Shown here: piece after piece, positions 1-64,000 of the stretch
Layout of the letters: each line of letters starts with the position of its first letter
Position numbering within the stretch: position 1 is the first letter of the stretch
Source: an uncultured SAR86 cluster bacterium
GTDB taxonomy: Bacteria > Pseudomonadota > Gammaproteobacteria > Magnimaribacterales > AG-339-G14
Length of the DNA stretch: 64,000 nucleotides
Assembly: GCA_902514645.1 (NCBI GenBank)
Contig: CABXRO010000001.1
Location: 23,301-87,300 of the forward strand
Direction of reading: 5' to 3'
Translations under genes and position numbers: made by a program
The notes under the pieces: generated by a model
Seen by the model: only the letters and a program-made list of their open reading frames with translations
Databases searched by the model: none
Told to the model about the DNA's origin: nothing

Positions 1-92
1 TTAAAGGAATAACAATAAACCAATTGTCGATTAAAAATTCAATAAAATATGGCATAAGCGCGATATGATAAACGTAAAACTGGTTTGAAACT

Positions 93-710
93 ATGAATTC
101 AGAAGAAAATTTTTCTAACTTAGTTCTTGTAAGACATGGGCAGAGCGAATGGAATGCAAAAAATTTATTTACAGGCTGGAGAAATCCAAGTCTCACCGAT
201 AAAGGTATTGAAGAGGCCAAAACCACAGGGAAAAAAATAAAAGAACAAAACATTATTTTTGATATCCACTTTACCTCAGAACTTAAAAGAGCCCAGTTAA
301 CAGGAGATATAATTCTTTCTGAAATAAAACAAGAATCGTTAGAGACAGTTAAAAATATTGCTTTAAATGAAAGAGACTACGGTGAATTATCTGGACTCAA
401 TAAAGACGAATCCAGAGAAAAATGGGGAGAGGAACAGATTCACATTTGGAGAAGGTCTTTTGATCAGCCTCCGCCAGGAGGAGAAAGTTTAAAAGATACT
501 GCTAATAGAGTTATCCCGTATTTTGAGAAAGTTATAGAGCCCGTTCTTAATGAAAAGAAGAATGTTTTAGTGTGTGCTCATGGAAACTCTCTTAGAGCGC
601 TTGTAATGCATATAGAAAAAATATCACCTGAGGAGATAGTTAAAATAGAAATAGCTACGGGTGAACCCATTTTTTATAAATTCCAGAATAAAGAATTTAT
701 TAGAACTTAG
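93..710 (+). CDS. gpmA: 2,3-bisphosphoglycerate-dependent phosphoglycerate mutase (short 205-aa form)
   Basis: N-terminal [10 protein letters not shown] phosphohistidine motif and [10 protein letters not shown] motif of the histidine-phosphatase/dPGM family. ATG start. Confidence 0.9.
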
Positions 711-1465
711 AGTCTTACTTCAAAACCTTCAATCTGGAGGGCTTGTTTAACTTTTTTAATCGAAATTTCCTCGTAATGAAAAATACTGGCTGCAAGTAAA
801 GCATCAGCTTTTCCAACCTTTACAGCATCAACTAAATGAGAAAGCTCTCCAGCTCCTCCAGATGCAATAACAGGAATCGATAAATTGTTTGAAAGCTCCA
901 TATACAAGTTGTTATCAAAACCACTTTTGGTTCCATCTTTATCCATAGAAGTCATGAGGATTTCTCCTGCGCCTAAATCCTGACCTTTTTTTGCCCACTC
1001 AATTGCGTCTAATTCGGTTTTGTTTTTTCCGCCATGAGTATAGACGTTCCAGATTTCCCCGTCCTGTTTAGCGTCTATAGCTAAAACGATACATTGAGCG
1101 CCATACTCTTTGGACGCCTCTTCTATAAGTTCAGGGTTTAAAATAGCACTTGTATTGATAGATACTTTATCAGCACCTGATTTAAGAAGCATATCAATAT
1201 CTTTAAGAGATTTTATTCCACCTCCAACAGTAAACGGAATGAAGACTTGTGAGGCTATTGATTTAACAGTCTCAATTGTTGTGGATCGTTCTTCAAAAGA
1301 CGCGTCAATATCCAACATGCATATCTCATCAGCACCTTCAGCATCGTATCTTTTAGCAGCTTCTGCTGGATCTCCTGCGTCAACAATATCCTTAAAATTA
1401 ATACCCTTAACTACTCTTCCTCCTCTGACATCTAAACAAGGGATAATTCGAACTGCTAAACTCAT
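707..1465 (-). CDS. hisF: Imidazole glycerol phosphate synthase, cyclase subunit
   Basis: Full-length HisF-like (beta/alpha)8 sequence (RIIPCLDV..., [15 protein letters not shown]). Last gene of the hisB-H-A-F run. Confidence 0.95.
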
Positions 1466-1468
1466 TTT

Positions 1469-2185
1469 TTAAAACATCTCTAAGGCTTCTTTGAAGTTTA
1501 TTTTATCCTCATAAAGCGAAACACCACAGATAGCTCCGATAACATTTGAAATTTTTGAAAGATTTATTAAATCGTTGATATCTTTTACTCCTCCCGAAGC
1601 TATTACAGGAAAAGGAGATAATTTTGCAACTTCAGATGTTTCTTCTAAATTTGGCCCAGAAAGCATACCGTCTTTGTTGATGTCAGTATAAATAATTGAT
1701 TTGATAGGAAGCTCTTTATAAGAACTGATTAAGTCCGAGGCTGATAATTTTGAAGCCTCTGTCCATGCTTCTGAAGCTAGAAAACCATTCATTGCATCGA
1801 TACCCAAAATAATTTTTTCTGGGAAGGCCATACAAGCTTTCGTGAATAATTCTTTATCCTTTATAGCAATGCTTCCTAGAATTACGTTATCTACGCCAGA
1901 TTCGAAGATTAAATCTAGGGTTTCAAGATCTCTTACCCCTCCTCCCAGCTGAAGATTTACGTCTGGAAATTTTTCTTTAATCTTTAATACATATTCTAAG
2001 TTTTCAGGTTTTCCTGACTTGGCGCCATCTAAATCAACTAAATGAAGTTTTTTTGTTCCTTCTTTTATCCAATGAGCTGCTGCATCTATGGGCTTTTCAA
2101 AATAAATTTTAGTTGAGGATAGGTCTCCTTTTTGCAACCGAACACATTTTCCACTTTGGATATCAATTGCTGGAATTGGTAACAT
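1469..2185 (-). CDS. hisA: ProFAR isomerase
   Basis: MLPIPAIDIQSGKCVRL N-terminus, LHLVDLDGA and GGGVR motifs typical of HisA. Lies between hisH and hisF. Confidence 0.93.
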   Translation of the reverse strand: MLPIPAIDIQSGKCVRLQKGDLSSTKIYFEKPIDAAAHWIKEGTKKLHLVDLDGAKSGKPENLEYVLKIKEKFPDVNLQLGGGVRDLETLDLIFESGVDNVILGSIAIKDKELFTKACMAFPEKIILGIDAMNGFLASEAWTEASKLSASDLISSYKELPIKSIIYTDINKDGMLSGPNLEETSEVAKLSPFPVIASGGVKDINDLINLSKISNVIGAICGVSLYEDKINFKEALEMF

Positions 2186-2794
2186 TTAAATTTTCCAATT
2201 GATAAAATTTTCTAAAAATTTGAGACCTATTTCTCCACTTTTTTCCGGGTGAAATTGAGTAGCAAAAATGTTTTCAGTAGCTAACGAAGAAACAAACTCT
2301 TCTCCATAATATGTAGTAGTGATGCTGGTTTCTGTATTTGAAGCCACAAAAGAATGAACAAAATAAAAAAACTGATTATCTTCTATTCCTGAAAATAATT
2401 TGTGTTGTTTTTCAATCTTTACGTTATTCCAGCCCATGTGAGGAATTTTTAGATTTTCTTTATTTATATCTTTTATTTTAGTGATGCATCCATTTATTAA
2501 ACCTAAACCCTTCTCTTTGCTTTCTTCGCTTGAATTAAAGAGAATTTGCAGACCTAAACAAATTCCTAGAAAGGGTTTAGATTTTATTGATTCTAATAAA
2601 GGATTGATCATTTCCGTTTCTTTTAGTTTTTTTACACAAGAGCCCATTGAACCTTGCCCTGGGAAAACAAGCTTGTCGATATTTTTAAATTTATCGGGAG
2701 TATCGACTATTGAAACTTTTGAACCAAGTGATTGAAGAGCTCTAGCTACTGAATGGATGTTACTGGCTCCGTAATCAATTACTCCTAGGCGCAT
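2186..2794 (-). CDS. hisH: Imidazole glycerol phosphate synthase, glutaminase subunit
   Basis: Class-I GATase with nucleophile Cys in LGICLGLQ and FHPEKS near the C-terminus. I moved the start to the internal Met (MRLGVIDYG), which removes a 32-nt overlap with hisB. Confidence 0.92.
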   Translation of the reverse strand: MRLGVIDYGASNIHSVARALQSLGSKVSIVDTPDKFKNIDKLVFPGQGSMGSCVKKLKETEMINPLLESIKSKPFLGICLGLQILFNSSEESKEKGLGLINGCITKIKDINKENLKIPHMGWNNVKIEKQHKLFSGIEDNQFFYFVHSFVASNTETSITTTYYGEEFVSSLATENIFATQFHPEKSGEIGLKFLENFINWKI

Positions 2795-2798
2795 TAAT

Positions 2799-3386
2799 TT
2801 ATAGCAAACCTTTAGTGGAAGGGAGAACATCTCCTTTAGAAGGATCTACCATACATGCGGTCTTGAGAGCTAAGGCAAATGCTTTAAAAATAGTTTCTGC
2901 TTGGTGATGTGCATTTTCACCTTTGAGGTTATCAATATGGACAGTTGCAAGTGCCTTGTTAACAAATCCATGGAAAAATTCTTTTAATAAACTTAGATCG
3001 AAATCATTTATAGATTCTTTGGTGAATTTTACATCCCAATTTAAACCTGGCCTTCCTGAGAAATCTACTACTACTCTAGATAAAGCTTCATCCAAAGGAG
3101 CATAAGCAGAGCCAAATCTATAAATTCCTTTTTTATCGCCAAGTGCTTTATTGAAAGCTTCGCCCAAACTAATTCCTACATCTTCGACTGTGTGGTGAGC
3201 ATCTATTTCTAAGTCCCCTTTTGCGTCCAACGCAATATCAAACCCACCGTGTTTGGAGAGTTGATCTAACATATGTTCAAAAAAAGGCAGGTCAGCTTTT
3301 AAATTACTTTCGCCCTTACCATCTAGTTCCAAAGATACTTTTATTTGGGTCTCTTTTGTATTTCGTTCTAGTTCAGCATTACGCAT
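2799..3386 (-). CDS. hisB: Imidazoleglycerol-phosphate dehydratase (monofunctional)
   Basis: [10 protein letters not shown] start and paired metal-binding His motifs ([16 protein letters not shown]) of the IGPD family. Confidence 0.93.
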
Positions 3387-3443
3387 TTTTATCCTCTTTT
3401 AAAAAACACATTATAACGGACAGAAATAAGTAAAATAATAAAC

Positions 3444-4457
3444 ATGACTCAATTTTCTAAAAAAATAATTGATTGGCAGAAGCAAAAAGGAAGAAATAAT
3501 CTTCCATGGCAAATGAAGAGCGCTTACGAAGTATGGATTTCTGAAATTATGCTCCAGCAGACTCAAGTTGAAACCGTTATACCCTACTATCTGAAGTTTA
3601 TAAAAAAGTTTCCTGAAGTAAAAAAGTTGGCAAATAGTCATGAAGAAGTAGTCATGAGTTTGTGGAGCGGTCTTGGCTATTACTCTAGAGCTAGAAATAT
3701 TCATAAAACAGCAAGAATTATTTTAAAAAAATATAGCGGAGAATTTCCCAGAGATTTTGATGATTTAATACAACTTCCAGGAATAGGTCCTTCTACAGCA
3801 GGCGCTATTTTGTCTTTAGCCTTTAACGAACCCGGAATAATTTTAGATGGTAATGTGAAGAGAGTTATTGCTAGATATAAAGGCATTAAAAATCCAATTA
3901 ATAACAGTCAGACACAGAAAGAAATAAAAAGTTTTGCTGAAACCTTCTTACCTAAAAATTCTTTCAGGAGGTATTCTCAAGGAATAATGGATTTGGGTTC
4001 AATTCTATGTAGACCAAAAAATCCATCTTGTAATTCATGTCCTGTTAACAAAAACTGTATAGCTTTGAAAGATGACCTTCAAGAAATAATTCCATACAAA
4101 GATCCATCTAAACCTAAAAAAGAAAAAAATATTAATTGGCTCTTAATATCTTCAAATAATAAAATTTTGCTCAGAAGAAACGAAAATAAAGGTATCTGGA
4201 AAAACTTATGGCTCTTTCCTGAAAAAGATGTATTAAGTAATGAGAATCTTCAATTGCTGGAAGAAAAAGAATCTTTACCTGATCTTATACATAATTTATC
4301 TCATCGAAGATTAAATATCTCTACAAAAAAATTCTCGATTAAAAATAAAGACAGATTAAAAATTGATAGATCTCATTCTGTTTGGGTAAGCAAATCCGAT
4401 TCAGTTAAAATGGGAATGCCAAAACCTATTAAAGAAATTATTAATAATTACTTATGA
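3444..4457 (+). CDS. mutY: A/G-specific adenine DNA glycosylase
   Basis: HhH-GPD motif LPGIGPSTAGAI, 4Fe-4S cluster loop C-x6-C-x2-C-x5-C (CRPKNPSCNSCPVNKNC) and a C-terminal MutT-like domain. Confidence 0.93.
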   Translation: MTQFSKKIIDWQKQKGRNNLPWQMKSAYEVWISEIMLQQTQVETVIPYYLKFIKKFPEVKKLANSHEEVVMSLWSGLGYYSRARNIHKTARIILKKYSGEFPRDFDDLIQLPGIGPSTAGAILSLAFNEPGIILDGNVKRVIARYKGIKNPINNSQTQKEIKSFAETFLPKNSFRRYSQGIMDLGSILCRPKNPSCNSCPVNKNCIALKDDLQEIIPYKDPSKPKKEKNINWLLISSNNKILLRRNENKGIWKNLWLFPEKDVLSNENLQLLEEKESLPDLIHNLSHRRLNISTKKFSIKNKDRLKIDRSHSVWVSKSDSVKMGMPKPIKEIINNYL

Positions 4458-4723
4458 AAACTGTTTTTTGTAGAAAATATAAAAAAGACCTTCCTAAAAT
4501 GGATAGAGCTCCTTTTCCAGGAGAAAAAGGAGAGGAACTTTTATCTAACGTTTCAAAACAAGCTTGGATGGAATGGCTACAGCATCAAACAATGCTAGTG
4601 AACGAAAAGCAGTTAGATTTATCAAAAAAAGAGTCCAGAGACTACCTCAGTCAGCAGCTCGAAAACTTTTTAAATAACGAATCATTTGATAAAGCTGATG
4701 GTTTTGTCCCTTTAGATAAATAA
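4454..4723 (+). CDS. yggX: Fe(2+)-trafficking / oxidative-damage protection protein YggX
   Basis: 89 aa. MKTVFCRKY...LPKMDRAPFPGEKGEEL...WMEWLQHQTMLVNE matches the YggX family. ATGA overlap with mutY, the conserved gene partner. Confidence 0.9.
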   Translation: MKTVFCRKYKKDLPKMDRAPFPGEKGEELLSNVSKQAWMEWLQHQTMLVNEKQLDLSKKESRDYLSQQLENFLNNESFDKADGFVPLDK

Positions 4724-4767
4724 CTTTATTAGCTAGCTAAATATCTATAGAATTTGATTTTCCTTTT

Positions 4768-4843
4768 GCCCAGATAGCTCAGTCGGTAGAGCAAAGGACT
4801 GAAAATCCTTGTGTCGGTGGTTCGATTCCACCTCTGGGCACCA
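4768..4843 (+). tRNA. tRNA-Phe (anticodon GAA), CCA encoded
   Basis: I folded a 76-nt cloverleaf by hand: acceptor gcccaga/tctgggc, D arm gctc/gagc, anticodon stem aagga/tcctt with loop ctGAAaa, T arm ggtgg-ttcgatt-ccacc, then A-CCA. Confidence 0.95.
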
Positions 4844-4858
4844 CCATAAAATAGTACT

Positions 4859-5236
4859 TCAAGCTTTTGCTTTGAGAAAATAAAAAGTAATCCCTGCAGC
4901 AATAAACTCAAAAATCATAAAGAATATAAAGACCGTATCTGGCATTCCATCTAAAATTAAACTGAGTGCTCTTCCAAGGCCAATCCCTAGCATAAAGACA
5001 AACATGCACCATAAAGCGGGGACCGTTAGACTTTTGTTAAAAGCTCCAGAAATCCATAAAAGCACACAGCCAGTATAAAGGCCCATTACAGCTCTAAAGA
5101 TATTGGACAAGTTATTATCTGCTACTTCAATTCCATAAAGAACTGGTAGAAACTCTTTTGGATTTAATCCATATCCTAAGGCAGCTGGAAATACTCCGAT
5201 AGATATAAATAATAAAAAATATGATTCTCTAGTCAT
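4859..5236 (-). CDS. Small four-TM membrane protein (DUF4345-like)
   Basis: A 125-aa hydrophobic ORF with about 4 predicted TM helices. The family assignment is from memory only. Confidence 0.6.
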   Translation of the reverse strand: MTRESYFLLFISIGVFPAALGYGLNPKEFLPVLYGIEVADNNLSNIFRAVMGLYTGCVLLWISGAFNKSLTVPALWCMFVFMLGIGLGRALSLILDGMPDTVFIFFMIFEFIAAGITFYFLKAKA

Positions 5237-5335
5237 GATTACCTTTTACGTTGAATTTTAAAAAATAAGTTTAATTACCAAATTTATAATAAAACTTTTC
5301 TGCAATGTGTGCGCGTCCTTGTGTAATATTTGTCT

Positions 5336-6562
5336 ATGTCTGAAAAATTACTTTTGGAAGGGTTAAAAGTTATTGATGCGGGTAGTTTTATCGCAGGGCC
5401 GGTATCTACCACAATTCTTTCTGATTTTGGTGCAGAAGTTATCAAGATTGAACCGCCAAAAGTTGGTGATAGCTTAAGACATTTAATTACTCGAACAAAA
5501 AGAGTAAATCCTGTTTCTGATAAGGACTACTGTTGGCATTTAACCTCAAGAAACAAAAAAAGTTTAGCCTTAAATCTTGGAGACCCAAAAGGACAAAAAA
5601 TTTTGCAGGAATTCGTAAAGGTTTCTGATGTATTTGTAACCAATATGCCTCAAAGAATAAGAGATAAATTGAAAATTAATGCCTCAGATTTACTCCCTTT
5701 GAACGAGAGACTTATTTACGGATCTTTGACAGGCTATGGTGAAGATGGTCCAGACTCGCACAGAACTGCTTTTGATACGATGGCTTGGTGGGCAAGAAGT
5801 GGTTTGATGGACATCGTAAGACCGTCAGATAATTCTACTCCAGGGATGCCACCCATAGGTATGGGAGATCAGCCTACCGGAGTATCTTTATTTGCAAGCA
5901 TTATGACGGCTCTTTATAGAAGAGAAAAAACAGGCAAAGGTGGAGAGGTAAATACTTCTTTAATGGCAAATGGAGCGTGGTCAAATGGTTCATTCATTCA
6001 AGCAGCACTTTTTGATGCTGATTTTCCAGAGAAAAAGACTGAAGTTTCTCCTCATCCTTTTGGCGGAAGATATGAAACTAAAGATAGCAGATATCTTTTA
6101 CTGGCAATCATTGATGCGGCTAAAGAATGGCCAAAATTATTAAAAGCTCTCGATATAGAATATTTTAATGGTGATGAAAGATTTTCAACCTTTCAAAAAA
6201 TGAACGAAAATCATCAAGAACTTTATGAGGAACTTAAAAAAATCTTAAAGCAATATGATTTGAATGAAATAGTTGAAAAATTAAGATTCTCTGAAGTTAC
6301 TTTTGGAGTTCTTAGTAAGTCTACGGATCATAAAAAAGATGACCAGTTTCTCAAGAGTGAGGTATTGGTTAATTTTTCAAAGGACAGTTTTGAAACGGAA
6401 AACTTAACCGTTAATAGTCCAGTATTTCTTAAAGATGAACCCAAAAAAATACCCTCCAGAGGTCCCGACTTAGGAGAACATTCCATAGAAATTCTATCTG
6501 GCATTGGTATAGATTCAAAAGAACTCGACAAACTCAAAGAGGACGGGATTATAGATTTTTAG
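5336..6562 (+). CDS. Family III CoA-transferase (CaiB/BaiF type)
   Basis: LEGLKVIDAGSFIAGPVSTTILSDFGAEVIKIEPP N-terminal signature and the MGDQ loop of family III CoA-transferases. ATG at 5336; a TTG two codons upstream (5330) is also possible. Confidence 0.85.
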   Translation: MSEKLLLEGLKVIDAGSFIAGPVSTTILSDFGAEVIKIEPPKVGDSLRHLITRTKRVNPVSDKDYCWHLTSRNKKSLALNLGDPKGQKILQEFVKVSDVFVTNMPQRIRDKLKINASDLLPLNERLIYGSLTGYGEDGPDSHRTAFDTMAWWARSGLMDIVRPSDNSTPGMPPIGMGDQPTGVSLFASIMTALYRREKTGKGGEVNTSLMANGAWSNGSFIQAALFDADFPEKKTEVSPHPFGGRYETKDSRYLLLAIIDAAKEWPKLLKALDIEYFNGDERFSTFQKMNENHQELYEELKKILKQYDLNEIVEKLRFSEVTFGVLSKSTDHKKDDQFLKSEVLVNFSKDSFETENLTVNSPVFLKDEPKKIPSRGPDLGEHSIEILSGIGIDSKELDKLKEDGIIDF

Positions 6563-6620
6563 AAACTAGAGGGAAAATTTATAAAAAAACTAGAATATAA
6601 TATTCAAAATAGGGGAAATC

Positions 6621-7148
6621 ATGAGAACAATAGAAAATCTATTAGAGGGCTTAATTTATGCTAGCAGATGGCTTTTAGCGCCCATTTATATGATTCTGTG
6701 TCTTTGCTTGGCACTGATCGCCATAACTACAATTCAACACTTCATTCAATATGCTCCAGGTTTAATGAGCATGAAGTTAAAAGAAGTGCTTTTATTTGTT
6801 CTGCAAGTAGTGGATCTAGCTTTGATCGCAAACCTTGTTGTGATGATTATTTTTTCTGGTTACGAAAACTTTATATCTAAAATTGATGTAGCAAAGGATG
6901 ACAGAGACAGGCCGGATTGGATGGGTTCAGTGGATTTTAGTGATCTAAAAATTAAACTGGTTGCCTCAATTTTAGCCATATCTGGTATTGGGCTACTTGA
7001 AACGTTTCTTAAAATAGCTGGTTCGGGCGATGTTGCAGTGAGCGAAGTTGAGATTAAATGGATGGTTATAATTCATATCATCTTCATAATCTCTGGATTG
7101 CTTTTAGCGATGATGGATTATGTAGCTCATCGAAGCAATAAACATTAA
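6621..7148 (+). CDS. yqhA: UPF0114 (YqhA-family) inner-membrane protein
   Basis: The N-terminus ...LIYASRWLLAPIYMIL and overall topology resemble YqhA/UPF0114. Confidence 0.75.
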   Translation: MRTIENLLEGLIYASRWLLAPIYMILCLCLALIAITTIQHFIQYAPGLMSMKLKEVLLFVLQVVDLALIANLVVMIIFSGYENFISKIDVAKDDRDRPDWMGSVDFSDLKIKLVASILAISGIGLLETFLKIAGSGDVAVSEVEIKWMVIIHIIFIISGLLLAMMDYVAHRSNKH

Positions 7149-7151
7149 ATT

Positions 7152-7787
7152 TCAAAAATATCTTTTAGCTAAAAGCCAAAACAAGAAAGGTATTACCGCA
7201 ATACCTATGAATGCTATTGAGGCTGATTGACTATTAAGAGCTGCTGTTCCTATAAAGGCGTAAACTAGTGAAATCAATAAATTACTAACAATCATTACGA
7301 TTAGAAAAATACTCCATTTCATACCAGCTAAACCTGCAGCTACAGTTGAAATTTCCGCTAGAGCTGGAGCTGGTCTTGCAATCAATAAAATACTAACGCC
7401 AAATTTTTTTGCCACTTTTTCTGATCTTTCTAAATCTTCTTGACTGAGTATTTTTTTCGCCAAAGGCTTTGCTGCATACTTTCCTATAGCAAACCCAATT
7501 ATCGAACCCAAAGTCAGCCCTATCCAAATAATAGGTATGGATAAATAAAATCCTAAAATGGCTCCTGCAAAAGTATTGGTAACGCCATTTGGAATTGGAA
7601 GAAAAACATCTGCTGCCAATGCAAAAATGACCACAATGGAGTTTAAAAATCGATTGTTTCCACTCCATTCAATAAATTGATCTGTTAAATCAGCTATCGA
7701 TGATTCAAGTAATGACAAGGGTAATATAATTGAAGTCAAAACAATTACGATAAAACCCAGAAGTTTTAAGAGATTATAGATATTCAT
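7152..7787 (-). CDS. DedA / TVP38-TMEM64 (SNARE-associated) family membrane protein
   Basis: A 211-aa polytopic membrane protein with the DedA-like core (LPIPNGVTNTFAGAILG). Confidence 0.7.
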   Translation of the reverse strand: MNIYNLLKLLGFIVIVLTSIILPLSLLESSIADLTDQFIEWSGNNRFLNSIVVIFALAADVFLPIPNGVTNTFAGAILGFYLSIPIIWIGLTLGSIIGFAIGKYAAKPLAKKILSQEDLERSEKVAKKFGVSILLIARPAPALAEISTVAAGLAGMKWSIFLIVMIVSNLLISLVYAFIGTAALNSQSASIAFIGIAVIPFLFWLLAKRYF

Positions 7788-7857
7788 TAATTTTTACATT
7801 TTATATGTTTGTTCTTTGGTAAAAAATTTAAATTAAGATTTTTGAGAATGTTAAGAT

Positions 7858-9858
7858 ATGGCAGTTATACTGTCATTTCTGATGTTTAGAAATTTATTAT
7901 TTTTCTTATTTGCAATTACGTTTTTTTCATCTTGTTCTGAATTTGAGAGAAAAACAGAAAAAGAATTAGCTCAAGAAAAATTTGGAAATATCCCTTTAGT
8001 CGAATACAAGCCTGGTCCCAATCCAGATAAAAATGCTTATTTTGGTGACTTACATGTTCATACAGAGAATTCTTTTGATGCCTATACTTTTGGAACTACC
8101 GCTTCTCCCGCTGATGCTTATAAATACGCTAAAGGTGAAGCAATAAAACACCCTACTGGTTATCACATACAGTTATCAAGGCCTTTGGATTTTTATGCAG
8201 TTACCGATCATGGAGTATTTCTAGGTGTGATTAAAGAAGCTGCTGATCCAGATAGTGAAATTGGACAATATGAAATTACCAAGCCTCTACATAATATGAA
8301 TGAAAAAGTAAGTAATGGTTTTTTCTCCATCATTAGAAGAGCAGGAACGTTTAGACCATTTGCCCAAGAATTAGCAAATAGTATTCAAGATGGAGCTGTA
8401 GATATTAAGATTTTAGAGAACGTTAGCAATGATACTTGGCTCAAAACGATTGAAGCTGCAGATCAAGCCTACGTTCCGGGTACTTTCACAACCTTTGCTG
8501 CCTATGAATATTCATCTTCGGTTGAGATTTACGATAATTATTTGCACAGAAATGTAATTTTTAAAGACACAAAAAATTTACCCAAAAGAATTTTTACACG
8601 GGGTGACAGTTTAAATCCGGAAGACCTTTGGAAATGGATGGATGGACTAAGACTTAAGGGTATAGAAAGCTTGGCAATTCCTCATAATTCGAATATTTCG
8701 GCAGGTGCTGCTTTTAAGATGACTTACTATGACGGCAAACCCATAGATGAAGCATACGCTTTACAAAGAATAAGAAACGAGCCTTTGGTTGAGGTTACTC
8801 AAGCAAAAGGTTCTTCAGAAACACATCCTTTGCTGTCAAAAAATGATGAATGGGCAGCATTTGAAATACCAGTAGAAAAGCAAGCTAAAGTCTTAGAAAA
8901 TGCCAAGGGAAGTTATGTCCGAAATGCTTACTTAAGAGGACTGACTTTAGCTGAACAGGGTTTAACAAATCCTTATAAATTTGGCCTTGCAGGGGCAAGT
9001 GACACTCACGTTGCTGGAGGTTCCTATAGCGAGGAAACTTTTTTTTCAAAAATTGGTTTGCTAGACGGGACTCCAGAACTAAGAGGTTCAATACCTTTCA
9101 ATTGGGCTATAGCTAAAGCTGCAAAAATCTTTAGACCAGAATCTTTCGCCGAAATTAATGGTAAAGATTATATGGCTGTATCAGACAGGCTGATAGGCTT
9201 TTCAGCCTCAGGCCTTACTGGAGTTTGGGCGAAAGAAAATACTCGCGAGGATATTTATGATTCTTTCAGAAGAAAAGAAACCTTTGCTACCAGTGGTCCA
9301 AGAATAAAAGTACGTTTTTTTTCAGGGTATGGTTTTGGAGATGCCAAAATTAATGACTTAGATCTTATTAAAAAAGCCTATGAAGGAAATTTATCTATTG
9401 GTTCCACCATTAGTATAGAAAAAGAGAAGGAACCAAAATTTTTGGTATGGGCTTTTGCAGACCCGTTGGGTGTGCCGCTTCAAAGAATTCAAATTATTAA
9501 AGGTTGGTTAGAAAATGGAGAACACCAAGAAAGGGTATATGACGTTATGTGTTCAGATGGATTAGTTGTCAATTCATCCACACATCGTTGTCCTGATAAT
9601 GGAGCTAAAGTTGATATTGAAAACTGCTCTGTAAGTAAAAATTCTGGAGCCTCAGAATTGAAAACTTTTTGGCAAGACCCTAATTTCTTGATGAATCAAA
9701 GAGCTTTTTATTACGCAAGGGTTTTAGAAAATCCAGTTTGTAGATGGTCGACTTGGGATTCTATTCGTGCAGGAGTTGAGCCAAGATCTGATATTCCACC
9801 AACAATTCAAGAAAGGGCTTGGACTTCACCAATTTGGTTTGAACCAACCAGTTCTTGA
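7858..9858 (+). CDS. DUF3604-family exported protein (probable lipoprotein; PHP-like metal-binding N-terminus)
   Basis: 666 aa. Signal peptide ending FFSSC, GDLHVHTENSFDAY motif, ...AVTDH..., and the size and C-terminal CRWSTWD...AWTSPIWF typical of DUF3604. Confidence 0.75.
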   Translation: MAVILSFLMFRNLLFFLFAITFFSSCSEFERKTEKELAQEKFGNIPLVEYKPGPNPDKNAYFGDLHVHTENSFDAYTFGTTASPADAYKYAKGEAIKHPTGYHIQLSRPLDFYAVTDHGVFLGVIKEAADPDSEIGQYEITKPLHNMNEKVSNGFFSIIRRAGTFRPFAQELANSIQDGAVDIKILENVSNDTWLKTIEAADQAYVPGTFTTFAAYEYSSSVEIYDNYLHRNVIFKDTKNLPKRIFTRGDSLNPEDLWKWMDGLRLKGIESLAIPHNSNISAGAAFKMTYYDGKPIDEAYALQRIRNEPLVEVTQAKGSSETHPLLSKNDEWAAFEIPVEKQAKVLENAKGSYVRNAYLRGLTLAEQGLTNPYKFGLAGASDTHVAGGSYSEETFFSKIGLLDGTPELRGSIPFNWAIAKAAKIFRPESFAEINGKDYMAVSDRLIGFSASGLTGVWAKENTREDIYDSFRRKETFATSGPRIKVRFFSGYGFGDAKINDLDLIKKAYEGNLSIGSTISIEKEKEPKFLVWAFADPLGVPLQRIQIIKGWLENGEHQERVYDVMCSDGLVVNSSTHRCPDNGAKVDIENCSVSKNSGASELKTFWQDPNFLMNQRAFYYARVLENPVCRWSTWDSIRAGVEPRSDIPPTIQERAWTSPIWFEPTSS

Positions 9859-9896
9859 AATATTTGTTTTCGTGATAGAGAATTTATTAGTATTTT

Positions 9897-11198
9897 ATGA
9901 ATAATTTATTTTCGAAATTAAAAAGTATTCTTCTCGTAGGTGCTTACAAGACTCTGGTAGGTTTTGAAAAACTTATAAATAAGGGTGTGGTATTGGATTT
10001 TCTAGCTAAAGATTTTGTCAAAGATCCGTATGAAACTTACAACTCAATGAGAACGTATAAACCTATTTTATTTTCTCAGACAACCCGATTACATTGGGTA
10101 ACAAAAATGGAGTTTGCCCAAGAAATGTTGAGAGATAAAAGATTTAGCGTTGATGATCGAAAATACCCTATTGCTGATAGACGTAGAAAGGAGTTTAAAA
10201 AAGCTGGTCGTGAAGTAATGCTAGAACAGTTTGAAAATCCTAGTATGTTGAAACTTGATCCGCCCGATCATTCAAGAATTCGGAAACTGGTTCAATATGG
10301 TTTTACCAATAGATACATAACTTCCTTGGAGCCAGAAATCAAACAGGTTGTAGACGATTGTTTAGACAAAATACACAATCAAGAAAGTTTTGATTTAATT
10401 GAAAATTTAGCAAAACCATTGCCTGCAATAGTAATTGCAAAAATGATGGGTCTCCCAGATACCGACTTGGATCAATTTCAAGCTTGGTCAGAGGATTTGC
10501 TATTAGGAGTGGGTGGAATTGGTACTTCCAAAGAGGATATAAAAAAATCTGGAGATGCCTACGAATCACTTATTAATTACTTTGAAGAAATAATTTTAAA
10601 AAGAAAAAACTCTCCAGGAGATGATTTTATTGGCAAATTAATCCAAGCAGAAGAGGAAGGTGATAAATTAAACGTAAAGGAAATGTATGGCACTTGCTTG
10701 CTTCTCTTAATTGCAGGTCACGAAACCACAACTCGTTTGATTGGAAATGGCATGTACACACTATTCAACCATATAGATCAAATGATGCATCTAAAAAGTA
10801 ATTACGATTTAATCCCAAATGCTATTGAGGAAATGTTGAGATATGAGCCTCCAGTGCATGCCACTGTGAGATTTGCTGAAAATGATATGATTTATAATGA
10901 AAAGTCTTACAAAAGAGGAACAGCTTTTGCTGTTAGCATAGCAGGAGCAAATAGAGATCCTGAAGCAAACACAAATCCTAATGAATTCAACATTTTAAGA
11001 GATGATATCAAGCATATCTCGTTTGGTTATGGTCCACATATGTGTATCGGTGCAAGCTTAGCTAGAATTGAATCAAGAATTGCATTTGAAAGCATATTCG
11101 AAAGGTTTTCTAAATTAGAACTTCTAGATCAAAATCCTTCTTGGGGAAAGAATTTAATCTTCAGGGGTTTCGATCGTTTAAATTTAAAAGCTAGTTAA
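9897..11198 (+). CDS. Cytochrome P450 monooxygenase
   Basis: I-helix LLIAGHETTT, K-helix EMLRYEPP (ExxR) and heme-thiolate loop FGYGPHMCIGASLAR. Confidence 0.92.
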   Translation: MNNLFSKLKSILLVGAYKTLVGFEKLINKGVVLDFLAKDFVKDPYETYNSMRTYKPILFSQTTRLHWVTKMEFAQEMLRDKRFSVDDRKYPIADRRRKEFKKAGREVMLEQFENPSMLKLDPPDHSRIRKLVQYGFTNRYITSLEPEIKQVVDDCLDKIHNQESFDLIENLAKPLPAIVIAKMMGLPDTDLDQFQAWSEDLLLGVGGIGTSKEDIKKSGDAYESLINYFEEIILKRKNSPGDDFIGKLIQAEEEGDKLNVKEMYGTCLLLLIAGHETTTRLIGNGMYTLFNHIDQMMHLKSNYDLIPNAIEEMLRYEPPVHATVRFAENDMIYNEKSYKRGTAFAVSIAGANRDPEANTNPNEFNILRDDIKHISFGYGPHMCIGASLARIESRIAFESIFERFSKLELLDQNPSWGKNLIFRGFDRLNLKAS

Positions 11199-11228
11199 AA
11201 AAAAGGCGCCATCAGGCGCCTTTTTTTT
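11197..11228. terminator. Bidirectional rho-independent terminator
   Basis: A8-GGCGCC-atca-GGCGCC-T8 between the convergent P450 and TonB-dependent receptor genes. It is the only GC-rich hairpin with flanking A/T runs that I found. Confidence 0.85.
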
Positions 11229-11236
11229 GAAAATGA

Positions 11237-14137
11237 TTAGAACTGATGAACTACTTCTATTCCAGCTCTTAAACCTTCATAGTACTTAATTCTAGCTCCA
11301 CCACCCTGATCTCCAGGATATATAAGTGTAAATCCAATATCGTCATCGACATCAAGACAGTTTGTACAAAACCCTCTCAAGGAAGTGCCATTATTGAATT
11401 CAATAGTGGTTGAAAAATTAAGTCTTGCAAATTCATCTAAAAATGTAAGGTCATCTACCCTCTCATCAGCATTAGCGATGTTTGTTTTGTATGAGTAACT
11501 TGCATTAATCAACACGTCACCAAAGTTTGTAGGCTGAATATGCTCAACAGATAAGACCATTGCATTATCTGGAGTCCAAGGCATACCGCCACCGGTTCTG
11601 CTATAGGCTCCCGAAGAATCAGGATTCCCTGTCAAAGGATCCAACTTACATGAAGTAAAAGTGTTGCCATAAACTTGAGTCCAATCTCTAGAATCATCAC
11701 AATAAACATCGTATTGAGCATCAATGTAGGCGTAGTTAAAGTTGATGAACGTTTGATCAGCAACTCTAGCTCTTAAATTCAAATCAAGACCATTGATCGT
11801 TGATTCACCCGCATTTCTTGTAAGACCAAGAGGCAAACCTTGTACAACAGCTACTTTAATAACCTGCTTGTTTGTCCAATCGTAACTGTAACCTACGGCG
11901 CTTAAATTTAGAGAGTCATTCAAGAAAGAGCCTTTATAACCAATTTCATTCATTTCAAGCTCTTCAGGATCAAAACCTTGTTGAACTAGCTCTCTAAAGT
12001 AGGTAGCAAATTGCCAACCCCCACCTTTAAAACCAGTTGAATAGGTATACCAAACCATGCTGTTATCGGTAGGTTTAAAATCAATTGTCATTTTTGGATC
12101 TACGGAACTCCAAGATGCAGATCTTACTTCTTGGAATGTTTGTAATGCGGAGGCAATCGGCGCAATACCCACTCCTTGAAGGGCCGCTACTGCTGAAAAA
12201 TTGGCGATACAATCTGCAGATTTACCAGCAGTCGCATCTTCTCCTGCAGCCAAAAGAGGATTTGGATTTGTCGATGCTGATATGCAATTTGCATTTGGCA
12301 ATGATCCAGCCAAAGCTGGAACTTCTGCAACAGCTCCAGCAATCACTCTAACTTGTCCGACATACTGTTCATCACTGTATAAACTTGTTCCAACAACAGG
12401 TGAATGAGTAGCACAACCAGGTGCAGCATCTTGAACAGAGTCACTTTGAGTTGCTGGCGTACAAGTAGGTAGAATCAAAGAATGCGGAATACCCACAGAG
12501 TTTGAACTGGTTGTATAAACCATTCCTTTAGTATCGTAAGTGTATCTAGCACCAAGAGTTATGTTCCACTTCTCCGCCATAGGAATGGTAACTTGTCCAA
12601 AAGCAGCGGATGATTTGTTATTAATTCTCAATTCTAATTGTGCGGTACCATAAGTATCTGTTGTAGAACCTGTTGCAACGTTACAAGTTGCAGCTATTAC
12701 AGCAGATAAACCAGCTGTATCACAAAAAGTTGCTAAATTTACACCTTGAAATGCTGCGAGAGTGTTATTGCTATGAAGGGCATTATTTATGGTTCCAGCG
12801 GTTTGTGCTGTATGAAGATATGCGCTTGCAGCAATAGCAGCTTGATTAAAGACGCTGTCAGGTCCTGTTCTGAAAATATCTGTTCTTTCTCCATAATCTA
12901 AAAATGAATAAACTCCTGCTACCCATTGAATTTCATCTTCAGGTTTTGCATTCCATCTTAATTCAATTGAAGATTGATTGGTTTTTTGATCACTGCCTTG
13001 AACAAAAGATCTTGCTGCAGTTGAGTCAAAGTCTTTTAGCTCTTCTCCAGTGTTCTGGTTAGTTGAAACCAAAAGAGTTAGATCGTAATCGTCACGAAAA
13101 GATTTGTATTTAGCAGAAAACATTGTGTCTTCTCTTTCGCCGAACGTATCTTCACTTAAATTTGCAGAATATTTATCACTTCTAATTTGGTTTTTAGCCA
13201 GCGCATCGTATTGAGCCGCTGTTCCAGGAACGCCGCCATTGGCAGCCATATAAGCTCCTATGTATGGAGCTGACGCAGCAAAATCCGTAACGAAGATATC
13301 TAAACCAGAGTTGTGAGCAAAAATAGTTGGTTGAATTAAAGCTTTTTGGGAATCCGAACAAGTTGTTGAGTCTCTTTCACAAATAATGGCTTCAGAGACC
13401 ATTGCATCATCTTTTGAGATGCTGTTATCGGCGGTCAATGACCATTCATAATCATTTCCTTCGCCAAAAAGAGAAAATCTCATATTCTCATTTGAAGGAC
13501 CGGTTTCTCCAGAAAAAGTATTATCACTGTGTATTCCGTCATAATCTTGGTAGCTCAAAATCATCCGACCGAATAAGCCATCTGCTAGCTGGCCTGAAAG
13601 AAGATAACTAAATTTTTCCTGACCATTGTCCCCAGCACCAACTTTAATTTTTTGTTCGGTTTCACTTGTTGGCTTTCTATAGAAAACACTTATTGCTCCA
13701 CCAAGAGCATTTCTTCCATACAAAGTGCCTTGTGGACCCTTTAAAACTTCAATTCTTTCAAGATCAACAAGTCCAGATAAAATAGACTGATTTCTAGCCA
13801 TGTATATTTCGTCAACAAAAAAAGCATTTGATCCTTCCGAACCAATGTCGAATTTAGTTGAGCCGATACCTCTTAGCCAGATGTTAGCTCGACCCGCATC
13901 TTCACCAGACATCAACATATCAGGAATCATAGTTACTAAGTCATTAGTGTCCCTCACCCCTGCTCCTTCTAACATACTGCCAGAGAATGCTTGAAGCGCT
14001 GAAGGTACATCCAAAAGGTTTTGTTCTCTTTTTTGAGAAGTAACTATCATTTCCTCTAAAGCGATCTGTGCTAAAGAAAAAGTTGAGGTAAAAAATAGTG
14101 AAATAATCACTAATAATTTTGTAAAGGATTTGATCAT
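11237..14137 (-). CDS. TonB-dependent outer-membrane receptor (966 aa)
   Basis: Signal peptide, TonB-box/plug start (EEMIVTSQKREQNLLDVPSA), plug motifs (IEVLKGPQGTLYGRNALGGAI) and a beta-barrel ending in aromatic ...VVHQF. Confidence 0.92.
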   Translation of the reverse strand: MIKSFTKLLVIISLFFTSTFSLAQIALEEMIVTSQKREQNLLDVPSALQAFSGSMLEGAGVRDTNDLVTMIPDMLMSGEDAGRANIWLRGIGSTKFDIGSEGSNAFFVDEIYMARNQSILSGLVDLERIEVLKGPQGTLYGRNALGGAISVFYRKPTSETEQKIKVGAGDNGQEKFSYLLSGQLADGLFGRMILSYQDYDGIHSDNTFSGETGPSNENMRFSLFGEGNDYEWSLTADNSISKDDAMVSEAIICERDSTTCSDSQKALIQPTIFAHNSGLDIFVTDFAASAPYIGAYMAANGGVPGTAAQYDALAKNQIRSDKYSANLSEDTFGEREDTMFSAKYKSFRDDYDLTLLVSTNQNTGEELKDFDSTAARSFVQGSDQKTNQSSIELRWNAKPEDEIQWVAGVYSFLDYGERTDIFRTGPDSVFNQAAIAASAYLHTAQTAGTINNALHSNNTLAAFQGVNLATFCDTAGLSAVIAATCNVATGSTTDTYGTAQLELRINNKSSAAFGQVTIPMAEKWNITLGARYTYDTKGMVYTTSSNSVGIPHSLILPTCTPATQSDSVQDAAPGCATHSPVVGTSLYSDEQYVGQVRVIAGAVAEVPALAGSLPNANCISASTNPNPLLAAGEDATAGKSADCIANFSAVAALQGVGIAPIASALQTFQEVRSASWSSVDPKMTIDFKPTDNSMVWYTYSTGFKGGGWQFATYFRELVQQGFDPEELEMNEIGYKGSFLNDSLNLSAVGYSYDWTNKQVIKVAVVQGLPLGLTRNAGESTINGLDLNLRARVADQTFINFNYAYIDAQYDVYCDDSRDWTQVYGNTFTSCKLDPLTGNPDSSGAYSRTGGGMPWTPDNAMVLSVEHIQPTNFGDVLINASYSYKTNIANADERVDDLTFLDEFARLNFSTTIEFNNGTSLRGFCTNCLDVDDDIGFTLIYPGDQGGGARIKYYEGLRAGIEVVHQF

Positions 14138-14353
14138 TATTGCCCCCTAATTAATGAAATTTTCGACAGAGTGTCATTTAATGTTGAGGATTCTATCAAA
14201 GTAATGGATGATTTGTGCACTAAAATAGTGCTTGGTATCATACGAAAAAGTTCCTGTCAAAATGGTAGTGAAAGTGATTCTGACGATCACAAATAAGGAC
14301 TTCCGCCAAGAAACTAGATATGATTATATTAATTTTTTAAATTGGAGAATGAA

Positions 14354-15400
14354 ATGAAAGCATATCAGGTAGTAGAGAATGGAAAGCCACTAGAAAAAAA
14401 AGAAGTTGATACGCCGATACCAACAGGAAAAGAAATTTTACTTAAAACCGTTTCATGTGGAGTTTGTCATTCAGATGTTCACATTCATGATGGTTATTTT
14501 GATCTAGGCGCTGATATGAAACTTCCAATGCCTCTTGCTGAGCCTTTAACAATGGGCCATGAAATTTTTGGTGAGGTTGTTGCAATAGGAGATGAAGTTT
14601 CGTCAGTAAATATTGGAGAAAGATATGTTGCTTATCCCTGGATTGGATGTGGAAACTGTGATCTTTGTAACTCAGATAAAACACATTATTGTTTAAATAA
14701 TTCTAATCTTGGAATAAATGTAAGTGGCGGTTACGGAGATCACGTTTTGGTACCAGCAGAAAAATACCTCTTCGATGCAGGTGATACCCCGCATAGTTTA
14801 GCTGGGAGCTATGCTTGTAGGGGATTAACTGCGTTTAGTGCCTTAAAAAAGGCCGCCCCTTTTGATCAAAATGGCTCTTTAGTCATCGTAAGTGCTGGAG
14901 GATTGGGTCTCTTGGCATTGAAAATAGCTAGAGCTGCTTATGATATAAATCCAATAGTCATCGATATTGATGATGAAAAGCTTAAAGTAGCTAAAAATTT
15001 AGGTGCGGTAGAAATTATAAATTCATCAAATGAAGGTGCAGCTGAAAAACTTATGGAAATAACAAACGGAGGTGCGAACGCTATCGTAGATTTTGTTGGT
15101 GCTGAAGCTTCCGTCAATCTTGGTTACCAATCTCTTGCAAAAGGAGGAACTTTAGTTGTTGTAGGTTTATTTGGTGGTCAAATCACTATTCCCCTTCCAC
15201 TTCTTACTTTGACTGAAAAAAAGATTTTAGGATCATATGTTGGAAGCTTAGGAGAGATGAGAGAACTAATGAAATTGGTTTCAAATGGAAAAATAGAACC
15301 TGTTGAAGTTGAATCAAGAAATGTTTCCGAAGCTAATAGAACACTCAAAGAGATGAAAAATGGTGATCTTCAAGGGCTCGTATCTTTAACTCATGACTAA
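14354..15400 (+). CDS. Zinc-dependent alcohol dehydrogenase (MDR family)
   Basis: Catalytic zinc motif GVCHSDVH, structural-zinc Cys cluster CGNCDLCNSDKTHYC and Rossmann SAGGLGLLA. ATG at 14354 is preceded by GGAG; the track's TTG at 14342 is less likely. Confidence 0.9.
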   Translation: MKAYQVVENGKPLEKKEVDTPIPTGKEILLKTVSCGVCHSDVHIHDGYFDLGADMKLPMPLAEPLTMGHEIFGEVVAIGDEVSSVNIGERYVAYPWIGCGNCDLCNSDKTHYCLNNSNLGINVSGGYGDHVLVPAEKYLFDAGDTPHSLAGSYACRGLTAFSALKKAAPFDQNGSLVIVSAGGLGLLALKIARAAYDINPIVIDIDDEKLKVAKNLGAVEIINSSNEGAAEKLMEITNGGANAIVDFVGAEASVNLGYQSLAKGGTLVVVGLFGGQITIPLPLLTLTEKKILGSYVGSLGEMRELMKLVSNGKIEPVEVESRNVSEANRTLKEMKNGDLQGLVSLTHD

Positions 15401-16163
15401 AGTTAAAGAAAAGGTTTGCCTAGTCATTGGAGCTGGAGCTGGAATTGGAGGTACGGTAGCAAAAAGATTTGCTAAAGAAGGATATCATTCATATTTAGCT
15501 CGAAGAACAGATGAGAAAGGCCTCAACAGGCTAATAACAGAGATTTTGAATGCTGGCGGAAATGCTTCAGGCTCTTTGCTCAATGTGATTGAAGAAAATT
15601 CAATTGAAGATTTAGTCAATGAGATCGAATCAGATATTGGCCCTATTGATACAGTTATTTACAATATTGGTGCTCAAATTGGTGATCGTGCTTTAGCAGA
15701 AACTAGTTACAAGGCTTTTGAAATGGGATGGCGTATGGCAACCTATGGATTATTTAGATTGGCTCAAACCGTTACGCCAAAAATGAAAGAAAGACAGGGA
15801 GGAAATATTATTGTTACATCTGCAACCTCTGCAGTTAGAGGAAATAAAGGCCAACATTCTCATGCAGCAGCAATGGGCGGTAGAAGAATGTTATGTCAGT
15901 CTTTAAATGCCGAATTTTCTAAAGATGGAATCCATGTTGCCCATGTAATTATTGACGGGGCAGTAGATGCCCCAGATACTTTAGGAAAAATGTTAGGTCC
16001 TGACTTGTTTGAGAAATTTAAAGAACAAAAAGGTGATGACGGAATGATCTTGCCTGAAAATGTTGCTGACACCTATCTCTTTTTAGCGCAACAGCCTAAA
16101 TCAACTTGGACCCATGAAATTGATATAAGAGCTTTTTCTGACCAAGCTTGGTGGAATCATTAA
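15393..16163 (+). CDS. Short-chain dehydrogenase/reductase
   Basis: Cofactor motif VIGAGAGIGG, YNIGA (NNAG-like) and SDR length. Overlaps the ADH gene by 8 nt. Confidence 0.87.
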   Translation: MTKVKEKVCLVIGAGAGIGGTVAKRFAKEGYHSYLARRTDEKGLNRLITEILNAGGNASGSLLNVIEENSIEDLVNEIESDIGPIDTVIYNIGAQIGDRALAETSYKAFEMGWRMATYGLFRLAQTVTPKMKERQGGNIIVTSATSAVRGNKGQHSHAAAMGGRRMLCQSLNAEFSKDGIHVAHVIIDGAVDAPDTLGKMLGPDLFEKFKEQKGDDGMILPENVADTYLFLAQQPKSTWTHEIDIRAFSDQAWWNH

Positions 16164-16182
16164 CTTATTAAAGGAAAACATC

Positions 16183-16647
16183 ATGAAATATCTTTCTTTA
16201 TTTTTATTACTTTTATCAACTTCTTTAATTGGAATGCATCATGAAAAACTAGATGTAATAGTTTTTGCTATTGATTTAGAAATCGTTGAAGGCCAAGAGA
16301 AGAATGCAAGAGATTTTGTTTCTAGAATTACAAAAAATGTTAGTGAGAAGGAACCGGAAACTTTAGTTTATCAATATCATTTTTCTAAAAAAGAAAATAA
16401 AGTTTTCCTTCTAGAAATTTACCCAAACAACAAAGCAGCTCTTATCCATATGGACTACTTTCTAGGAAGTAAATGGGAAGCTGAGTTTGTAAAAAACTTT
16501 TCAATTTCAAATTTTCAAGTTTTGGGAAATGCAAATTCAAAACTAAAGAAATCTCTAGCGCCTTTCACTAAAGATTTCCGAAGTAGCCTAATTGGCTTTG
16601 ATAGAGTTGCAGAGCAGCTTGGCGAAGAAATTTCTGAGATTAAGTAA
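16183..16647 (+). CDS. Hypothetical exported protein with ABM (Dabb)-like core
   Basis: AAGGAA Shine-Dalgarno 6 nt upstream. Hydrophobic N-terminus MKYLSLFLLLLSTSLIG. The segment ETLVYQYHFSKKENKVFLLEIYPNNKAALIHMD resembles antibiotic-biosynthesis-monooxygenase folds. Function unknown. Confidence 0.45.
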   Translation: MKYLSLFLLLLSTSLIGMHHEKLDVIVFAIDLEIVEGQEKNARDFVSRITKNVSEKEPETLVYQYHFSKKENKVFLLEIYPNNKAALIHMDYFLGSKWEAEFVKNFSISNFQVLGNANSKLKKSLAPFTKDFRSSLIGFDRVAEQLGEEISEIK

Positions 16648-16649
16648 GT

Positions 16650-17789
16650 TTAACTTACAAAATTATTCAATCTCTCATAAGCGTTAACAAAGTCTTCTTT
16701 AAACTCTTGAACAACATCGCTTGCAGAGATGCTTTGATTCATTAGACCAACTCCTTGCCCCACCCAATATGTTGCTAAATCTTGTGCTCCCTCATGGCCT
16801 CCAGCAGCCAACTTATTAACTTTCTGAAGAGCGGGTTCTGCTACCATTGGTTGCAATGGCATTGGTAATGGTTCAGGAGCAGTTTCTGCTTCCCAGGCTT
16901 GAGTCCAAGGAGTAACTAGTTGTCTTGAATGTTTTCCTGTTCTACTTCTTGATCTAACTGTCTGGCTTGAATTAGCAGCAACCATTTTTTCCTTAACAAT
17001 TGGATCAACCTCTGACTCTATTGTTGTAAGCCAAACCGAACCACACCAAGCCCCAGATGCGCCCATTGCCATTGCTGCAGCCATTTGTTTTCCGGTGACA
17101 ATTCCACCCGCAGCTAAAATCGGAACATCTCCGTAAGGTTGAATAGCCTGATGAACTTCAGGAATGAGGACCATGGTTGAGACACTACCACAGTGTCCTC
17201 CTGCCTCAGTTCCAGAAACAACCAAAATATCTACTCCTGCCTTAACTTGATTTATAGCGTGCTGAGCGGTACCTAATAGTGCGGCAACTTTACAATCATT
17301 GTCTTTACCCATCTGAATCATCCAATCTGGCGGAACCCCAAGAGCATTTGCAATAATTTTTATCGGATGTTTGAAAGCAACATCTAAAAGAGCCTTAGCA
17401 CCATCAGATTGTGTATTTGCCGCAAAACTCGAACCAGCTGTATCAATTTTTCTTAGCTCTGGAGCATCTATGCCGTGGTTTGCCAAAACATCAGTTCTGA
17501 AGTCTGCATATTCTTGGGGGATCATTTTTGCTAGCTTGTCAGCATCAAATTTTTCGTCTTTACCGACCATTTTATTTGGAATCAACACATCAACTCCATA
17601 AGGCTTTCCGTCAATATGATCGTCAATCCACTTCAATTCTTTTTCCAGCTGTTCAGGAGACATGCCGACTGCTCCAAGAACTCCGCATCCTCCTGCTTTA
17701 GATACTGCGACAACAACATCTCTGCAATGAGTAAATGCAACTAAAGGAAATTCTATATCTAGCAACTCACAAATTTTTGAATTCATCAT
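16650..17789 (-). CDS. Nitronate monooxygenase / NAD(P)H-dependent flavin oxidoreductase (NMO family)
   Basis: 379 aa. FMN-binding TIM-barrel motifs (GTEAGGHCG, AAGGIVTG) typical of the 2-nitropropane dioxygenase family. Confidence 0.85.
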   Translation of the reverse strand: MMNSKICELLDIEFPLVAFTHCRDVVVAVSKAGGCGVLGAVGMSPEQLEKELKWIDDHIDGKPYGVDVLIPNKMVGKDEKFDADKLAKMIPQEYADFRTDVLANHGIDAPELRKIDTAGSSFAANTQSDGAKALLDVAFKHPIKIIANALGVPPDWMIQMGKDNDCKVAALLGTAQHAINQVKAGVDILVVSGTEAGGHCGSVSTMVLIPEVHQAIQPYGDVPILAAGGIVTGKQMAAAMAMGASGAWCGSVWLTTIESEVDPIVKEKMVAANSSQTVRSRSRTGKHSRQLVTPWTQAWEAETAPEPLPMPLQPMVAEPALQKVNKLAAGGHEGAQDLATYWVGQGVGLMNQSISASDVVQEFKEDFVNAYERLNNFVS

Positions 17790-17868
17790 TTTTATACCTC
17801 TTATTTTTCAACCATTAATATCATCTAAATATTAATCCAAATCAAGATATTTGTATTAAAATTTAAAG

Positions 17869-18738
17869 ATGTCAAACAATGTCACTATCCCTGTTTCTAT
17901 TATTGCTATTTTTCTTTCTTTGCTCATTGCCATTGCGGGTAATCAAGAAAGTATTGCAATAGCGAATATTCCTCTTTTTGGATTTGTTGTTTTTTTAATT
18001 TTTGTTATTCAATGGTTAGTTTTTATTCCGTCATTCGTGAATAGGACAGAGCATTTTTTTGATTTAACCGGATCGCTTACTTTTATGTCAGCTTCTCTTT
18101 TTACTCTTATGGCAATCCCTGAAATATATTTAAGAGACATAGTAATCACTTTGTTAGTCGTAGTATGGGCTACCAGACTTGGATCTTTTTTATTCTTTCG
18201 AGTTAGAAAAGATGGAGGAGATGGAAGATTTGACATTATGAAAACTAAATTTTGGTGGTTTTTAATGACTTGGAATATTCAAGGAATGTGGGTATTTTTG
18301 TCGCTAGCAGCTGGACTTGCAGCAATGACCTCGCAAAATAAAATTGAGGCGGATATCTTCTTGGTCTTTGGTACCTTGATTTGGATTTTGGGTTTCTCTA
18401 TAGAAGTTATTGCGGATTATCAAAAATCTAAATTTAGATCTAATCAAGAAAATAAAGACAAATTTATTACAACTGGAATTTGGTCATGGTCAAGACATCC
18501 AAATTATTTTGGCGAAATTCTCTTATGGATTGGGATTACAGTAATAGCTTTACCTGTTCTTCAGGGCTGGCAATTTATAACGCTCATTTCTCCTATATTT
18601 ATTATCATTCTTTTGACTCAAATAAGCGGAGTGAGATTACTAGAGCTTAGAGGAAAGAAGAAATGGGGAGATAATGAGGAATACAAAAACTACATAAAAA
18701 ATACTTCGGTTTTAATTCCTTTGCCGCCTAAAAATTAA
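17869..18738 (+). CDS. DUF1295 membrane protein (steroid 5-alpha-reductase / ICMT-like fold)
   Basis: Polytopic. C-terminal GIWSWSRHPNYFGEILLWIG motif characteristic of DUF1295. Confidence 0.8.
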   Translation: MSNNVTIPVSIIAIFLSLLIAIAGNQESIAIANIPLFGFVVFLIFVIQWLVFIPSFVNRTEHFFDLTGSLTFMSASLFTLMAIPEIYLRDIVITLLVVVWATRLGSFLFFRVRKDGGDGRFDIMKTKFWWFLMTWNIQGMWVFLSLAAGLAAMTSQNKIEADIFLVFGTLIWILGFSIEVIADYQKSKFRSNQENKDKFITTGIWSWSRHPNYFGEILLWIGITVIALPVLQGWQFITLISPIFIIILLTQISGVRLLELRGKKKWGDNEEYKNYIKNTSVLIPLPPKN

Positions 18739-18750
18739 GAATCAATTCTA

Positions 18751-19179
18751 TTAAATTTGATAAGTCAATCCTGCAGCTTCTACTCCTGCCATTGCACAAA
18801 TCTCATCGCGATCGGGTAAATCTCCTGAAACGCCTACAGAACCGATTACATCATCTCCTTTCTTAATCATTATCCCTCCAGGAGATGGAGCTATTTTGTT
18901 TCCAGATATAGCTCTGGCAGCATTGAAAAAATGAGTTTGTTCAGGTTGAGCGCCATAAAGATCTCTCATCGTTCTACTAGAAAAACCAATTCCAACACAG
19001 CCCCATGCTTTGGCAAAGGCTATATCAGGTCTAATAAGAGCTGAATTATCTTCCATTGCTGAACTTACTAATACTCCTCGAGTATCAAGAACTGCAATTG
19101 TTATAGGCTTCATATTGTCTTCTCTAGCTTTTTTTAAACAGCCTTCAACTATTTTTTGTGCATCTTTAAGGGTAATCAT
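18751..19179 (-). CDS. GlcG/HbpS-like (DUF336) heme-binding protein
   Basis: 142 aa. GGIMIKKGDDVIGSVGVSGDLPDRDEICA matches the GlcG family core. Confidence 0.8.
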   Translation of the reverse strand: MITLKDAQKIVEGCLKKAREDNMKPITIAVLDTRGVLVSSAMEDNSALIRPDIAFAKAWGCVGIGFSSRTMRDLYGAQPEQTHFFNAARAISGNKIAPSPGGIMIKKGDDVIGSVGVSGDLPDRDEICAMAGVEAAGLTYQI

Positions 19180-19205
19180 ATTAATCTCCTAAATTATAAA
19201 TTAAA

Positions 19206-19823
19206 TTATTTTTCTTCAAACTTATAAGACTTAGATCTTTTAAAGGCCTTTCTCTCAAAAAGCATGTCCGTGTATCTCTTAATATTAGGTTTGAATGCTT
19301 GATCTATTCCAAGTGATTCAGCAACAACAAAAGCATAACTCACGCAGATATCTGCAATCGTAAAGCGATTTGAACATAAGTATTCTCTGTCGTTTAAAGT
19401 TGTCTCTAATAATTTACATCTTGATACAAACCATCTGCTATAACCTTCTACAGCAGCATCGGCAACGCCTGGCTCTTGAAGTTTGTATCTAAGAACAACT
19501 GTCTGAGGAAAAGTTAAAGTTGCATCAGAGTGGAAAAGCCAATTTAAGTATGCTGGATAGTCAGGCTCATCTGGCATAACTCTTAAGTCGGTCGGACCAT
19601 ATTTCTCAACTAAATATTGAGACATCGCAACAGATTCGGTCATTTTCACATCGCCGTCTATCAAATAAGGAATTGTTCCTAGCATATTGATATTCAAATA
19701 CTCTTTCATGAACATCCTGGGTGGAAAAGGCATCATTTCGAGCTCGTAATCTATGCCCATTTCTTCAGCAGTCCAAATTGGCCTCATTGCCCTTGAGGCT
19801 TCGGTTCCCCAAATCTTAATCAT
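19206..19823 (-). CDS. Glutathione S-transferase
   Basis: Thioredoxin-like N-domain (GTIPYLIDGDVKMTESVAMSQYL) plus a helical C-domain. ATG at 19823 follows GGGAG; the track's TTG at 19838 is less likely. Confidence 0.8.
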   Translation of the reverse strand: MIKIWGTEASRAMRPIWTAEEMGIDYELEMMPFPPRMFMKEYLNINMLGTIPYLIDGDVKMTESVAMSQYLVEKYGPTDLRVMPDEPDYPAYLNWLFHSDATLTFPQTVVLRYKLQEPGVADAAVEGYSRWFVSRCKLLETTLNDREYLCSNRFTIADICVSYAFVVAESLGIDQAFKPNIKRYTDMLFERKAFKRSKSYKFEEK

Positions 19824-19893
19824 TTTCTTTTCTCCCAATATGATTTAGCCTTATATACTAAATTTTTAAACAACATTTATTATAGGAGAAAAC

Positions 19894-20181
19894 ATGATAG
19901 GAGTACTTGTTAAATTAAATATAAAAGAAGGTAGTGAAAAAGACTTCGAAGAAAATATGCTGAAACTTGTAGAAGCAACAAACGCAAATGAACCTGGTGT
20001 TTTCTACTACGGTCTGTTAAAAACAGATAACCCTCAAACTTATCAAATGATAGAAATATATAAAGATGCCGAAAGTCATGCTCATCATTCTCAAACTGAA
20101 CACTTTAAAACTTTGGGTGGAGCACTTGCGCCATTTCTAGCTGGAGCACCAGAAATTACTGTTCACGAGGAAATAAAATAG
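19894..20181 (+). CDS. ABM-domain monooxygenase (YgiN-like quinol monooxygenase family)
   Basis: 95 aa. ...NEPGVFYYGLLKTDNPQTYQMIEIYKDAESHAHHSQTEHFK is a typical ABM domain. Confidence 0.75.
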   Translation: MIGVLVKLNIKEGSEKDFEENMLKLVEATNANEPGVFYYGLLKTDNPQTYQMIEIYKDAESHAHHSQTEHFKTLGGALAPFLAGAPEITVHEEIK

Positions 20182-21233
20182 CCCTAAAAGACAATTATTT
20201 AAGAGCTGTATCAAGCCAAGAAATATCTTTAGATGACGCTCAGCTTAAATTAGCTGAGCGTTTAGATGCTTGTTTGCAAGAAATAAATATTAAAAAAGGT
20301 TTTTTTAATTTTTTTACTAAAAAAGTACCCCAAAGAATTTATATATTCGGAGACGTAGGACGAGGAAAGACATTTCTCATGGATATGCTTTTTGAGGAAA
20401 TTAACCATGAAAAAAAAATACGACTGCATTTTCACCGTTTCATGCAAAATCTTCATGAGGAACTAAAAAAATACGAAGGGGCAACAGATCCTTTAAAGAA
20501 AATAGTGAAAGATTTATCAAAAAAATACAAATGTCTTTGCTTTGACGAATTTTATGTTGAAGATATTGCAGATGCCATGCTGCTGGGGAAATTTATGACT
20601 GAACTTTTTAAATCAGATTTATCTTTTTTTGCAACTTCAAATATAGCTCCAATAAATCTTTATGAAGGAGGATTACAAAGAAAGTTATTCCTGCCAGCTA
20701 TAAAAGCTATTGAAGCTGCTTGTGAAATATATCATTTAGATTCTAACGTTGATTTTAGATTAAGAGCTTTAGAAAAAAGCGGAAGTTACTTTTATCCATC
20801 AAATAAATATATTGAGATCATTGAAGAGATTTTTAATGAAATTACTCAGAATAAAAAAGCTAAAGACAGTTTTATAATCATAAACAATAGAAAAATTGAT
20901 ATCTTGGCCTTTTCTAAAGGAGTCCTGTGGGTTAATTTTTTACAAATCTGTTCATCTCCAAGAAGTGCTGCAGATTACATTGAAATTTCAAAAGAGTTTC
21001 ATACAGTTATTCTGTCTGACGTACCCATCATAAATTCCGATGATGAAGCAAGACGTTTTATCTCTTTTATCGACGAATGTTATGACAGAAGAGTAAAATT
21101 AATCATTTCAGCAGCTGAACTCCCTGAAAAAATTTATGTCAAATCTAGACTAGAAGAAAAATTTAAAAGAACTATTAGCAGAATGACTGAAATGCAATCT
21201 AAAGATTACCTTTCTCAAGCTCATTTGGCTTGA
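20178..21233 (+). CDS. zapE: AFG1-family ATPase / cell-division factor ZapE (start codon uncertain)
   Basis: Walker A GDVGRGKTFLMD, Walker B LCFDEF, ATSN sensor. The first canonical start is TTG at 20274, but ZapE-like N-terminal sequence (LKDNYLRAVSSQEISLDDAQLKLAERLDACLQEI) is in frame from about 20181. ATA at 20178 is a candidate start. Confidence 0.85.
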   Translation: MALKDNYLRAVSSQEISLDDAQLKLAERLDACLQEINIKKGFFNFFTKKVPQRIYIFGDVGRGKTFLMDMLFEEINHEKKIRLHFHRFMQNLHEELKKYEGATDPLKKIVKDLSKKYKCLCFDEFYVEDIADAMLLGKFMTELFKSDLSFFATSNIAPINLYEGGLQRKLFLPAIKAIEAACEIYHLDSNVDFRLRALEKSGSYFYPSNKYIEIIEEIFNEITQNKKAKDSFIIINNRKIDILAFSKGVLWVNFLQICSSPRSAADYIEISKEFHTVILSDVPIINSDDEARRFISFIDECYDRRVKLIISAAELPEKIYVKSRLEEKFKRTISRMTEMQSKDYLSQAHLA

Positions 21234-21256
21234 AAATATAAGGATAGACACCATAT
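21229..21256 (+). promoter_or_regulatory. Candidate sigma-32 (RpoH) heat-shock promoter for hspQ
   Basis: CTTGAAA (21229-21235), a 13-nt spacer, then CACCATAT (21249-21256), against the consensus CTTGAAA-N13-15-CCCCATNT. It lies 27 nt upstream of the hspQ ATG. Confidence 0.55.
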
Positions 21257-21283
21257 AAAAAGGATAAGTGGTAATATAAATTC

Positions 21284-21616
21284 ATGAAAGATGTAGTTGA
21301 GACAAATTTTGCAATTGGTCAGGTTGTGAGACATAAACACCTAGACTTTAGGGGCGTAATTTTTGATGTGGATCCTGAATTTAACAACACTGAAGAGTGG
21401 TATCAAAGCATACCTGCTCAAATAAGGCCTAAAAAGGATCAGCCTTTCTATCACGTTTATGCTGAAAATGAAGAGGTTTTTTATACTGCATACGTTTCTC
21501 AACAGAATTTACTTGCCGATAATTCTCTCGAACCTGTTGCTCACCCTGATGTTCATGAAAACTTTGGTCCTTTTGACGGGAAAAAATACGAAGTTTTAGA
21601 GGTTACAAGAAATTAA
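21284..21616 (+). CDS. hspQ: Heat-shock protein HspQ (YccV; hemimethylated-DNA-binding fold)
   Basis: FAIGQVVRHKHLDFRGVIFDVDPEF...QPFYHV matches the HspQ/YccV family. Confidence 0.88.
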   Translation: MKDVVETNFAIGQVVRHKHLDFRGVIFDVDPEFNNTEEWYQSIPAQIRPKKDQPFYHVYAENEEVFYTAYVSQQNLLADNSLEPVAHPDVHENFGPFDGKKYEVLEVTRN

Positions 21617-22824
21617 CTTTTTTCTGCAAGTAATACGCAGATACAAAATAAGTCCATAGCATCTGATAAATCTGAAAGCTCTACTTGAGTTGGAGCAATC
21701 CGTATATTTTTATTTTCTAAGTCTTTACCATATGGAAAGGTTGCTCCCAAGGGAGTGAGCTTTAGACCTGCATCCTCGCAAAGCTTATGAATTTTTGAAG
21801 CATTACCATTTAGCGAGTCGAAGGAAACAAAATAACCTCCAGTAGGTTTGGTCCACTTTGCTAATCCATCAGGTAACTCATTTAACTTTTCTTCGACAAG
21901 ATCGAATTTTGGTTTGATTATTTTTGCTAATTTTTGCATATGCTCTGTAAGAGCTTTCTTTGAATCAAAAACTCTAGCATGTCTTGCTTGATTTACTTTG
22001 TCAGAACCCAAAGAAAACTTAGAGAAATAATTAACAAAGTTTTCCATATTATTTGGCGACAAAGAAATAAATGCCAAACCCGATCCTGCTAATGATATTT
22101 TACTAGTGCTGCCGAGCATAACTAATGAATCATGAGAACTTTTATCAATAAATATCTTTTCTATATCAGGTAGTTTTTTTGAATCACTAAAATCATGAAC
22201 AGCGTAGGCATTATCAAAAATAATTTTGAAACCATCCTTATTGATACTAGCCAAAGCTTCAATTTTCTCTTTAGAGAAGATCTCGCCAGTGGGATTTGAA
22301 TGTTTGGGTACACAAATCATACCTTTAATGGATTTATCAGTTTCTAACAAATTTTCTATTGAATCTATATCAGGTCCATCTCCTTCCAGAGGAATAGATA
22401 TCATTTTTATTCCTAATTTTTCCAGCATTGCAAAGTGACGGTCGTATCCGGGAACTGGACACAAAAAAGTAACTTTATCTAGATCTTTCCAAGCCACTTG
22501 TCCATCGCCATGAAAGATCATGCTATGCAAATAATGTCCCAGCAAAGTCAAACTACTTGTGCCATTTACAAAAATATTTTTTGGATTAGAGTTAAGAACC
22601 CAGCCAGCTAATTTTCTTGCAGAGGGAAGCCCTTCTAGAAGTCCGTAATTTCTAATGTCGACATTATCTTGAATAAAGTCTCCTTTCATTATAGTTTCCA
22701 AGTTATCAGATAAATCTAGTTGCTCTGAGGAAGGTCTGCCTCTAGTTAAGTCTAGAAGTTGTTTTGAATTTTTAAATTTTTGGTATTCTTCCTTCATCTT
22801 GGATATATCGTCGCTTAGATTCAT
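21613..22824 (-). CDS. PLP-dependent aminotransferase (fold type I), specificity unknown
   Basis: 403 aa. HSNPTGE, FDNAYAVH and the PLP-lysine region GSTSKISLAGSG. Confidence 0.8.
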   Translation of the reverse strand: MNLSDDISKMKEEYQKFKNSKQLLDLTRGRPSSEQLDLSDNLETIMKGDFIQDNVDIRNYGLLEGLPSARKLAGWVLNSNPKNIFVNGTSSLTLLGHYLHSMIFHGDGQVAWKDLDKVTFLCPVPGYDRHFAMLEKLGIKMISIPLEGDGPDIDSIENLLETDKSIKGMICVPKHSNPTGEIFSKEKIEALASINKDGFKIIFDNAYAVHDFSDSKKLPDIEKIFIDKSSHDSLVMLGSTSKISLAGSGLAFISLSPNNMENFVNYFSKFSLGSDKVNQARHARVFDSKKALTEHMQKLAKIIKPKFDLVEEKLNELPDGLAKWTKPTGGYFVSFDSLNGNASKIHKLCEDAGLKLTPLGATFPYGKDLENKNIRIAPTQVELSDLSDAMDLFCICVLLAEKS

Positions 22825-22833
22825 AAGATTTAG

Positions 22834-23481
22834 CTATCTATTTATTATTTGTAAATTATTAATTTCTGCGTGCTCTTTAAGCTTCTCATCAGGTGATACT
22901 ACTATAGAATTTTTACATTTTTCTACTAAGGGCAAATCATGAATTGAATCCGTATAGAAAGTAGCGTTTTCTAAGTTTAATTTCTTTTTTCTACACCATT
23001 CTGAAACATGCACTAATTTGCCCTTATCAAAATTTGGTTCTCCTGTTGTTTCCCCTGTCACCTTTTCTTCTACAAATTCTGCTTTAGTACCTAAAAAATT
23101 TTTTACTCCAAAATAATTAGCAAAACCCTTAACTATGAAATCCAAAGCTCCTGAAGCAATGAGCACATCATCTTTTTTGTGTTTTTCTAACAGCTCGAAA
23201 GTTAAATTATCAATCAAGATATCCGTTGAAGAACTTATAAAGCTTGTGACCAATAAATCTACTTCATTTCTATTCTTTCCAATTAAAGGATATAAAAGAA
23301 ATCTCATGTAATCCTTAAAATTTAAATTTCCCGAACGATAATCTTTATCGAAAGCTCTGATTTTCTTTAAGTAAAAATCTTTATCTAACATTCCCTGTTT
23401 AACAATATATTTGGTGAAATGAAATTCACTATCAGCGCATAACAGCGTGTCATCTAAATCAAAAATTACCAGCTTACTCAT
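22834..23481 (-). CDS. HAD-IB family hydrolase (SerB-like phosphatase)
   Basis: Motif I VIFDLDDTLL, motif II ASGA, motif IV YTDSIHDLPL. Confidence 0.8.
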   Translation of the reverse strand: MSKLVIFDLDDTLLCADSEFHFTKYIVKQGMLDKDFYLKKIRAFDKDYRSGNLNFKDYMRFLLYPLIGKNRNEVDLLVTSFISSSTDILIDNLTFELLEKHKKDDVLIASGALDFIVKGFANYFGVKNFLGTKAEFVEEKVTGETTGEPNFDKGKLVHVSEWCRKKKLNLENATFYTDSIHDLPLVEKCKNSIVVSPDEKLKEHAEINNLQIINR

Positions 23482-23951
23482 TTACGTATTTGATTTTTAA
23501 ACTCTATTAAAGCACTTCTATATGCTTCTTTTTTAAACTCTACAACATGATTTAATGGATACCAAAAAGGTACCCAACTATATTGATCAAATTCAGGAGT
23601 ATTCTCTATATTCAAGTCTATATCTCCTGAGAGAAGTTTTAGTAAGAAGTATTTTTGGGCCTGACCTTTAAATTTTCCGCCAAGTACTCTAGATCGAATA
23701 TTTTTTGGAATATCGTAGTAAATTAAATTTTGACTTACAGCTTTTATCTCGACATTGTCATTTTCTAGCCCCACCTCTTCGTTTAATTCTCTAAACATTG
23801 CACTCTCGATATTTTCGTCTTCGTCTACACCTCCTTGCGGAAACTGCCAATTTTCAGTACCCCTTCTTTTGCAGAATAAAATCTTGTTGTCTTTATTAAG
23901 AACAATCATTGCAACATTTAATCTATAACCGGTCTTAATTTTTAAAGTCAT
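23478..23951 (-). CDS. rppH: RNA pyrophosphohydrolase (Nudix)
   Basis: YRLNVAMIVLN start, Nudix box GGVDEDENIESAMFRELNEEVG and WQFPQGG typical of RppH. Confidence 0.87.
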   Translation of the reverse strand: MTLKIKTGYRLNVAMIVLNKDNKILFCKRRGTENWQFPQGGVDEDENIESAMFRELNEEVGLENDNVEIKAVSQNLIYYDIPKNIRSRVLGGKFKGQAQKYFLLKLLSGDIDLNIENTPEFDQYSWVPFWYPLNHVVEFKKEAYRSALIEFKNQIRK

Positions 23952-24718
23952 TATATCTTTAGGTTAAATTTTTTTGATTTCACTATTTCTCTTACTTCAT
24001 TAAAGGAAGTTTCCGTTATTTCAACTTCATCATTTTTATTAATTATTATGGATGTTGTTGATCTAGTCCCATAAATATCAGTAGCTATAAATCTATATGG
24101 AAACTCCTTCCCATGATTTTCTCTTGTGAAAGCTTCTGAGAATTCTAATGGTTTATTCACTGGCGCTTGCATCATTTCAAAAAGATTTTCTCCTGAAACT
24201 TCAGTAGATAGAATTTTTTTAAAATCTTCTTCTACGCTTCTTATTTTTTCTGATTTATGTTCTAAAGGTTTATTACCAATTGCGTAGGTTTCTCCGTTGG
24301 TAAGTTTTTTCTCAAAGCCTCTATTTGAGCAAATCAATGCGTCAATTCCATCAAATAAAATTAAATTAAAACCTTGATAATTTAAACAATCTATTTTGTT
24401 TACATATTCTGAAGAAGAGTAGTTTGATAGCACAAAGTTTTTTACTAAATCTCCTCTACTTTCCAAATCTTCTAAAGATCTTTTTTGGGTACTCAATGAA
24501 GTAAATTCTCTAACGTTTGTTACAGCTGCGAACTTTCCTGTTTCACTAAAAGCCATCCATGTTCCATCAAAGTTCTTATCCTTACCTGCCAAAACTCTTG
24601 GGCTCGAATTCCACCAGTGCATACTTTCAGTGGGCCTTTCATAAAACTCATCCCTATTTGAAGTGAGAACTAATTTAAAGTCACTTTTTGGGTTTAGAGA
24701 TAAAACTATTAGGCACAT
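23951..24718 (-). CDS. NRDE-family protein (DUF833/TANGO2-like)
   Basis: MCLIVL N-terminal Cys and the SNRDEFYERPT motif. One-nt TAATG overlap with rppH. Confidence 0.8.
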   Translation of the reverse strand: MCLIVLSLNPKSDFKLVLTSNRDEFYERPTESMHWWNSSPRVLAGKDKNFDGTWMAFSETGKFAAVTNVREFTSLSTQKRSLEDLESRGDLVKNFVLSNYSSSEYVNKIDCLNYQGFNLILFDGIDALICSNRGFEKKLTNGETYAIGNKPLEHKSEKIRSVEEDFKKILSTEVSGENLFEMMQAPVNKPLEFSEAFTRENHGKEFPYRFIATDIYGTRSTTSIIINKNDEVEITETSFNEVREIVKSKKFNLKI

Positions 24719-24773
24719 AAAAAAAGGAAAAAGTTTATCAGACTGTTTTAATAAGGGATAATCATACTTCTAC

Positions 24774-25574
24774 ATGTTTGAATTTTTTCTAGGCTTAGTT
24801 TTATTAGGCATCTTAGCTGGCCTTCTTTCTGGTTTCTTTGGAATAGGGAGTGGAGTTATCTTGGTTCCTGCCTACGTCTTTTTATTTAATCTTCTAGATT
24901 TGCCACCAGAAATAATTCCTATTCTTGCTACTGGGACATCTATGACCACAATGGCAATTACCATTCCAATGGCTGCCTATATTCATTTTAAAAATAACAA
25001 CATAGAGCTAGAAATTGTAAAGAAAATGTTTTGGATGGCATTTTCCATGACTTTACTGGGAAGATATATTGCACTATTTATAGAAAGCTCAACTCTCCAA
25101 ATTATAATTGCTGTCTCACTGATTTTAGCTGCTCTACAAATAGCTTTTGATTTTTCACCAAAATCAAAAAATCTCCGCAAAAGCTCTCTAGAATTAATTT
25201 TTGTGGCTGGTTTATTGGGATTAGTCACTTCTTTCGTTGGTATTGGAGGAGGAATTCTCATGGTTCCTTATTTTTTATACAAAGGCTTAGATCTCCATAA
25301 AGCAATCGGTACTTCCTCTTTGATGGGCTTCGCTTTGGCGGTATCAGGAGCTTTGGGAGCATTGTTGTTTGCGCCCATTGCATCAAAAGATATTGAGTTT
25401 TTCGTAGGTTCAGCATTTTTACCTGCTGTTCTTATTACAGGATTATCAAGCATTTATTTTGCTAGGCTTGGAGCGAATCTGTCTGCAAAAACTGAAAGCA
25501 AATATCTCAAAATGGCTTTCTCAATTTTAATAATAATTGCTGCTTTGAGAGTTTTTTATATAACTTTTGTATGA
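24774..25574 (+). CDS. TauE/SafE-family anion exporter
   Basis: 266 aa, 7-8 TM, with internally repeated GxGGG motifs (GFFGIGSGVILVP, FVGIGGGILMVP). Confidence 0.8.
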   Translation: MFEFFLGLVLLGILAGLLSGFFGIGSGVILVPAYVFLFNLLDLPPEIIPILATGTSMTTMAITIPMAAYIHFKNNNIELEIVKKMFWMAFSMTLLGRYIALFIESSTLQIIIAVSLILAALQIAFDFSPKSKNLRKSSLELIFVAGLLGLVTSFVGIGGGILMVPYFLYKGLDLHKAIGTSSLMGFALAVSGALGALLFAPIASKDIEFFVGSAFLPAVLITGLSSIYFARLGANLSAKTESKYLKMAFSILIIIAALRVFYITFV

Positions 25575-26374
25575 TAATTGAAATTAATCCAATAGCATTT
25601 TATATTCCAATTCCTTTTTTTGGTTGGTGGCCAATCTATTGGTATGGTATTTCTTGGTTAGTCGCAATTTTATCAATCAACTACTTTGCTAAGCTTGGCG
25701 CCCCTTCGAACGGCATTATTAACAAAAAAATTATAGATGACTTTATTTTCTATGGTGTTTTAGGCGCAATTATTGGTGGAAGAATTGGATATATGATTTT
25801 CTATGGCTTTGAAAATCTCATTAGAGATCCTTTGTCTCTCTTCAAGGTTTGGGAAGGAGGTTTGTCTTTTCATGGTGGATTGATTGGCGTTTTAGTAAGT
25901 TTTTTGTTTTTTTCTGAAACTAGAAAGATATCCTTTTTTAGATTATCTGATCACATGGCTATTTATCTTCCTCTAGGCTTAGGCTCAGTAAGGGTCGGTA
26001 ATTTTTTAGGAGGTGAGCTTCTAGGAAGGCCAACTGACATTCCTTGGGGCGTAATCTATTCTAATGATCCTTCAGGTTTAGTAAGACACCCCTCCCAAAT
26101 TTATCAAGCATTTTTCGAAGGTGTCGTAATGTTTTTTATTTTACTTTGGATTGCAAGAAAGAAACCTCCAAAGATGCTTCTGTCTGGAATATTTTTAATT
26201 CTGTATGGAATATTCAGATCAATTACAGAAAACTTCAGAACGCCAGATGCTCACATAGGTTTTGATTTATTTGAGACGTTTACGAGAGGACAGCTCTTAT
26301 CATTGCCAATGATAATTTTTGGTATAGTTTTAATATATTTAAGTTTAAAAAGAAAAGATGAAACAGTATCTTGA
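25571..26374 (+). CDS. lgt: Prolipoprotein diacylglyceryl transferase
   Basis: [27 protein letters not shown] and [13 protein letters not shown] are Lgt signature blocks. Confidence 0.92.
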
Positions 26375-27152
26375 ATTAATAGAGAGAATCCTTGATGAAG
26401 GAGTTGATAGGTCTGACAGAACTGGTACTGGAAGAAAAAGTATATTTGGATATCAAATGAATTTTGATCTTGAAAAAGGCTTTCCTCTAGTAACAACAAA
26501 AAAAGTTCATTTAAAATCTATCATTCATGAGCTGATTTGGTTTATTGCTGGTTCTACTAATATAAAGTATTTAAAAGAGAATGGCGTATCAATTTGGGAT
26601 GAGTGGGCAGATGAAAATGGCGAGCTAGGACCAGTTTACGGAGCTCAATGGCGATCATGGCCAGATCCTAAAGGAGGCTCTGTAGATCAGATAAAAAATC
26701 TTATAGATAATATTAAAAATAATCCTAATTCTACAAGACATGTTGTAAGTGCTTGGAATCCCGCTTTGGTTGATGAAATGGCTCTGCCCCCATGTCATGC
26801 ATTATTTCAATTCTTTGTGGCCGATTCTAAGATTTCTTGTCAACTGTATCAAAGAAGTGCTGATGTTTTTTTAGGAGTACCGTTCAATATTGCTTCTTAT
26901 GCTCTTTTAACTATTATGATTGCTCAAGTTTGTGGTTTAAAGCCTGGTAGATTTATTCATACTTTAGGAGATGCTCATCTGTATCTCAATCATTTGGATC
27001 AAGCAAAACTTCAAATTTCAAGAAACCCACTTGAGTTGCCGTTTGTCAAACTGAATAACTCTGTAAAAAATTTAGAAGATTTCAAATATGAAGACTTTGA
27101 AATAATAAATTACGAAAGCCACCCTGCAATATCCGCTCCTATTTCAGTTTAA
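26358..27152 (+). CDS. thyA: Thymidylate synthase
   Basis: [21 protein letters not shown], active site [10 protein letters not shown], and [21 protein letters not shown]. Confidence 0.96.
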
Positions 27153-27643
27153 TGTCGATAAAACTTATTTGTGCCATTTCTAGAAATAACGTCATTGGGA
27201 ATAATAATAAATTACCATGGAACATCTCAGAAGATTTAAAAAGATTTAAACTCTTAACAAGTGAAAATATCGTTGTTATGGGTAGGAAAACTTATGAATC
27301 TATTGGTCGTCCTCTCCCAAAGAGAAAAAATATTGTTCTGAGCAATAATAAGAATTTAAAAATTGAAGGAGTAGAAGTATTTAACAATTCAAAAGATGTA
27401 CTTAATTTTTATAATGCTTTTTCTGAAAAAAAGGATCTATATATAATTGGAGGAAATGTTATATATGAACTATTTCTTGAGTATTGTGACTATCTCTTTA
27501 TAACTTATATAGACAAAAATTATGAAGGTGATGCTTTTTTTCCGTCGGTTGACTGGAAAAACTGGAAATTACTAGATGAAGAGAAGAGTTACGATAAGAC
27601 TGAAAAAGCTGATTTTTATTTCAGAAATTATGTAAAAATTTAA
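27152..27643 (+). CDS. folA: Dihydrofolate reductase
   Basis: IGNNNKLPW, VVMGRKTYESIGRPLPKRKNIVLS, YIIGG. Immediately follows thyA. Confidence 0.9.
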   Translation: MSIKLICAISRNNVIGNNNKLPWNISEDLKRFKLLTSENIVVMGRKTYESIGRPLPKRKNIVLSNNKNLKIEGVEVFNNSKDVLNFYNAFSEKKDLYIIGGNVIYELFLEYCDYLFITYIDKNYEGDAFFPSVDWKNWKLLDEEKSYDKTEKADFYFRNYVKI

Positions 27644-29028
27644 CTTTCTTCCAAGTCTTTGAGTCTTAACTGAAGCAGTTCAACTCTTTTCTTTTCTTTT
27701 TCGGTGTAAGTGAGCCAATTCAAAGCTTGTGTTCTGAGCTTGTCCTGTTTTTTCTCTCTGGCTTCTTTATCTTTGATCTTAATATCGGCAAGTCTATCTA
27801 TAGCTGTTCTGAAGAATTTTGTTGCGTCTTCAAAATCTTGCAATTCATATGCTACTTGGCCCAAAAGAATATTTACTGTCACCGGATCTTTCAACTTACC
27901 CTTCTTGAGCCCCAATTGAAGAGCTTGTTTAGCTTTTTTATATCTATCTGTAGCTAAATAAATTTGTCCGAGAAAAATATACAATTCTCCCTCTTCCGAT
28001 TTTTGAGCAGCCTTTTCATAGACTGGCTCAGCTTTATCCAATTCTTGTGCTAAATGCCATCCCTGAGCAAGATATTTAAGGTGCTTCTCACTTTCCTCTA
28101 CAAATTCATTTTGAATGCCGTATTGGATTGCTCTAGCCGCCTTTAAAGGAGCCTCCGCTCTCATCAAAAGTTGGTAAAGAGAAACGTATTCGGTTTCCTT
28201 GTCTAAAAGCCTTTGATCGTGAGCGGCTTCTAGTGCGGATAATTGGTTATTCTCTTGTTTGAGTTCTCCGTAAACTCCAGAAAGTTGGGTCCAATATCTT
28301 TTTTTAGGATAAAACCTTACTAACTCTTCAAATAGAGGAAGCATGTCATTAACCCTCTCGTTTTCATTGTATAAGGCAACTAATAAATTATATGTTGATT
28401 CTTTCGGCTTTGATTTATTCGCCTTTGCTACACAAAGTGCTCTCTCAGAAAATTTTAAAGCTTTCTTTTTATCTTTCAATTGCCAATACGATGCAGCAAT
28501 AATATCAAAACCTAAGGAACTAGGATTGGACTCCATAGATATCCACTGCTCCATATAATCAATAGCAGTTTTAAAACTCCCTTCAGCGTAAGAAAGTTGT
28601 CCAAGCATAGAAATAACGTTTGATTTTAGTCTGGGATCAGCGTCTTCAATAGAAAGAAATTTAATATAATTTTGTTTCGCAGATTTTAAGTCATCGTTAA
28701 CTGAGTCAATGTAAGCAAAATAATAATACATTTGAGCTTTGTCAGATTCAGTTAAGCTGTTATCTGATTTCATTTTGACAAGAACATTTTCTGCTTTTAC
28801 AAAATCCTCATTTTCTGCCTGAAGAAACGGAAAGAGCTCTCTTAGATATGTTTGGGCTTGTTTGCTCGGTAACTTAGCTACTTGCCTTTTAGGCTTTGGT
28901 AAATCTGATCCTAGACAACCTTTAAGGGTATATCCCGGAAAGTCAAAAACAGTTTGTTCTTTATCTTTATCATTTTGCAGGAAAGCAGAACTTGAAAATA
29001 AAAAAATTAAAAATAACAGTTTAATCAT
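27640..29028 (-). CDS. TPR-repeat exported protein (TtpD-like, last gene of the TonB2-type cluster)
   Basis: Signal peptide and multiple TPR-like helical repeats. Its position downstream of tonB matches the Vibrio TonB2 system. Confidence 0.7.
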   Translation of the reverse strand: MIKLLFLIFLFSSSAFLQNDKDKEQTVFDFPGYTLKGCLGSDLPKPKRQVAKLPSKQAQTYLRELFPFLQAENEDFVKAENVLVKMKSDNSLTESDKAQMYYYFAYIDSVNDDLKSAKQNYIKFLSIEDADPRLKSNVISMLGQLSYAEGSFKTAIDYMEQWISMESNPSSLGFDIIAASYWQLKDKKKALKFSERALCVAKANKSKPKESTYNLLVALYNENERVNDMLPLFEELVRFYPKKRYWTQLSGVYGELKQENNQLSALEAAHDQRLLDKETEYVSLYQLLMRAEAPLKAARAIQYGIQNEFVEESEKHLKYLAQGWHLAQELDKAEPVYEKAAQKSEEGELYIFLGQIYLATDRYKKAKQALQLGLKKGKLKDPVTVNILLGQVAYELQDFEDATKFFRTAIDRLADIKIKDKEAREKKQDKLRTQALNWLTYTEKEKKRVELLQLRLKDLEES

Positions 29029-29031
29029 ATT

Positions 29032-29775
29032 TTAACCTTGAATACCTCTGCAGTTTTCTGGCACATATCCTGGACCTTTATCTTCTCCTTCCAGAACAAA
29101 GGTAATTCTTTGAGTTACTCCTTCCACTTCAACAGCATTTCCGTCTCTTATAAGAGGTTTATATTTATATCTTAACGCAGCTCTTATTGCAGCTCTATCG
29201 AAAACTCCTTGAGGTATAGATTGAATGACTTCGGGATCCCTAACTGATCCAACTTCTGTTACGACATATTTTAAAACTACACAGCCTTCAATGCCTCTTT
29301 CAGCAGCTCTTCGAGGATATTGAGGAGGAACTTGGAAAATTGGAACGTAAGATCCATCCATAAATACTCCAGATCTTCTTCGTTTAAAATTTAAATTCGG
29401 ATTTACAGACTGATCGAGAAGGTCTTCTATGTTTTCAATATCTACCTCGGGAGGCAACTGATCTGGTTCAGGGTCTGCTTCTTCTGGTCTTTCAACCGAG
29501 TCAATTAATTCTGGATCTCTAACAGGCATCACAACATCTACGATTTTTCTCAACTTCATATCGTCCAAGGAGACTTCTCCCGTAGCGATTAACAAAGCCA
29601 TCAATAATATTGAGGCAAAGGAAACAACCGTTCCCCCTGCAGCGGCCAATCCATATTTTTGATAAGGGTTATCTTCGACAATAAGCTTTTTTAAAAAAGG
29701 AGTTTCTTCTTTGGTGTAAAGATTCGAAAATCTTTTTTGTAAATTTAGAAATAAAATCTTTAGAAAACTTTGCAT
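29032..29775 (-). CDS. tonB: Energy transducer TonB
   Basis: N-terminal TM anchor, acidic/Pro-rich spacer (PEEADPEPDQLPPEVD) and C-terminal TonB_C (YPRRAAERGIEG...YKYKP). Confidence 0.85.
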   Translation of the reverse strand: MQSFLKILFLNLQKRFSNLYTKEETPFLKKLIVEDNPYQKYGLAAAGGTVVSFASILLMALLIATGEVSLDDMKLRKIVDVVMPVRDPELIDSVERPEEADPEPDQLPPEVDIENIEDLLDQSVNPNLNFKRRRSGVFMDGSYVPIFQVPPQYPRRAAERGIEGCVVLKYVVTEVGSVRDPEVIQSIPQGVFDRAAIRAALRYKYKPLIRDGNAVEVEGVTQRITFVLEGEDKGPGYVPENCRGIQG

Positions 29776-30185
29776 TAGAAATTTGGTTCTGAGGCTATTG
29801 AAATATCTATTACACCGGCCTCTCTTACTTCATCCATTACATCGATAATAGTATCTGCTGTAGATTTTTCATCTGCCTGGATCACTACTGTACCTTGAGG
29901 GTTTTCTGCAATCATTCTTATTACATTAGCCTTAACTTGTCTAACGTCTATTCTTCTCCCGTCCATGTAAATTTCACCGGCAGCACCAATTGCAATAAGA
30001 ATAGCAGCATTCTCAGTTACTTCTGCTGTTTCAGAGTCTGGCCTATTTATTTCTAGCCCAGGTTCTTTTATAAAGTTTGCTGTAACTATGAAAAAGATTA
30101 AAAGAATAAATACAACATCCAACATTGGGGTAATATTTGGTTCATCCTTTTCTTCGACTGCTTGACTGATTAGTGATCTTCTCAT
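29775..30185 (-). CDS. exbD: Biopolymer transport protein ExbD/TolR
   Basis: 136 aa. NITPMLDVVFILLIFFIVT TM with the conserved Asp. Confidence 0.9.
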   Translation of the reverse strand: MRRSLISQAVEEKDEPNITPMLDVVFILLIFFIVTANFIKEPGLEINRPDSETAEVTENAAILIAIGAAGEIYMDGRRIDVRQVKANVIRMIAENPQGTVVIQADEKSTADTIIDVMDEVREAGVIDISIASEPNF

Positions 30186-30191
30186 TTTTTT

Positions 30192-30716
30192 TTACTCAAA
30201 AGTTAAGTGTTCTTGTAATAAATCTGATTGTTTTTTTGCTTTTTCTTCGAGAATTCTTGAAGCAAAAGTTGCAGGAATAGCTGCCATTAATCCGGCCATT
30301 GCAGGAATAGTAGATTTGGCTACTCCCCCTGCCATTGCTTTGGCATCACCACCCCCTGTGACAGCAAGGATATGAAAAACCTCAATCATGCCTAAAATAG
30401 TTCCCAGTAAACCCAACAAAGGCGCCAAGACTATTGCCACTCTTATATACTCAAGATTAGCTTTTATCTTTACGTTAGCCTTAGAAATCAACATTGTTCT
30501 GATTTGATGACCTGACCATGATTTATGATTAGGAGTTTCTTGCCAAATATTTTGAATATCTTTTTCAACATCTTCATGAATGTATTTAAAATACCAAAAC
30601 CTTTCTAGAATAAAACTCCACATTAAAATAATCAACAAGCCTATAAAAAGGACCACCCCGCCCCCTTTTTCAAAGAAATCTAAAAGAGTATCTTGAAGTC
30701 CAAATAGGAAAGCCAT
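30192..30716 (-). CDS. exbB: MotA/TolQ/ExbB proton-channel protein (short)
   Basis: 174 aa. Conserved LGLLGTILGMIEVF ... ALVTT-like C-terminal helices. Confidence 0.88.
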   Translation of the reverse strand: MAFLFGLQDTLLDFFEKGGGVVLFIGLLIILMWSFILERFWYFKYIHEDVEKDIQNIWQETPNHKSWSGHQIRTMLISKANVKIKANLEYIRVAIVLAPLLGLLGTILGMIEVFHILAVTGGGDAKAMAGGVAKSTIPAMAGLMAAIPATFASRILEEKAKKQSDLLQEHLTFE

Positions 30717-30722
30717 CTTGAA

Positions 30723-32096
30723 TTATGCTTTGTTTTCTTCTGAGGCAGTAGCAATCATTCCGGTGCTTTGTTCTTCTAGGACAGTAAGAATATTTTTTGC
30801 GTAATTAGCCATAATTGCAGCCATAAAGGTAGCTGGAATGGCTGTCATTAAGCCTAACATTGTCGTCACTAATGCTTCAGAAATTCCATTTGCCATTGTT
30901 TTAGGGTCTCCGGTACCGAACAAAGTTATTGCTTGGAAAGTATTAATCATTCCAGTAATTGTTCCAAATAAACCAAGTAATGGAGCAACAACTGAAATTA
31001 GTCTTACCAACCAGATTCCAGTATCAATTGAAGATCTTTCAAATAATATTTGTTCGGCAAGCTTTAACTCTAAGGTCTCTACGTCTGAACCTTTATTTTG
31101 TTCAGCTACATCGAAAATTCTTGAAAGAGGATTATTGCCTAACTTAGATCCAGATGCTTCTTTTTTGACGTTCTTATCTAAATTGAAAAGTATGTAAGTT
31201 CTCCATCCAAATATTCCTGTAGCCAGGATGAATAAAAGAATAATTGTGTAACCAGTGATCCTTCCATATTGAATTTGTTCAAAAAAACTAGGCAAAGAAA
31301 TTAAATTTGTTAACAAAGCTCCGCCTTGAGGGCCTGTGGGGTCAACTGCAAATTCAACAAAACCTGTTGAGCTATCGTGGATATCATAAGTCCCGCCAAG
31401 ATATCTACCAGGTTGCCTTGGCAATGTCTCGTAAGCTCCTCTAGTTGGAAGATAAGTTAAATATCCTCCCTCAGTAACAGCATTAAAGTTTCCAACTCTA
31501 ACAACACTTTCTTGAGAGGTTTGACCTTCGTTATCAACAACAGTTGCTGTAAATTTTTGAACGTTTCCAGAAGCTATTAACTCTCTTTGAAGCTCATACC
31601 AAAGTCTTTCTAGCTCTTCTATTGAAGCAAGACTTATTCCTTCTCCCATTCGCTTAGAAAGGTCTTTTAAGAAAATTTCTCTGTTTTGGCCAAACTGCCC
31701 CGAAGTAACAGCAGATTCAAACTGTTGTTGAGTATCTGAAGCAACTCCCTGCAAATGTCCAAAGGTTTCATAAAGTGAACCTAACCTTGTTTTAAGCTGC
31801 TCTTCTAAAACAACAAGTTTTGCGTCGTTTGCTTCGAACCTTCCCTCTAGTTCGGTAGCAATGGCTTCTAGCCTTGATCTTTCTGCTTTAGCATTCGCTA
31901 ATAATGTAGCTTGTCTGCTTCTTTCCCTGGCAAATTTTTGCTCTCTTTCGGTTGCTTCCTCAGATTCAGCAAATTTTCCTTGCTGAACGAGTTCTAAAAG
32001 TTGCTCTAAAGATAATGCTGTATCAGGCTTTTCCTCTTGTGCATAAGAAAATGAAGAAGATAAGATTATTAAAAAAATAAGAATTTTAGTTTTCAT
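30723..32096 (-). CDS. Long MotA/TolQ/ExbB-family protein with periplasmic coiled-coil N-domain (TtpC-like)
   Basis: 457 aa. Signal peptide, a roughly 270-aa soluble region, then the ExbB channel core (PLLGLFGTITGMINTF...EALVTTMLGL). Confidence 0.85.
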   Translation of the reverse strand: MKTKILIFLIILSSSFSYAQEEKPDTALSLEQLLELVQQGKFAESEEATEREQKFARERSRQATLLANAKAERSRLEAIATELEGRFEANDAKLVVLEEQLKTRLGSLYETFGHLQGVASDTQQQFESAVTSGQFGQNREIFLKDLSKRMGEGISLASIEELERLWYELQRELIASGNVQKFTATVVDNEGQTSQESVVRVGNFNAVTEGGYLTYLPTRGAYETLPRQPGRYLGGTYDIHDSSTGFVEFAVDPTGPQGGALLTNLISLPSFFEQIQYGRITGYTIILLFILATGIFGWRTYILFNLDKNVKKEASGSKLGNNPLSRIFDVAEQNKGSDVETLELKLAEQILFERSSIDTGIWLVRLISVVAPLLGLFGTITGMINTFQAITLFGTGDPKTMANGISEALVTTMLGLMTAIPATFMAAIMANYAKNILTVLEEQSTGMIATASEENKA

Positions 32097-32860
32097 TGAA
32101 CTACCTCCGCTGCAGGTATAGGGAGTTCTAAAATATCAACAGTTTTTACCTTCTTAGCCATAGCTATGCCATCTCTAATGGAGTTTCTAAATCTTCCAGG
32201 TAAAGATTCCCAGGACTGGGTTTCTTTGTTGTAAATTCCAGTTTCTGAAAGATCGGAAGTTTGATATGCAAGAACCAACCTTCCAATTCTTAAAATATTT
32301 ACATCTCTTTCTTGGTCTTCAATGAGAATAGTATCTTTGTATGTATCAATTTTTCTTCCATACTCAGATTCAACTGAATATCCATCTAGGACTTGTCTTA
32401 GTTTTTCAGCAGGTGAAACAACAGGATTGTCTAAAGCTGCCTGAATAAATGAAAGTCTTTCTGTTCTTTCCCCGGCTCTAAAAGGTATATCCAATGAAAC
32501 AAACTGCTTTAGACCTTCAAACATTCTTCTTGCTAGAGGGGGAATTTGGCGCTGAAGAATAGTAGAGTCTTTCATTGTTTTCTCTATTTCTTTCATTCTT
32601 TCAACTTGACGTTTAATTTGTTTTCTTTTTTGTGCGTTGTAGACTTTCAAACCTTCTATCTGTTTGCTGACACTTTTATATTCAGCTGAATCTTTATCGG
32701 TTTTTTCTTGGAAAGAGTCTATTTTTTGTTGAGAAGCTTGTGCTATCAACGCTCTTTCTGTATTTACTTCTAATACTGGCTCAAGCTGAGCACTTAAATA
32801 TAATGATGCAGTTAGTAAAAAAAACGTTAAAATTGCTCTATTTAACTTGATTAGTAACAT
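32093..32860 (-). CDS. DUF3450-family periplasmic protein (TtpB-like, first gene of the TonB2-type cluster)
   Basis: 255 aa. Signal peptide plus coiled-coil. ATGA overlap with the TtpC-like gene. Confidence 0.7.
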   Translation of the reverse strand: MLLIKLNRAILTFFLLTASLYLSAQLEPVLEVNTERALIAQASQQKIDSFQEKTDKDSAEYKSVSKQIEGLKVYNAQKRKQIKRQVERMKEIEKTMKDSTILQRQIPPLARRMFEGLKQFVSLDIPFRAGERTERLSFIQAALDNPVVSPAEKLRQVLDGYSVESEYGRKIDTYKDTILIEDQERDVNILRIGRLVLAYQTSDLSETGIYNKETQSWESLPGRFRNSIRDGIAMAKKVKTVDILELPIPAAEVVQ

Positions 32861-32892
32861 TATTAATCCCCTGATTATTTTAAGATTAAAGC

Positions 32893-32928
32893 AAAAAAAA
32901 TGGTCTAAAACTAGCTATGTTTTGACCA
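32893..32928 (-). terminator. Terminator-like hairpin plus U8 in the leader of the TonB2-type operon
   Basis: Minus-strand RNA UGGUCAAAAC-AUAGCUA-GUUUU(A)GACCA followed by U8. It lies 32 nt upstream of the DUF3450 start and downstream of a TTGCAA-N17-TAAAGT promoter-like pair (32967-32939). Confidence 0.4.
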
Positions 32929-33011
32929 CTGGAAATAAACTTTATGGTTAAAACAAGATATTTGCAACTTCTATTATTTTTTCCTAAAGAGTTAGTGAAC
33001 ATATATTTTTA

Positions 33012-33581
33012 ATGAGTCAAGTAAGTACTAATGAATTCAAACAAGGTTTAAAGATTGTCCTTGATAAAAATCCTTGTGAAATTATTGAACATGAGTTTCA
33101 TAAGCCAGGAAAAGGTCAAGCTGTCATGAGGATAAAATACAGGGATTTACTTACTAATAGGGTTTTGGAAAAGACTTTCAAGACTGGTGAGTCTGTAGAT
33201 AAGGCAGAAATTACAAGTAAAGAAATGCAATTTTTATACAAAGAGAATGAAAATATTATTTTGATGGATACTACAAATTATGAGCAATTTGAATGTGATG
33301 AATCAAAAATTCAAAAGCAAATAGTCTGGATGAAAGAAGGAGCTAACTATGAAATTATATTCTGGGAAGATACGTTAATTTCGGTTGAAATAGATAATTT
33401 TGTCGATATTTTAGTAAGGGATACGGATCCTGGTTTGAAAGGCGATACTGCTACAAATACTTTCAAGCCAGCTATTTTAGAAAATGGTATTGAAATAAAG
33501 GTACCTTTATTTATTTCTTCAGGAGATTTCATTACAGTCGATACAAGAAATATGGAATATCAAGGAAGAGTTAATAAGTGA
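33012..33581 (+). CDS. efp: Elongation factor P (Lys-type loop KPGKGQA)
   Basis: STNEFKQGLKI..., HKPGKGQAVMRIKYRDLLT, and a full three-domain length (189 aa). Confidence 0.95.
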   Translation: MSQVSTNEFKQGLKIVLDKNPCEIIEHEFHKPGKGQAVMRIKYRDLLTNRVLEKTFKTGESVDKAEITSKEMQFLYKENENIILMDTTNYEQFECDESKIQKQIVWMKEGANYEIIFWEDTLISVEIDNFVDILVRDTDPGLKGDTATNTFKPAILENGIEIKVPLFISSGDFITVDTRNMEYQGRVNK

Positions 33582-35269
33582 AAAACAAAATTTTAAAATC
33601 TTTGCAAGAAGTCTCTCTAAAAATTTTTCCAGAGTTCACTGGTAAATTTCAAGTCACAAAGCCTCAAGATTCAATTCATGGCGATTGGTCTTCAAATTTA
33701 GCGCTGATTATGGCTAAACAAATGAAAAAGAATCCACGTGAGCTTGCAATTGAAATTATAAGTTCTTTAGGAGATTTAGATTACTCTGAAAAAATAGAAG
33801 TTGCTGGAGCGGGATTTATAAATATTTATCTGAAAGAGGATATATTTTTTAGTCAAATAAAAAATTATGCTCTGGGAAATTTTAAAGGTCTTTTGGTAGA
33901 AGAAAAACCAAGAAAAATTCTCTTGGAGTATGTATCAAGCAATCCTACAGGCCCTATCCATGTTGGTCACGGAAGATCAGCAGCTTTTGGCTCTGCTTTA
34001 GCAAATCTATTGAAAGTAGCCGGAAATAAAGTAACCCAAGAATACTATGTGAATGATAGAGGTCTTCAGGCTAAAACTTTGGGCTTAAGTGTCTTCATAA
34101 GAATGCAAGAATTAACTAATAAAAAAGTTTCTTTGCCTGAAGGTTGTTATGCTGGGGAGTACGTAAAAGTCCTTGCTTTAAAAGCTCAAAAACATTTTAA
34201 AAATAAATATGTTTTAAAAAATTCTGACAATCTTTTTTTTAAAACAATAAATGAATGGTTTGATTACATTGATTCTAATTTCGATAATTTTTTAGAGCTA
34301 TCAAATTACGTTATAAGACTTCAAACAGATGAAATAAAAAAAGATTTAAAGGTTTTTAAAGTCGAATTTGATAACTGGTTTAATGAATCGAGCTTATATG
34401 AAAAGGACCTAATTCGAACAACCATAAGCAATTTAAAAAATGATGAGATAGAAAAAAAAGATGGTGCATTATGGTTCAAGTCAACAAACTATGGTGACGA
34501 AAAGGATAGAGTACTTATAAGAGATAATGAAGAACCGACATATTTTGCATCGGATATTGCTTACCACGAAAATAAATTTAATAGGAATTATGATGAAATC
34601 ATAAATATTTGGGGGGCGGACCATCATGGTTATATCCCAAGAGTTAAAGCCTCAATTGAATCCTTGGGCTTAGATTCTAAAAAGTTAAAAACTCTTCTTA
34701 TACAATTTGTTTCTCTCAAAGAAAAAGGACATAAAGTCCAAATGTCTACCAGATCCGGAGAGTTCGTTGAGTTATCTAAATTAATAGATGAAGTGGGTAT
34801 TGATTCTGCTAGGTATTATTTTTTAGCAAGAAAAACTGAACAAGCTCTAGAATTTGATATCGACCTAGCCAAAAAAACAAACAAAGACAATCACGTTTAT
34901 TATATCCAATATGCTCATGCAAGAATTTGCAGCATAAAAAAAGAACTAAAAAAAAGAAAAATTAATTTTGATTTGAAGTCATCACTGGAAAAATTAAATT
35001 TATTAAAAGAAAACGAAAAAGAAATTATATCTTTGGTAAACGGCTATCCTGAAATTCTTAAGCAATGTTATAAAAACAATGAGCTTCATCCTTTATGTTT
35101 TTATCTAAGAGATTTAAGTTCTAAATTTCATAGCTTTTATAATGCTGAAAAGATTATTTCCGATGATAAAGATTACTCAGATGCAAAGATTGCCCTTTCG
35201 ACTGCTATTCAAGAAATAATTAATAATGGTCTTAATATTTTGGGAGTTGATTGTCCGGAAGCAATGTAA
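33578..35269 (+). CDS. argS: Arginine--tRNA ligase
   Basis: SSNPTGPIHVGHGR (HIGH region), MSTRSG (KMSKS-equivalent) and a C-terminal anticodon-binding domain. GTG start in a GTGA overlap with efp. Confidence 0.95.
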   Translation: MKNKILKSLQEVSLKIFPEFTGKFQVTKPQDSIHGDWSSNLALIMAKQMKKNPRELAIEIISSLGDLDYSEKIEVAGAGFINIYLKEDIFFSQIKNYALGNFKGLLVEEKPRKILLEYVSSNPTGPIHVGHGRSAAFGSALANLLKVAGNKVTQEYYVNDRGLQAKTLGLSVFIRMQELTNKKVSLPEGCYAGEYVKVLALKAQKHFKNKYVLKNSDNLFFKTINEWFDYIDSNFDNFLELSNYVIRLQTDEIKKDLKVFKVEFDNWFNESSLYEKDLIRTTISNLKNDEIEKKDGALWFKSTNYGDEKDRVLIRDNEEPTYFASDIAYHENKFNRNYDEIINIWGADHHGYIPRVKASIESLGLDSKKLKTLLIQFVSLKEKGHKVQMSTRSGEFVELSKLIDEVGIDSARYYFLARKTEQALEFDIDLAKKTNKDNHVYYIQYAHARICSIKKELKKRKINFDLKSSLEKLNLLKENEKEIISLVNGYPEILKQCYKNNELHPLCFYLRDLSSKFHSFYNAEKIISDDKDYSDAKIALSTAIQEIINNGLNILGVDCPEAM

Positions 35270-35934
35270 TGGAAAACATTAAAGACAAGATAAAAATAGT
35301 CCAGTCGAAAATTGAAGAATCAAAAATAAATAAAAATGTAAAACTTGTTGCAGTAAGTAAAAAAAAATCTTGGCAGGAAATTTTGGAAGCTTATGAGAAT
35401 GGAATTAATGATTTTGGAGAAAATTATTTACAAGAGTCTTTAGAAAAGATTTCAAAACTAAAGGATTCTAAGATTAATTGGCATTTTATTGGGAAAATTC
35501 AATCAAATAAATGTGAAGAAATAGCTAAAAATTTCGATTGGGTTCACACAATTGATAGATTAAAAATTGCTAGGTTAATTGATAAATACTGCCCAGAAAA
35601 TAAGCGCATAAATTGTTTGATACAGATAAATATAGATAACGAAGACTCAAAATCTGGAATTAAGCTAGAAGAAGTAGAGAATTTTTTAAATGAGTTATCT
35701 GATCTAAGAAAAATCAAAATTTGTGGATTAATGATAATCCCAAATCCAAATGTGGAATTTTCAGATCTGCAACAAACCTTCAGGAAGATTAAGGTGCTTT
35801 CAGATAAGCTAATAAAAAATTATGAGAATCTAACTGAAATTTCTATGGGGATGTCTAGAGATTTCGAATTAGCAATAAAAGAGGGTTCCACTATAGTAAG
35901 ATTGGGAGAAACTATATTTGGAGCAAGAAATTAA
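35269..35934 (+). CDS. yggS: PLP-homeostasis protein YggS (COG0325)
   Basis: VKLVAVSKKK (PLP lysine), DFGENYLQE, WHFIGKIQSNK, SMGMS. ATG at 35269 forms a TAATG overlap with argS; the track's TTG at 35251 is less likely. Confidence 0.88.
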   Translation: MENIKDKIKIVQSKIEESKINKNVKLVAVSKKKSWQEILEAYENGINDFGENYLQESLEKISKLKDSKINWHFIGKIQSNKCEEIAKNFDWVHTIDRLKIARLIDKYCPENKRINCLIQINIDNEDSKSGIKLEEVENFLNELSDLRKIKICGLMIIPNPNVEFSDLQQTFRKIKVLSDKLIKNYENLTEISMGMSRDFELAIKEGSTIVRLGETIFGARN

Positions 35935-36690
35935 ATGAAAATAGGTTTTATTGGTGTTGGAAATCTTGGAGAAAAAGCAGTCAAAAAGCTTTCTAAAAGT
36001 TATGATCTATTTCTGTCAGATCCAATTGAAAAAGACGAACTCAAAATAGTTACAAATGGCTATTTTTCTTTGGAAGAGACAATAAATTCTTCTGATGCAA
36101 TCTTTTTTACAATAAAGCCTAATATGATTGGAGAAATATTTTCTAAAAATATTTTTAACTTGCAGGATAAGACTTTTATATCTTTTATGGCTGGATTAAG
36201 TCTTGATAAAATTCATGAACTCATAGGAGTGGAAACAAAACTTATCAGAGGAATGCCAACAGTAGGTATTGGAACTGGGGATAGTGCTATTGCTGTCACA
36301 TCAAACATTTCCATTTCTCAAGAAGTTAAGAATATGCTTTCCAAGCTTGGCTCAGTTATTGAAATGAAAGAAGAGTTTTTTGATGCTTTCACTGCCATAG
36401 TTGGAGCTGGACCTGCTTACTTTGCGCTTTTGGCGGAAACCTTAGTTGAAATAGCTCATAAGGAAGGCTTTGAGAAACCTGAATCCTGGGTAAATACTCT
36501 CATGTTAGGAACATCAAAAATATATGATGAAAAAAAAGATATTGGTTTTGAGAACATCATGGCTATGGTAGCTTCAAAAGGCGGGGTTACTGAAAAAGCT
36601 TTAGAAGCAATGAAAGAAAACGGCTTCAAGACAATAGTTTCTGATGCTATAAAAATGGCAATAGAAAGGTCAAAAGAATTAGGTAAATAA
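35935..36690 (+). CDS. proC: Pyrroline-5-carboxylate reductase
   Basis: MKIGFIGVGNLG Rossmann start and C-terminal ASKGGVTEKALE motif. Conserved yggS-proC-yggT order. Confidence 0.88.
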   Translation: MKIGFIGVGNLGEKAVKKLSKSYDLFLSDPIEKDELKIVTNGYFSLEETINSSDAIFFTIKPNMIGEIFSKNIFNLQDKTFISFMAGLSLDKIHELIGVETKLIRGMPTVGIGTGDSAIAVTSNISISQEVKNMLSKLGSVIEMKEEFFDAFTAIVGAGPAYFALLAETLVEIAHKEGFEKPESWVNTLMLGTSKIYDEKKDIGFENIMAMVASKGGVTEKALEAMKENGFKTIVSDAIKMAIERSKELGK

Positions 36691-36692
36691 GT

Positions 36693-37247
36693 ATGAATCC
36701 AAACTTTGTGATATTCACATTCGTCAATTTAATTTCTATTGTTCTATCTATTTACTTTTTTTTTAGGATTTTTGAAGTAAATTTCAATAACGTTTTTGTT
36801 AGTCGTTCTTACACTTTTATTGAGCCTTTTTTAAAACCCTTTCGTATGATTCTTCCGGTGATATATCGAATCGATTTATCCTGTTTAGCTCTAATCTTTT
36901 TCTTTAAAGCTTTAGGTTTTTATATTTTTCTTTCAGGGAGTGAGATAGATTTTAACTTGAATGAGGCTTTGGCTTGGACTGCAATCAGCGTATTATTGGT
37001 GTTTAGTCAAATCCTAAGATATGGACTGTTCATATCCATTATCGGGAGCTGGGCTTTTCCTGCATCGCATAACCAATTTCTATCACTTTGTAACTCCATT
37101 ACAAATGTCTTATTAAAGCCATTTCAAAAATTCACTATTTTTGGCGGAATGGACTTCTCACCCATAATAGTTTTTTTTCTTTTAATACAAATTGATAGAA
37201 TTTTGTATAACGCAAAATTTTCTTTAGGTTTAACCAGTCTAATATAA
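36693..37247 (+). CDS. yggT: YggT-family membrane protein
   Basis: 184-aa polytopic protein in the conserved position after proC, with YGGT-like repeats. Confidence 0.72.
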   Translation: MNPNFVIFTFVNLISIVLSIYFFFRIFEVNFNNVFVSRSYTFIEPFLKPFRMILPVIYRIDLSCLALIFFFKALGFYIFLSGSEIDFNLNEALAWTAISVLLVFSQILRYGLFISIIGSWAFPASHNQFLSLCNSITNVLLKPFQKFTIFGGMDFSPIIVFFLLIQIDRILYNAKFSLGLTSLI

Positions 37248-38354
37248 ATGTCAGAAGATAATCGCCTCATTGTCGAACCACGAAAGTTTAAACACAACCA
37301 AAGTTTTCGCCTTGAATCGGGGGAGAGTTTAAATGGTTTTGAGCTTATTTATGAAACTTACGGAGAGTTAAACAAAGAAAAATCTAATGCCATTTTAATA
37401 TGTCATGCCCTAAGCGGTAATCATCATGCTGCTGGTATTTATTCAAAGGAAGATAAAAAACCTGGATGGTGGGATGAACTTATTGGGCCAGAAAAGGCCT
37501 TTGATACAAACAAATACTTTATTGTTTCTTTGAATAACCTAGGCGGATGTCATGGCTCTACTGGACCAGGTTCAACTCACGATCAAACTGGTAAAGAATT
37601 TGGTGCTAATTTTCCAATCGTTACAGTTTCTGATTGGGTTAACAGCCAAAATCTTTTGAGAGAAAAACTTAAAATTGAAAAATGGCTAAGCGTTGCTGGA
37701 GGAAGTCTTGGAGGAATGCAAGCTCTTCAATGGGCAATTGAATTTCCTGATAAATTATCCAAAGCTATTATCATTGCAGCCGCACCAAAGCTGAGTACTC
37801 AAAATATCGCTTTCAATGAAGTTGCAAGACAATCCATAATTTCGGATCCTGATTTTACAAAAGGAGATGCACATCCTGAAAAAGGATTGGGACTTGCGAG
37901 AATGTTAGGGCACATAACATATCTTTCTGAAGAGTCTATGAAAAATAAATTTGGTAGAGAGTTGAAAAAGGAAAAAATTGAATATGGCTTCGATGTTGAG
38001 TTTGAAATAGAAAGTTATTTAAGATACCAAGGAGCAAATTTTTCAAAAAGCTTTAATGCTCATACATATTTGCTGATGACGAAAGCATTAGATTATTTTG
38101 ATCCTGCAAAAAAAAATGACGGAAATCTATCTGAAACCCTTTCGGATGCAACATGTCAGTTCTTGGTTGTATCTTTTAAGTCTGATTGGAGATTTCCTTC
38201 AGAAAGATCCAAAGAAATCGTAGATGCCTTAATTCATGCAGAAAAAAAAGTAAGTTACTTAGATATTGATTCTATTCAAGGTCACGATAGTTTTTTGATG
38301 AAAAATGATAGATATGAAAATGCTATTAATAGTTTTTTAGAGGCAGATGTTTAA
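37248..38354 (+). CDS. metX: Homoserine O-acyltransferase (MetX type; acetyl versus succinyl not decidable here)
   Basis: ICHALSGNHH, nucleophile elbow GGSLGGMQALQW, C-terminal GHDSFL. Followed by metW. Confidence 0.92.
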   Translation: MSEDNRLIVEPRKFKHNQSFRLESGESLNGFELIYETYGELNKEKSNAILICHALSGNHHAAGIYSKEDKKPGWWDELIGPEKAFDTNKYFIVSLNNLGGCHGSTGPGSTHDQTGKEFGANFPIVTVSDWVNSQNLLREKLKIEKWLSVAGGSLGGMQALQWAIEFPDKLSKAIIIAAAPKLSTQNIAFNEVARQSIISDPDFTKGDAHPEKGLGLARMLGHITYLSEESMKNKFGRELKKEKIEYGFDVEFEIESYLRYQGANFSKSFNAHTYLLMTKALDYFDPAKKNDGNLSETLSDATCQFLVVSFKSDWRFPSERSKEIVDALIHAEKKVSYLDIDSIQGHDSFLMKNDRYENAINSFLEADV

Positions 38355-38931
38355 GATAAATGATTGGATTTCTCGAGACTCCAAAGTTCTAGATCTTGGT
38401 TGTGGAGATGGTTCCCTCCTTAATGATTTAAGGAAAGAAAAATCTGCTTCAGGTTTAGGTATTGAAATAGATTCAGAAAAAATTAAAAGCTGTTTAAAAA
38501 AAGGAATATCAGTTATCGAACAAGACATCGATAGTGGTTTGGAAAATTTTGGCAATCAATCCTTCGATTATGTGGTGATGAGTCAATCTATCCAAGCTCT
38601 TAAAAAACCTGAAGTAGCTTTAGAAGAGATTGTCCGAATTGGGAAAGAATGTATCGTTTCTATTCCTAATTTTGCAAATATTAAATGCAGGCTCCAACTT
38701 TTTTTTAAAGGACAAATGCCAGTTTCAAGTGCTTTACCTCATGAATGGTACTCAACGCCAAATTTACATCTTTGCTCTTTAGAGGATTTTGAGGAACTTT
38801 GTAAGAAATCCAATATTGCAATTATTGAGAGAAAACTTTCAAAAATAAATGGCGAAGAAAGTTTTCTAATGAAACTATTACCAAATCTATTTTCAGAAGT
38901 GGCTTTGTACAAACTTGTCAAAGAAAATTGA
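38347..38931 (+). CDS. metW: Methionine biosynthesis protein MetW
   Basis: SKVLDLGCGDGSLL SAM-MTase-like motif and 194 aa length. Overlaps metX by 8 nt. Confidence 0.9.
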   Translation: MFKINDWISRDSKVLDLGCGDGSLLNDLRKEKSASGLGIEIDSEKIKSCLKKGISVIEQDIDSGLENFGNQSFDYVVMSQSIQALKKPEVALEEIVRIGKECIVSIPNFANIKCRLQLFFKGQMPVSSALPHEWYSTPNLHLCSLEDFEELCKKSNIAIIERKLSKINGEESFLMKLLPNLFSEVALYKLVKEN

Positions 38932-39515
38932 AGATAGTAATTGCATCTTTTAACGAAGGTAAACTTAAAGAATTTAAAGACTTATTTAGTAAATCTAGTT
39001 TTGAAATTCTTTCTTTAAAAGACTTCGCAAGTGAAGACATTGACGAAACAGGTCAGTCTTATGAAGAAAATGCAATGTTGAAAGCAAAAAAAGCGAGTGA
39101 GCTTAGTAATTATTCGTCGCTTGGAGATGACTCAGGCCTTGAAGTTAAATTACTTAATAATGATCCTGGGCTTTTTTCTGCTAGATATTCAGGAAAAAAT
39201 GCGACTGATGAAACAAATATAAAAAAATTACTTAAAGAAACTAAAAATTTAGAAAATACTAAAGCAAAATTTGTTTCCACATTAGCATTCTACGATCCAC
39301 AAAAAAATCTTGAGCTTTTTTCCTTTGGAGAATTAGAAGGAGAAATCATTAAGGAAAAAAAAGGTGATAGAGGATTTGGTTATGATCCCATTTTTAAAAT
39401 TAAAAATTCTTGTAAAACTTTGGCAGAGGTTTCATTTAAAAAAAGAATGAAAATTAGTCACAGAGCAAAATCTACTCAAGAAATGCTTAAGCATTTAAAT
39501 CACTTATATAAGTAA
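38928..39515 (+). CDS. rdgB: dITP/XTP pyrophosphatase (RdgB/HAM1)
   Basis: KIVIASFNEGKLKEF, GDDSGLEV, GFGYDPIF, SHRAKS. TTG start in a TTGA overlap with metW. Confidence 0.88.
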   Translation: MKIVIASFNEGKLKEFKDLFSKSSFEILSLKDFASEDIDETGQSYEENAMLKAKKASELSNYSSLGDDSGLEVKLLNNDPGLFSARYSGKNATDETNIKKLLKETKNLENTKAKFVSTLAFYDPQKNLELFSFGELEGEIIKEKKGDRGFGYDPIFKIKNSCKTLAEVSFKKRMKISHRAKSTQEMLKHLNHLYK

Positions 39516-40140
39516 AAACTTTTCTACCCTCTTCTATCGCTTTCCCCTCATATTTTGTTTGTATGGGTTTTAGTGACTGTAAAATATTTGGATCATGAAA
39601 TACTTTGAATTTTGCAAAGTCTTTTTTTATATCATCGGCATAATCTAGCCAGTCTGTCTTAATAATCAAACTTCCTTTTTCCTTAAGGTTTTGTTTTATA
39701 AGATTTAGAAAATTTTGATCTATCAACCTTCTTTTCCAATGTTTTTTTTTCGGCCAAGGATCAGGAAATAAAATAAAAATAAAGTCAAAAAAAGGTTTTT
39801 CAATTTTTACTAAAAAATCTTTTGCATCGCCATAAAATAAACATACGTTATCTAAATCATGAATTTTTACCTGTTTCAAAACGGAGGCAATACCAGACTT
39901 AAAAACTTCAATTCCATAAAAGTTCATATTAGAGTTGGCCATTGACTTTTCAATTAAGTTATCTCCAACTCCAAAGCCTATTTCAAGAATATTAATTTTC
40001 TTTTCTGGAAGTAATTTTGATAAATTGCTAACTTCTTTTGAATCAAAAAAATTCTTATTTTTAAATTTCTCGAAAATTTCCAGATCTTTTTTGGATGTTC
40101 TACTGCGAACATGCACAAAAGATTTAATCTCTCTTTTCAA
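39487..40140 (-). CDS. trmB: tRNA (guanine46-N7)-methyltransferase
   Basis: IKSFVHVRSR, LEIGFGVGD, FPDPWPKKKHWKRR are TrmB signatures. Confidence 0.88.
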   Translation of the reverse strand: MKREIKSFVHVRSRTSKKDLEIFEKFKNKNFFDSKEVSNLSKLLPEKKINILEIGFGVGDNLIEKSMANSNMNFYGIEVFKSGIASVLKQVKIHDLDNVCLFYGDAKDFLVKIEKPFFDFIFILFPDPWPKKKHWKRRLIDQNFLNLIKQNLKEKGSLIIKTDWLDYADDIKKDFAKFKVFHDPNILQSLKPIQTKYEGKAIEEGRKVFTYISDLNA

Positions 40141-40916
40141 GACTCTATGATGCCTTTTTCTGGAGAGCTGGGGCTAGGTTGAGATTTAGGAATTCTTCCT
40201 GATTTATTGGCAAGCCTTCCTGATTCAACTGCTAGTTTCATTGCTAATGCCATCTGTGAAGGATTTTCAGATTTTGCAATGGCAGTGTTCAATAAAACTG
40301 CATCAGCCCCCATTTCCATTGCTATAGAGGCATCTGATGCAGTACCAATACCAGCATCAATAATAACTGGCACAGAAACTGAATCAATAATTTTTTGAAT
40401 TTTTTGAGGCTCTGCAATACCTTGGCCGGAGCCAATGGGAGCAGCTAATGGCATTATTGAAACACATCCTAAATCCTCTAGTCTCATACAACTTTCATAG
40501 TCAGAAGTGCAATAAACCATTACCTCAAAACCTTCTCTTACAAGAATTTCAGCTGCCTCTATGGTCGAATCCATATTTGGCAGTAATGTTTTTGGATCAT
40601 CCAATACTTCAAGTTTTAGTAAATTTTTACCACCTAAAATTTCTCTACCTAATTTGGCCATTCTAACTGCATCTTTTGTTGAATAGGCACCAGCAGTATT
40701 AGGAAGGATTGTGTATTTTTCTGGAGAAATGTAGTCAAGAATTGAAGAATCTTTGTCATTTTGAAGGTCTATTCTTCTTACAGCAACAGTAACTATTTCT
40801 GCTCCCGAAGATTCAATGCAAGCAATTGCTTCAGCTTCATCTTTATATTTACCTGTTCCTAATAGGAGCCTTGATGAGAAGTTTTTTCCTGCAACGACTA
40901 AACTATCTTGAGTCAA
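40137..40916 (-). CDS. thiG: Thiazole synthase
   Basis: FSSRLLLGTGKY, VAVRR, LPNTAG, IMPLAAPIGSGQG, DAGIGTASDA. Confidence 0.95.
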   Translation of the reverse strand: MTQDSLVVAGKNFSSRLLLGTGKYKDEAEAIACIESSGAEIVTVAVRRIDLQNDKDSSILDYISPEKYTILPNTAGAYSTKDAVRMAKLGREILGGKNLLKLEVLDDPKTLLPNMDSTIEAAEILVREGFEVMVYCTSDYESCMRLEDLGCVSIMPLAAPIGSGQGIAEPQKIQKIIDSVSVPVIIDAGIGTASDASIAMEMGADAVLLNTAIAKSENPSQMALAMKLAVESGRLANKSGRIPKSQPSPSSPEKGIIES

Positions 40917-41132
40917 TTAACCACCGCCTATAGCCTTTACAATTTCTACTTTATCTCCATCTTTTAGATTCGTTTCCTCCCAATCCAATCTAAAAACTAA
41001 ACTTTCATTTATTTCAATTGCAATGTGCTTGGAAGATATATTCAAGGACTCTAAAATAGAAGTGATATTTGTTTCTCTAGGAAATTTTTTTAAATCGCCG
41101 TTGATGAAGATTTTTATTGGAGAGCTTCCCAA
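40917..41132 (-). CDS. thiS: Thiamine-biosynthesis sulfur carrier ThiS
   Basis: 71 aa with a C-terminal ...VKAIGGG. It abuts thiG. TTG start 3 nt after the rpoH stop. Confidence 0.8.
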   Translation of the reverse strand: MGSSPIKIFINGDLKKFPRETNITSILESLNISSKHIAIEINESLVFRLDWEETNLKDGDKVEIVKAIGGG

Positions 41133-41135
41133 GAT

Positions 41136-41987
41136 TTAGCTCAATTTTTCTTTTATCACGTCCATGGCAGATTTTTCAATTTGCCTTATTCGTTCTGCAC
41201 TAACTCCATATTTATCAGATAGTTCATGAAGAGTGGGTTTCATGTCGCTTAGCCAACGATCCATTAAAATTTCCTTACTTCTTTGATCTAATTCAGAAAT
41301 AGCAGAAAGTAGTTCACTATTGTTATGTTTTTCTAAGTCGTTTTTTTCAACGAGTTCTGCTGGGTCCATGCTTGAATCAGAAATGTAATTGGCAGGACTA
41401 TAAGATGCCTGATCATCATTAGATTCAGCAGGTGGATCAAAAGAAACATCTGATGAATTCATTCTGGATTCCATTTCTTTAACGGATTTCTCATCTACGC
41501 CTAATTCTGAAGAGATCATTTTTACTTCTTCTGATGAAAGCCAATTCAACTCTTTTCTTTTACTCCTAAGATTAAAGAAAAGCTTCCTTTGAGCTTTGGT
41601 AGTTGCTACTTTAACAATTTTCCAATTTTTCAAGATGTATTCATGAATTTCTGACTTTATCCAATGAATCGCAAAGGAAATTAGTCTAACGCCAACTTCT
41701 GGATTAAATTTCCTTACAGCTTTCATTAGGCCCACATTTCCTTCTTGAATAAGATCGGCTTGCGGAAGACCATATCCGGAGTATCCTCTGGCTACGTGTG
41801 CAACAAACCTCAGGTGTGCCATTACAAGTTTTCTGGCTGCTTCCAAGTCATTATTGTAGTAAAGCTCCTCTGCAAGTTTTTTCTCCTCTTCAGGAGTCAA
41901 AATAGAGATATTTTGTATGGAATTTAGATAGGACTCCAAGTTTTGACCTGGAGAAGAAATATCCATTGGTTGTAGTTCTTTACCCAT
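41136..41987 (-). CDS. rpoH: RNA polymerase sigma-32 (heat-shock sigma factor)
   Basis: RpoH box QRKLFFNLRSKRK, region 2 (DLIQEGNVGLMKAVRKFNP) and region 4 (YGVSAERIRQIEKSA). Confidence 0.95.
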   Translation of the reverse strand: MGKELQPMDISSPGQNLESYLNSIQNISILTPEEEKKLAEELYYNNDLEAARKLVMAHLRFVAHVARGYSGYGLPQADLIQEGNVGLMKAVRKFNPEVGVRLISFAIHWIKSEIHEYILKNWKIVKVATTKAQRKLFFNLRSKRKELNWLSSEEVKMISSELGVDEKSVKEMESRMNSSDVSFDPPAESNDDQASYSPANYISDSSMDPAELVEKNDLEKHNNSELLSAISELDQRSKEILMDRWLSDMKPTLHELSDKYGVSAERIRQIEKSAMDVIKEKLS

Positions 41988-42019
41988 AATTGTAGATTTT
42001 ATACCTTTTTTTCATCTTT

Positions 42020-42045
42020 TTAGAAATAATTTAGTAAAAAAGTTA
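42020..42045 (-). promoter_or_regulatory. Weak sigma-E-like promoter candidate upstream of rpoH
   Basis: The minus strand reads TAACTT-N15-TCTAA, against the E. coli rpoH P3 type GAACTT-N16-TCTGA. It lies 32 nt upstream of the rpoH ATG. AT-rich context makes a chance match likely. Confidence 0.25.
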
Positions 42046-42055
42046 TAAAAATAGT

Positions 42056-42859
42056 TTAAGAATCTATTTGTCTTAAAAAATCTAACCTGTTTTTATTGGA
42101 AAAAGCAAAAAAACCCTTAATTAACTGTTTTTCTCTCATATCATAAGATATTTCTTGAAGGTCTGAATCTAGTATGTCTCCTCCAAAAGATTGTAAAATT
42201 GCGTGTCCAGCTGCTATATCCCAAGAATAAGTATCTCCAAACCTAGGATAAAGGTCTGCTATTCCCTCGCATATCCTACAAAACTTAATTGAACTTCCCA
42301 TTTTAATAATTTTAGATCCCTTAAATTTAGACATTACTTTTGCACAAAAATCTATTTCTTCTTTACTACTGTGAGATTTACTGATTAGAACATTGCAGAT
42401 TTGATTATTTTTATTAGGAAGAAACTCCCTTTTTTCGTCAATAATTTTTTTTGGTGGTAAATCAGTGCCTCCTAAAAAAATACAATCTTTCATAGGTTGA
42501 TATATAGCGCCGAGTATTGGTTTTTGATTATTAATTAAAGCAATGTTTAAAGTAAATTCATCGCTGCCATTGATTAATTCTTTTGTGCCGTCGATAGGAT
42601 CTATGATCCAGGCGTATTCAGAAATTACTTGTTGTCGGCTAGTCTCTTCAGAGATGAGAACAAAATCTTGATTAATTTTTTTTAGCTCTTTTCTTATGAA
42701 TTTATCAACCTTGGTATCTAGGATTGTCAGTGGAGAGTCATCGTTTTTATAACTTACCTTAAGATCTATAGAGTCAAAATTAACAAAAAACTTTTTCGCA
42801 CTTTTGAATATTTTAATTATCTCCTCTGAGATATAAGTTTGGTTCACTTTATTCATCAA
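42056..42859 (-). CDS. Inositol-monophosphatase-family phosphatase (CysQ-like 3'(2'),5'-bisphosphate nucleotidase)
   Basis: Metal-binding motifs SEE, WIIDPIDGT, WDIAAGHAIL. Confidence 0.72.
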   Translation of the reverse strand: MMNKVNQTYISEEIIKIFKSAKKFFVNFDSIDLKVSYKNDDSPLTILDTKVDKFIRKELKKINQDFVLISEETSRQQVISEYAWIIDPIDGTKELINGSDEFTLNIALINNQKPILGAIYQPMKDCIFLGGTDLPPKKIIDEKREFLPNKNNQICNVLISKSHSSKEEIDFCAKVMSKFKGSKIIKMGSSIKFCRICEGIADLYPRFGDTYSWDIAAGHAILQSFGGDILDSDLQEISYDMREKQLIKGFFAFSNKNRLDFLRQIDS

Positions 42860-42915
42860 TATTTTTATAAATACTATTTATAAATTACAATAACATTCTT
42901 ATTTAAGAACATATT

Positions 42916-43083
42916 ATGGTTGATAAAGAAGATTTATTGAAACAGGCAGAAGACATTCATTCTGGGCTAAAGAGACTTAGTCTAAAAAATAGAAAAGTTG
43001 TAATGCCTCATCACAAAGAGTTTGAACTGATTGAGGAACTTGAAGAACTTTCAATAGATTTGATTGAGAAACTTAAAAAGTAA
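42916..43083 (+). CDS. Small hypothetical protein (55 aa, charged, helical); not in the ORF track
   Basis: An ATG-to-TAA ORF (MVDKEDLLKQAEDIHSGLKRLSLKNRKVVMPHHKEFELIEELEELSIDLIEKLKK) that fills an otherwise empty 204-nt gap. No obvious Shine-Dalgarno. Confidence 0.35.
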   Translation: MVDKEDLLKQAEDIHSGLKRLSLKNRKVVMPHHKEFELIEELEELSIDLIEKLKK

Positions 43084-43096
43084 AAATGGAGTTGAA

Positions 43097-43975
43097 ATGA
43101 CAAATAAATATACTTGTTTTGATTTGGAAATAAAAAACAAAGTGGCGTATGTAACCATGTGTCGACCAGATGAATACAACACGATGAACAAAGCCTTTTG
43201 GTCGGAATTGCCCCATCTTGTTGAGAAAATATCTGATGATGCTAGTGCTAGGGTAATAGTTCTGTCTTCTACAGGAAAACATTTTTGTGCCGGAATGGAT
43301 TTAGCAAACTTTTCATTAAGCGATAATCCCACTGAGCCAAAATCTTCAAATACCCATAATGGCATGAAAAAGGAGGCCGGCTTTAGAATCACTCTTGACC
43401 TTCAACACACAATCACATCTCTTGAAAAAGCAAGAATTCCTGTTATTTCAGCTATTCAGGGTGGTTGTATAGGTGGTGGTTTAGACCTAGCAACAGCTAC
43501 GGATATGAGATTCTGTACTAAAGAGGCTTTCTTTTGTATCCAAGAAATTAATATTGGGATGGCAGCAGATGTTGGAACTTTGCAAAGAATTCCTAGATTG
43601 ATTCCAGAAGGAGTAGTTAGAGAATTAGCCTATACAGGCAGAAGGTTTTTTGCTGACGAAGCAAAAGCCCATGGCTTGGTAAACAAAGTTTTTGATTCCC
43701 AAGAAGAAATGATGTCAGCGGTGAAAATTATTGCTGAAGAAATTGCTTCCAAAGGTCCTTTGGCAGTTGCGGGAACAAAAGAAATTCTTAATTATGGGCG
43801 AGATCACACAATTGAAGAATCTCTAAATCATGTTGCTTTGTGGAATGCTGCAATGGGAATAAGCGATGAGATGTCTGCAGCTTTTGAAGCAAAAGCCAAT
43901 AATAAAGATCCAGAGTTTGATGATTTAATTCCGAGAACAGGAAAAAAATATCTTGATGGCGGTTACCAAGGATAG
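43097..43975 (+). CDS. Crotonase-fold enzyme, delta3,5-delta2,4-dienoyl-CoA isomerase-like enoyl-CoA hydratase/isomerase
   Basis: GKHFCAGMDL, GGCIGGGLDLATATD, AADVGTLQRIPRLI. ATG at 43097 is preceded by GGAG; the track start at 43064 is less likely. Confidence 0.85.
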   Translation: MTNKYTCFDLEIKNKVAYVTMCRPDEYNTMNKAFWSELPHLVEKISDDASARVIVLSSTGKHFCAGMDLANFSLSDNPTEPKSSNTHNGMKKEAGFRITLDLQHTITSLEKARIPVISAIQGGCIGGGLDLATATDMRFCTKEAFFCIQEINIGMAADVGTLQRIPRLIPEGVVRELAYTGRRFFADEAKAHGLVNKVFDSQEEMMSAVKIIAEEIASKGPLAVAGTKEILNYGRDHTIEESLNHVALWNAAMGISDEMSAAFEAKANNKDPEFDDLIPRTGKKYLDGGYQG

Positions 43976-43976
43976 A

Positions 43977-44741
43977 TTATTTTCTTAGAAAAACCGGCTT
44001 ATCTTCAGTAGAATCTTTTTTGGAAAATTTATAGCCATCGAGATTGAATTTGTTTAGATCTTCAGGAGTTTTAGCTCTATTTTCAATTAAATACTTAGCC
44101 ATTAACCCTCTAGCCTTTTTTGCATAGAAACTAATTATCTTAAATTGGCCATTTTTAAAGTCTTTAAAAACCGGGCTGATGACCCTGCTTTTCAGTTTTT
44201 CAGTATCAACAGAAGAAAAATATTCTATAGATGCAAGATTTACCACAATAGAAGATGTTTTAAGGTCTTTATTTAATTGATTAGTAATTTCTTCTTTCCA
44301 AAACTCATATAAGTCTTTGTTTTTTGCAACGGAAATTTTTGTACCCATCTCAAGACGGTAAGGCGAAATGATATCTAACGGTTTTAAAACTCCATAAAGA
44401 CCAGAAAGAATTCTGAGATGTTTTTGTGCAAAATTAATGTCTTGTTTTGAAAGTTTTTCAAACTCCAGTCCTTGATAGACGTCTCCTTTAAAAACAAACC
44501 CAGCTTGTTTCGCATGAGCTGCAGGTTTGGTTGCTTGAGACCAATTCTTAAATCTATCATGGTTTAAAGCAGAAATTTTATCACTCACTCCCATTAAAGA
44601 AGACAACTCAGATTTATTGAGTTTCTTCATAGTAGACACTAAATTTTTAGATTTAGGCAAAAAAGGAGGTACTGAGAAATCCAGTCCCTTTTCAGAAAAA
44701 GAATAATCTAACGTCTTAGCTGGTGATAGAACTATAATCAT
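43977..44741 (-). CDS. yaaA: Peroxide-stress protein YaaA (UPF0246)
   Basis: MIIVLSPAKTLD start, LSGLYG..PLD..PYRLEM. Confidence 0.9.
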   Translation of the reverse strand: MIIVLSPAKTLDYSFSEKGLDFSVPPFLPKSKNLVSTMKKLNKSELSSLMGVSDKISALNHDRFKNWSQATKPAAHAKQAGFVFKGDVYQGLEFEKLSKQDINFAQKHLRILSGLYGVLKPLDIISPYRLEMGTKISVAKNKDLYEFWKEEITNQLNKDLKTSSIVVNLASIEYFSSVDTEKLKSRVISPVFKDFKNGQFKIISFYAKKARGLMAKYLIENRAKTPEDLNKFNLDGYKFSKKDSTEDKPVFLRK

Positions 44742-44766
44742 TACAGTATTATTAAATCATATTTCA

Positions 44767-45273
44767 ATGCTCAAAAAAATTACCAAAACTACAGAGAATA
44801 TACTTAATTTATTTCCCTCATTTTTCGGAAATATATCTTCTTGGCTGATTTTATTAATGATTTTTCTAAGCTCAATGATTGTCATCTTGAGATATGTTTT
44901 TGAAATCGGAGTAGTTGCAATGCAAGAATTACTCGTATATTCACACGGAATGCTTTTTTTATTTTATGCCGCATTGGCTCTTAAGGATGATAAGCATGTC
45001 AGGGTTGACATTTTTTATAGAGAATTGTCGGATAAAAGAAAAAGAATGATAAATATTTTTGGGAATCTGTTTTTTTTACAACCCTTTGCTTGGGTAATTT
45101 TAATATTTTCATATGAATATGTTTACTTCTCTTGGTCTATAAATGAAATTTCTCCGGAACCAGGAGGTCTTCCTTTTGTATATCTTTTCAAAACAAGCTT
45201 AATTATCTTTCCTATTTTTTTAATTCTTCAGAGCTTTTCTGAGCTGATTAGGTTAGTTTTCAAACATGATTGA
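44767..45273 (+). CDS. TRAP transporter small permease (DctQ-type)
   Basis: A 168-aa four-TM protein that overlaps the following DctM-type gene by 8 nt. Confidence 0.75.
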   Translation: MLKKITKTTENILNLFPSFFGNISSWLILLMIFLSSMIVILRYVFEIGVVAMQELLVYSHGMLFLFYAALALKDDKHVRVDIFYRELSDKRKRMINIFGNLFFLQPFAWVILIFSYEYVYFSWSINEISPEPGGLPFVYLFKTSLIIFPIFLILQSFSELIRLVFKHD

Positions 45274-46621
45274 TTTTCTGCCGCTAATTCTTTTTGCTTT
45301 AGTTTGTATCTTTTTACTTTTTGGTTTCCCTGTTGCTTTCACTTTGGCTGGGGTTTCAATAATTTTTGCATTGATAACAAGTTTTTTCGGTGTTTTTGAT
45401 TTGTTTCTTTTAGAAACTTTGCCAAATCGTATTTTTGGCGTGATGACAAACTCTACTTTAATAGCAGTTCCTTTATTTATTTTTATGGGCGTATTGTTGG
45501 AAAAATCGAAAGTTGCTGAAGAACTGCTGCTTAAAATGTCTGACTTTTTTTCTGGTTTTAGAGGTGGCCTTGGTCTTTCGGTAATTTTTGTTGGAGCTTT
45601 GCTTGCAGCAAGTACAGGCATTGTTGGGGCTACAGTTATTGCAATGGGATTGATTTCTTTGCCCGCATTTTTAAAACAAGGATATCCTCACGATCTTTCT
45701 ACTGGCTTAATTTCTGCTACCGGTACTTTGGGACAAATCATCCCACCTTCTATTGCTTTGGTAATTTTAGGAGATGTGTTGTCTTCGGCTTATCAACAAT
45801 CGCAACTTAGCCAAGGTATTTTTACTGCCAAAACAATTTCTGTGGGGGATCTTTTTTTAGCAGCTATAGTTCCTGGATTAATGTTGCTATGTTTTTATGC
45901 AATATATTTTCTTTTCAAATCAAGAAACTTGGAACTTGCCTCAAGTGAAAAACAAAGCTCAATAGAAGCTATTGATTTAATTAAAATCATTGCTCCGCCC
46001 TTTATTTTGATCATAACTGTTTTGGGCAGCATTATTTTTGGAATTGCTTCTCCAACAGAGGCCTCTGGTTTGGGTGCTTTAGGAGCGATTTTGATTGCAA
46101 TCCTTAATAACAAATTAAATTTTCAGACTTTGGCTGAGACCGTTAAACAATCAGCTGCTATAACTTCGATGGTTTTTATCATTTTAATTGGAGCTTCTGT
46201 TTTTTCTTTGGTTTTTAGAGGCTTGGGAGGAGAAGAGCTCATCGAGCAAATATTTAACTTAATTCCTGGAGGTCTTTTCGGTTCTATGGTTTTAGTTATG
46301 GTTTTAATTTTTTTGTTAGGATTTATCCTAGATTTCATCGAAATAAGTTTTGTTATAGTGCCAATTGTAGGGCCAGTATTGATGGCAATGGGGGCAGATC
46401 CAATTTGGCTCGGCATTATGATTGCAATAAATTTACAAACTTCTTTCTTGACCCCGCCATTTGGTTTTGCTTTATTCTATTTAAGAGGTGTTGCGCCAGA
46501 AAGTATCAAGACAATTTCTCTATATAAAGGTGTGATTCCGTTTATAGTAATTCAGCTAGGCCTTTTGATTTTATTGGCTATTTTTCCCTCAATCGTAAGT
46601 TTTTTACCCAATTATTTTTAA
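45266..46621 (+). CDS. TRAP transporter large permease (DctM-type)
   Basis: 451 aa with about 12 TM or more. GTLGQIIPPSIALVILG and the LTPPFGFALFYL motifs are typical of DctM. Confidence 0.9.
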   Translation: MIDFLPLILFALVCIFLLFGFPVAFTLAGVSIIFALITSFFGVFDLFLLETLPNRIFGVMTNSTLIAVPLFIFMGVLLEKSKVAEELLLKMSDFFSGFRGGLGLSVIFVGALLAASTGIVGATVIAMGLISLPAFLKQGYPHDLSTGLISATGTLGQIIPPSIALVILGDVLSSAYQQSQLSQGIFTAKTISVGDLFLAAIVPGLMLLCFYAIYFLFKSRNLELASSEKQSSIEAIDLIKIIAPPFILIITVLGSIIFGIASPTEASGLGALGAILIAILNNKLNFQTLAETVKQSAAITSMVFIILIGASVFSLVFRGLGGEELIEQIFNLIPGGLFGSMVLVMVLIFLLGFILDFIEISFVIVPIVGPVLMAMGADPIWLGIMIAINLQTSFLTPPFGFALFYLRGVAPESIKTISLYKGVIPFIVIQLGLLILLAIFPSIVSFLPNYF

Positions 46622-46644
46622 GAATTTAATTCTTTAAATAAAAA

Positions 46645-47046
46645 TTAAACTAATTGAGAAATTGCCATATAAGCAATTATCAACCAACCAATAAGAAAGA
46701 TCATAAATCTTATCAAAACTAGGTTGAATGTTAGTTGAACTAAAGAATGAACAATTCTTAAAATCACAAATGCCCAAGCTAACTGCATCATTAAAGGATC
46801 AATGCTATTAACTAAGGCTATACCTAAAGTAACAACATAAAATGCAATAGGTTGTTCAAAAAGATGGTTATAGTTATCTCCAGTTCTCTCTACCCAAGCA
46901 GGTAAAGTTCCTTTTATGTCCTTTGTATGAGCTGCATCTTGTGGATCTTTCATAAATCTCGTTCTGCCATAAGCCATAATCAAGAAAATTGTGAAAGTCC
47001 AAATTATTAAGACAAATACTGGTGTTAATAGTGCTGCTTGATTCAT
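46645..47046 (-). CDS. MAPEG-like small membrane protein
   Basis: 133 aa, 4 TM. ...NHLFEQPIAFYV..., ...RIVHSLV... resemble the MAPEG family. From memory only. Confidence 0.5.
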   Translation of the reverse strand: MNQAALLTPVFVLIIWTFTIFLIMAYGRTRFMKDPQDAAHTKDIKGTLPAWVERTGDNYNHLFEQPIAFYVVTLGIALVNSIDPLMMQLAWAFVILRIVHSLVQLTFNLVLIRFMIFLIGWLIIAYMAISQLV

Positions 47047-47133
47047 GAAACCTCTCCCTTTATTTTTAATATATCAGATAAATATTTATTAAGCGAAATA
47101 CCTATTGAGTGGAAATAAAATACTTTACAAGTG

Positions 47134-47724
47134 CTACTTTAGTTTTGGATGCTTCCCAGTAAAGTTAGCAAAATATTCCTTAATGAATTTCAGATCTTTT
47201 TCTACATCTCCTGAAGGGCTATAAAAATCTCCAAGCTCGATAGTTTTTTTAGAGAAATCAACTCCAACCATCATAATTTTGCTGTTAGTTTCAGTAGCAA
47301 TTCTTAAAAAACCGGACTTGAGTCTATTTACTTTTTTTCTAGTACCTTCCGGTGATATAGCAATCACAAAACCTTTAAATTTCTCAGTAATATTAAGAAT
47401 TTCATTTCTTAATGCTTCTGGGTTAGCTCTATTAACAGGAATGCCGCCCATTTTTCTTAGCAGTTTGCGAAAACCTATTTTAAAAATTGAATGTTTACCT
47501 ACCCAATGTATATTTACATCAAGACTTAATATGAGTGACATAGCAAGAACAAAATCCCAATTCGAAGTATGTGGTCCAGCGACTAACACTACACGCTGGT
47601 CTTTAGGAAAATTACCAGTAGTTTTCCAGCCTGTTATTTTCATTAAAAATTTGCCGAGCCATCTGATAGGCTTAGGCCTATATGCGCGCAAATGTTCAGG
47701 GATAAAGATTTCGTATTTATTCAA
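47134..47724 (-). CDS. PlsC-family (lyso)phospholipid acyltransferase
   Basis: H(x)4D catalytic motif GPHTSNWDF and the PEGTR block (SPEGTRKK). Confidence 0.75.
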   Translation of the reverse strand: MNKYEIFIPEHLRAYRPKPIRWLGKFLMKITGWKTTGNFPKDQRVVLVAGPHTSNWDFVLAMSLILSLDVNIHWVGKHSIFKIGFRKLLRKMGGIPVNRANPEALRNEILNITEKFKGFVIAISPEGTRKKVNRLKSGFLRIATETNSKIMMVGVDFSKKTIELGDFYSPSGDVEKDLKFIKEYFANFTGKHPKLK

Positions 47725-47768
47725 GGTGTATATTTTATATGCTAAAAAAGATCTAATAAAATAAATAT

Positions 47769-48056
47769 ATGACCAACAAAAATTTAGTCAGCTTGGGGTA
47801 CTTCTTTATCTGGGGAGATTTTTTATTAGTTATATTTTTTATTCATTCTTTATTTGTAAGTCCAATTAATGTTGAAATGTATTTTTCTGAGTATCTTCAA
47901 ATAGCTTTATATTTGTTTAATTGGATTAAAACTTGGGGTGAATTTTTTGATTGGTGGATCGGAGTCGTTTATACCTGGCCTGCTGCACTTCTTTTCTTTG
48001 TTAGATATTCTTTTTCGACCACAATAGGTATTTGGTTAGTAAGAAAATACAGTTAG
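47769..48056 (+). CDS. Small Trp-rich membrane protein, hypothetical
   Basis: 95 aa, 3 predicted TM. No recognisable family. Confidence 0.4.
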   Translation: MTNKNLVSLGYFFIWGDFLLVIFFIHSLFVSPINVEMYFSEYLQIALYLFNWIKTWGEFFDWWIGVVYTWPAALLFFVRYSFSTTIGIWLVRKYS

Positions 48057-49162
48057 TTTAGTTCCCTCATTTCATAAACTGCTTTTTCTGAAATTTTATG
48101 ATATTCAGAAACATTCTTTTTGAAATTTTCTTGAGATTCAAATATCTTTTTCGATAACGGATCTTCAGCAATTAACTCTTCCAAAAGCTCAAAAGTAATA
48201 TCTTTGAATTTTTTCAAAACATCGTCAGGGAGTCTTTTTAGTATCACTCCATGAGTATTTACCAATGTTTCCAATGCCTGGTTATTCCTTGCAGTATATT
48301 CATCCAACATATCTTGATTAACTGCCCTACTTGCAGTTCTTACTATTTCTTGAAGATCAATCGGCAAAGATTCAAAAGCTTCTTTATTAATAATTACTTC
48401 TAAAGTTGGACCAGGTTCATGCCATCCTGGATAGTAATAATATTTTGCTGCTTGGTGTAATCCAAAAGTCTGATCGTTATATGGCCCAATCCATTCGGCA
48501 GCATCTATAACTCCTGTTTGGAGGTTAGTGAAGATTTCGCTTCCAGGCATTAATACTGCTTCCCCACCTGCCTCTGTCCAGACTTTTCCAGCCAATCCAG
48601 GAATTCTCATTCTTGTTCCCTTAATATCCTTAAGAGAATTTATTTCTTTGTTGAACCAACCTGCCATTTGAACACCGGTATTACCGCCCGCCATAGGAAT
48701 CAAATTGAATTTATCATAGGCTTCTTCCCAAAGTTCTAATCCACCACCATAATGAAGCCAAGCATTCATCTCTTGAGCGTTTAGGCCAAAAGGCAGAGCA
48801 GTAAAAAATTGTGAAGAAGGAGCTTTTCCAATCCAGTAATAGGATGCTCCATGTCCCATCTCAACTGTACCCCGAGAAACCGCATCAAAAACTTCTAAAG
48901 CAGGAACAAGCTCTCCGCTACCATAAACTTTTATTTGCAATCTACCTGATGACATTTTGTTAACTAATTTTGAAAGATTTTCAGCTCCCAAACCTACCCC
49001 AGGATAATTTTTTGGCCAGGTTGTTACCATTCGCCAAGTGAATGTCTTTTCGGATTCTTTAAATGCAGTATTTACTTCTTCTTTCTCACATGCGATAAAG
49101 AAAGTTAATGCAAAAATTAAAACTAAACTTTTTTTAAATTTGCGAAACTTAAAACCAGCCAT
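48053..49162 (-). CDS. TRAP transporter substrate-binding protein (DctP-type, lipoprotein-like signal)
   Basis: The signal ends ...FFIACEKE. FTWRMVTTWPKNYPG, YYWIGK and GWFNKEI resemble the COG4663-type TRAP solute receptor. AAGGA Shine-Dalgarno before the ATG at 49162. Confidence 0.85.
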   Translation of the reverse strand: MAGFKFRKFKKSLVLIFALTFFIACEKEEVNTAFKESEKTFTWRMVTTWPKNYPGVGLGAENLSKLVNKMSSGRLQIKVYGSGELVPALEVFDAVSRGTVEMGHGASYYWIGKAPSSQFFTALPFGLNAQEMNAWLHYGGGLELWEEAYDKFNLIPMAGGNTGVQMAGWFNKEINSLKDIKGTRMRIPGLAGKVWTEAGGEAVLMPGSEIFTNLQTGVIDAAEWIGPYNDQTFGLHQAAKYYYYPGWHEPGPTLEVIINKEAFESLPIDLQEIVRTASRAVNQDMLDEYTARNNQALETLVNTHGVILKRLPDDVLKKFKDITFELLEELIAEDPLSKKIFESQENFKKNVSEYHKISEKAVYEMRELN

Positions 49163-51288
49163 TTTATTCCTTCTTTTGTGAAATTAACTTCAACTCTAGC
49201 ATTGGCACCCTCTCCTTCATAGTTAAGAATAGTTCCTTCGCCAAATACATCATGAATTACCAGATCGCCTAGAGAAAACTCTACGCCTTTAAACTCAGAA
49301 CCGCCAACAATTTTGGGAACAAACCCTTTTGCACTAGATGTTTCCGATGACATTCGGATCTCATACTTCAACTCATCAGGAATTTCTTTTAAAAATCTTG
49401 ATATCGGGCTAAAACTCTCCATGCCATACATATTTCTTACTTCAGCATATGTTAAATAAAGTCTTTCCATAGCCCTCGTAATTCCGACGTAGCAAAGCCT
49501 ACGTTCTTCTGCTAGCTGCCTTGGATCTTCTATAGATCTTTTGTGAGGGAATAAACCCTCTTCACATCCAGCCATAAAGACCAGTGGGAATTCTAAACCC
49601 TTCGCTGAATGTAAGGTCATCATCTGTATAGCATCTTCATCAACATCTGCTTGGTTTTCGCCTGCATCTAAAGAAGCTTGATCAAGAAATATCTCCAATT
49701 CATTTCTTTGATCGTCAGCATCTTCGACTATAGGATTGAAACTAGAAGCAGCAGAGACTAGCTCCTCTAAATTCTCTTTTCTTGATCTGCCTTTTTCTCC
49801 TGGCTCTTTAGCATGAAAATCTTTCAAACCAGTCGTATTAATTATACTGTCAAAAATTTCTCCAAGACCTTTTTTTTCAGTATCAATTTTTAGTTGAGAA
49901 ACTATTTCAATAAAATTGGATAAAGCTTTAGAAGATTTCTTTGAATTGTCTTTAGAGATAGATTCTGCTGCTCTCCATAGAGATAAATTTTCAGCTCTGG
50001 CGTAGTCACGCACATTATCTAAGGTTTTAGCACCAATGCCTCTTGTAGGTACATTTACTATTCGTTCAAAAGCTGCATCATTATCAAAGTCTACGAGTAA
50101 TTTTGCATAACCCAGAGCATTTTTGATTTCCATTCTTTCATAAAATCTCACACCGCCGTATATCCTATAAGGCAACTCGGCTCTTAAAATACTATCTTCC
50201 AAAACACGAGATTGGGCATTTGACCTGTACAAAATTGCTACATCATTAAGTGACCTTCCCTCATCGATCCAGTTTTTTACAATATCAACAATAAAACTAG
50301 CTTCATCTCTTTCGTTGAATGCTCGGTAAATTTTTAAAGGCTCACCTTCTTTATTTTCGGACCAGAGTTTTTTCCCTAATCTTTCAGGATTATTTGAAAT
50401 AACTGCATTAGCAGAAGAAAGAATATTTTTTGTGGATCTATAGTTTTGCTCAAGCTTAATGGTTTTCACTTTCTTAAAGTCTTTTTGAAATCTTTTGATG
50501 TTTGCGCTTTTTGCGCCTCTCCAACTATAAATTGATTGATCATCATCCCCCACAACTGTCATGAAACTTTTTTTGCCTAAAAGTTTTTTTAATAAAAGAT
50601 ATTGAATTTCGTTAGTATCCTGAAATTCATCGACCAAAATGTGTTCAAACCTATTCTGATAGTGCTCTAAAATTAATTTATTATTAGAAAGCAATTCAAA
50701 AGATCGCAAGAGGATTTCTGCGAAATCAACAAGTCCTTCTAGGTCACAGACTTTTTGGTACTCAGTCATGATATCAGCCATTTTTTCTTCAACAAAAGAA
50801 GCGTTTGATTTTATTTTTGCCTTTCGTCTGCCTTCCTCTTTCTGGTTGTTAATAAACCATTGTGCTTGAGAGGGCTGCCAGGTCGTGTCATCTAATTCTA
50901 AAGATTTTATAACTCTCTTTATGACCCTATTCTGATCTTCTGAATCTAAAATAGAAAAGCTCTTTGGTAACCCAGCTTCTTCCCAATGTCTTCTTAACAT
51001 TCTATGAAATAAAGAATGAAAAGTTCCGCACCACATCTGATTTAGTTGTTCGCCAAGAATGTTTTCTATTCTCCCTCTCATTTCTTTTGCTGCTTTGTTT
51101 GTGAATGTAACTGTTAATAAAGACATAGGATTTAGGTTATGAACTTTACACAACCAAGCCACCTTATGAGTTATAACCCTAGTTTTGCCAGAGCCAGCTC
51201 CTGCAAGAATCAAGGAGAATTGAGATTTGTCTGATACGGCTTCTCTCTGAGGAGAATTAAGATCGTCCAATATATAAGATACATCCAT
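49123..51288 (-). CDS. uvrD: DNA helicase II
   Basis: Near-colinear with E. coli UvrD as I remember it: MDVSYILDDLN..QREAV, AGAGSGKTRV, VDEFQDTN, LEQNYRST, MTLHSAKGLEF, YVGITRA, C-terminal GIKWLV. Confidence 0.95.
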   Translation of the reverse strand: MDVSYILDDLNSPQREAVSDKSQFSLILAGAGSGKTRVITHKVAWLCKVHNLNPMSLLTVTFTNKAAKEMRGRIENILGEQLNQMWCGTFHSLFHRMLRRHWEEAGLPKSFSILDSEDQNRVIKRVIKSLELDDTTWQPSQAQWFINNQKEEGRRKAKIKSNASFVEEKMADIMTEYQKVCDLEGLVDFAEILLRSFELLSNNKLILEHYQNRFEHILVDEFQDTNEIQYLLLKKLLGKKSFMTVVGDDDQSIYSWRGAKSANIKRFQKDFKKVKTIKLEQNYRSTKNILSSANAVISNNPERLGKKLWSENKEGEPLKIYRAFNERDEASFIVDIVKNWIDEGRSLNDVAILYRSNAQSRVLEDSILRAELPYRIYGGVRFYERMEIKNALGYAKLLVDFDNDAAFERIVNVPTRGIGAKTLDNVRDYARAENLSLWRAAESISKDNSKKSSKALSNFIEIVSQLKIDTEKKGLGEIFDSIINTTGLKDFHAKEPGEKGRSRKENLEELVSAASSFNPIVEDADDQRNELEIFLDQASLDAGENQADVDEDAIQMMTLHSAKGLEFPLVFMAGCEEGLFPHKRSIEDPRQLAEERRLCYVGITRAMERLYLTYAEVRNMYGMESFSPISRFLKEIPDELKYEIRMSSETSSAKGFVPKIVGGSEFKGVEFSLGDLVIHDVFGEGTILNYEGEGANARVEVNFTKEGIKWLVLSFANLKKV

Positions 51289-51335
51289 ATATTTTTATTT
51301 TAAGCTAAAGTAGATTCCTTATATTAATAACATTT

Positions 51336-51920
51336 ATGGAAGATTTTGAAAATTCTTTAGAAACAATGCTTGAAAAAGCTTTTTTGACTATTTCTTATGG
51401 TGTAGATGATTCTAAAAGTTATTTTCACACCCCAACTATATGTACTTTTGAAGGGCAAGAAATATCAGCAAGAACTGTTGTGCTTAGAGATTTTAATGAA
51501 CAAGAAAGAGTTTTAAGATTTCATACCGATCAGAGGTCGCCAAAAATTTCTCAAATAAGAGAAAATAATAGTGCTACGGTTCATGCTTATGATCAAGAAG
51601 AAAAAATTCAGATTAGATTAAAAGGAAGTATTGAAATTCATCATCAAGATTCTGTAACTGAAAAGGCATGGGAAAATACCAGAGAGATGTCCAAAGAATG
51701 TTACTCGGTAAAAGACTCTCCCAGTAAAAAGATAGATAATCCGGTTAAATTTGATATTGATAAGAACCAAATTGATAGAGAAATGGGTTATGAAAATTTT
51801 GCAGTTAATCTTTTTACTTTTCAATGCCTAGAAATCTTATATTTAAAAAGATCAGGTCATAGAAGAGCAATCTTCAAATGGAATAACAATGATTTAAAAA
51901 AGAATTGGTTAATACCTTAA
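51336..51920 (+). CDS. Pyridoxamine-5'-phosphate-oxidase-related FMN-binding protein
   Basis: 194 aa. ARTVVLRDF...LRFHTDQRSPKISQI...IRLKG pattern of the PNPOx-like split-barrel family. Confidence 0.6.
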   Translation: MEDFENSLETMLEKAFLTISYGVDDSKSYFHTPTICTFEGQEISARTVVLRDFNEQERVLRFHTDQRSPKISQIRENNSATVHAYDQEEKIQIRLKGSIEIHHQDSVTEKAWENTREMSKECYSVKDSPSKKIDNPVKFDIDKNQIDREMGYENFAVNLFTFQCLEILYLKRSGHRRAIFKWNNNDLKKNWLIP

Positions 51921-52243
51921 TTTACGGTATTGGCCAGAACTAAAATAACACCAGTTACGATCAAAAGGATCCCAACAGAAATAAGTAAAGATGGAAATTC
52001 TTGATATTTTATTGCGCCCAATATTGCTATTAAAATAATCCCTACTCCCGACCAAATTGCATATGCAACTGAAACCGATATATGTTGGAAAGTTAAAGAT
52101 AAAAAATAGAAGCTTGCAGCATAACTAAAGACGACAATAAGGTTTGGTGTCATTTTTGTGAAGCCTTCTGTATCTCTTAAAAAAAGAGTACCAACAACTT
52201 CTAAAACGATTGCTAAAAAGAGAAAGGTATAGGGCAAAACCAT
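51917..52243 (-). CDS. Small multidrug resistance (SMR) family transporter
   Basis: 108 aa, 4 TM, conserved membrane Glu in AIVLEVVGT, and AYAIWSGVG. Confidence 0.85.
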   Translation of the reverse strand: MVLPYTFLFLAIVLEVVGTLFLRDTEGFTKMTPNLIVVFSYAASFYFLSLTFQHISVSVAYAIWSGVGIILIAILGAIKYQEFPSLLISVGILLIVTGVILVLANTVN

Positions 52244-52334
52244 AGTTCTTTTTTTTAATTGTAATCAATAAATTTAGAATATTCATGAAAAGTTAAGCTA
52301 TTTAATTTTTTGTATTTCAAGTTAAAATTAAACT

Positions 52335-53093
52335 ATGAGTAAACATAAAGCTTTAGACATGTTTGGCAAATCTGGAAATCCAACACTGAGTGATGCTACT
52401 TTTGCGGATTTTGAGGATGTAGATCAAAAAACTATGACTTTACAGGGAACTGTAAACAAGGTTGGTATTCTTTTAGCGCTTGTTGTACTAAGTGCTGCGT
52501 ATACTTGGAACGTTTATTTTGTTACTGGCAGTCCTGGGGCGTTAATGCCAATTGGGCTTTTCGGTGGCATGATTTTTGCTCTTATTACCATCTTCAAAAA
52601 GAACTGGGCGATGTACACCGCTCCCATTTATGCCATATTGGAGGGTCTCTTTCTTGGTGGAATTTCTGCTATTTTTGAAAGTCAGTACCCAGGAATTGTG
52701 ATTCAAGCGACCGGATTAACTTTTGGTACTTTGGCTTCCTTACTCATGCTTTATAAAACAGGAGTGATAAAACCTACTGAGAATTTTAGACTTATGGTGG
52801 TATCAGCTACTATGGGGATTGCCTTACTCTATGTAGTTAGCTTCATTATGAGTATGTTTGGTACTGGAATCGGTTTTATTCATGACAACGGTATTTTTGG
52901 TATTGGATTTAGCCTTTTTGTCGTGGGTATTGCAGCTTTGAATTTAGTTTTAGACTTTGATTTTATAGAGGAAGGATCTGAAAAAAATGCCCCAAAATAT
53001 ATGGAGTGGTTCGGTGCCTTTGCCTTAATGGTGACACTGATTTGGCTGTATTTGGAAATGCTTAGGCTGCTTGCAAAGCTAAGAAGCAGATAA
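52335..53093 (+). CDS. Bax-inhibitor-1-like (BaxI_1/YccA-related) membrane protein
   Basis: 252 aa. N-terminal ...SGNPTLS... followed by 7 TM. The family call is from memory. Confidence 0.55.
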   Translation: MSKHKALDMFGKSGNPTLSDATFADFEDVDQKTMTLQGTVNKVGILLALVVLSAAYTWNVYFVTGSPGALMPIGLFGGMIFALITIFKKNWAMYTAPIYAILEGLFLGGISAIFESQYPGIVIQATGLTFGTLASLLMLYKTGVIKPTENFRLMVVSATMGIALLYVVSFIMSMFGTGIGFIHDNGIFGIGFSLFVVGIAALNLVLDFDFIEEGSEKNAPKYMEWFGAFALMVTLIWLYLEMLRLLAKLRSR

Positions 53094-53094
53094 C

Positions 53095-53304
53095 GTGTCT
53101 CTGACAAATATCTTTTTTTTACTCCTTACAATTGTCTCACTTGCGGTATTCTTTTTTTTTGGTCGCTTTAGAGCATCAGAAAAACAATTAAATAGAACCG
53201 ATCGAATTGATTGGTCCAACAGAAGATATGATTTTCTAAAATACTTTTTGCTTATTCTTTTTTTGGCGATAGGTATAGCTTTTTTGATCAGAACTTTCGC
53301 CTAG
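53095..53304 (+). CDS. Small two-TM membrane protein, hypothetical
   Basis: 69 aa. GTG start 1 nt after the preceding stop. No recognisable family. Confidence 0.35.
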   Translation: MSLTNIFFLLLTIVSLAVFFFFGRFRASEKQLNRTDRIDWSNRRYDFLKYFLLILFLAIGIAFLIRTFA

Positions 53305-53314
53305 AATAATTTTA

Positions 53315-54883
53315 ATGATAGATACTGAAATTTTAATTATTGGTGGTGGTGCTGCTGGGTTAACTGCAGCAATTGAACTAAGTCAGAAACACTTGGTATC
53401 TGTAATCTCAAAAGAAACTATTGTTGATAGCTCAACTTGGTATGCACAAGGAGGAATAGCTGCCGTAATGGGAGAGAAAGATACCGTCGAGGAACATATC
53501 GCAGATACCTTGGAAGTTGGAGATGGAATTTGTGATAAGAATGCCGTTACCCACTGTGTAAAAAATAGTAAAGCGGCTATCGATTGGCTTATTGAGATGG
53601 GAGTAAATTTTACAATGACTAAAGGTGGAGAAAAATTGCACCTTACTCAAGAAGGTGGACATTCAAAAAGAAGAGTTGCACATTCTAAAGATACCACCGG
53701 CAAAGAGGTATCAAACTCTTTAATAGCTAGAGCTAGAAAAATAAAAAATATAACAATTTTTGAAAATCATTTAGCGGTTGATTTGATAACAAGCAATCGG
53801 TCATGTTTGGGAGCTTACGTATTCGATAAGAAAAAAGAAGAAGTCATAACATTTAAGTCAAATGCAACAATACTGGCTTCAGGAGGAGCAAGTAAGGTGT
53901 ATTTATATACCAGCAATCCAGATGGAACGAGTGGCGATGGTATGGCACTAGCTTGGCGAGCAGGATGTGAATTATCTAATATGGAATTTAACCAGTTTCA
54001 CCCAACTTGCCTTTATCATCCAGAAGCAAAATCTTTTTTAATTAGTGAAGCTTTGAGAGGTGAAGGAGCTTTTTTACTAAATCATGAAAACGAAAGATTC
54101 ATGAAAAAATATCATAATAAAAATGAGTTAGCTCCAAGAGATGTGGTAGCGAGATCTGTAGATGAAGAAATGAAAAAAACTGGCAAAGACTTTATGTTTC
54201 TAGATATAAGTCATAAACCAAAAAATATGATTTTAAAATCCTTCCCTGCAATTCGTGAAAGATGTTTGAGCTATGGATTTGACATTACTAAAGACAAAAT
54301 ACCTATTGTTCCTGCAGCTCACTATTCATGTGGAGGTGTTAAAACAGGCTTGTCAGGAGAAACAAGTATTAAGCAACTCTATGCTATCGGAGAGACAGCA
54401 TGTACAGGGCTTCACGGCGCTAACAGGATGGCGAGTAATTCTCTTTTGGAATGTATAGTTTTTGCAAAGTCTTCAGCTTTACACATTGAAAAGAACTTCA
54501 ATGTAAATAAAAAAAAGCTCAAGAATTGGGACTCATCTAAAGTCATTAGGTCTGGAGAGAATGTTTTGATCTCTCATAATTGGGACGAAACTCGAAGACT
54601 AATGTGGGACTATGTTGGCGTAGTTAGATCAAACGATCGGCTATCAAAGGCAAAAGAAAAAATTAAAATAATTCAAAATGAAGTGGAGAGTTTTTACAAA
54701 AACTTTGAGTTAACTTCAGATTTTATTGAGTTGAGAAATTTGGTTCTAGTTGCAAGGTTGATTATAGAAAGTGCCATCCTAAGAAAAGAAAGCAGAGGTC
54801 TTCATTACAACATTGATTTCCCTGATAAAATAAAAAAAGGATCTTCTTCAGTAATTTCTAAGAAAAAACTTAGAGTTGCTTAA
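53315..54883 (+). CDS. nadB: L-aspartate oxidase
   Basis: FAD motif ILIIGGGAAGLTAA, WYAQGGIAA, FHPT, YAIGETACTGLHGANRMASNSLLE. Confidence 0.95.
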   Translation: MIDTEILIIGGGAAGLTAAIELSQKHLVSVISKETIVDSSTWYAQGGIAAVMGEKDTVEEHIADTLEVGDGICDKNAVTHCVKNSKAAIDWLIEMGVNFTMTKGGEKLHLTQEGGHSKRRVAHSKDTTGKEVSNSLIARARKIKNITIFENHLAVDLITSNRSCLGAYVFDKKKEEVITFKSNATILASGGASKVYLYTSNPDGTSGDGMALAWRAGCELSNMEFNQFHPTCLYHPEAKSFLISEALRGEGAFLLNHENERFMKKYHNKNELAPRDVVARSVDEEMKKTGKDFMFLDISHKPKNMILKSFPAIRERCLSYGFDITKDKIPIVPAAHYSCGGVKTGLSGETSIKQLYAIGETACTGLHGANRMASNSLLECIVFAKSSALHIEKNFNVNKKKLKNWDSSKVIRSGENVLISHNWDETRRLMWDYVGVVRSNDRLSKAKEKIKIIQNEVESFYKNFELTSDFIELRNLVLVARLIIESAILRKESRGLHYNIDFPDKIKKGSSSVISKKKLRVA

Positions 54884-55268
54884 TCAAATCTCTCATGGAG
54901 AGAACTCCAACAAGTTTTTCCTGATCCATCACTGCAAGATGTCGAATTTGGTTTTCCATCATCAAGTCAAGAGCATCCATTTTGTTACACTGAGGAGTAA
55001 CGCTAATGATATTTTTAGACATTATTTCATTGACCTCATCTTTTAAGGAATCCTTACCTTTGCGAGCGACTAGTTCAATGATGTCTCGCTCAGTAACAAT
55101 GCCTTCAAGATCTTGCGGATCGTTTGAATCTGAGCAATAAACCAGGAGAGCTCCTATTCTATTTTTATCCATTATTTTACAGGCTTTTTCAATAGAGGAA
55201 TTTCTGGCAACTGAAAAAATATCCCAATATCTTTGATTAAGAAGAAGCGATTCTATACTTTCAGGCAT
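54870..55268 (-). CDS. CBS-pair domain protein
   Basis: 132 aa. Two CBS motifs (IGALLVY...GIVTERDI; HLAVMDQEKLVGVLSMRDL). Confidence 0.8.
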   Translation of the reverse strand: MPESIESLLLNQRYWDIFSVARNSSIEKACKIMDKNRIGALLVYCSDSNDPQDLEGIVTERDIIELVARKGKDSLKDEVNEIMSKNIISVTPQCNKMDALDLMMENQIRHLAVMDQEKLVGVLSMRDLIKQL

Positions 55269-55329
55269 TTTGAGAGATGATTTATGAAGTTTTTTGTTTA
55301 TAATACTTCAAAATCTAGGAGATTTAAAA

Positions 55330-55713
55330 ATGATATTTACAAAAGGAATTAGATTATTTTCTTTATTTGCAGTTTTGTTGGGTCTTAGCTCCCTAATTCA
55401 TGCTGATAAAGGCTTTATAACAGTCGATGGAAAAAACATTGAAATGGATGTTGAAAGACAATATCAAGCGCCAGCAAGCTACCCAAGAAAGGCCTTAAGA
55501 CTTGCTAAAGAAGGCTATGTAATTGTTGAATTTGATGTAAGTGCTGACGGAGATGTCATAGATCCGTTTGTTCTGGAAGGCGAGCCCGCCGGACTCTTTG
55601 ATAGAGCTGCTATGAAATCTATTAGAAAATGGATTTACCAACCTCCAATCTATGAGGGTGTTCCAGTTCAAGTTAACGATGTTCAAGTCAAATTAACTTT
55701 TAGAGTTCAATAG
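55330..55713 (+). CDS. Secreted TonB C-terminal-domain-only protein
   Basis: A signal peptide (LFAVLLGLSSLIHA) is followed directly by TonB_C (YPRKALRLAKEGYVIVEFDV...FDRAAMKSIRKWIYQP), paralogous to the C-terminus of TonB at 29032-29775. There is no TM anchor or Pro-rich spacer. ATG at 55330 follows GGAG. Confidence 0.7.
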   Translation: MIFTKGIRLFSLFAVLLGLSSLIHADKGFITVDGKNIEMDVERQYQAPASYPRKALRLAKEGYVIVEFDVSADGDVIDPFVLEGEPAGLFDRAAMKSIRKWIYQPPIYEGVPVQVNDVQVKLTFRVQ

Positions 55714-55735
55714 CACTTTTAACTCTTACGCATAA

Positions 55736-58729
55736 ATGCGTATCAGAACAGTTTTAATTGGGATAGGTCTAGCAGGTAATTTACTGCTAGCCCTCTCTTT
55801 GTTTTTTCTTTTCAACTACAGAGACACTACTCAAAAGAGTTTCGCTAACGAATCTTTAGTATCCACTTATGAAGCTGCATGGTTTCAAACTTTAGAAACC
55901 TCTATTGATGCCATCTCAGCGTGGCTTCCAGTAACTGGAGAAAGAGGAAATTTTTGGGATCCAGAGAATCCAATATATCCAGAAGAAGAGTTATCGTCTC
56001 CAGATCACTCTTTTGCAAATCCTTTAATTCAATTTATTACAGATAAAAACATTGGGGAGGCAGGATATTTACTTGATTTGATGTTTGAATTTGATTTGGA
56101 TGAAGGTAATCTTAGTTTCATCAAAGCCTATTATCCTGATGGGCAAAGATTTTACTGTTCGAGCGCTCTTGATCTCTCAGGAATTGATGCTTGTAATCCT
56201 CAAGCTCAAAATGAATACGATAATAATTTAAGTGAATTTTTGGTTGAAGCCGGTAAAAGGCCTAGGCGTTTTTTACAAAAAATAACTGATTCGACTGGCG
56301 AAAATATTTCAACCTTGAATCAAATGATGGCTTTTCCAGTAAAAGCTTTTAGTAGAAATGCTGAAGCAATCATTGTTATGGGAATTGATGTGAGAAAATC
56401 AATGGAAACTTTTGGGGATGAGTTTGAATTAGTAACGGCTGTACAAACAGAAGAAGGAATTATTTCACTAGGTGATGATTATGCGAGGTATGAGTCAGGC
56501 TTAGAATTAGATGAAACTTCTAATTTTGGAATTACAAATATAAAAGGTCATGTTGATAAAGCTAATCTAAATCTTAAAGAAAATGGAAATAGAACTTCTA
56601 CAAGAGATTCTGATTTAGGATCTCTAATTACATTGTTGCCATTGAGCTCATATCTTTCATCTGATAAGGCACAGCTTTTCATTTTTAGGGATGAAAGTGA
56701 AAGTATTGCTCAAGAAAACGCAATTCTAAATTCAATCTACATAATAATTGTGATTGTTATTTTTCTAGTAATTGCCTTCACCTCTGTAATTCTCGCAAGT
56801 GTATTTGGATCAGTAAATAAAGCTATCGAGGTCTTACAAGCACTCACAAGTGGAGACTTATCGAAAACTATGCCTCAAAGAAGAGGAATCTTAAGATCGG
56901 AAAATGATGAAGTAGGAGAATTAGCTAAAGCCCTTGAAATTTATAGAGGACACCTTAATGAAATGGAAAATATAAGGACAGAACAGGCGCAAAGAAGAAA
57001 AGAAAGAGACACGGCAATTATTGAAAAAATGAGTATCTTAGCTGACGAGCTCGAGGGTGACTCAAGAACTTTGATCTTGAATGACATAAATAGAATGCAA
57101 AATCTTGCACAAGAAAGTTCTCAAGAAAAAGGAGAAGAAGCATCTGTGGAATTGATGACTGTAGCTTTTACCAGAATGGCAGATGAAGTTCAGGTACTAA
57201 TTGATACTCGTACCAAAGAGATGGAAGAATCTAGAGATGAAGCTTTAGAAGCCAACGAACAAAGAAGTAAGTTTTTCGCGAATATGAGTCATGAACTCAG
57301 AACACCACTGAATGCAATATTGGGTTATGGAGAAATGCTCTATGAAGAGTGTGAAGACCTAGGTTATGAAGATTTGATGCCAGACTTAAAAAAAATTACT
57401 ACTTCTGGAACTCATTTATTATCTTTGATAAATAATATTTTAGATCTATCAAAAATAGAATCCGGCAAGATGGAGTTATTTGTTACAAGTTTTGAGATAG
57501 AGAAAGTAGTTGAAACTTTAAGGGACATAAATGCTCCCTTGGCAGCAAAAAATGATAATGGATTTAAGATTAATGTTCAGGAAGCAATAGGATCAATGTC
57601 TCAAGATGAAACTAAGCTAAGGCAGTGTGTGACAAATTTTTTAAGCAATGCGTTTAAATTTACAAACAATGGCCTGGTTACTCTAGATGTATCTTCTTTA
57701 ATTCAAAATGATGTTGAAATGATTGAGTTCAAAGTAACTGATGATGGGGAAGGAATGAGTGAAGAAGGAGTCTCAAAGGTATTTGAAGAGTATGAGCAAG
57801 CAGAGAGGTCAACTTCGGCTACTCATGGAGGAACAGGTTTGGGTCTTCCGATAAGCAAAAGATTTGCTGAATTGATGGGTGGTGGCGTCACTGTTTCAAG
57901 CGAGAAAGGAGTTGGATCTGTTTTTTCTATATACATACCAAGAGTATGTGAGGAATCAGAAGAACTTGAAAATCAAGAAATTAAATCTCTAGAAGGAGAG
58001 AATATTTGTGTCTTAATTGATGATGATATTGCTATGCACGACTTGATTAAGAGAACTGTAAAGAAAGCTGGAATGACTTTAATTGGAGCAACTAATGGCG
58101 AGCAGGGCCTTAGTATGATCAGAGAATCAAATCCAAAACTTATATTGTTGGACGTATTGATGCCAGGAAGAGACGGTTGGTCTATATTAAAAGAATGTAA
58201 ATCTGATGAGTCTATAAAAAATATTCCCGTGATAATGGTCTCCCAAATGTCTCAAGAATCTCTTGCCTTTTCACTTGGTGCAGATGACTATCTTACAAAG
58301 CCGATTGATAGAGATAGGTTCTTAAAAGTGGTTACAGACTTATTAGGCGATTCTTCAAATAATAAAATTTTAATTGTAGATGATGATTCAAATACCCGTG
58401 ATATTTTAGGAAGAGCCCTAAAAGACGTAGGATACGAGCCATATCTGGCAAAAGATGGTAAAGAAGGCTTGGATAAACTAGATAAAAATCCTGCCCTAAT
58501 TGTTCTAGATTTAGAAATGCCAAGAATGGATGGTTTTGAATTCTTAGAAAATTTTGTAGATATGGATTTTGAAGAAAAACCAAACATTCTTGTTTACTCG
58601 GGAAAAGATTTGTCGGAGGTTCAGGAAGAACTTTTAAGAAAAAATGTGGCAGGTTTAGTAAAAAAAGATGAAGTATCTATTAATCAATTACCAGCAATGG
58701 TTACAAAATTATTAGGAAGTAAAAACTAA
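55736..58729 (+). CDS. Hybrid sensor histidine kinase with a large periplasmic domain, HAMP, HisKA, HATPase_c and two receiver domains
   Basis: TM at aa 5-26 and 333-356. H-box MSHELRTPLNAILGY (His519, nt 57290-57292). N-box NFLSNAFKFT, G-boxes DDGEGM / GGTGLGL. REC Asp806 (LILLDVLMP) and Asp925 (LIVLDLEMP). Confidence 0.92.
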   Translation: MRIRTVLIGIGLAGNLLLALSLFFLFNYRDTTQKSFANESLVSTYEAAWFQTLETSIDAISAWLPVTGERGNFWDPENPIYPEEELSSPDHSFANPLIQFITDKNIGEAGYLLDLMFEFDLDEGNLSFIKAYYPDGQRFYCSSALDLSGIDACNPQAQNEYDNNLSEFLVEAGKRPRRFLQKITDSTGENISTLNQMMAFPVKAFSRNAEAIIVMGIDVRKSMETFGDEFELVTAVQTEEGIISLGDDYARYESGLELDETSNFGITNIKGHVDKANLNLKENGNRTSTRDSDLGSLITLLPLSSYLSSDKAQLFIFRDESESIAQENAILNSIYIIIVIVIFLVIAFTSVILASVFGSVNKAIEVLQALTSGDLSKTMPQRRGILRSENDEVGELAKALEIYRGHLNEMENIRTEQAQRRKERDTAIIEKMSILADELEGDSRTLILNDINRMQNLAQESSQEKGEEASVELMTVAFTRMADEVQVLIDTRTKEMEESRDEALEANEQRSKFFANMSHELRTPLNAILGYGEMLYEECEDLGYEDLMPDLKKITTSGTHLLSLINNILDLSKIESGKMELFVTSFEIEKVVETLRDINAPLAAKNDNGFKINVQEAIGSMSQDETKLRQCVTNFLSNAFKFTNNGLVTLDVSSLIQNDVEMIEFKVTDDGEGMSEEGVSKVFEEYEQAERSTSATHGGTGLGLPISKRFAELMGGGVTVSSEKGVGSVFSIYIPRVCEESEELENQEIKSLEGENICVLIDDDIAMHDLIKRTVKKAGMTLIGATNGEQGLSMIRESNPKLILLDVLMPGRDGWSILKECKSDESIKNIPVIMVSQMSQESLAFSLGADDYLTKPIDRDRFLKVVTDLLGDSSNNKILIVDDDSNTRDILGRALKDVGYEPYLAKDGKEGLDKLDKNPALIVLDLEMPRMDGFEFLENFVDMDFEEKPNILVYSGKDLSEVQEELLRKNVAGLVKKDEVSINQLPAMVTKLLGSKN

Positions 58730-59091
58730 GTTCCTAAATTCGATTCAATTTTTTCTAAAAGCCTTTTGAAATCAACCGGCTTTGTATCAAAATCATCAGC
58801 TCCACATTCCAAAGCCTTTTGACGGTCATGTTCCATAGCATGTGCTGTAAGAGCAATTATTGGAATGCTTGAAATTTCTGGATCGGCCTTTGCTTGGGTG
58901 GTTGCTTCCCATCCATCTAAAACAGGCAATCCCATATCCATTAAAACCAAATCAGGATTTTCAGATTTCATTTTTTCTAACCCTTCTTGTCCATCAAAAG
59001 CAAAAATGACCTCAAACTCCCTTCTAGTCAAACGTCTGCCTAACATATCGCGGTTCATTTCATTGTCTTCTATATACAGAATCTTTTTCAT
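58726..59091 (-). CDS. Single-domain response regulator (CheY-like)
   Basis: 121 aa. ILYIEDNEMN, DLVLMDMGLPVLDG, ALTAHA, KP. AAGGAG Shine-Dalgarno upstream. Confidence 0.9.
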   Translation of the reverse strand: MKKILYIEDNEMNRDMLGRRLTRREFEVIFAFDGQEGLEKMKSENPDLVLMDMGLPVLDGWEATTQAKADPEISSIPIIALTAHAMEHDRQKALECGADDFDTKPVDFKRLLEKIESNLGT

Positions 59092-59102
59092 AACTTTCTC
59101 CT

Positions 59103-60557
59103 TCAGTTATAGATAAACTTATTTCTTCCCCCTTCTTTAGCTTTATAGAGTCTTTCATCAGCAAGGTTTACAAGTTCTTCTTGATCCTTAACTTCTGATG
59201 AGTTAATTACTCCACCACTTATAGTAATATTTATTTTAGTATCTTGAAAGGGAATAGAAAGATCTATTACTGCTTGTCTGATTTTTTCACAATAATCTTG
59301 AAGATCTAAATCATCTTTGTTCTCAATCACGGCTATAAACTCTTCTCCGCCAACCCTGCCTATTACATTATTACCGCAAGCATCTCTAAGACTATGTGCA
59401 ACTGCTTTCAAAACTTCGTCTCCTCCAGGATGCCCGTAGGTATCGTTTATAGACTTGAAGAAATCAATATCCATTGATAGTAATGCAAATTCGTATGAAT
59501 TTTTTTGATTCAACTTATCAAAACAATCCTCAATCTTATCGAAAACAACCTGTCTGTTGAAAATACCAGTCAGAGGACAAGTTGTTGCCTTTAAATTTAA
59601 TTCTTTTAAAAGCTCTTGTTCTCTAGCTCTGAAATATTTTGCCTCTAAACTTGCTATGGACTTAGCCATTAAGATTGTCCCATTTAATGGTTTAGGCAGA
59701 TAATCGGATGCTCCTAGTTTTATGCACTTTGCTGTGCTGTCAACATCATTAAAAGCTGAAACCATTATGATTGGAAGTTCGTCTCTCTCGTGATTATTTC
59801 TGAATCGTTTTAAAAGTTCTAAGCCATTGATATCTGGCAACATGACATCAAGCAGTATTAAATCTGGAGTTTTAGCATCAACCTCTTTTATAGCAGTTGT
59901 TCCATCAAAGGCTACTCTGCAAGAAAGACCGTTTTGAGAAAGTCTTCTTTCTAAAACTTCACAGTTTGTCTTATTATCATCCACAATTAAAACGTCTGAT
60001 CCTTTGAGATGATCATCGATATCAAGACTATAATCAATGTCACCCAAAGATCGAAAAAGTGATTCTGCATTTTGGATTTGGCCTTGCTCTGAATCTTCTG
60101 CAGCGCTTTCATTTAAATCGCCCTTAATAAAATCAACGAATCTCTCTATGGCCGTTTCGGTTTCCCTTGATAGAGATAAAATTGTGTTTAAATCTTTTAT
60201 GCATTCTTCAGAAAGATCTTTTTCAAAGTCTTCTATGAGAATTTCGCTATATCCAATAATCGCATTTAAAGGAGTTCTTAAATTATGTCTAAGTTCTGAA
60301 TATTCTTGATTCGTTTTAGTTTTTTTATCTGTAGCGGTATTTTCTTTGAATGCATCTTCATATTGACTTAGAAGCTTATCTTCCGCTTCCTTAATTTGGT
60401 TTATTTCAGAGTTAATGTCTAAATTATTTTCTGCTGCAAATTGCTCAACTAAATCTATATATTGCTCAATTGCTTCAGCTGGAGCTGAAAACTCTTGTTT
60501 AATTTGAGCAAGTAATATTTTTTCTGCGCCTTTTGAAGGTTTTTCTTGTAACCCCAT
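59103..60557 (-). CDS. Response-regulator diguanylate cyclase with N-terminal tandem DHp (HisKA-like) units and no ATPase domain
   Basis: 484 aa from the Met at 60557 (TAATG overlap with the EAL gene). Degenerate H-box IKQEFSAPAEAIEQY, intact H-box LRHNLRTPLNAIIGY (His91), REC (Asp237) and GGDEF domain with GGEEF. Confidence 0.88.
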   Translation of the reverse strand: MGLQEKPSKGAEKILLAQIKQEFSAPAEAIEQYIDLVEQFAAENNLDINSEINQIKEAEDKLLSQYEDAFKENTATDKKTKTNQEYSELRHNLRTPLNAIIGYSEILIEDFEKDLSEECIKDLNTILSLSRETETAIERFVDFIKGDLNESAAEDSEQGQIQNAESLFRSLGDIDYSLDIDDHLKGSDVLIVDDNKTNCEVLERRLSQNGLSCRVAFDGTTAIKEVDAKTPDLILLDVMLPDINGLELLKRFRNNHERDELPIIMVSAFNDVDSTAKCIKLGASDYLPKPLNGTILMAKSIASLEAKYFRAREQELLKELNLKATTCPLTGIFNRQVVFDKIEDCFDKLNQKNSYEFALLSMDIDFFKSINDTYGHPGGDEVLKAVAHSLRDACGNNVIGRVGGEEFIAVIENKDDLDLQDYCEKIRQAVIDLSIPFQDTKINITISGGVINSSEVKDQEELVNLADERLYKAKEGGRNKFIYN

Positions 60558-61645
60558 TAAAATTCCTCCTTGAACTCTTTTAAAAACTGAGGACGATGAT
60601 GAAAATATCCTTGACCACTCTGACATCCTAGCTTTTGGAAGGTCTCTTGTTGTTCTTTGGTTTCTATTCCCTCTGCCAACATTCCCAGATCCATGTTTTT
60701 GCAAATTGTTACTACAAACCTTACTAGCTCCTGAGTATCCTCTTCAGAAACAGTTCTCGAAAAATCTTTATCAAGTTTTACCAAGGTTATAGGCAAATCC
60801 CTCAAATAACTTAACGAAGAATAGCCAGCTCCAAAATCATCAAGTGCAAGGGGTATGCCATGCTCCTTCAAATTTTCAAAATATTTTGCTGCCCTTTCTC
60901 TATCTTCCAATTCAGCTGTTTCTGTTATTTCCAAACCAAGGTCGCCGGGATTTAAGTTATTTTCTTTCACAAAATCCAGAATGATTTTACAAAAATTGTC
61001 CTGCATTGCTGTATGAGCAGAAACATTTAGATATACGGTAAAGTCTAAATTCTTTTCTTTTTTGAAAACAAAAATTTCTTTTAGCTTTTGCATCGATGCC
61101 AAGACTACTAAAGAGAAGAGACTCTCGCCTTCAACAAGCGGTATTAATAAATTATTTGGAATAATATTTCCTTCTTCGTCCCTAAGCCTCAAAAGAGCTT
61201 CAACACTAACAAGTTCTCCTGTTCTTAAGTCATATTGCTTTTGATAAGCCATATCTATTCGATCATTCTCTAAACAAGCAATAGAATTCTTTAAAGCATC
61301 TAAAGCAGCTTCAGATTGAGCTAAGACTTCAACTAAAAAAAATGTCCTTTTTTTGTCTAATGGAATCTCATGGATTCTCGATCGTAGAAAAAATCTTATC
61401 TTTCTCAAAGAAAGCTCTAAATCAGATTGAAAAGAGGATCCAATTGCTTCGATCTTTTTTGAAGAGCCGCTAGATACAATAGGTGCGATATTTATATCTT
61501 TTATTGAAGGTGTATCGAAAACATATTGGGCGGACTGATTCATCCATTCTACTCCATCTTCTTTGCAGAAAATTAGATATGGACTTGGGTGATGTTGTAA
61601 AGATTTAATTAAATATTTGGCTTGTTGATCCTTAATTATTGTCAT
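60557..61645 (-). CDS. EAL-domain c-di-GMP phosphodiesterase with an uncharacterised (PAS-like?) N-terminal domain
   Basis: The catalytic set is all present: EALLRL, N in YLNVS, EITE, DDFGAGYSS, KLDK, EGIE, QGYF. Confidence 0.87.
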   Translation of the reverse strand: MTIIKDQQAKYLIKSLQHHPSPYLIFCKEDGVEWMNQSAQYVFDTPSIKDINIAPIVSSGSSKKIEAIGSSFQSDLELSLRKIRFFLRSRIHEIPLDKKRTFFLVEVLAQSEAALDALKNSIACLENDRIDMAYQKQYDLRTGELVSVEALLRLRDEEGNIIPNNLLIPLVEGESLFSLVVLASMQKLKEIFVFKKEKNLDFTVYLNVSAHTAMQDNFCKIILDFVKENNLNPGDLGLEITETAELEDRERAAKYFENLKEHGIPLALDDFGAGYSSLSYLRDLPITLVKLDKDFSRTVSEEDTQELVRFVVTICKNMDLGMLAEGIETKEQQETFQKLGCQSGQGYFHHRPQFLKEFKEEF

Positions 61646-62099
61646 CTTCTATTAACTCCTCTACTACATCAACAAAACTATCGTTGAAAGTTGTTTTCAT
61701 AAAAGACCAAAGCTTTAAATGATACTCAGACCTAAATAAAGTTTTGAAAGACCTTTTATAGTTTTCCCACTCCCCCTTATCAATCATGCCTATAGTGTAT
61801 TGATAATGCTGATTTTCTCTAGATCTCAGCATGATACTAAAATAGGACATATATTTTGCATCTTCTTCAGGTGATAATTCTTCATTGTTTCTGAGTTTTA
61901 ATTTTATTTTTACCATACTTTTTTTCATACCCTCTAAAGCAATTTCTTGATGGCTATCTGCAACGTTTTGCCTCGCATTTGCTCTCGCAACTCTATTTTG
62001 TTCTCTCATTTCTTGAATTAAATAGTAAATTGAAGCTATACCACCAATAGCGGCAAGCCCTCCCAAAATGCTGCTTAGGTATTCTAGTAAAAATCCCAT
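61632..62099 (-). CDS. Hypothetical single-TM protein (first gene of the c-di-GMP operon)
   Basis: 155 aa. N-terminal TM (ILGGLAAIGGIASIYYLI) followed by a charged helical domain. Overlaps the EAL gene start by 14 nt. Confidence 0.5.
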   Translation of the reverse strand: MGFLLEYLSSILGGLAAIGGIASIYYLIQEMREQNRVARANARQNVADSHQEIALEGMKKSMVKIKLKLRNNEELSPEEDAKYMSYFSIMLRSRENQHYQYTIGMIDKGEWENYKRSFKTLFRSEYHLKLWSFMKTTFNDSFVDVVEELIEDDNN

Positions 62100-62154
62100 A
62101 TTAAAAATTTAGAGTTAAAGAATAATAGGTTTTGGTTATTTTTTGAAATTATTT

Positions 62155-62700
62155 TTACAATTTAATATCAAATGTAGGAACATCATCGAAGCTCAAACCG
62201 TTTTTATCTTTTTCAGATATAAGGATTGGTTCAAAAGGCAATTCAATATTTATTTTTTTGTCGTTGTACTTTAATGTGAATTCATCTTTAGGATTCCAAA
62301 AATCTGAGACTTTATAAAAGACTTTTGTGTCGTCCTGCAGCGCAAGAAACCCGTGAGCAAAACCTTCTGGGATAAAGATTTGCTTATTATTTTTACTAGA
62401 AATTTCAAAAGTACACCAATCTCCAAAGGTTTTAGAGGATTTTCTCAAATCGACAACAATATCAAGTATTTCTCCTGATAGAACACTTACTAATTTTGCT
62501 TGAGGAAATTCATATTGAAAATGTAACCCCCTAAAAACCCCTTTTTTAGAAATACTAAAATTATCTTGAACAAAAGTAATATTATTTTTCAGCGAATAAT
62601 TAAAATGTTTTGAATTAAAGCTTTCCATAAAACTTCCTCTATCATCCTGAAATTCTTTCTGAGTAATTTCGACAATCCCTTCTAAGACTTCTCTTTTCAT
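62155..62700 (-). CDS. rfbC: dTDP-4-dehydrorhamnose 3,5-epimerase
   Basis: DDRGSF, RGLHFQ, QAKLVSV, GFAHGF motifs of RmlC. Confidence 0.93.
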   Translation of the reverse strand: MKREVLEGIVEITQKEFQDDRGSFMESFNSKHFNYSLKNNITFVQDNFSISKKGVFRGLHFQYEFPQAKLVSVLSGEILDIVVDLRKSSKTFGDWCTFEISSKNNKQIFIPEGFAHGFLALQDDTKVFYKVSDFWNPKDEFTLKYNDKKINIELPFEPILISEKDKNGLSFDDVPTFDIKL

Positions 62701-63569
62701 TTCGAACTTATTACCTTTATCAAATAATTACCATAGGAACTCGATGAAACATTAATAATTTCTTTCACTTGTTTTCTTGAAATCCACTTATTTCTAAAAG
62801 CAATCTCTTCCAAACATGCTATTTTATTTTTTTGTTTAGCCTGACTCTTGGATACAAAGTTTGAAGCTTTTAATAAACTATCAAAAGTACCGCAATCAAG
62901 CCAAACTGATTCTTTTCTAAGTTCGCTTACTCTTAATTTTCCGGCTTTTAAGTAAATCTCATTAAGATCTGAAATCTCAAGTTCACCTCTTTTGGAAGGA
63001 GATAGTTTTTTTGCTTTTTTGCTTACATCTTTTGGAAAAAAATATAGGCCCGTAATCGCCCTATTTGTCTTTGGCTTTTTAGGTTTTTCAATAATTTTAA
63101 AAGGCTTGTTGTTTTTCTTTTCAAGTACACCAAATCTTTCAGGATCTTTTACAGGGTAAGTTAAAACTGATGCGTTAGAGATATCTTCATCAGCTTTTTT
63201 GAGAGCTCTTATTAAATCCTTACCATGGAATAAATTGTCTCCCAAAATTAGACAACAGGGATCTGATTTAAGAAATTTTTCACCTAATAACAAAGCTTGT
63301 GCTATCCCATTAGGCTTATTTTGGATTTTATATGAAAAATTTATTCCCCATTTTTTTCCACTTTGAAGTAATGATTTATATCTTGGCATATCTTCAGGTG
63401 AAGAGATAATTAAAATTTCTTTTATCCCAACCATCATTAAAATTGATAAAGGATAGTAGATCATTGGTTTGTCATAGATAGGAAGAAGCTGCTTAGAAGA
63501 AACGTCAGTTAAAGGATGTAGTCTTGATCCTGATCCGCCAGCTAAGATAATTCCTTTTCTTTTTGACAT
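62697..63569 (-). CDS. rfbA: Glucose-1-phosphate thymidylyltransferase
   Basis: KGIILAGGSGSRLHPLT, IYDKPMIYYPLS, LGDN, EKPKKPKTN, WLDCGT. Confidence 0.95.
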   Translation of the reverse strand: MSKRKGIILAGGSGSRLHPLTDVSSKQLLPIYDKPMIYYPLSILMMVGIKEILIISSPEDMPRYKSLLQSGKKWGINFSYKIQNKPNGIAQALLLGEKFLKSDPCCLILGDNLFHGKDLIRALKKADEDISNASVLTYPVKDPERFGVLEKKNNKPFKIIEKPKKPKTNRAITGLYFFPKDVSKKAKKLSPSKRGELEISDLNEIYLKAGKLRVSELRKESVWLDCGTFDSLLKASNFVSKSQAKQKNKIACLEEIAFRNKWISRKQVKEIINVSSSSYGNYLIKVISSK

Positions 63570-63574
63570 TTTTT

Positions 63575-64000
63575 TTACTTAAATATTTCTAAAATACTTT
63601 TTTCCCAGCTAGGTATTGAGAGAGAAAATTCTTTTTTAATTTTATCAGACGATAGATGAGAATATTTTGGCCTATTTGCCTTAAAATTCATTTCTTCAGA
63701 AGAAACAGGAGTGAGACTTATATCTGCAAACTTAGATTTTTTCTTGCGATTTTTACAAATCCTTTGAGCGAATTTACTGAATTCAAACCAAGTACCCGAA
63801 GAAGGTCCAACTAAATTATATATTTCACCTAGTGAGTTTACTTTCTCTATTTTAAGAGAAGAAAGAATTTTATTTATTGCTTCTGCTAAAAAATCAGAAT
63901 GATTGAGAGAAGTAATTTGGTCATCAACTATTTTGAGTTCTTTTTGTGTTTCTGCTGCCAACATAATTTTATTGATAAAGTTATTTGTGTTATTTGAAAT
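63575..64000 (-). CDS. rfbD: dTDP-4-dehydrorhamnose reductase, C-terminal part (gene continues beyond the window edge)
   Basis: The reading frame stays open through 64000 (..ISNNTNNFINKIMLAAETQKELKIVDDQITS..), matching the RmlD block NNF..TML.LA.....L.V..DQ. The Met at 63964 is internal. Confidence 0.85.
   Translation of the reverse strand: MSNNTNNFINKIMLAAETQKELKIVDDQITSLNHSDFLAEAINKILSSLKIEKVNSLGEIYNLVGPSSGTWFEFSKFAQRICKNRKKKSKFADISLTPVSSEEMNFKANRPKYSHLSSDKIKKEFSLSIPSWEKSILEIFK

What the first reader, a model, noticed from the sequence alone, without database searches (positions are those of the whole stretch)
59103..60557. Diguanylate cyclase with two tandem DHp-like units (Gln then His) and no ATPase domain: a possible single-chain Hpt-like relay
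Read from the Met at 60557, the product is 484 aa.
- Residues 84-110 carry an intact histidine-kinase H-box, SELRHNLRTPLNAIIGYSEIL (His91 = nt 60285-60287). It is almost the same as the H-box of the neighbouring hybrid kinase (MSHELRTPLNAILGYGEML).
- Residues 14-40 carry a second, degenerate copy, IKQEFSAPAEAIEQYIDLV, with Gln at the phosphoacceptor position. A similarly patterned following helix (EQF..ENNLD..EINQI versus EDFEKDL..ECIKDL) suggests an internal duplication.
- Only about 75 residues separate the H-box from the receiver domain (Asp237 in LILLDVMLP). I see no N/G1/F/G2 ATP-binding boxes.
- The C-terminus is a GGDEF domain with GGEEF (nt 59337-59351) and no RxxD I-site.

Inference: two DHp hairpins in one chain could fold into an intramolecular four-helix bundle with a single His. 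That would mimic an Hpt domain, receive phosphate from the REC domains of the adjacent hybrid kinase, and pass it to its own REC to switch the cyclase. I do not recognise this as a characterised architecture.
Basis: partly seen in the sequence, partly recalled or inferred. Interest (0 to 1): 0.65.

Follow-up and report, generated by a model that had tools for sequence, protein, structure and literature searches.

The report
Single-chain DHp relay module on cyclase
A marine SAR86 bacterium has a c-di-GMP-making response regulator whose front end is a duplicated histidine-kinase helix pair with no ATPase. It probably folds alone into a four-helix bundle with one phosphorylatable histidine, and it belongs to a widespread, apparently unstudied gene cassette that may explain how some hybrid kinases lacking an HPt domain pass on their signal.

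Summary
The 484-aa product of 59103-60557 (-) is DHp unit 1 (Gln21), DHp unit 2 (His91, intact H-box), a roughly 40-aa linker, REC (Asp237) and GGDEF (GGEEF, no I-site). It has no HATPase_c.

- **Duplication:** profile-profile comparison puts Gln21 on His91 (95% probability, E 4e-8).
- **Fold:** two independent AlphaFold2 models show four long helices, and their closest PDB shapes are single-chain four-helix bundles.
- **Distribution:** the module is common. Among the 150 best cluster representatives, 65 are Gln-His tandems and about 35 are His-His. Most carry REC plus a class III cyclase; SAR86 has GGDEF instead.
- **Cassette:** 40 of 46 loci from at least seven phyla also encode a hybrid kinase and a roughly 120-aa single REC. 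The hybrid kinase is HisKA-HATPase-REC-REC, with no Hpt in 11 of 11 tested.

The best reading is a DHp-derived, Spo0B/ChpT-like phosphotransfer site fused to its response regulator. Phosphotransfer itself is inferred, not shown. I found no description in six searches of open-access papers and preprints. I rate it a new variant of a known kind.

The parts
59103..60557 (-). Whole gene: tandem DHp (Gln/His)-REC-GGDEF response regulator, 484 aa
   Evidence: ORF and translation. Pfam finds HisKA, Response_reg and GGDEF but no HATPase_c. SD sequence and TAATG coupling support the start at 60557.
60336..60533 (-). DHp-like unit 1 (aa 9-74): helical hairpin with Gln21 (nt 60495-60497) at the phospho-acceptor position
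   Evidence: AlphaFold2 helices 9-43 and 49-74, pLDDT mostly >90. hhalign aligns Gln21 on His91. The Gln is invariant in 35 diverse relatives. The residue at +4 is Ala rather than Thr.
60123..60311 (-). DHp unit 2 (aa 83-145): intact H-box, with His91 (nt 60285-60287) and Thr95
   Evidence: Pfam HisKA 32.2 bits against GA 26.9. It matches the HK853, DivL and EnvZ DHp domains in the PDB. The LRHxLRxPxNxIxGYxE motif is invariant. AlphaFold2 helices 83-110 and 117-145.
60000..60122 (-). Low-confidence linker (aa 146-186) where a kinase would carry its ATPase domain
   Evidence: pLDDT is below 50 over 151-162 and 171-185. No HATPase_c hit at E<=1.
59658..59999 (-). Receiver domain (aa 187-300): Asp193/Asp194, Asp237 (nt 59847-59849), Ser267, Lys289
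   Evidence: Pfam Response_reg 98 bits. All catalytic positions are conserved in 47 of 47 family receivers.
59118..59576 (-). GGDEF diguanylate cyclase domain (aa 328-480): GGEEF at nt 59337-59351, no RxxD I-site
   Evidence: Pfam GGDEF 121 bits. Motif positions checked.
58726..59091 (-). Single-domain receiver (121 aa, Asp52), 11 nt downstream in the same operon; a conserved cassette member
   Evidence: Pfam Response_reg 91 bits. A single REC lies nearby in 43 of 46 loci. The phospho-acceptor Asp is present in 74 of 75.
55736..58729 (+). Convergent hybrid histidine kinase (997 aa): TM, roughly 300-aa sensor of unknown type, TM, HAMP, HisKA (His519), HATPase_c, REC1 (Asp806), REC2 (Asp925); no HPt
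   Evidence: Pfam. Coordinates. A HisKA-HATPase-REC-REC kinase lies next to the module in 42 of 46 loci. None of 10 further examples has Hpt.
60557..61645 (-). EAL phosphodiesterase gene (362 aa), translationally coupled upstream; SAR86-specific addition to the cassette
   Evidence: Pfam EAL 173 bits. The EAL gene is present upstream in every SAR86-type locus whose upstream flank was recovered, and absent from the cyclase-type cassettes.

Best explanation
The N-terminal 150 residues are a tandem duplication of a HisKA-type DHp helical hairpin that has lost the ATPase domain.

**Proposed fold.** The two hairpins pack against each other within one chain. This gives an up-down-up-down four-helix bundle, a single-chain pseudo-dimer of the normally homodimeric DHp. 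Only one catalytic face remains (His91/Thr95). The other face is disabled but conserved (Gln21, Ala at +4).

**Proposed function.** The bundle acts as a DHp-derived histidine phosphotransfer site built into the response regulator.
1. The hybrid kinase autophosphorylates on His519.
2. It passes the phosphoryl group to one of its own receivers (Asp806 or Asp925), and/or to the free 121-aa receiver (Asp52).
3. That receiver donates the phosphoryl group to His91.
4. His91 hands it in cis, across the flexible 40-residue linker, to Asp237.
5. The phosphorylated receiver drives dimerisation of the GGDEF domain and c-di-GMP synthesis, with no I-site feedback.
6. The co-transcribed EAL enzyme opposes this.

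A monomeric bundle keeps cyclase dimerisation under receiver control. The free receiver is either the shuttle (Spo0F-like) or a phosphate sink.

**Shown:** the domain anatomy, the duplication, the predicted fold and the conserved cassette.
**Inferred:** every phosphotransfer step, and the cis direction.
For: **Anatomy and duplication**
- Pfam finds HisKA, REC and GGDEF and no ATPase.
- hhalign of unit 1 against unit 2 gives 94.9% probability, E 4e-8, with Gln on His.

**Fold**
- AlphaFold2 of aa 1-185 gives four helices (9-43, 49-74, 83-110, 117-145). pLDDT is mostly above 90 and pTM is 0.70.
- An independent model of a distant relative (P0257, 23% identical to the SAR86 members in alignment A3) gives the same four helices with pTM 0.75.
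- The closest PDB geometries are single-chain four-helix bundles. An example is single-chain ROP 1yo7_A, with TM 0.75 and rmsd 4.0 Å.
- Only 8 residues link helix 2 to helix 3.

**Conservation**
- The H-box and His are invariant, and so is the Gln of unit 1, across 35 diverse members.
- Thr at H+4 is kept in the His unit (100 of 109). It is replaced by Ala in the Gln unit (28 of 42).

**Genomic context**
- Of 46 loci with a CA-less DHp-REC-cyclase gene, 42 have an adjacent hybrid kinase with two receivers, 43 have a single REC, and 40 have both.
- The loci come from Alpha- and Gammaproteobacteria, Acidobacteriota, Chloroflexota, Planctomycetota, delta-proteobacterial MAGs and an Opitutaceae MAG.
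- The kinases carry different sensor domains, and none of the 11 tested has Hpt PF01627. They therefore need an external His relay point.
- All four receiver classes keep the phospho-acceptor Asp.
- Unit 2 and the partner kinase share the same DHp helix-1 sequence (HxLRTPLNAIxGYSE). This is expected if both dock the same receiver(s).
Against: - No biochemical data exist for any member.
- AlphaFold2 was run on a single chain. It cannot exclude a domain-swapped dimer. I could not inspect coordinates or predicted errors.
- The Foldseek E-values are not significant (>0.04), as is usual for plain helical bundles.
- The H+1 residue is acidic in most family members (D/E in 91 of 109). This test therefore does not separate a pure phosphotransfer site from a site phosphorylated by an ATPase domain in trans.
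- The conserved Thr95 fits a phosphatase role as well as a phosphotransfer role.
- I could not check whether SAR86 genomes carry a separate HPt gene elsewhere. Nothing two-component-related lies in the other 55 kb of the window.
- The loci were found with peptide patterns shared by the kinase and the regulator. Only the best 80 of at least 556 hits were examined.
Confidence: 0.55

Rival explanations
1. The bundle is a built-in phosphatase or reset module. The hybrid kinase phosphorylates Asp237 directly. The ATPase-less DHp, through His91/Thr95, then dephosphorylates its own receiver or the free receiver, as bifunctional HisKA kinases do. This sets the signal lifetime.
For: - The HisKA phosphatase residue Thr at H+4 is kept in 100 of 109 His units.
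- Galperin et al. raise the same possibility for HisKA proteins without an ATPase (PMC5847659).
- The similarity between unit 2 and the kinase DHp means the kinase DHp could also dock the regulator's receiver.
Against: - It does not explain why the partner kinases always carry two phosphorylatable receivers and never an HPt.
- It does not explain why His itself is invariant, since His is generally regarded as less critical than the H+4 residue for HisKA phosphatase activity (my recollection of the EnvZ/NarX mutant literature, not checked here).
- HisKA phosphatase activity is reported to be helped by the nucleotide-bound ATPase domain, which is absent here (same caveat).
- This rival is not exclusive of the main explanation. 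PhyT is described as a bifunctional phosphotransferase in the title of PMC5898713 (listed; I did not read the paper).
Confidence: 0.18
2. The bundle is a non-catalytic scaffold. It either forces or gates dimerisation of the cyclase domains, as the degenerate HisKA of Dictyostelium ACR does. Alternatively it docks onto the partner kinase's DHp (RetS-GacS style), or binds the phosphorylated free receiver (DivL-DivK style). No phosphate passes through His91.
For: - In ACR, a HisKA domain lacking the His is essential for cyclase activity as a dimeriser (PMC3009899).
- Both GGDEF and class III cyclases need dimers.
- The profile matches the DivL DHp (4q20, E 1.6e-5).
- The invariant Gln face suggests a conserved binding surface that needs no phosphorylation.
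Against: - Scaffolds lose their catalytic motifs: ACR lost the His, and DivL has Tyr. Here the complete H-box is invariant in unit 2 across phyla.
- The tandem arrangement, the short 8-residue connector and the AlphaFold2 models point to a self-contained monomeric bundle, not an intermolecular dimeriser.
Confidence: 0.12
3. This is a split kinase. The ATPase domain of the neighbouring hybrid kinase, or of another kinase, phosphorylates His91 in trans with ATP, as CheA P4 phosphorylates P1. His91 then transfers to Asp237.
For: - Most family members keep an acidic residue at H+1. This residue is regarded as the catalytic base for ATP-dependent autophosphorylation in HisKA kinases (my recollection, not checked here).
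- Unit 2 is almost identical to the kinase's own H-box.
Against: - In the SAR86 lineage H+1 is Asn. From my recollection of HisKA mutant work, not checked here, loss of the acidic residue impairs autokinase chemistry.
- The idea leaves the kinase's two conserved receivers and the free receiver without a role.
- I know of no precedent for a HisKA ATPase domain acting on a separate monomeric bundle.
Confidence: 0.07

Closest known systems
Spo0B (Bacillus), ChpT (Caulobacter) and PhyT (Sphingomonas): DHp-type histidine phosphotransferases
   Same: They are DHp-derived four-helix bundles that carry a phosphorylatable His, lack autokinase activity and shuttle phosphate between receiver domains. The gene order single REC, then DHp-type His, then REC-output mirrors Spo0F to Spo0B to Spo0A. 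This comparison rests on my knowledge of these systems. PhyT appeared only as a search hit (PMC5898713), which I did not read.
   Different: Those proteins are free-standing homodimers with two His sites and a degenerate ATPase-like domain. Here the bundle is predicted to form within one chain from a tandem repeat, with one His and one Gln and no ATPase remnant. It is fused to the terminal response regulator. The NCBIfam ChpT models do not match the window protein. They match a Ruegeria relative only at 15 bits against a cut-off of 225.
HPt domains (PF01627; ArcB-C, LuxU, YPD1)
   Same: Both are monomeric four-helix bundles with a single His that relays phosphate from a hybrid kinase's receiver to a terminal receiver.
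   Different: The sequence family is unrelated: there is no Pfam Hpt hit at E<=1. The His sits in a HisKA H-box (H-x-L-R-T-P), not in the HPt motif. No HPt structure appeared among the top 50 Foldseek matches.
CyaC of Spirulina/Anabaena (kinase-REC-class III cyclase)
   Same: A DHp and a receiver sit directly upstream of a nucleotide cyclase, and receiver phosphorylation activates the cyclase (as summarised in PMC3009899).
   Different: CyaC has a working ATPase domain and autophosphorylates. The present family has none and depends on a separate hybrid kinase.
PleD, WspR and DgcR (REC-GGDEF response regulators)
   Same: The C-terminal two thirds (REC-GGDEF with GGEEF) is this well-known kind of phosphorylation-activated diguanylate cyclase.
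   Different: The NCBIfam PleD model scores 208 bits against a cut-off of 474, and DgcR scores 173 against 500. There is no second adaptor receiver and no I-site. The extra N-terminal DHp bundle is absent from those proteins.
Dictyostelium adenylate cyclase R; DivL
   Same: Both are HisKA-derived helices reused next to receivers or cyclases without kinase activity (PMC3009899; DivL PDB 4q20).
   Different: Both have lost the phospho-acceptor His. Here one unit keeps the full H-box.

Membership tests
HisKA / DHp domain (PF00512) | Profile score above Pfam's gathering cut-off | tested here: met
   Unit 2 (aa 87-145) scores 32.2 bits against 26.9. Pfam does not detect unit 1 in this protein. Unit 1 aligns to unit 2 by hhalign, and in relatives it is detected as a second HisKA.
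HisKA / DHp domain (PF00512) | Conserved phospho-acceptor His in the H-box, with Thr/Asn at H+4 | tested here: met
   His91 and Thr95 are present in unit 2. Unit 1 has Gln21 and Ala at +4, so it is not met there.
Sensor histidine kinase | HATPase_c catalytic domain (N, G1, F, G2 boxes) after the DHp | tested here: not met
   No HATPase_c family appears at E<=1. Only about 40 poorly structured residues lie between the DHp and REC.
HPt domain (PF01627) | Match to the Hpt profile | tested here: not met
   No hit at E<=1.
HPt domain (PF01627) | Monomeric four-helix bundle with one exposed His | tested here: inconclusive
   Two AlphaFold2 models are compatible with this. The oligomeric state cannot be established with these tools.
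Spo0B/ChpT-type phosphotransferase | Match to family models and presence of a degenerate ATPase-like domain | tested here: not met
   NCBIfam ChpT gives no hit for the window protein. A Ruegeria relative scores 15.4 bits against a cut-off of 225. There is no ATPase-like remnant.
Spo0B/ChpT-type phosphotransferase | Reversible phosphotransfer between two receiver domains through the His | not testable with these tools
   This needs a phosphotransfer assay. The context is compatible.
Receiver domain (PF00072) | Profile match plus the acidic pair, phospho-acceptor Asp, Ser/Thr and Lys | tested here: met
   Scores 98 bits. Asp193/194, Asp237, Ser267 and Lys289 are present, and these positions are conserved in 47 of 47 family members.
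GGDEF diguanylate cyclase (PF00990) | Profile match and an intact GG(D/E)EF active-site motif | tested here: met
   Scores 121 bits. GGEEF is at 403-407. Enzymatic activity was not tested.
GGDEF diguanylate cyclase (PF00990) | RxxD inhibitory site five residues upstream of GGDEF (optional feature) | tested here: not met
   Positions 394-397 read CGNN.
PleD family / DgcR (NCBIfam equivalogs) | Score above the curated equivalog cut-off | tested here: not met
   PleD scores 208 against 474, and DgcR scores 173 against 500.

The most novel reading that the evidence does not exclude
The tandem Gln/His DHp bundle defines a widespread, unrecognised class of single-chain, deliberately asymmetric histidine phosphotransfer modules. 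It replaces HPt in a conserved six-site relay: His in the kinase, three Asp across the kinase's two receivers and the free receiver, His in the regulator, and Asp in the regulator. This relay controls cAMP/cGMP or c-di-GMP synthesis, or in some relatives a second kinase, in many bacterial phyla. The invariant Gln face would serve as a non-transferring docking site for a second receiver. The module would then integrate two receivers at once.
Probability: 0.4. Interest if true: 0.75.

Novelty: new variant of a known kind. Interest (0 to 1): 0.62.

Why it matters
- **HPt-less hybrid kinases.** Many hybrid histidine kinases have no HPt domain and no obvious HPt partner, so how they reach their targets is often unknown. 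This cassette offers a concrete, testable answer for one large group: the relay histidine sits on the response regulator, in a DHp that has been duplicated into a self-sufficient bundle.
- **A natural single-chain DHp.** The module has one live and one dead active site. That makes it a useful system for separating the two halves of a DHp dimer.
- **Annotation.** These proteins are currently labelled 'histidine kinase', 'adenylate cyclase' or 'response regulator'. That labelling hides the architecture.
- **SAR86 biology.** SAR86 is an abundant, uncultured, genome-streamlined marine group. This operon is the only two-component system in the 64-kb window, and it points to regulated c-di-GMP signalling in that group.

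Tried and rejected
**Structure libraries**
- Foldseek against the PDB gave only non-significant generic four-helix bundles.
- Sequence and profile searches of the PDB found matches for unit 2 only. No solved structure covers both units.

**Annotation and literature**
- NCBIfam has no model specific to the module.
- Six literature searches found no description of a tandem DHp or of HisKA-REC-cyclase regulators.
- The Anabaena CdgK/CdgS paper, which looked promising, describes an ordinary HPt relay.

**Tests that did not discriminate or did not hold**
- I asked whether the residue after the His (H+1) is non-acidic in ATPase-less members, as might be expected for a pure transfer site. It is Asn in SAR86 but Asp/Glu in most others, so the test does not discriminate.
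- An apparent fusion of the free receiver to the module in locus L019 would have been Rosetta-stone evidence. It turned out to be a frameshift in a MAG assembly.
- The count of 3790 representatives at E<=1e-10 cannot be used as the family size. Ordinary kinases match unit 2.
Full report
**1. Observation**

The ORF on the minus strand from 60557 to 59103 encodes 484 residues. Three observations support the ATG at 60557 as the start.
- It overlaps the stop codon of the upstream EAL gene (TAATG).
- An AAGGAGG lies 7 nt upstream.
- Homologues begin at the same point.

- His91 is nt 60285-60287, and Gln21 is nt 60495-60497.
- Asp237 lies in LILLDVMLP.
- GGEEF is nt 59337-59351.
- The I-site position reads CGNN.

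Pfam finds three domains and no HATPase_c family, even at E<=1.
- HisKA at 87-145, 32.2 bits against a cut-off of 26.9.
- Response_reg at 189-297.
- GGDEF at 328-480.

The H-box is close to that of the convergent hybrid kinase.

**2. The duplication is real**

I cut 70-residue segments around the Gln-box and the H-box from 53 sequences (the window protein plus homologues). Profile-profile alignment gave 94.9% probability and E 4.2e-8, with Gln exactly on His.

The Gln-box lies 69-73 residues before the H-box in 80 of the 110 homologues. These include distant high-GC relatives only about 25% identical. The one exception, P0076, has an internal deletion.

In an alignment of 35 diverse members, these positions are invariant.
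- The Gln of unit 1.
- L-R-H-x-L-R-x-P-x-N-x-I-x-G-Y-x-E of unit 2.

The Thr at H+4 is kept in the His unit (100 of 109). It is usually Ala in the Gln unit (28 of 42). One face is therefore catalytically intact, and the other is disabled but conserved.

**3. Fold**

AlphaFold2 on residues 1-185 predicts four long helices: 9-43, 49-74, 83-110 and 117-145. Block-mean pLDDT is about 85-98 within the helices, lower at their ends. pTM is 0.70, and a disordered stretch leads to REC.

A second, independent model used a distant relative (P0257, 23% identical to the SAR86 members in alignment A3) and a different 35-sequence alignment. It gives the same four helices with pTM 0.75.

The best geometric matches in the PDB are single-chain four-helix bundles.
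- Single-chain ROP 1yo7_A (TM 0.75, rmsd 4.0 Å).
- Pectin methylesterase and invertase inhibitors.
- Designed maquettes.
- Ferritin-like proteins.

The E-values are not significant, which is usual for plain bundles. I could not inspect coordinates.

The 8-residue connector between helix 2 and helix 3 fits the topology of a DHp dimer. There, the C-terminus of helix 2 and the N-terminus of the partner's helix 1 lie at the same end. That last point is inference from known DHp structures such as HK853, which matched.

**4. The family and its cassette**

An exhaustive profile search returned many relatives. Among the best 150 cluster representatives:
- 65 are Gln-His tandems.
- About 35 are His-His tandems.
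- A few have a degenerate second unit (Tyr, Ala).

Where the C-terminus is present, the usual architecture is REC plus a class III adenylate/guanylate cyclase. Some relatives carry two or three HisKA units. In others the module precedes REC and a complete kinase. GGDEF occurs only in the SAR86 lineage.

In species-representative genomes, the window matches SAR86 single-cell genomes at about 90% identity. Of 46 loci with an ATPase-less DHp-REC-cyclase gene:
- 42 have an adjacent hybrid kinase with two receivers.
- 43 have a single REC of about 120 aa.
- 40 have both.

The loci come from these groups:
- Alphaproteobacteria (Rhizobium, Sinorhizobium, Ruegeria, Tropicimonas, Inquilinus, Amaricoccus).
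- Gammaproteobacteria.
- Acidobacteriota.
- Chloroflexota.
- Planctomycetota.
- Delta-proteobacterial MAGs.
- An Opitutaceae MAG.

Ten such kinases from different phyla carry different sensors: PAS_7, GAF, 4HB_MCP, HAMP, dCache and CHASE8. All share the core HisKA-HATPase_c-REC-REC, and none has Hpt. The window's kinase also lacks Hpt.

All four receiver classes keep the phospho-acceptor Asp and almost all of the other catalytic residues. The Lys column of the kinase's second receiver was only partly alignable, and its Ser/Thr position is Tyr in 9 of 60.

SAR86 adds a translationally coupled EAL gene.

**5. Mechanism**

A hybrid kinase whose phosphate ends on an Asp needs a His to pass it to another receiver. 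The cassette contains exactly one other conserved His-bearing element, the ATPase-less DHp bundle on the regulator.

The gene set is kinase, single REC, DHp-type His, REC-output. It parallels KinA, Spo0F, Spo0B, Spo0A, with the last two fused. This parallel is from established knowledge of the Bacillus phosphorelay.

The near-identity of helix 1 in unit 2 and in the partner kinase is what one expects if one receiver must dock on both.

A monomeric bundle also makes sense for cyclases. They are active only as dimers, and a constitutive DHp dimer would remove receiver control. This point is inference.

I therefore favour an internal phosphotransfer site: kinase His519, to a kinase receiver and/or the free receiver, to His91, to Asp237, to GGDEF activation. 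My confidence is about 0.55.

The rivals are these.
- A built-in phosphatase. Thr95 is conserved, and Galperin et al. raise the same idea for HisKA proteins without an ATPase (PMC5847659).
- A non-catalytic scaffold or dimeriser, as in Dictyostelium ACR (PMC3009899), or a DivL-like receiver-binding surface.
- Trans-phosphorylation by the kinase's ATPase domain.

The invariant complete H-box argues against a pure scaffold. The conserved dual receivers and missing HPt argue against direct kinase-to-Asp237 transfer. None of the rivals is excluded without biochemistry.

**6. Comparison with known systems**

The module works like Spo0B, ChpT, PhyT and HPt, but it is a member of none of those families.
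- Hpt profile: no match.
- ChpT models: no meaningful match.
- ATPase-like remnant: none.

It is a HisKA-family DHp by profile and motif. It is not a histidine kinase.

The REC-GGDEF part is ordinary, but it scores below the PleD and DgcR equivalog cut-offs.

Source annotations are generic: 'response regulator', 'histidine kinase dimerization/phospho-acceptor domain-containing protein', 'adenylate cyclase'.

Six full-text searches found no description of a tandem or single-chain DHp, or of this cassette. The library covers only open-access papers and preprints, so a description elsewhere cannot be ruled out.

**7. Verdict**

The finding extends from one odd protein to a widespread conserved cassette.

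Novelty: a new variant of a known kind, namely a DHp-derived phosphotransfer protein.

Interest is moderate to high for two-component signalling, because it gives a directly testable route for a class of HPt-less hybrid kinases and a natural asymmetric single-chain DHp.

Noticed in passing
window 60557-61645 (-): The EAL phosphodiesterase gene is translationally coupled to the cyclase gene (TAATG overlap). Its first 120 residues have no Pfam match and only a faint PhoR-like (PAS-like?) similarity at E 0.018. The EAL, DDFG and EGIE motifs look intact by eye. A synthase and a hydrolase of c-di-GMP therefore share one operon.
   Followed up: partly
window 61632-62099 (-): A 155-aa ORF overlaps the start of the EAL gene by 14 nt. 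It has a hydrophobic N-terminus and no Pfam family at E<=1. It may be a further, uncharacterised member of the operon.
   Followed up: no
window 55294-55713 (+) and 55736-56800 (+): A small TonB_C-domain protein (139 aa) ends 23 nt before the hybrid kinase gene. The kinase's roughly 300-residue region between its two hydrophobic segments (about aa 28-330) matches no Pfam sensor domain, so the input signal is unknown.
   Followed up: no
window 58726-58729: The hybrid kinase gene (+) and the single-receiver gene (-) converge, and their 3' ends overlap by 4 nt. The same tail-to-tail arrangement recurs in all the SAR86 loci (L003-L014).
   Followed up: partly
P0123, P0111, P0115 (representatives); loci L079, L081, L070, L056: The module has variants. 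In P0123 the Gln-His tandem plus REC precedes three GAF domains and a complete kinase. P0111 has three His-bearing units. L079 and L081 are His-His tandems. L070 and L056 have an intact first unit and a degenerate second unit (Tyr or Ala). The dead unit can be either one, which suggests repeated loss of one site from a His-His ancestor.
   Followed up: partly
L019 7512-9605: An apparent fusion of the free receiver to the N-terminus of the module is a frameshift artefact of the MAG assembly. The receiver continues in another frame and stops at 7926.
   Followed up: yes
L036, L043, L054 (Cellvibrionales/Pseudomonadales MAGs); L037, L046, L069, L073 (Caulobacterales): Related cassettes exist in which my profile did not detect the tandem module. 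In L036, L043 and L054 the regulator is REC-cyclase of about 500-570 aa. In L037, L046, L069 and L073 it is REC-GGDEF-EAL. I do not know whether the former hide a diverged module in their roughly 190 N-terminal residues.
   Followed up: no
window 51917-55268 and 62155-63964: The flanking genes are ordinary. On one side are an SMR efflux protein, a Bax-inhibitor-like protein, an L-aspartate-oxidase-like flavoprotein and a CBS-pair protein. On the other side are rmlC, rmlA and a partial rmlD (dTDP-rhamnose synthesis). No other two-component gene lies in the 64-kb window.
   Followed up: yes
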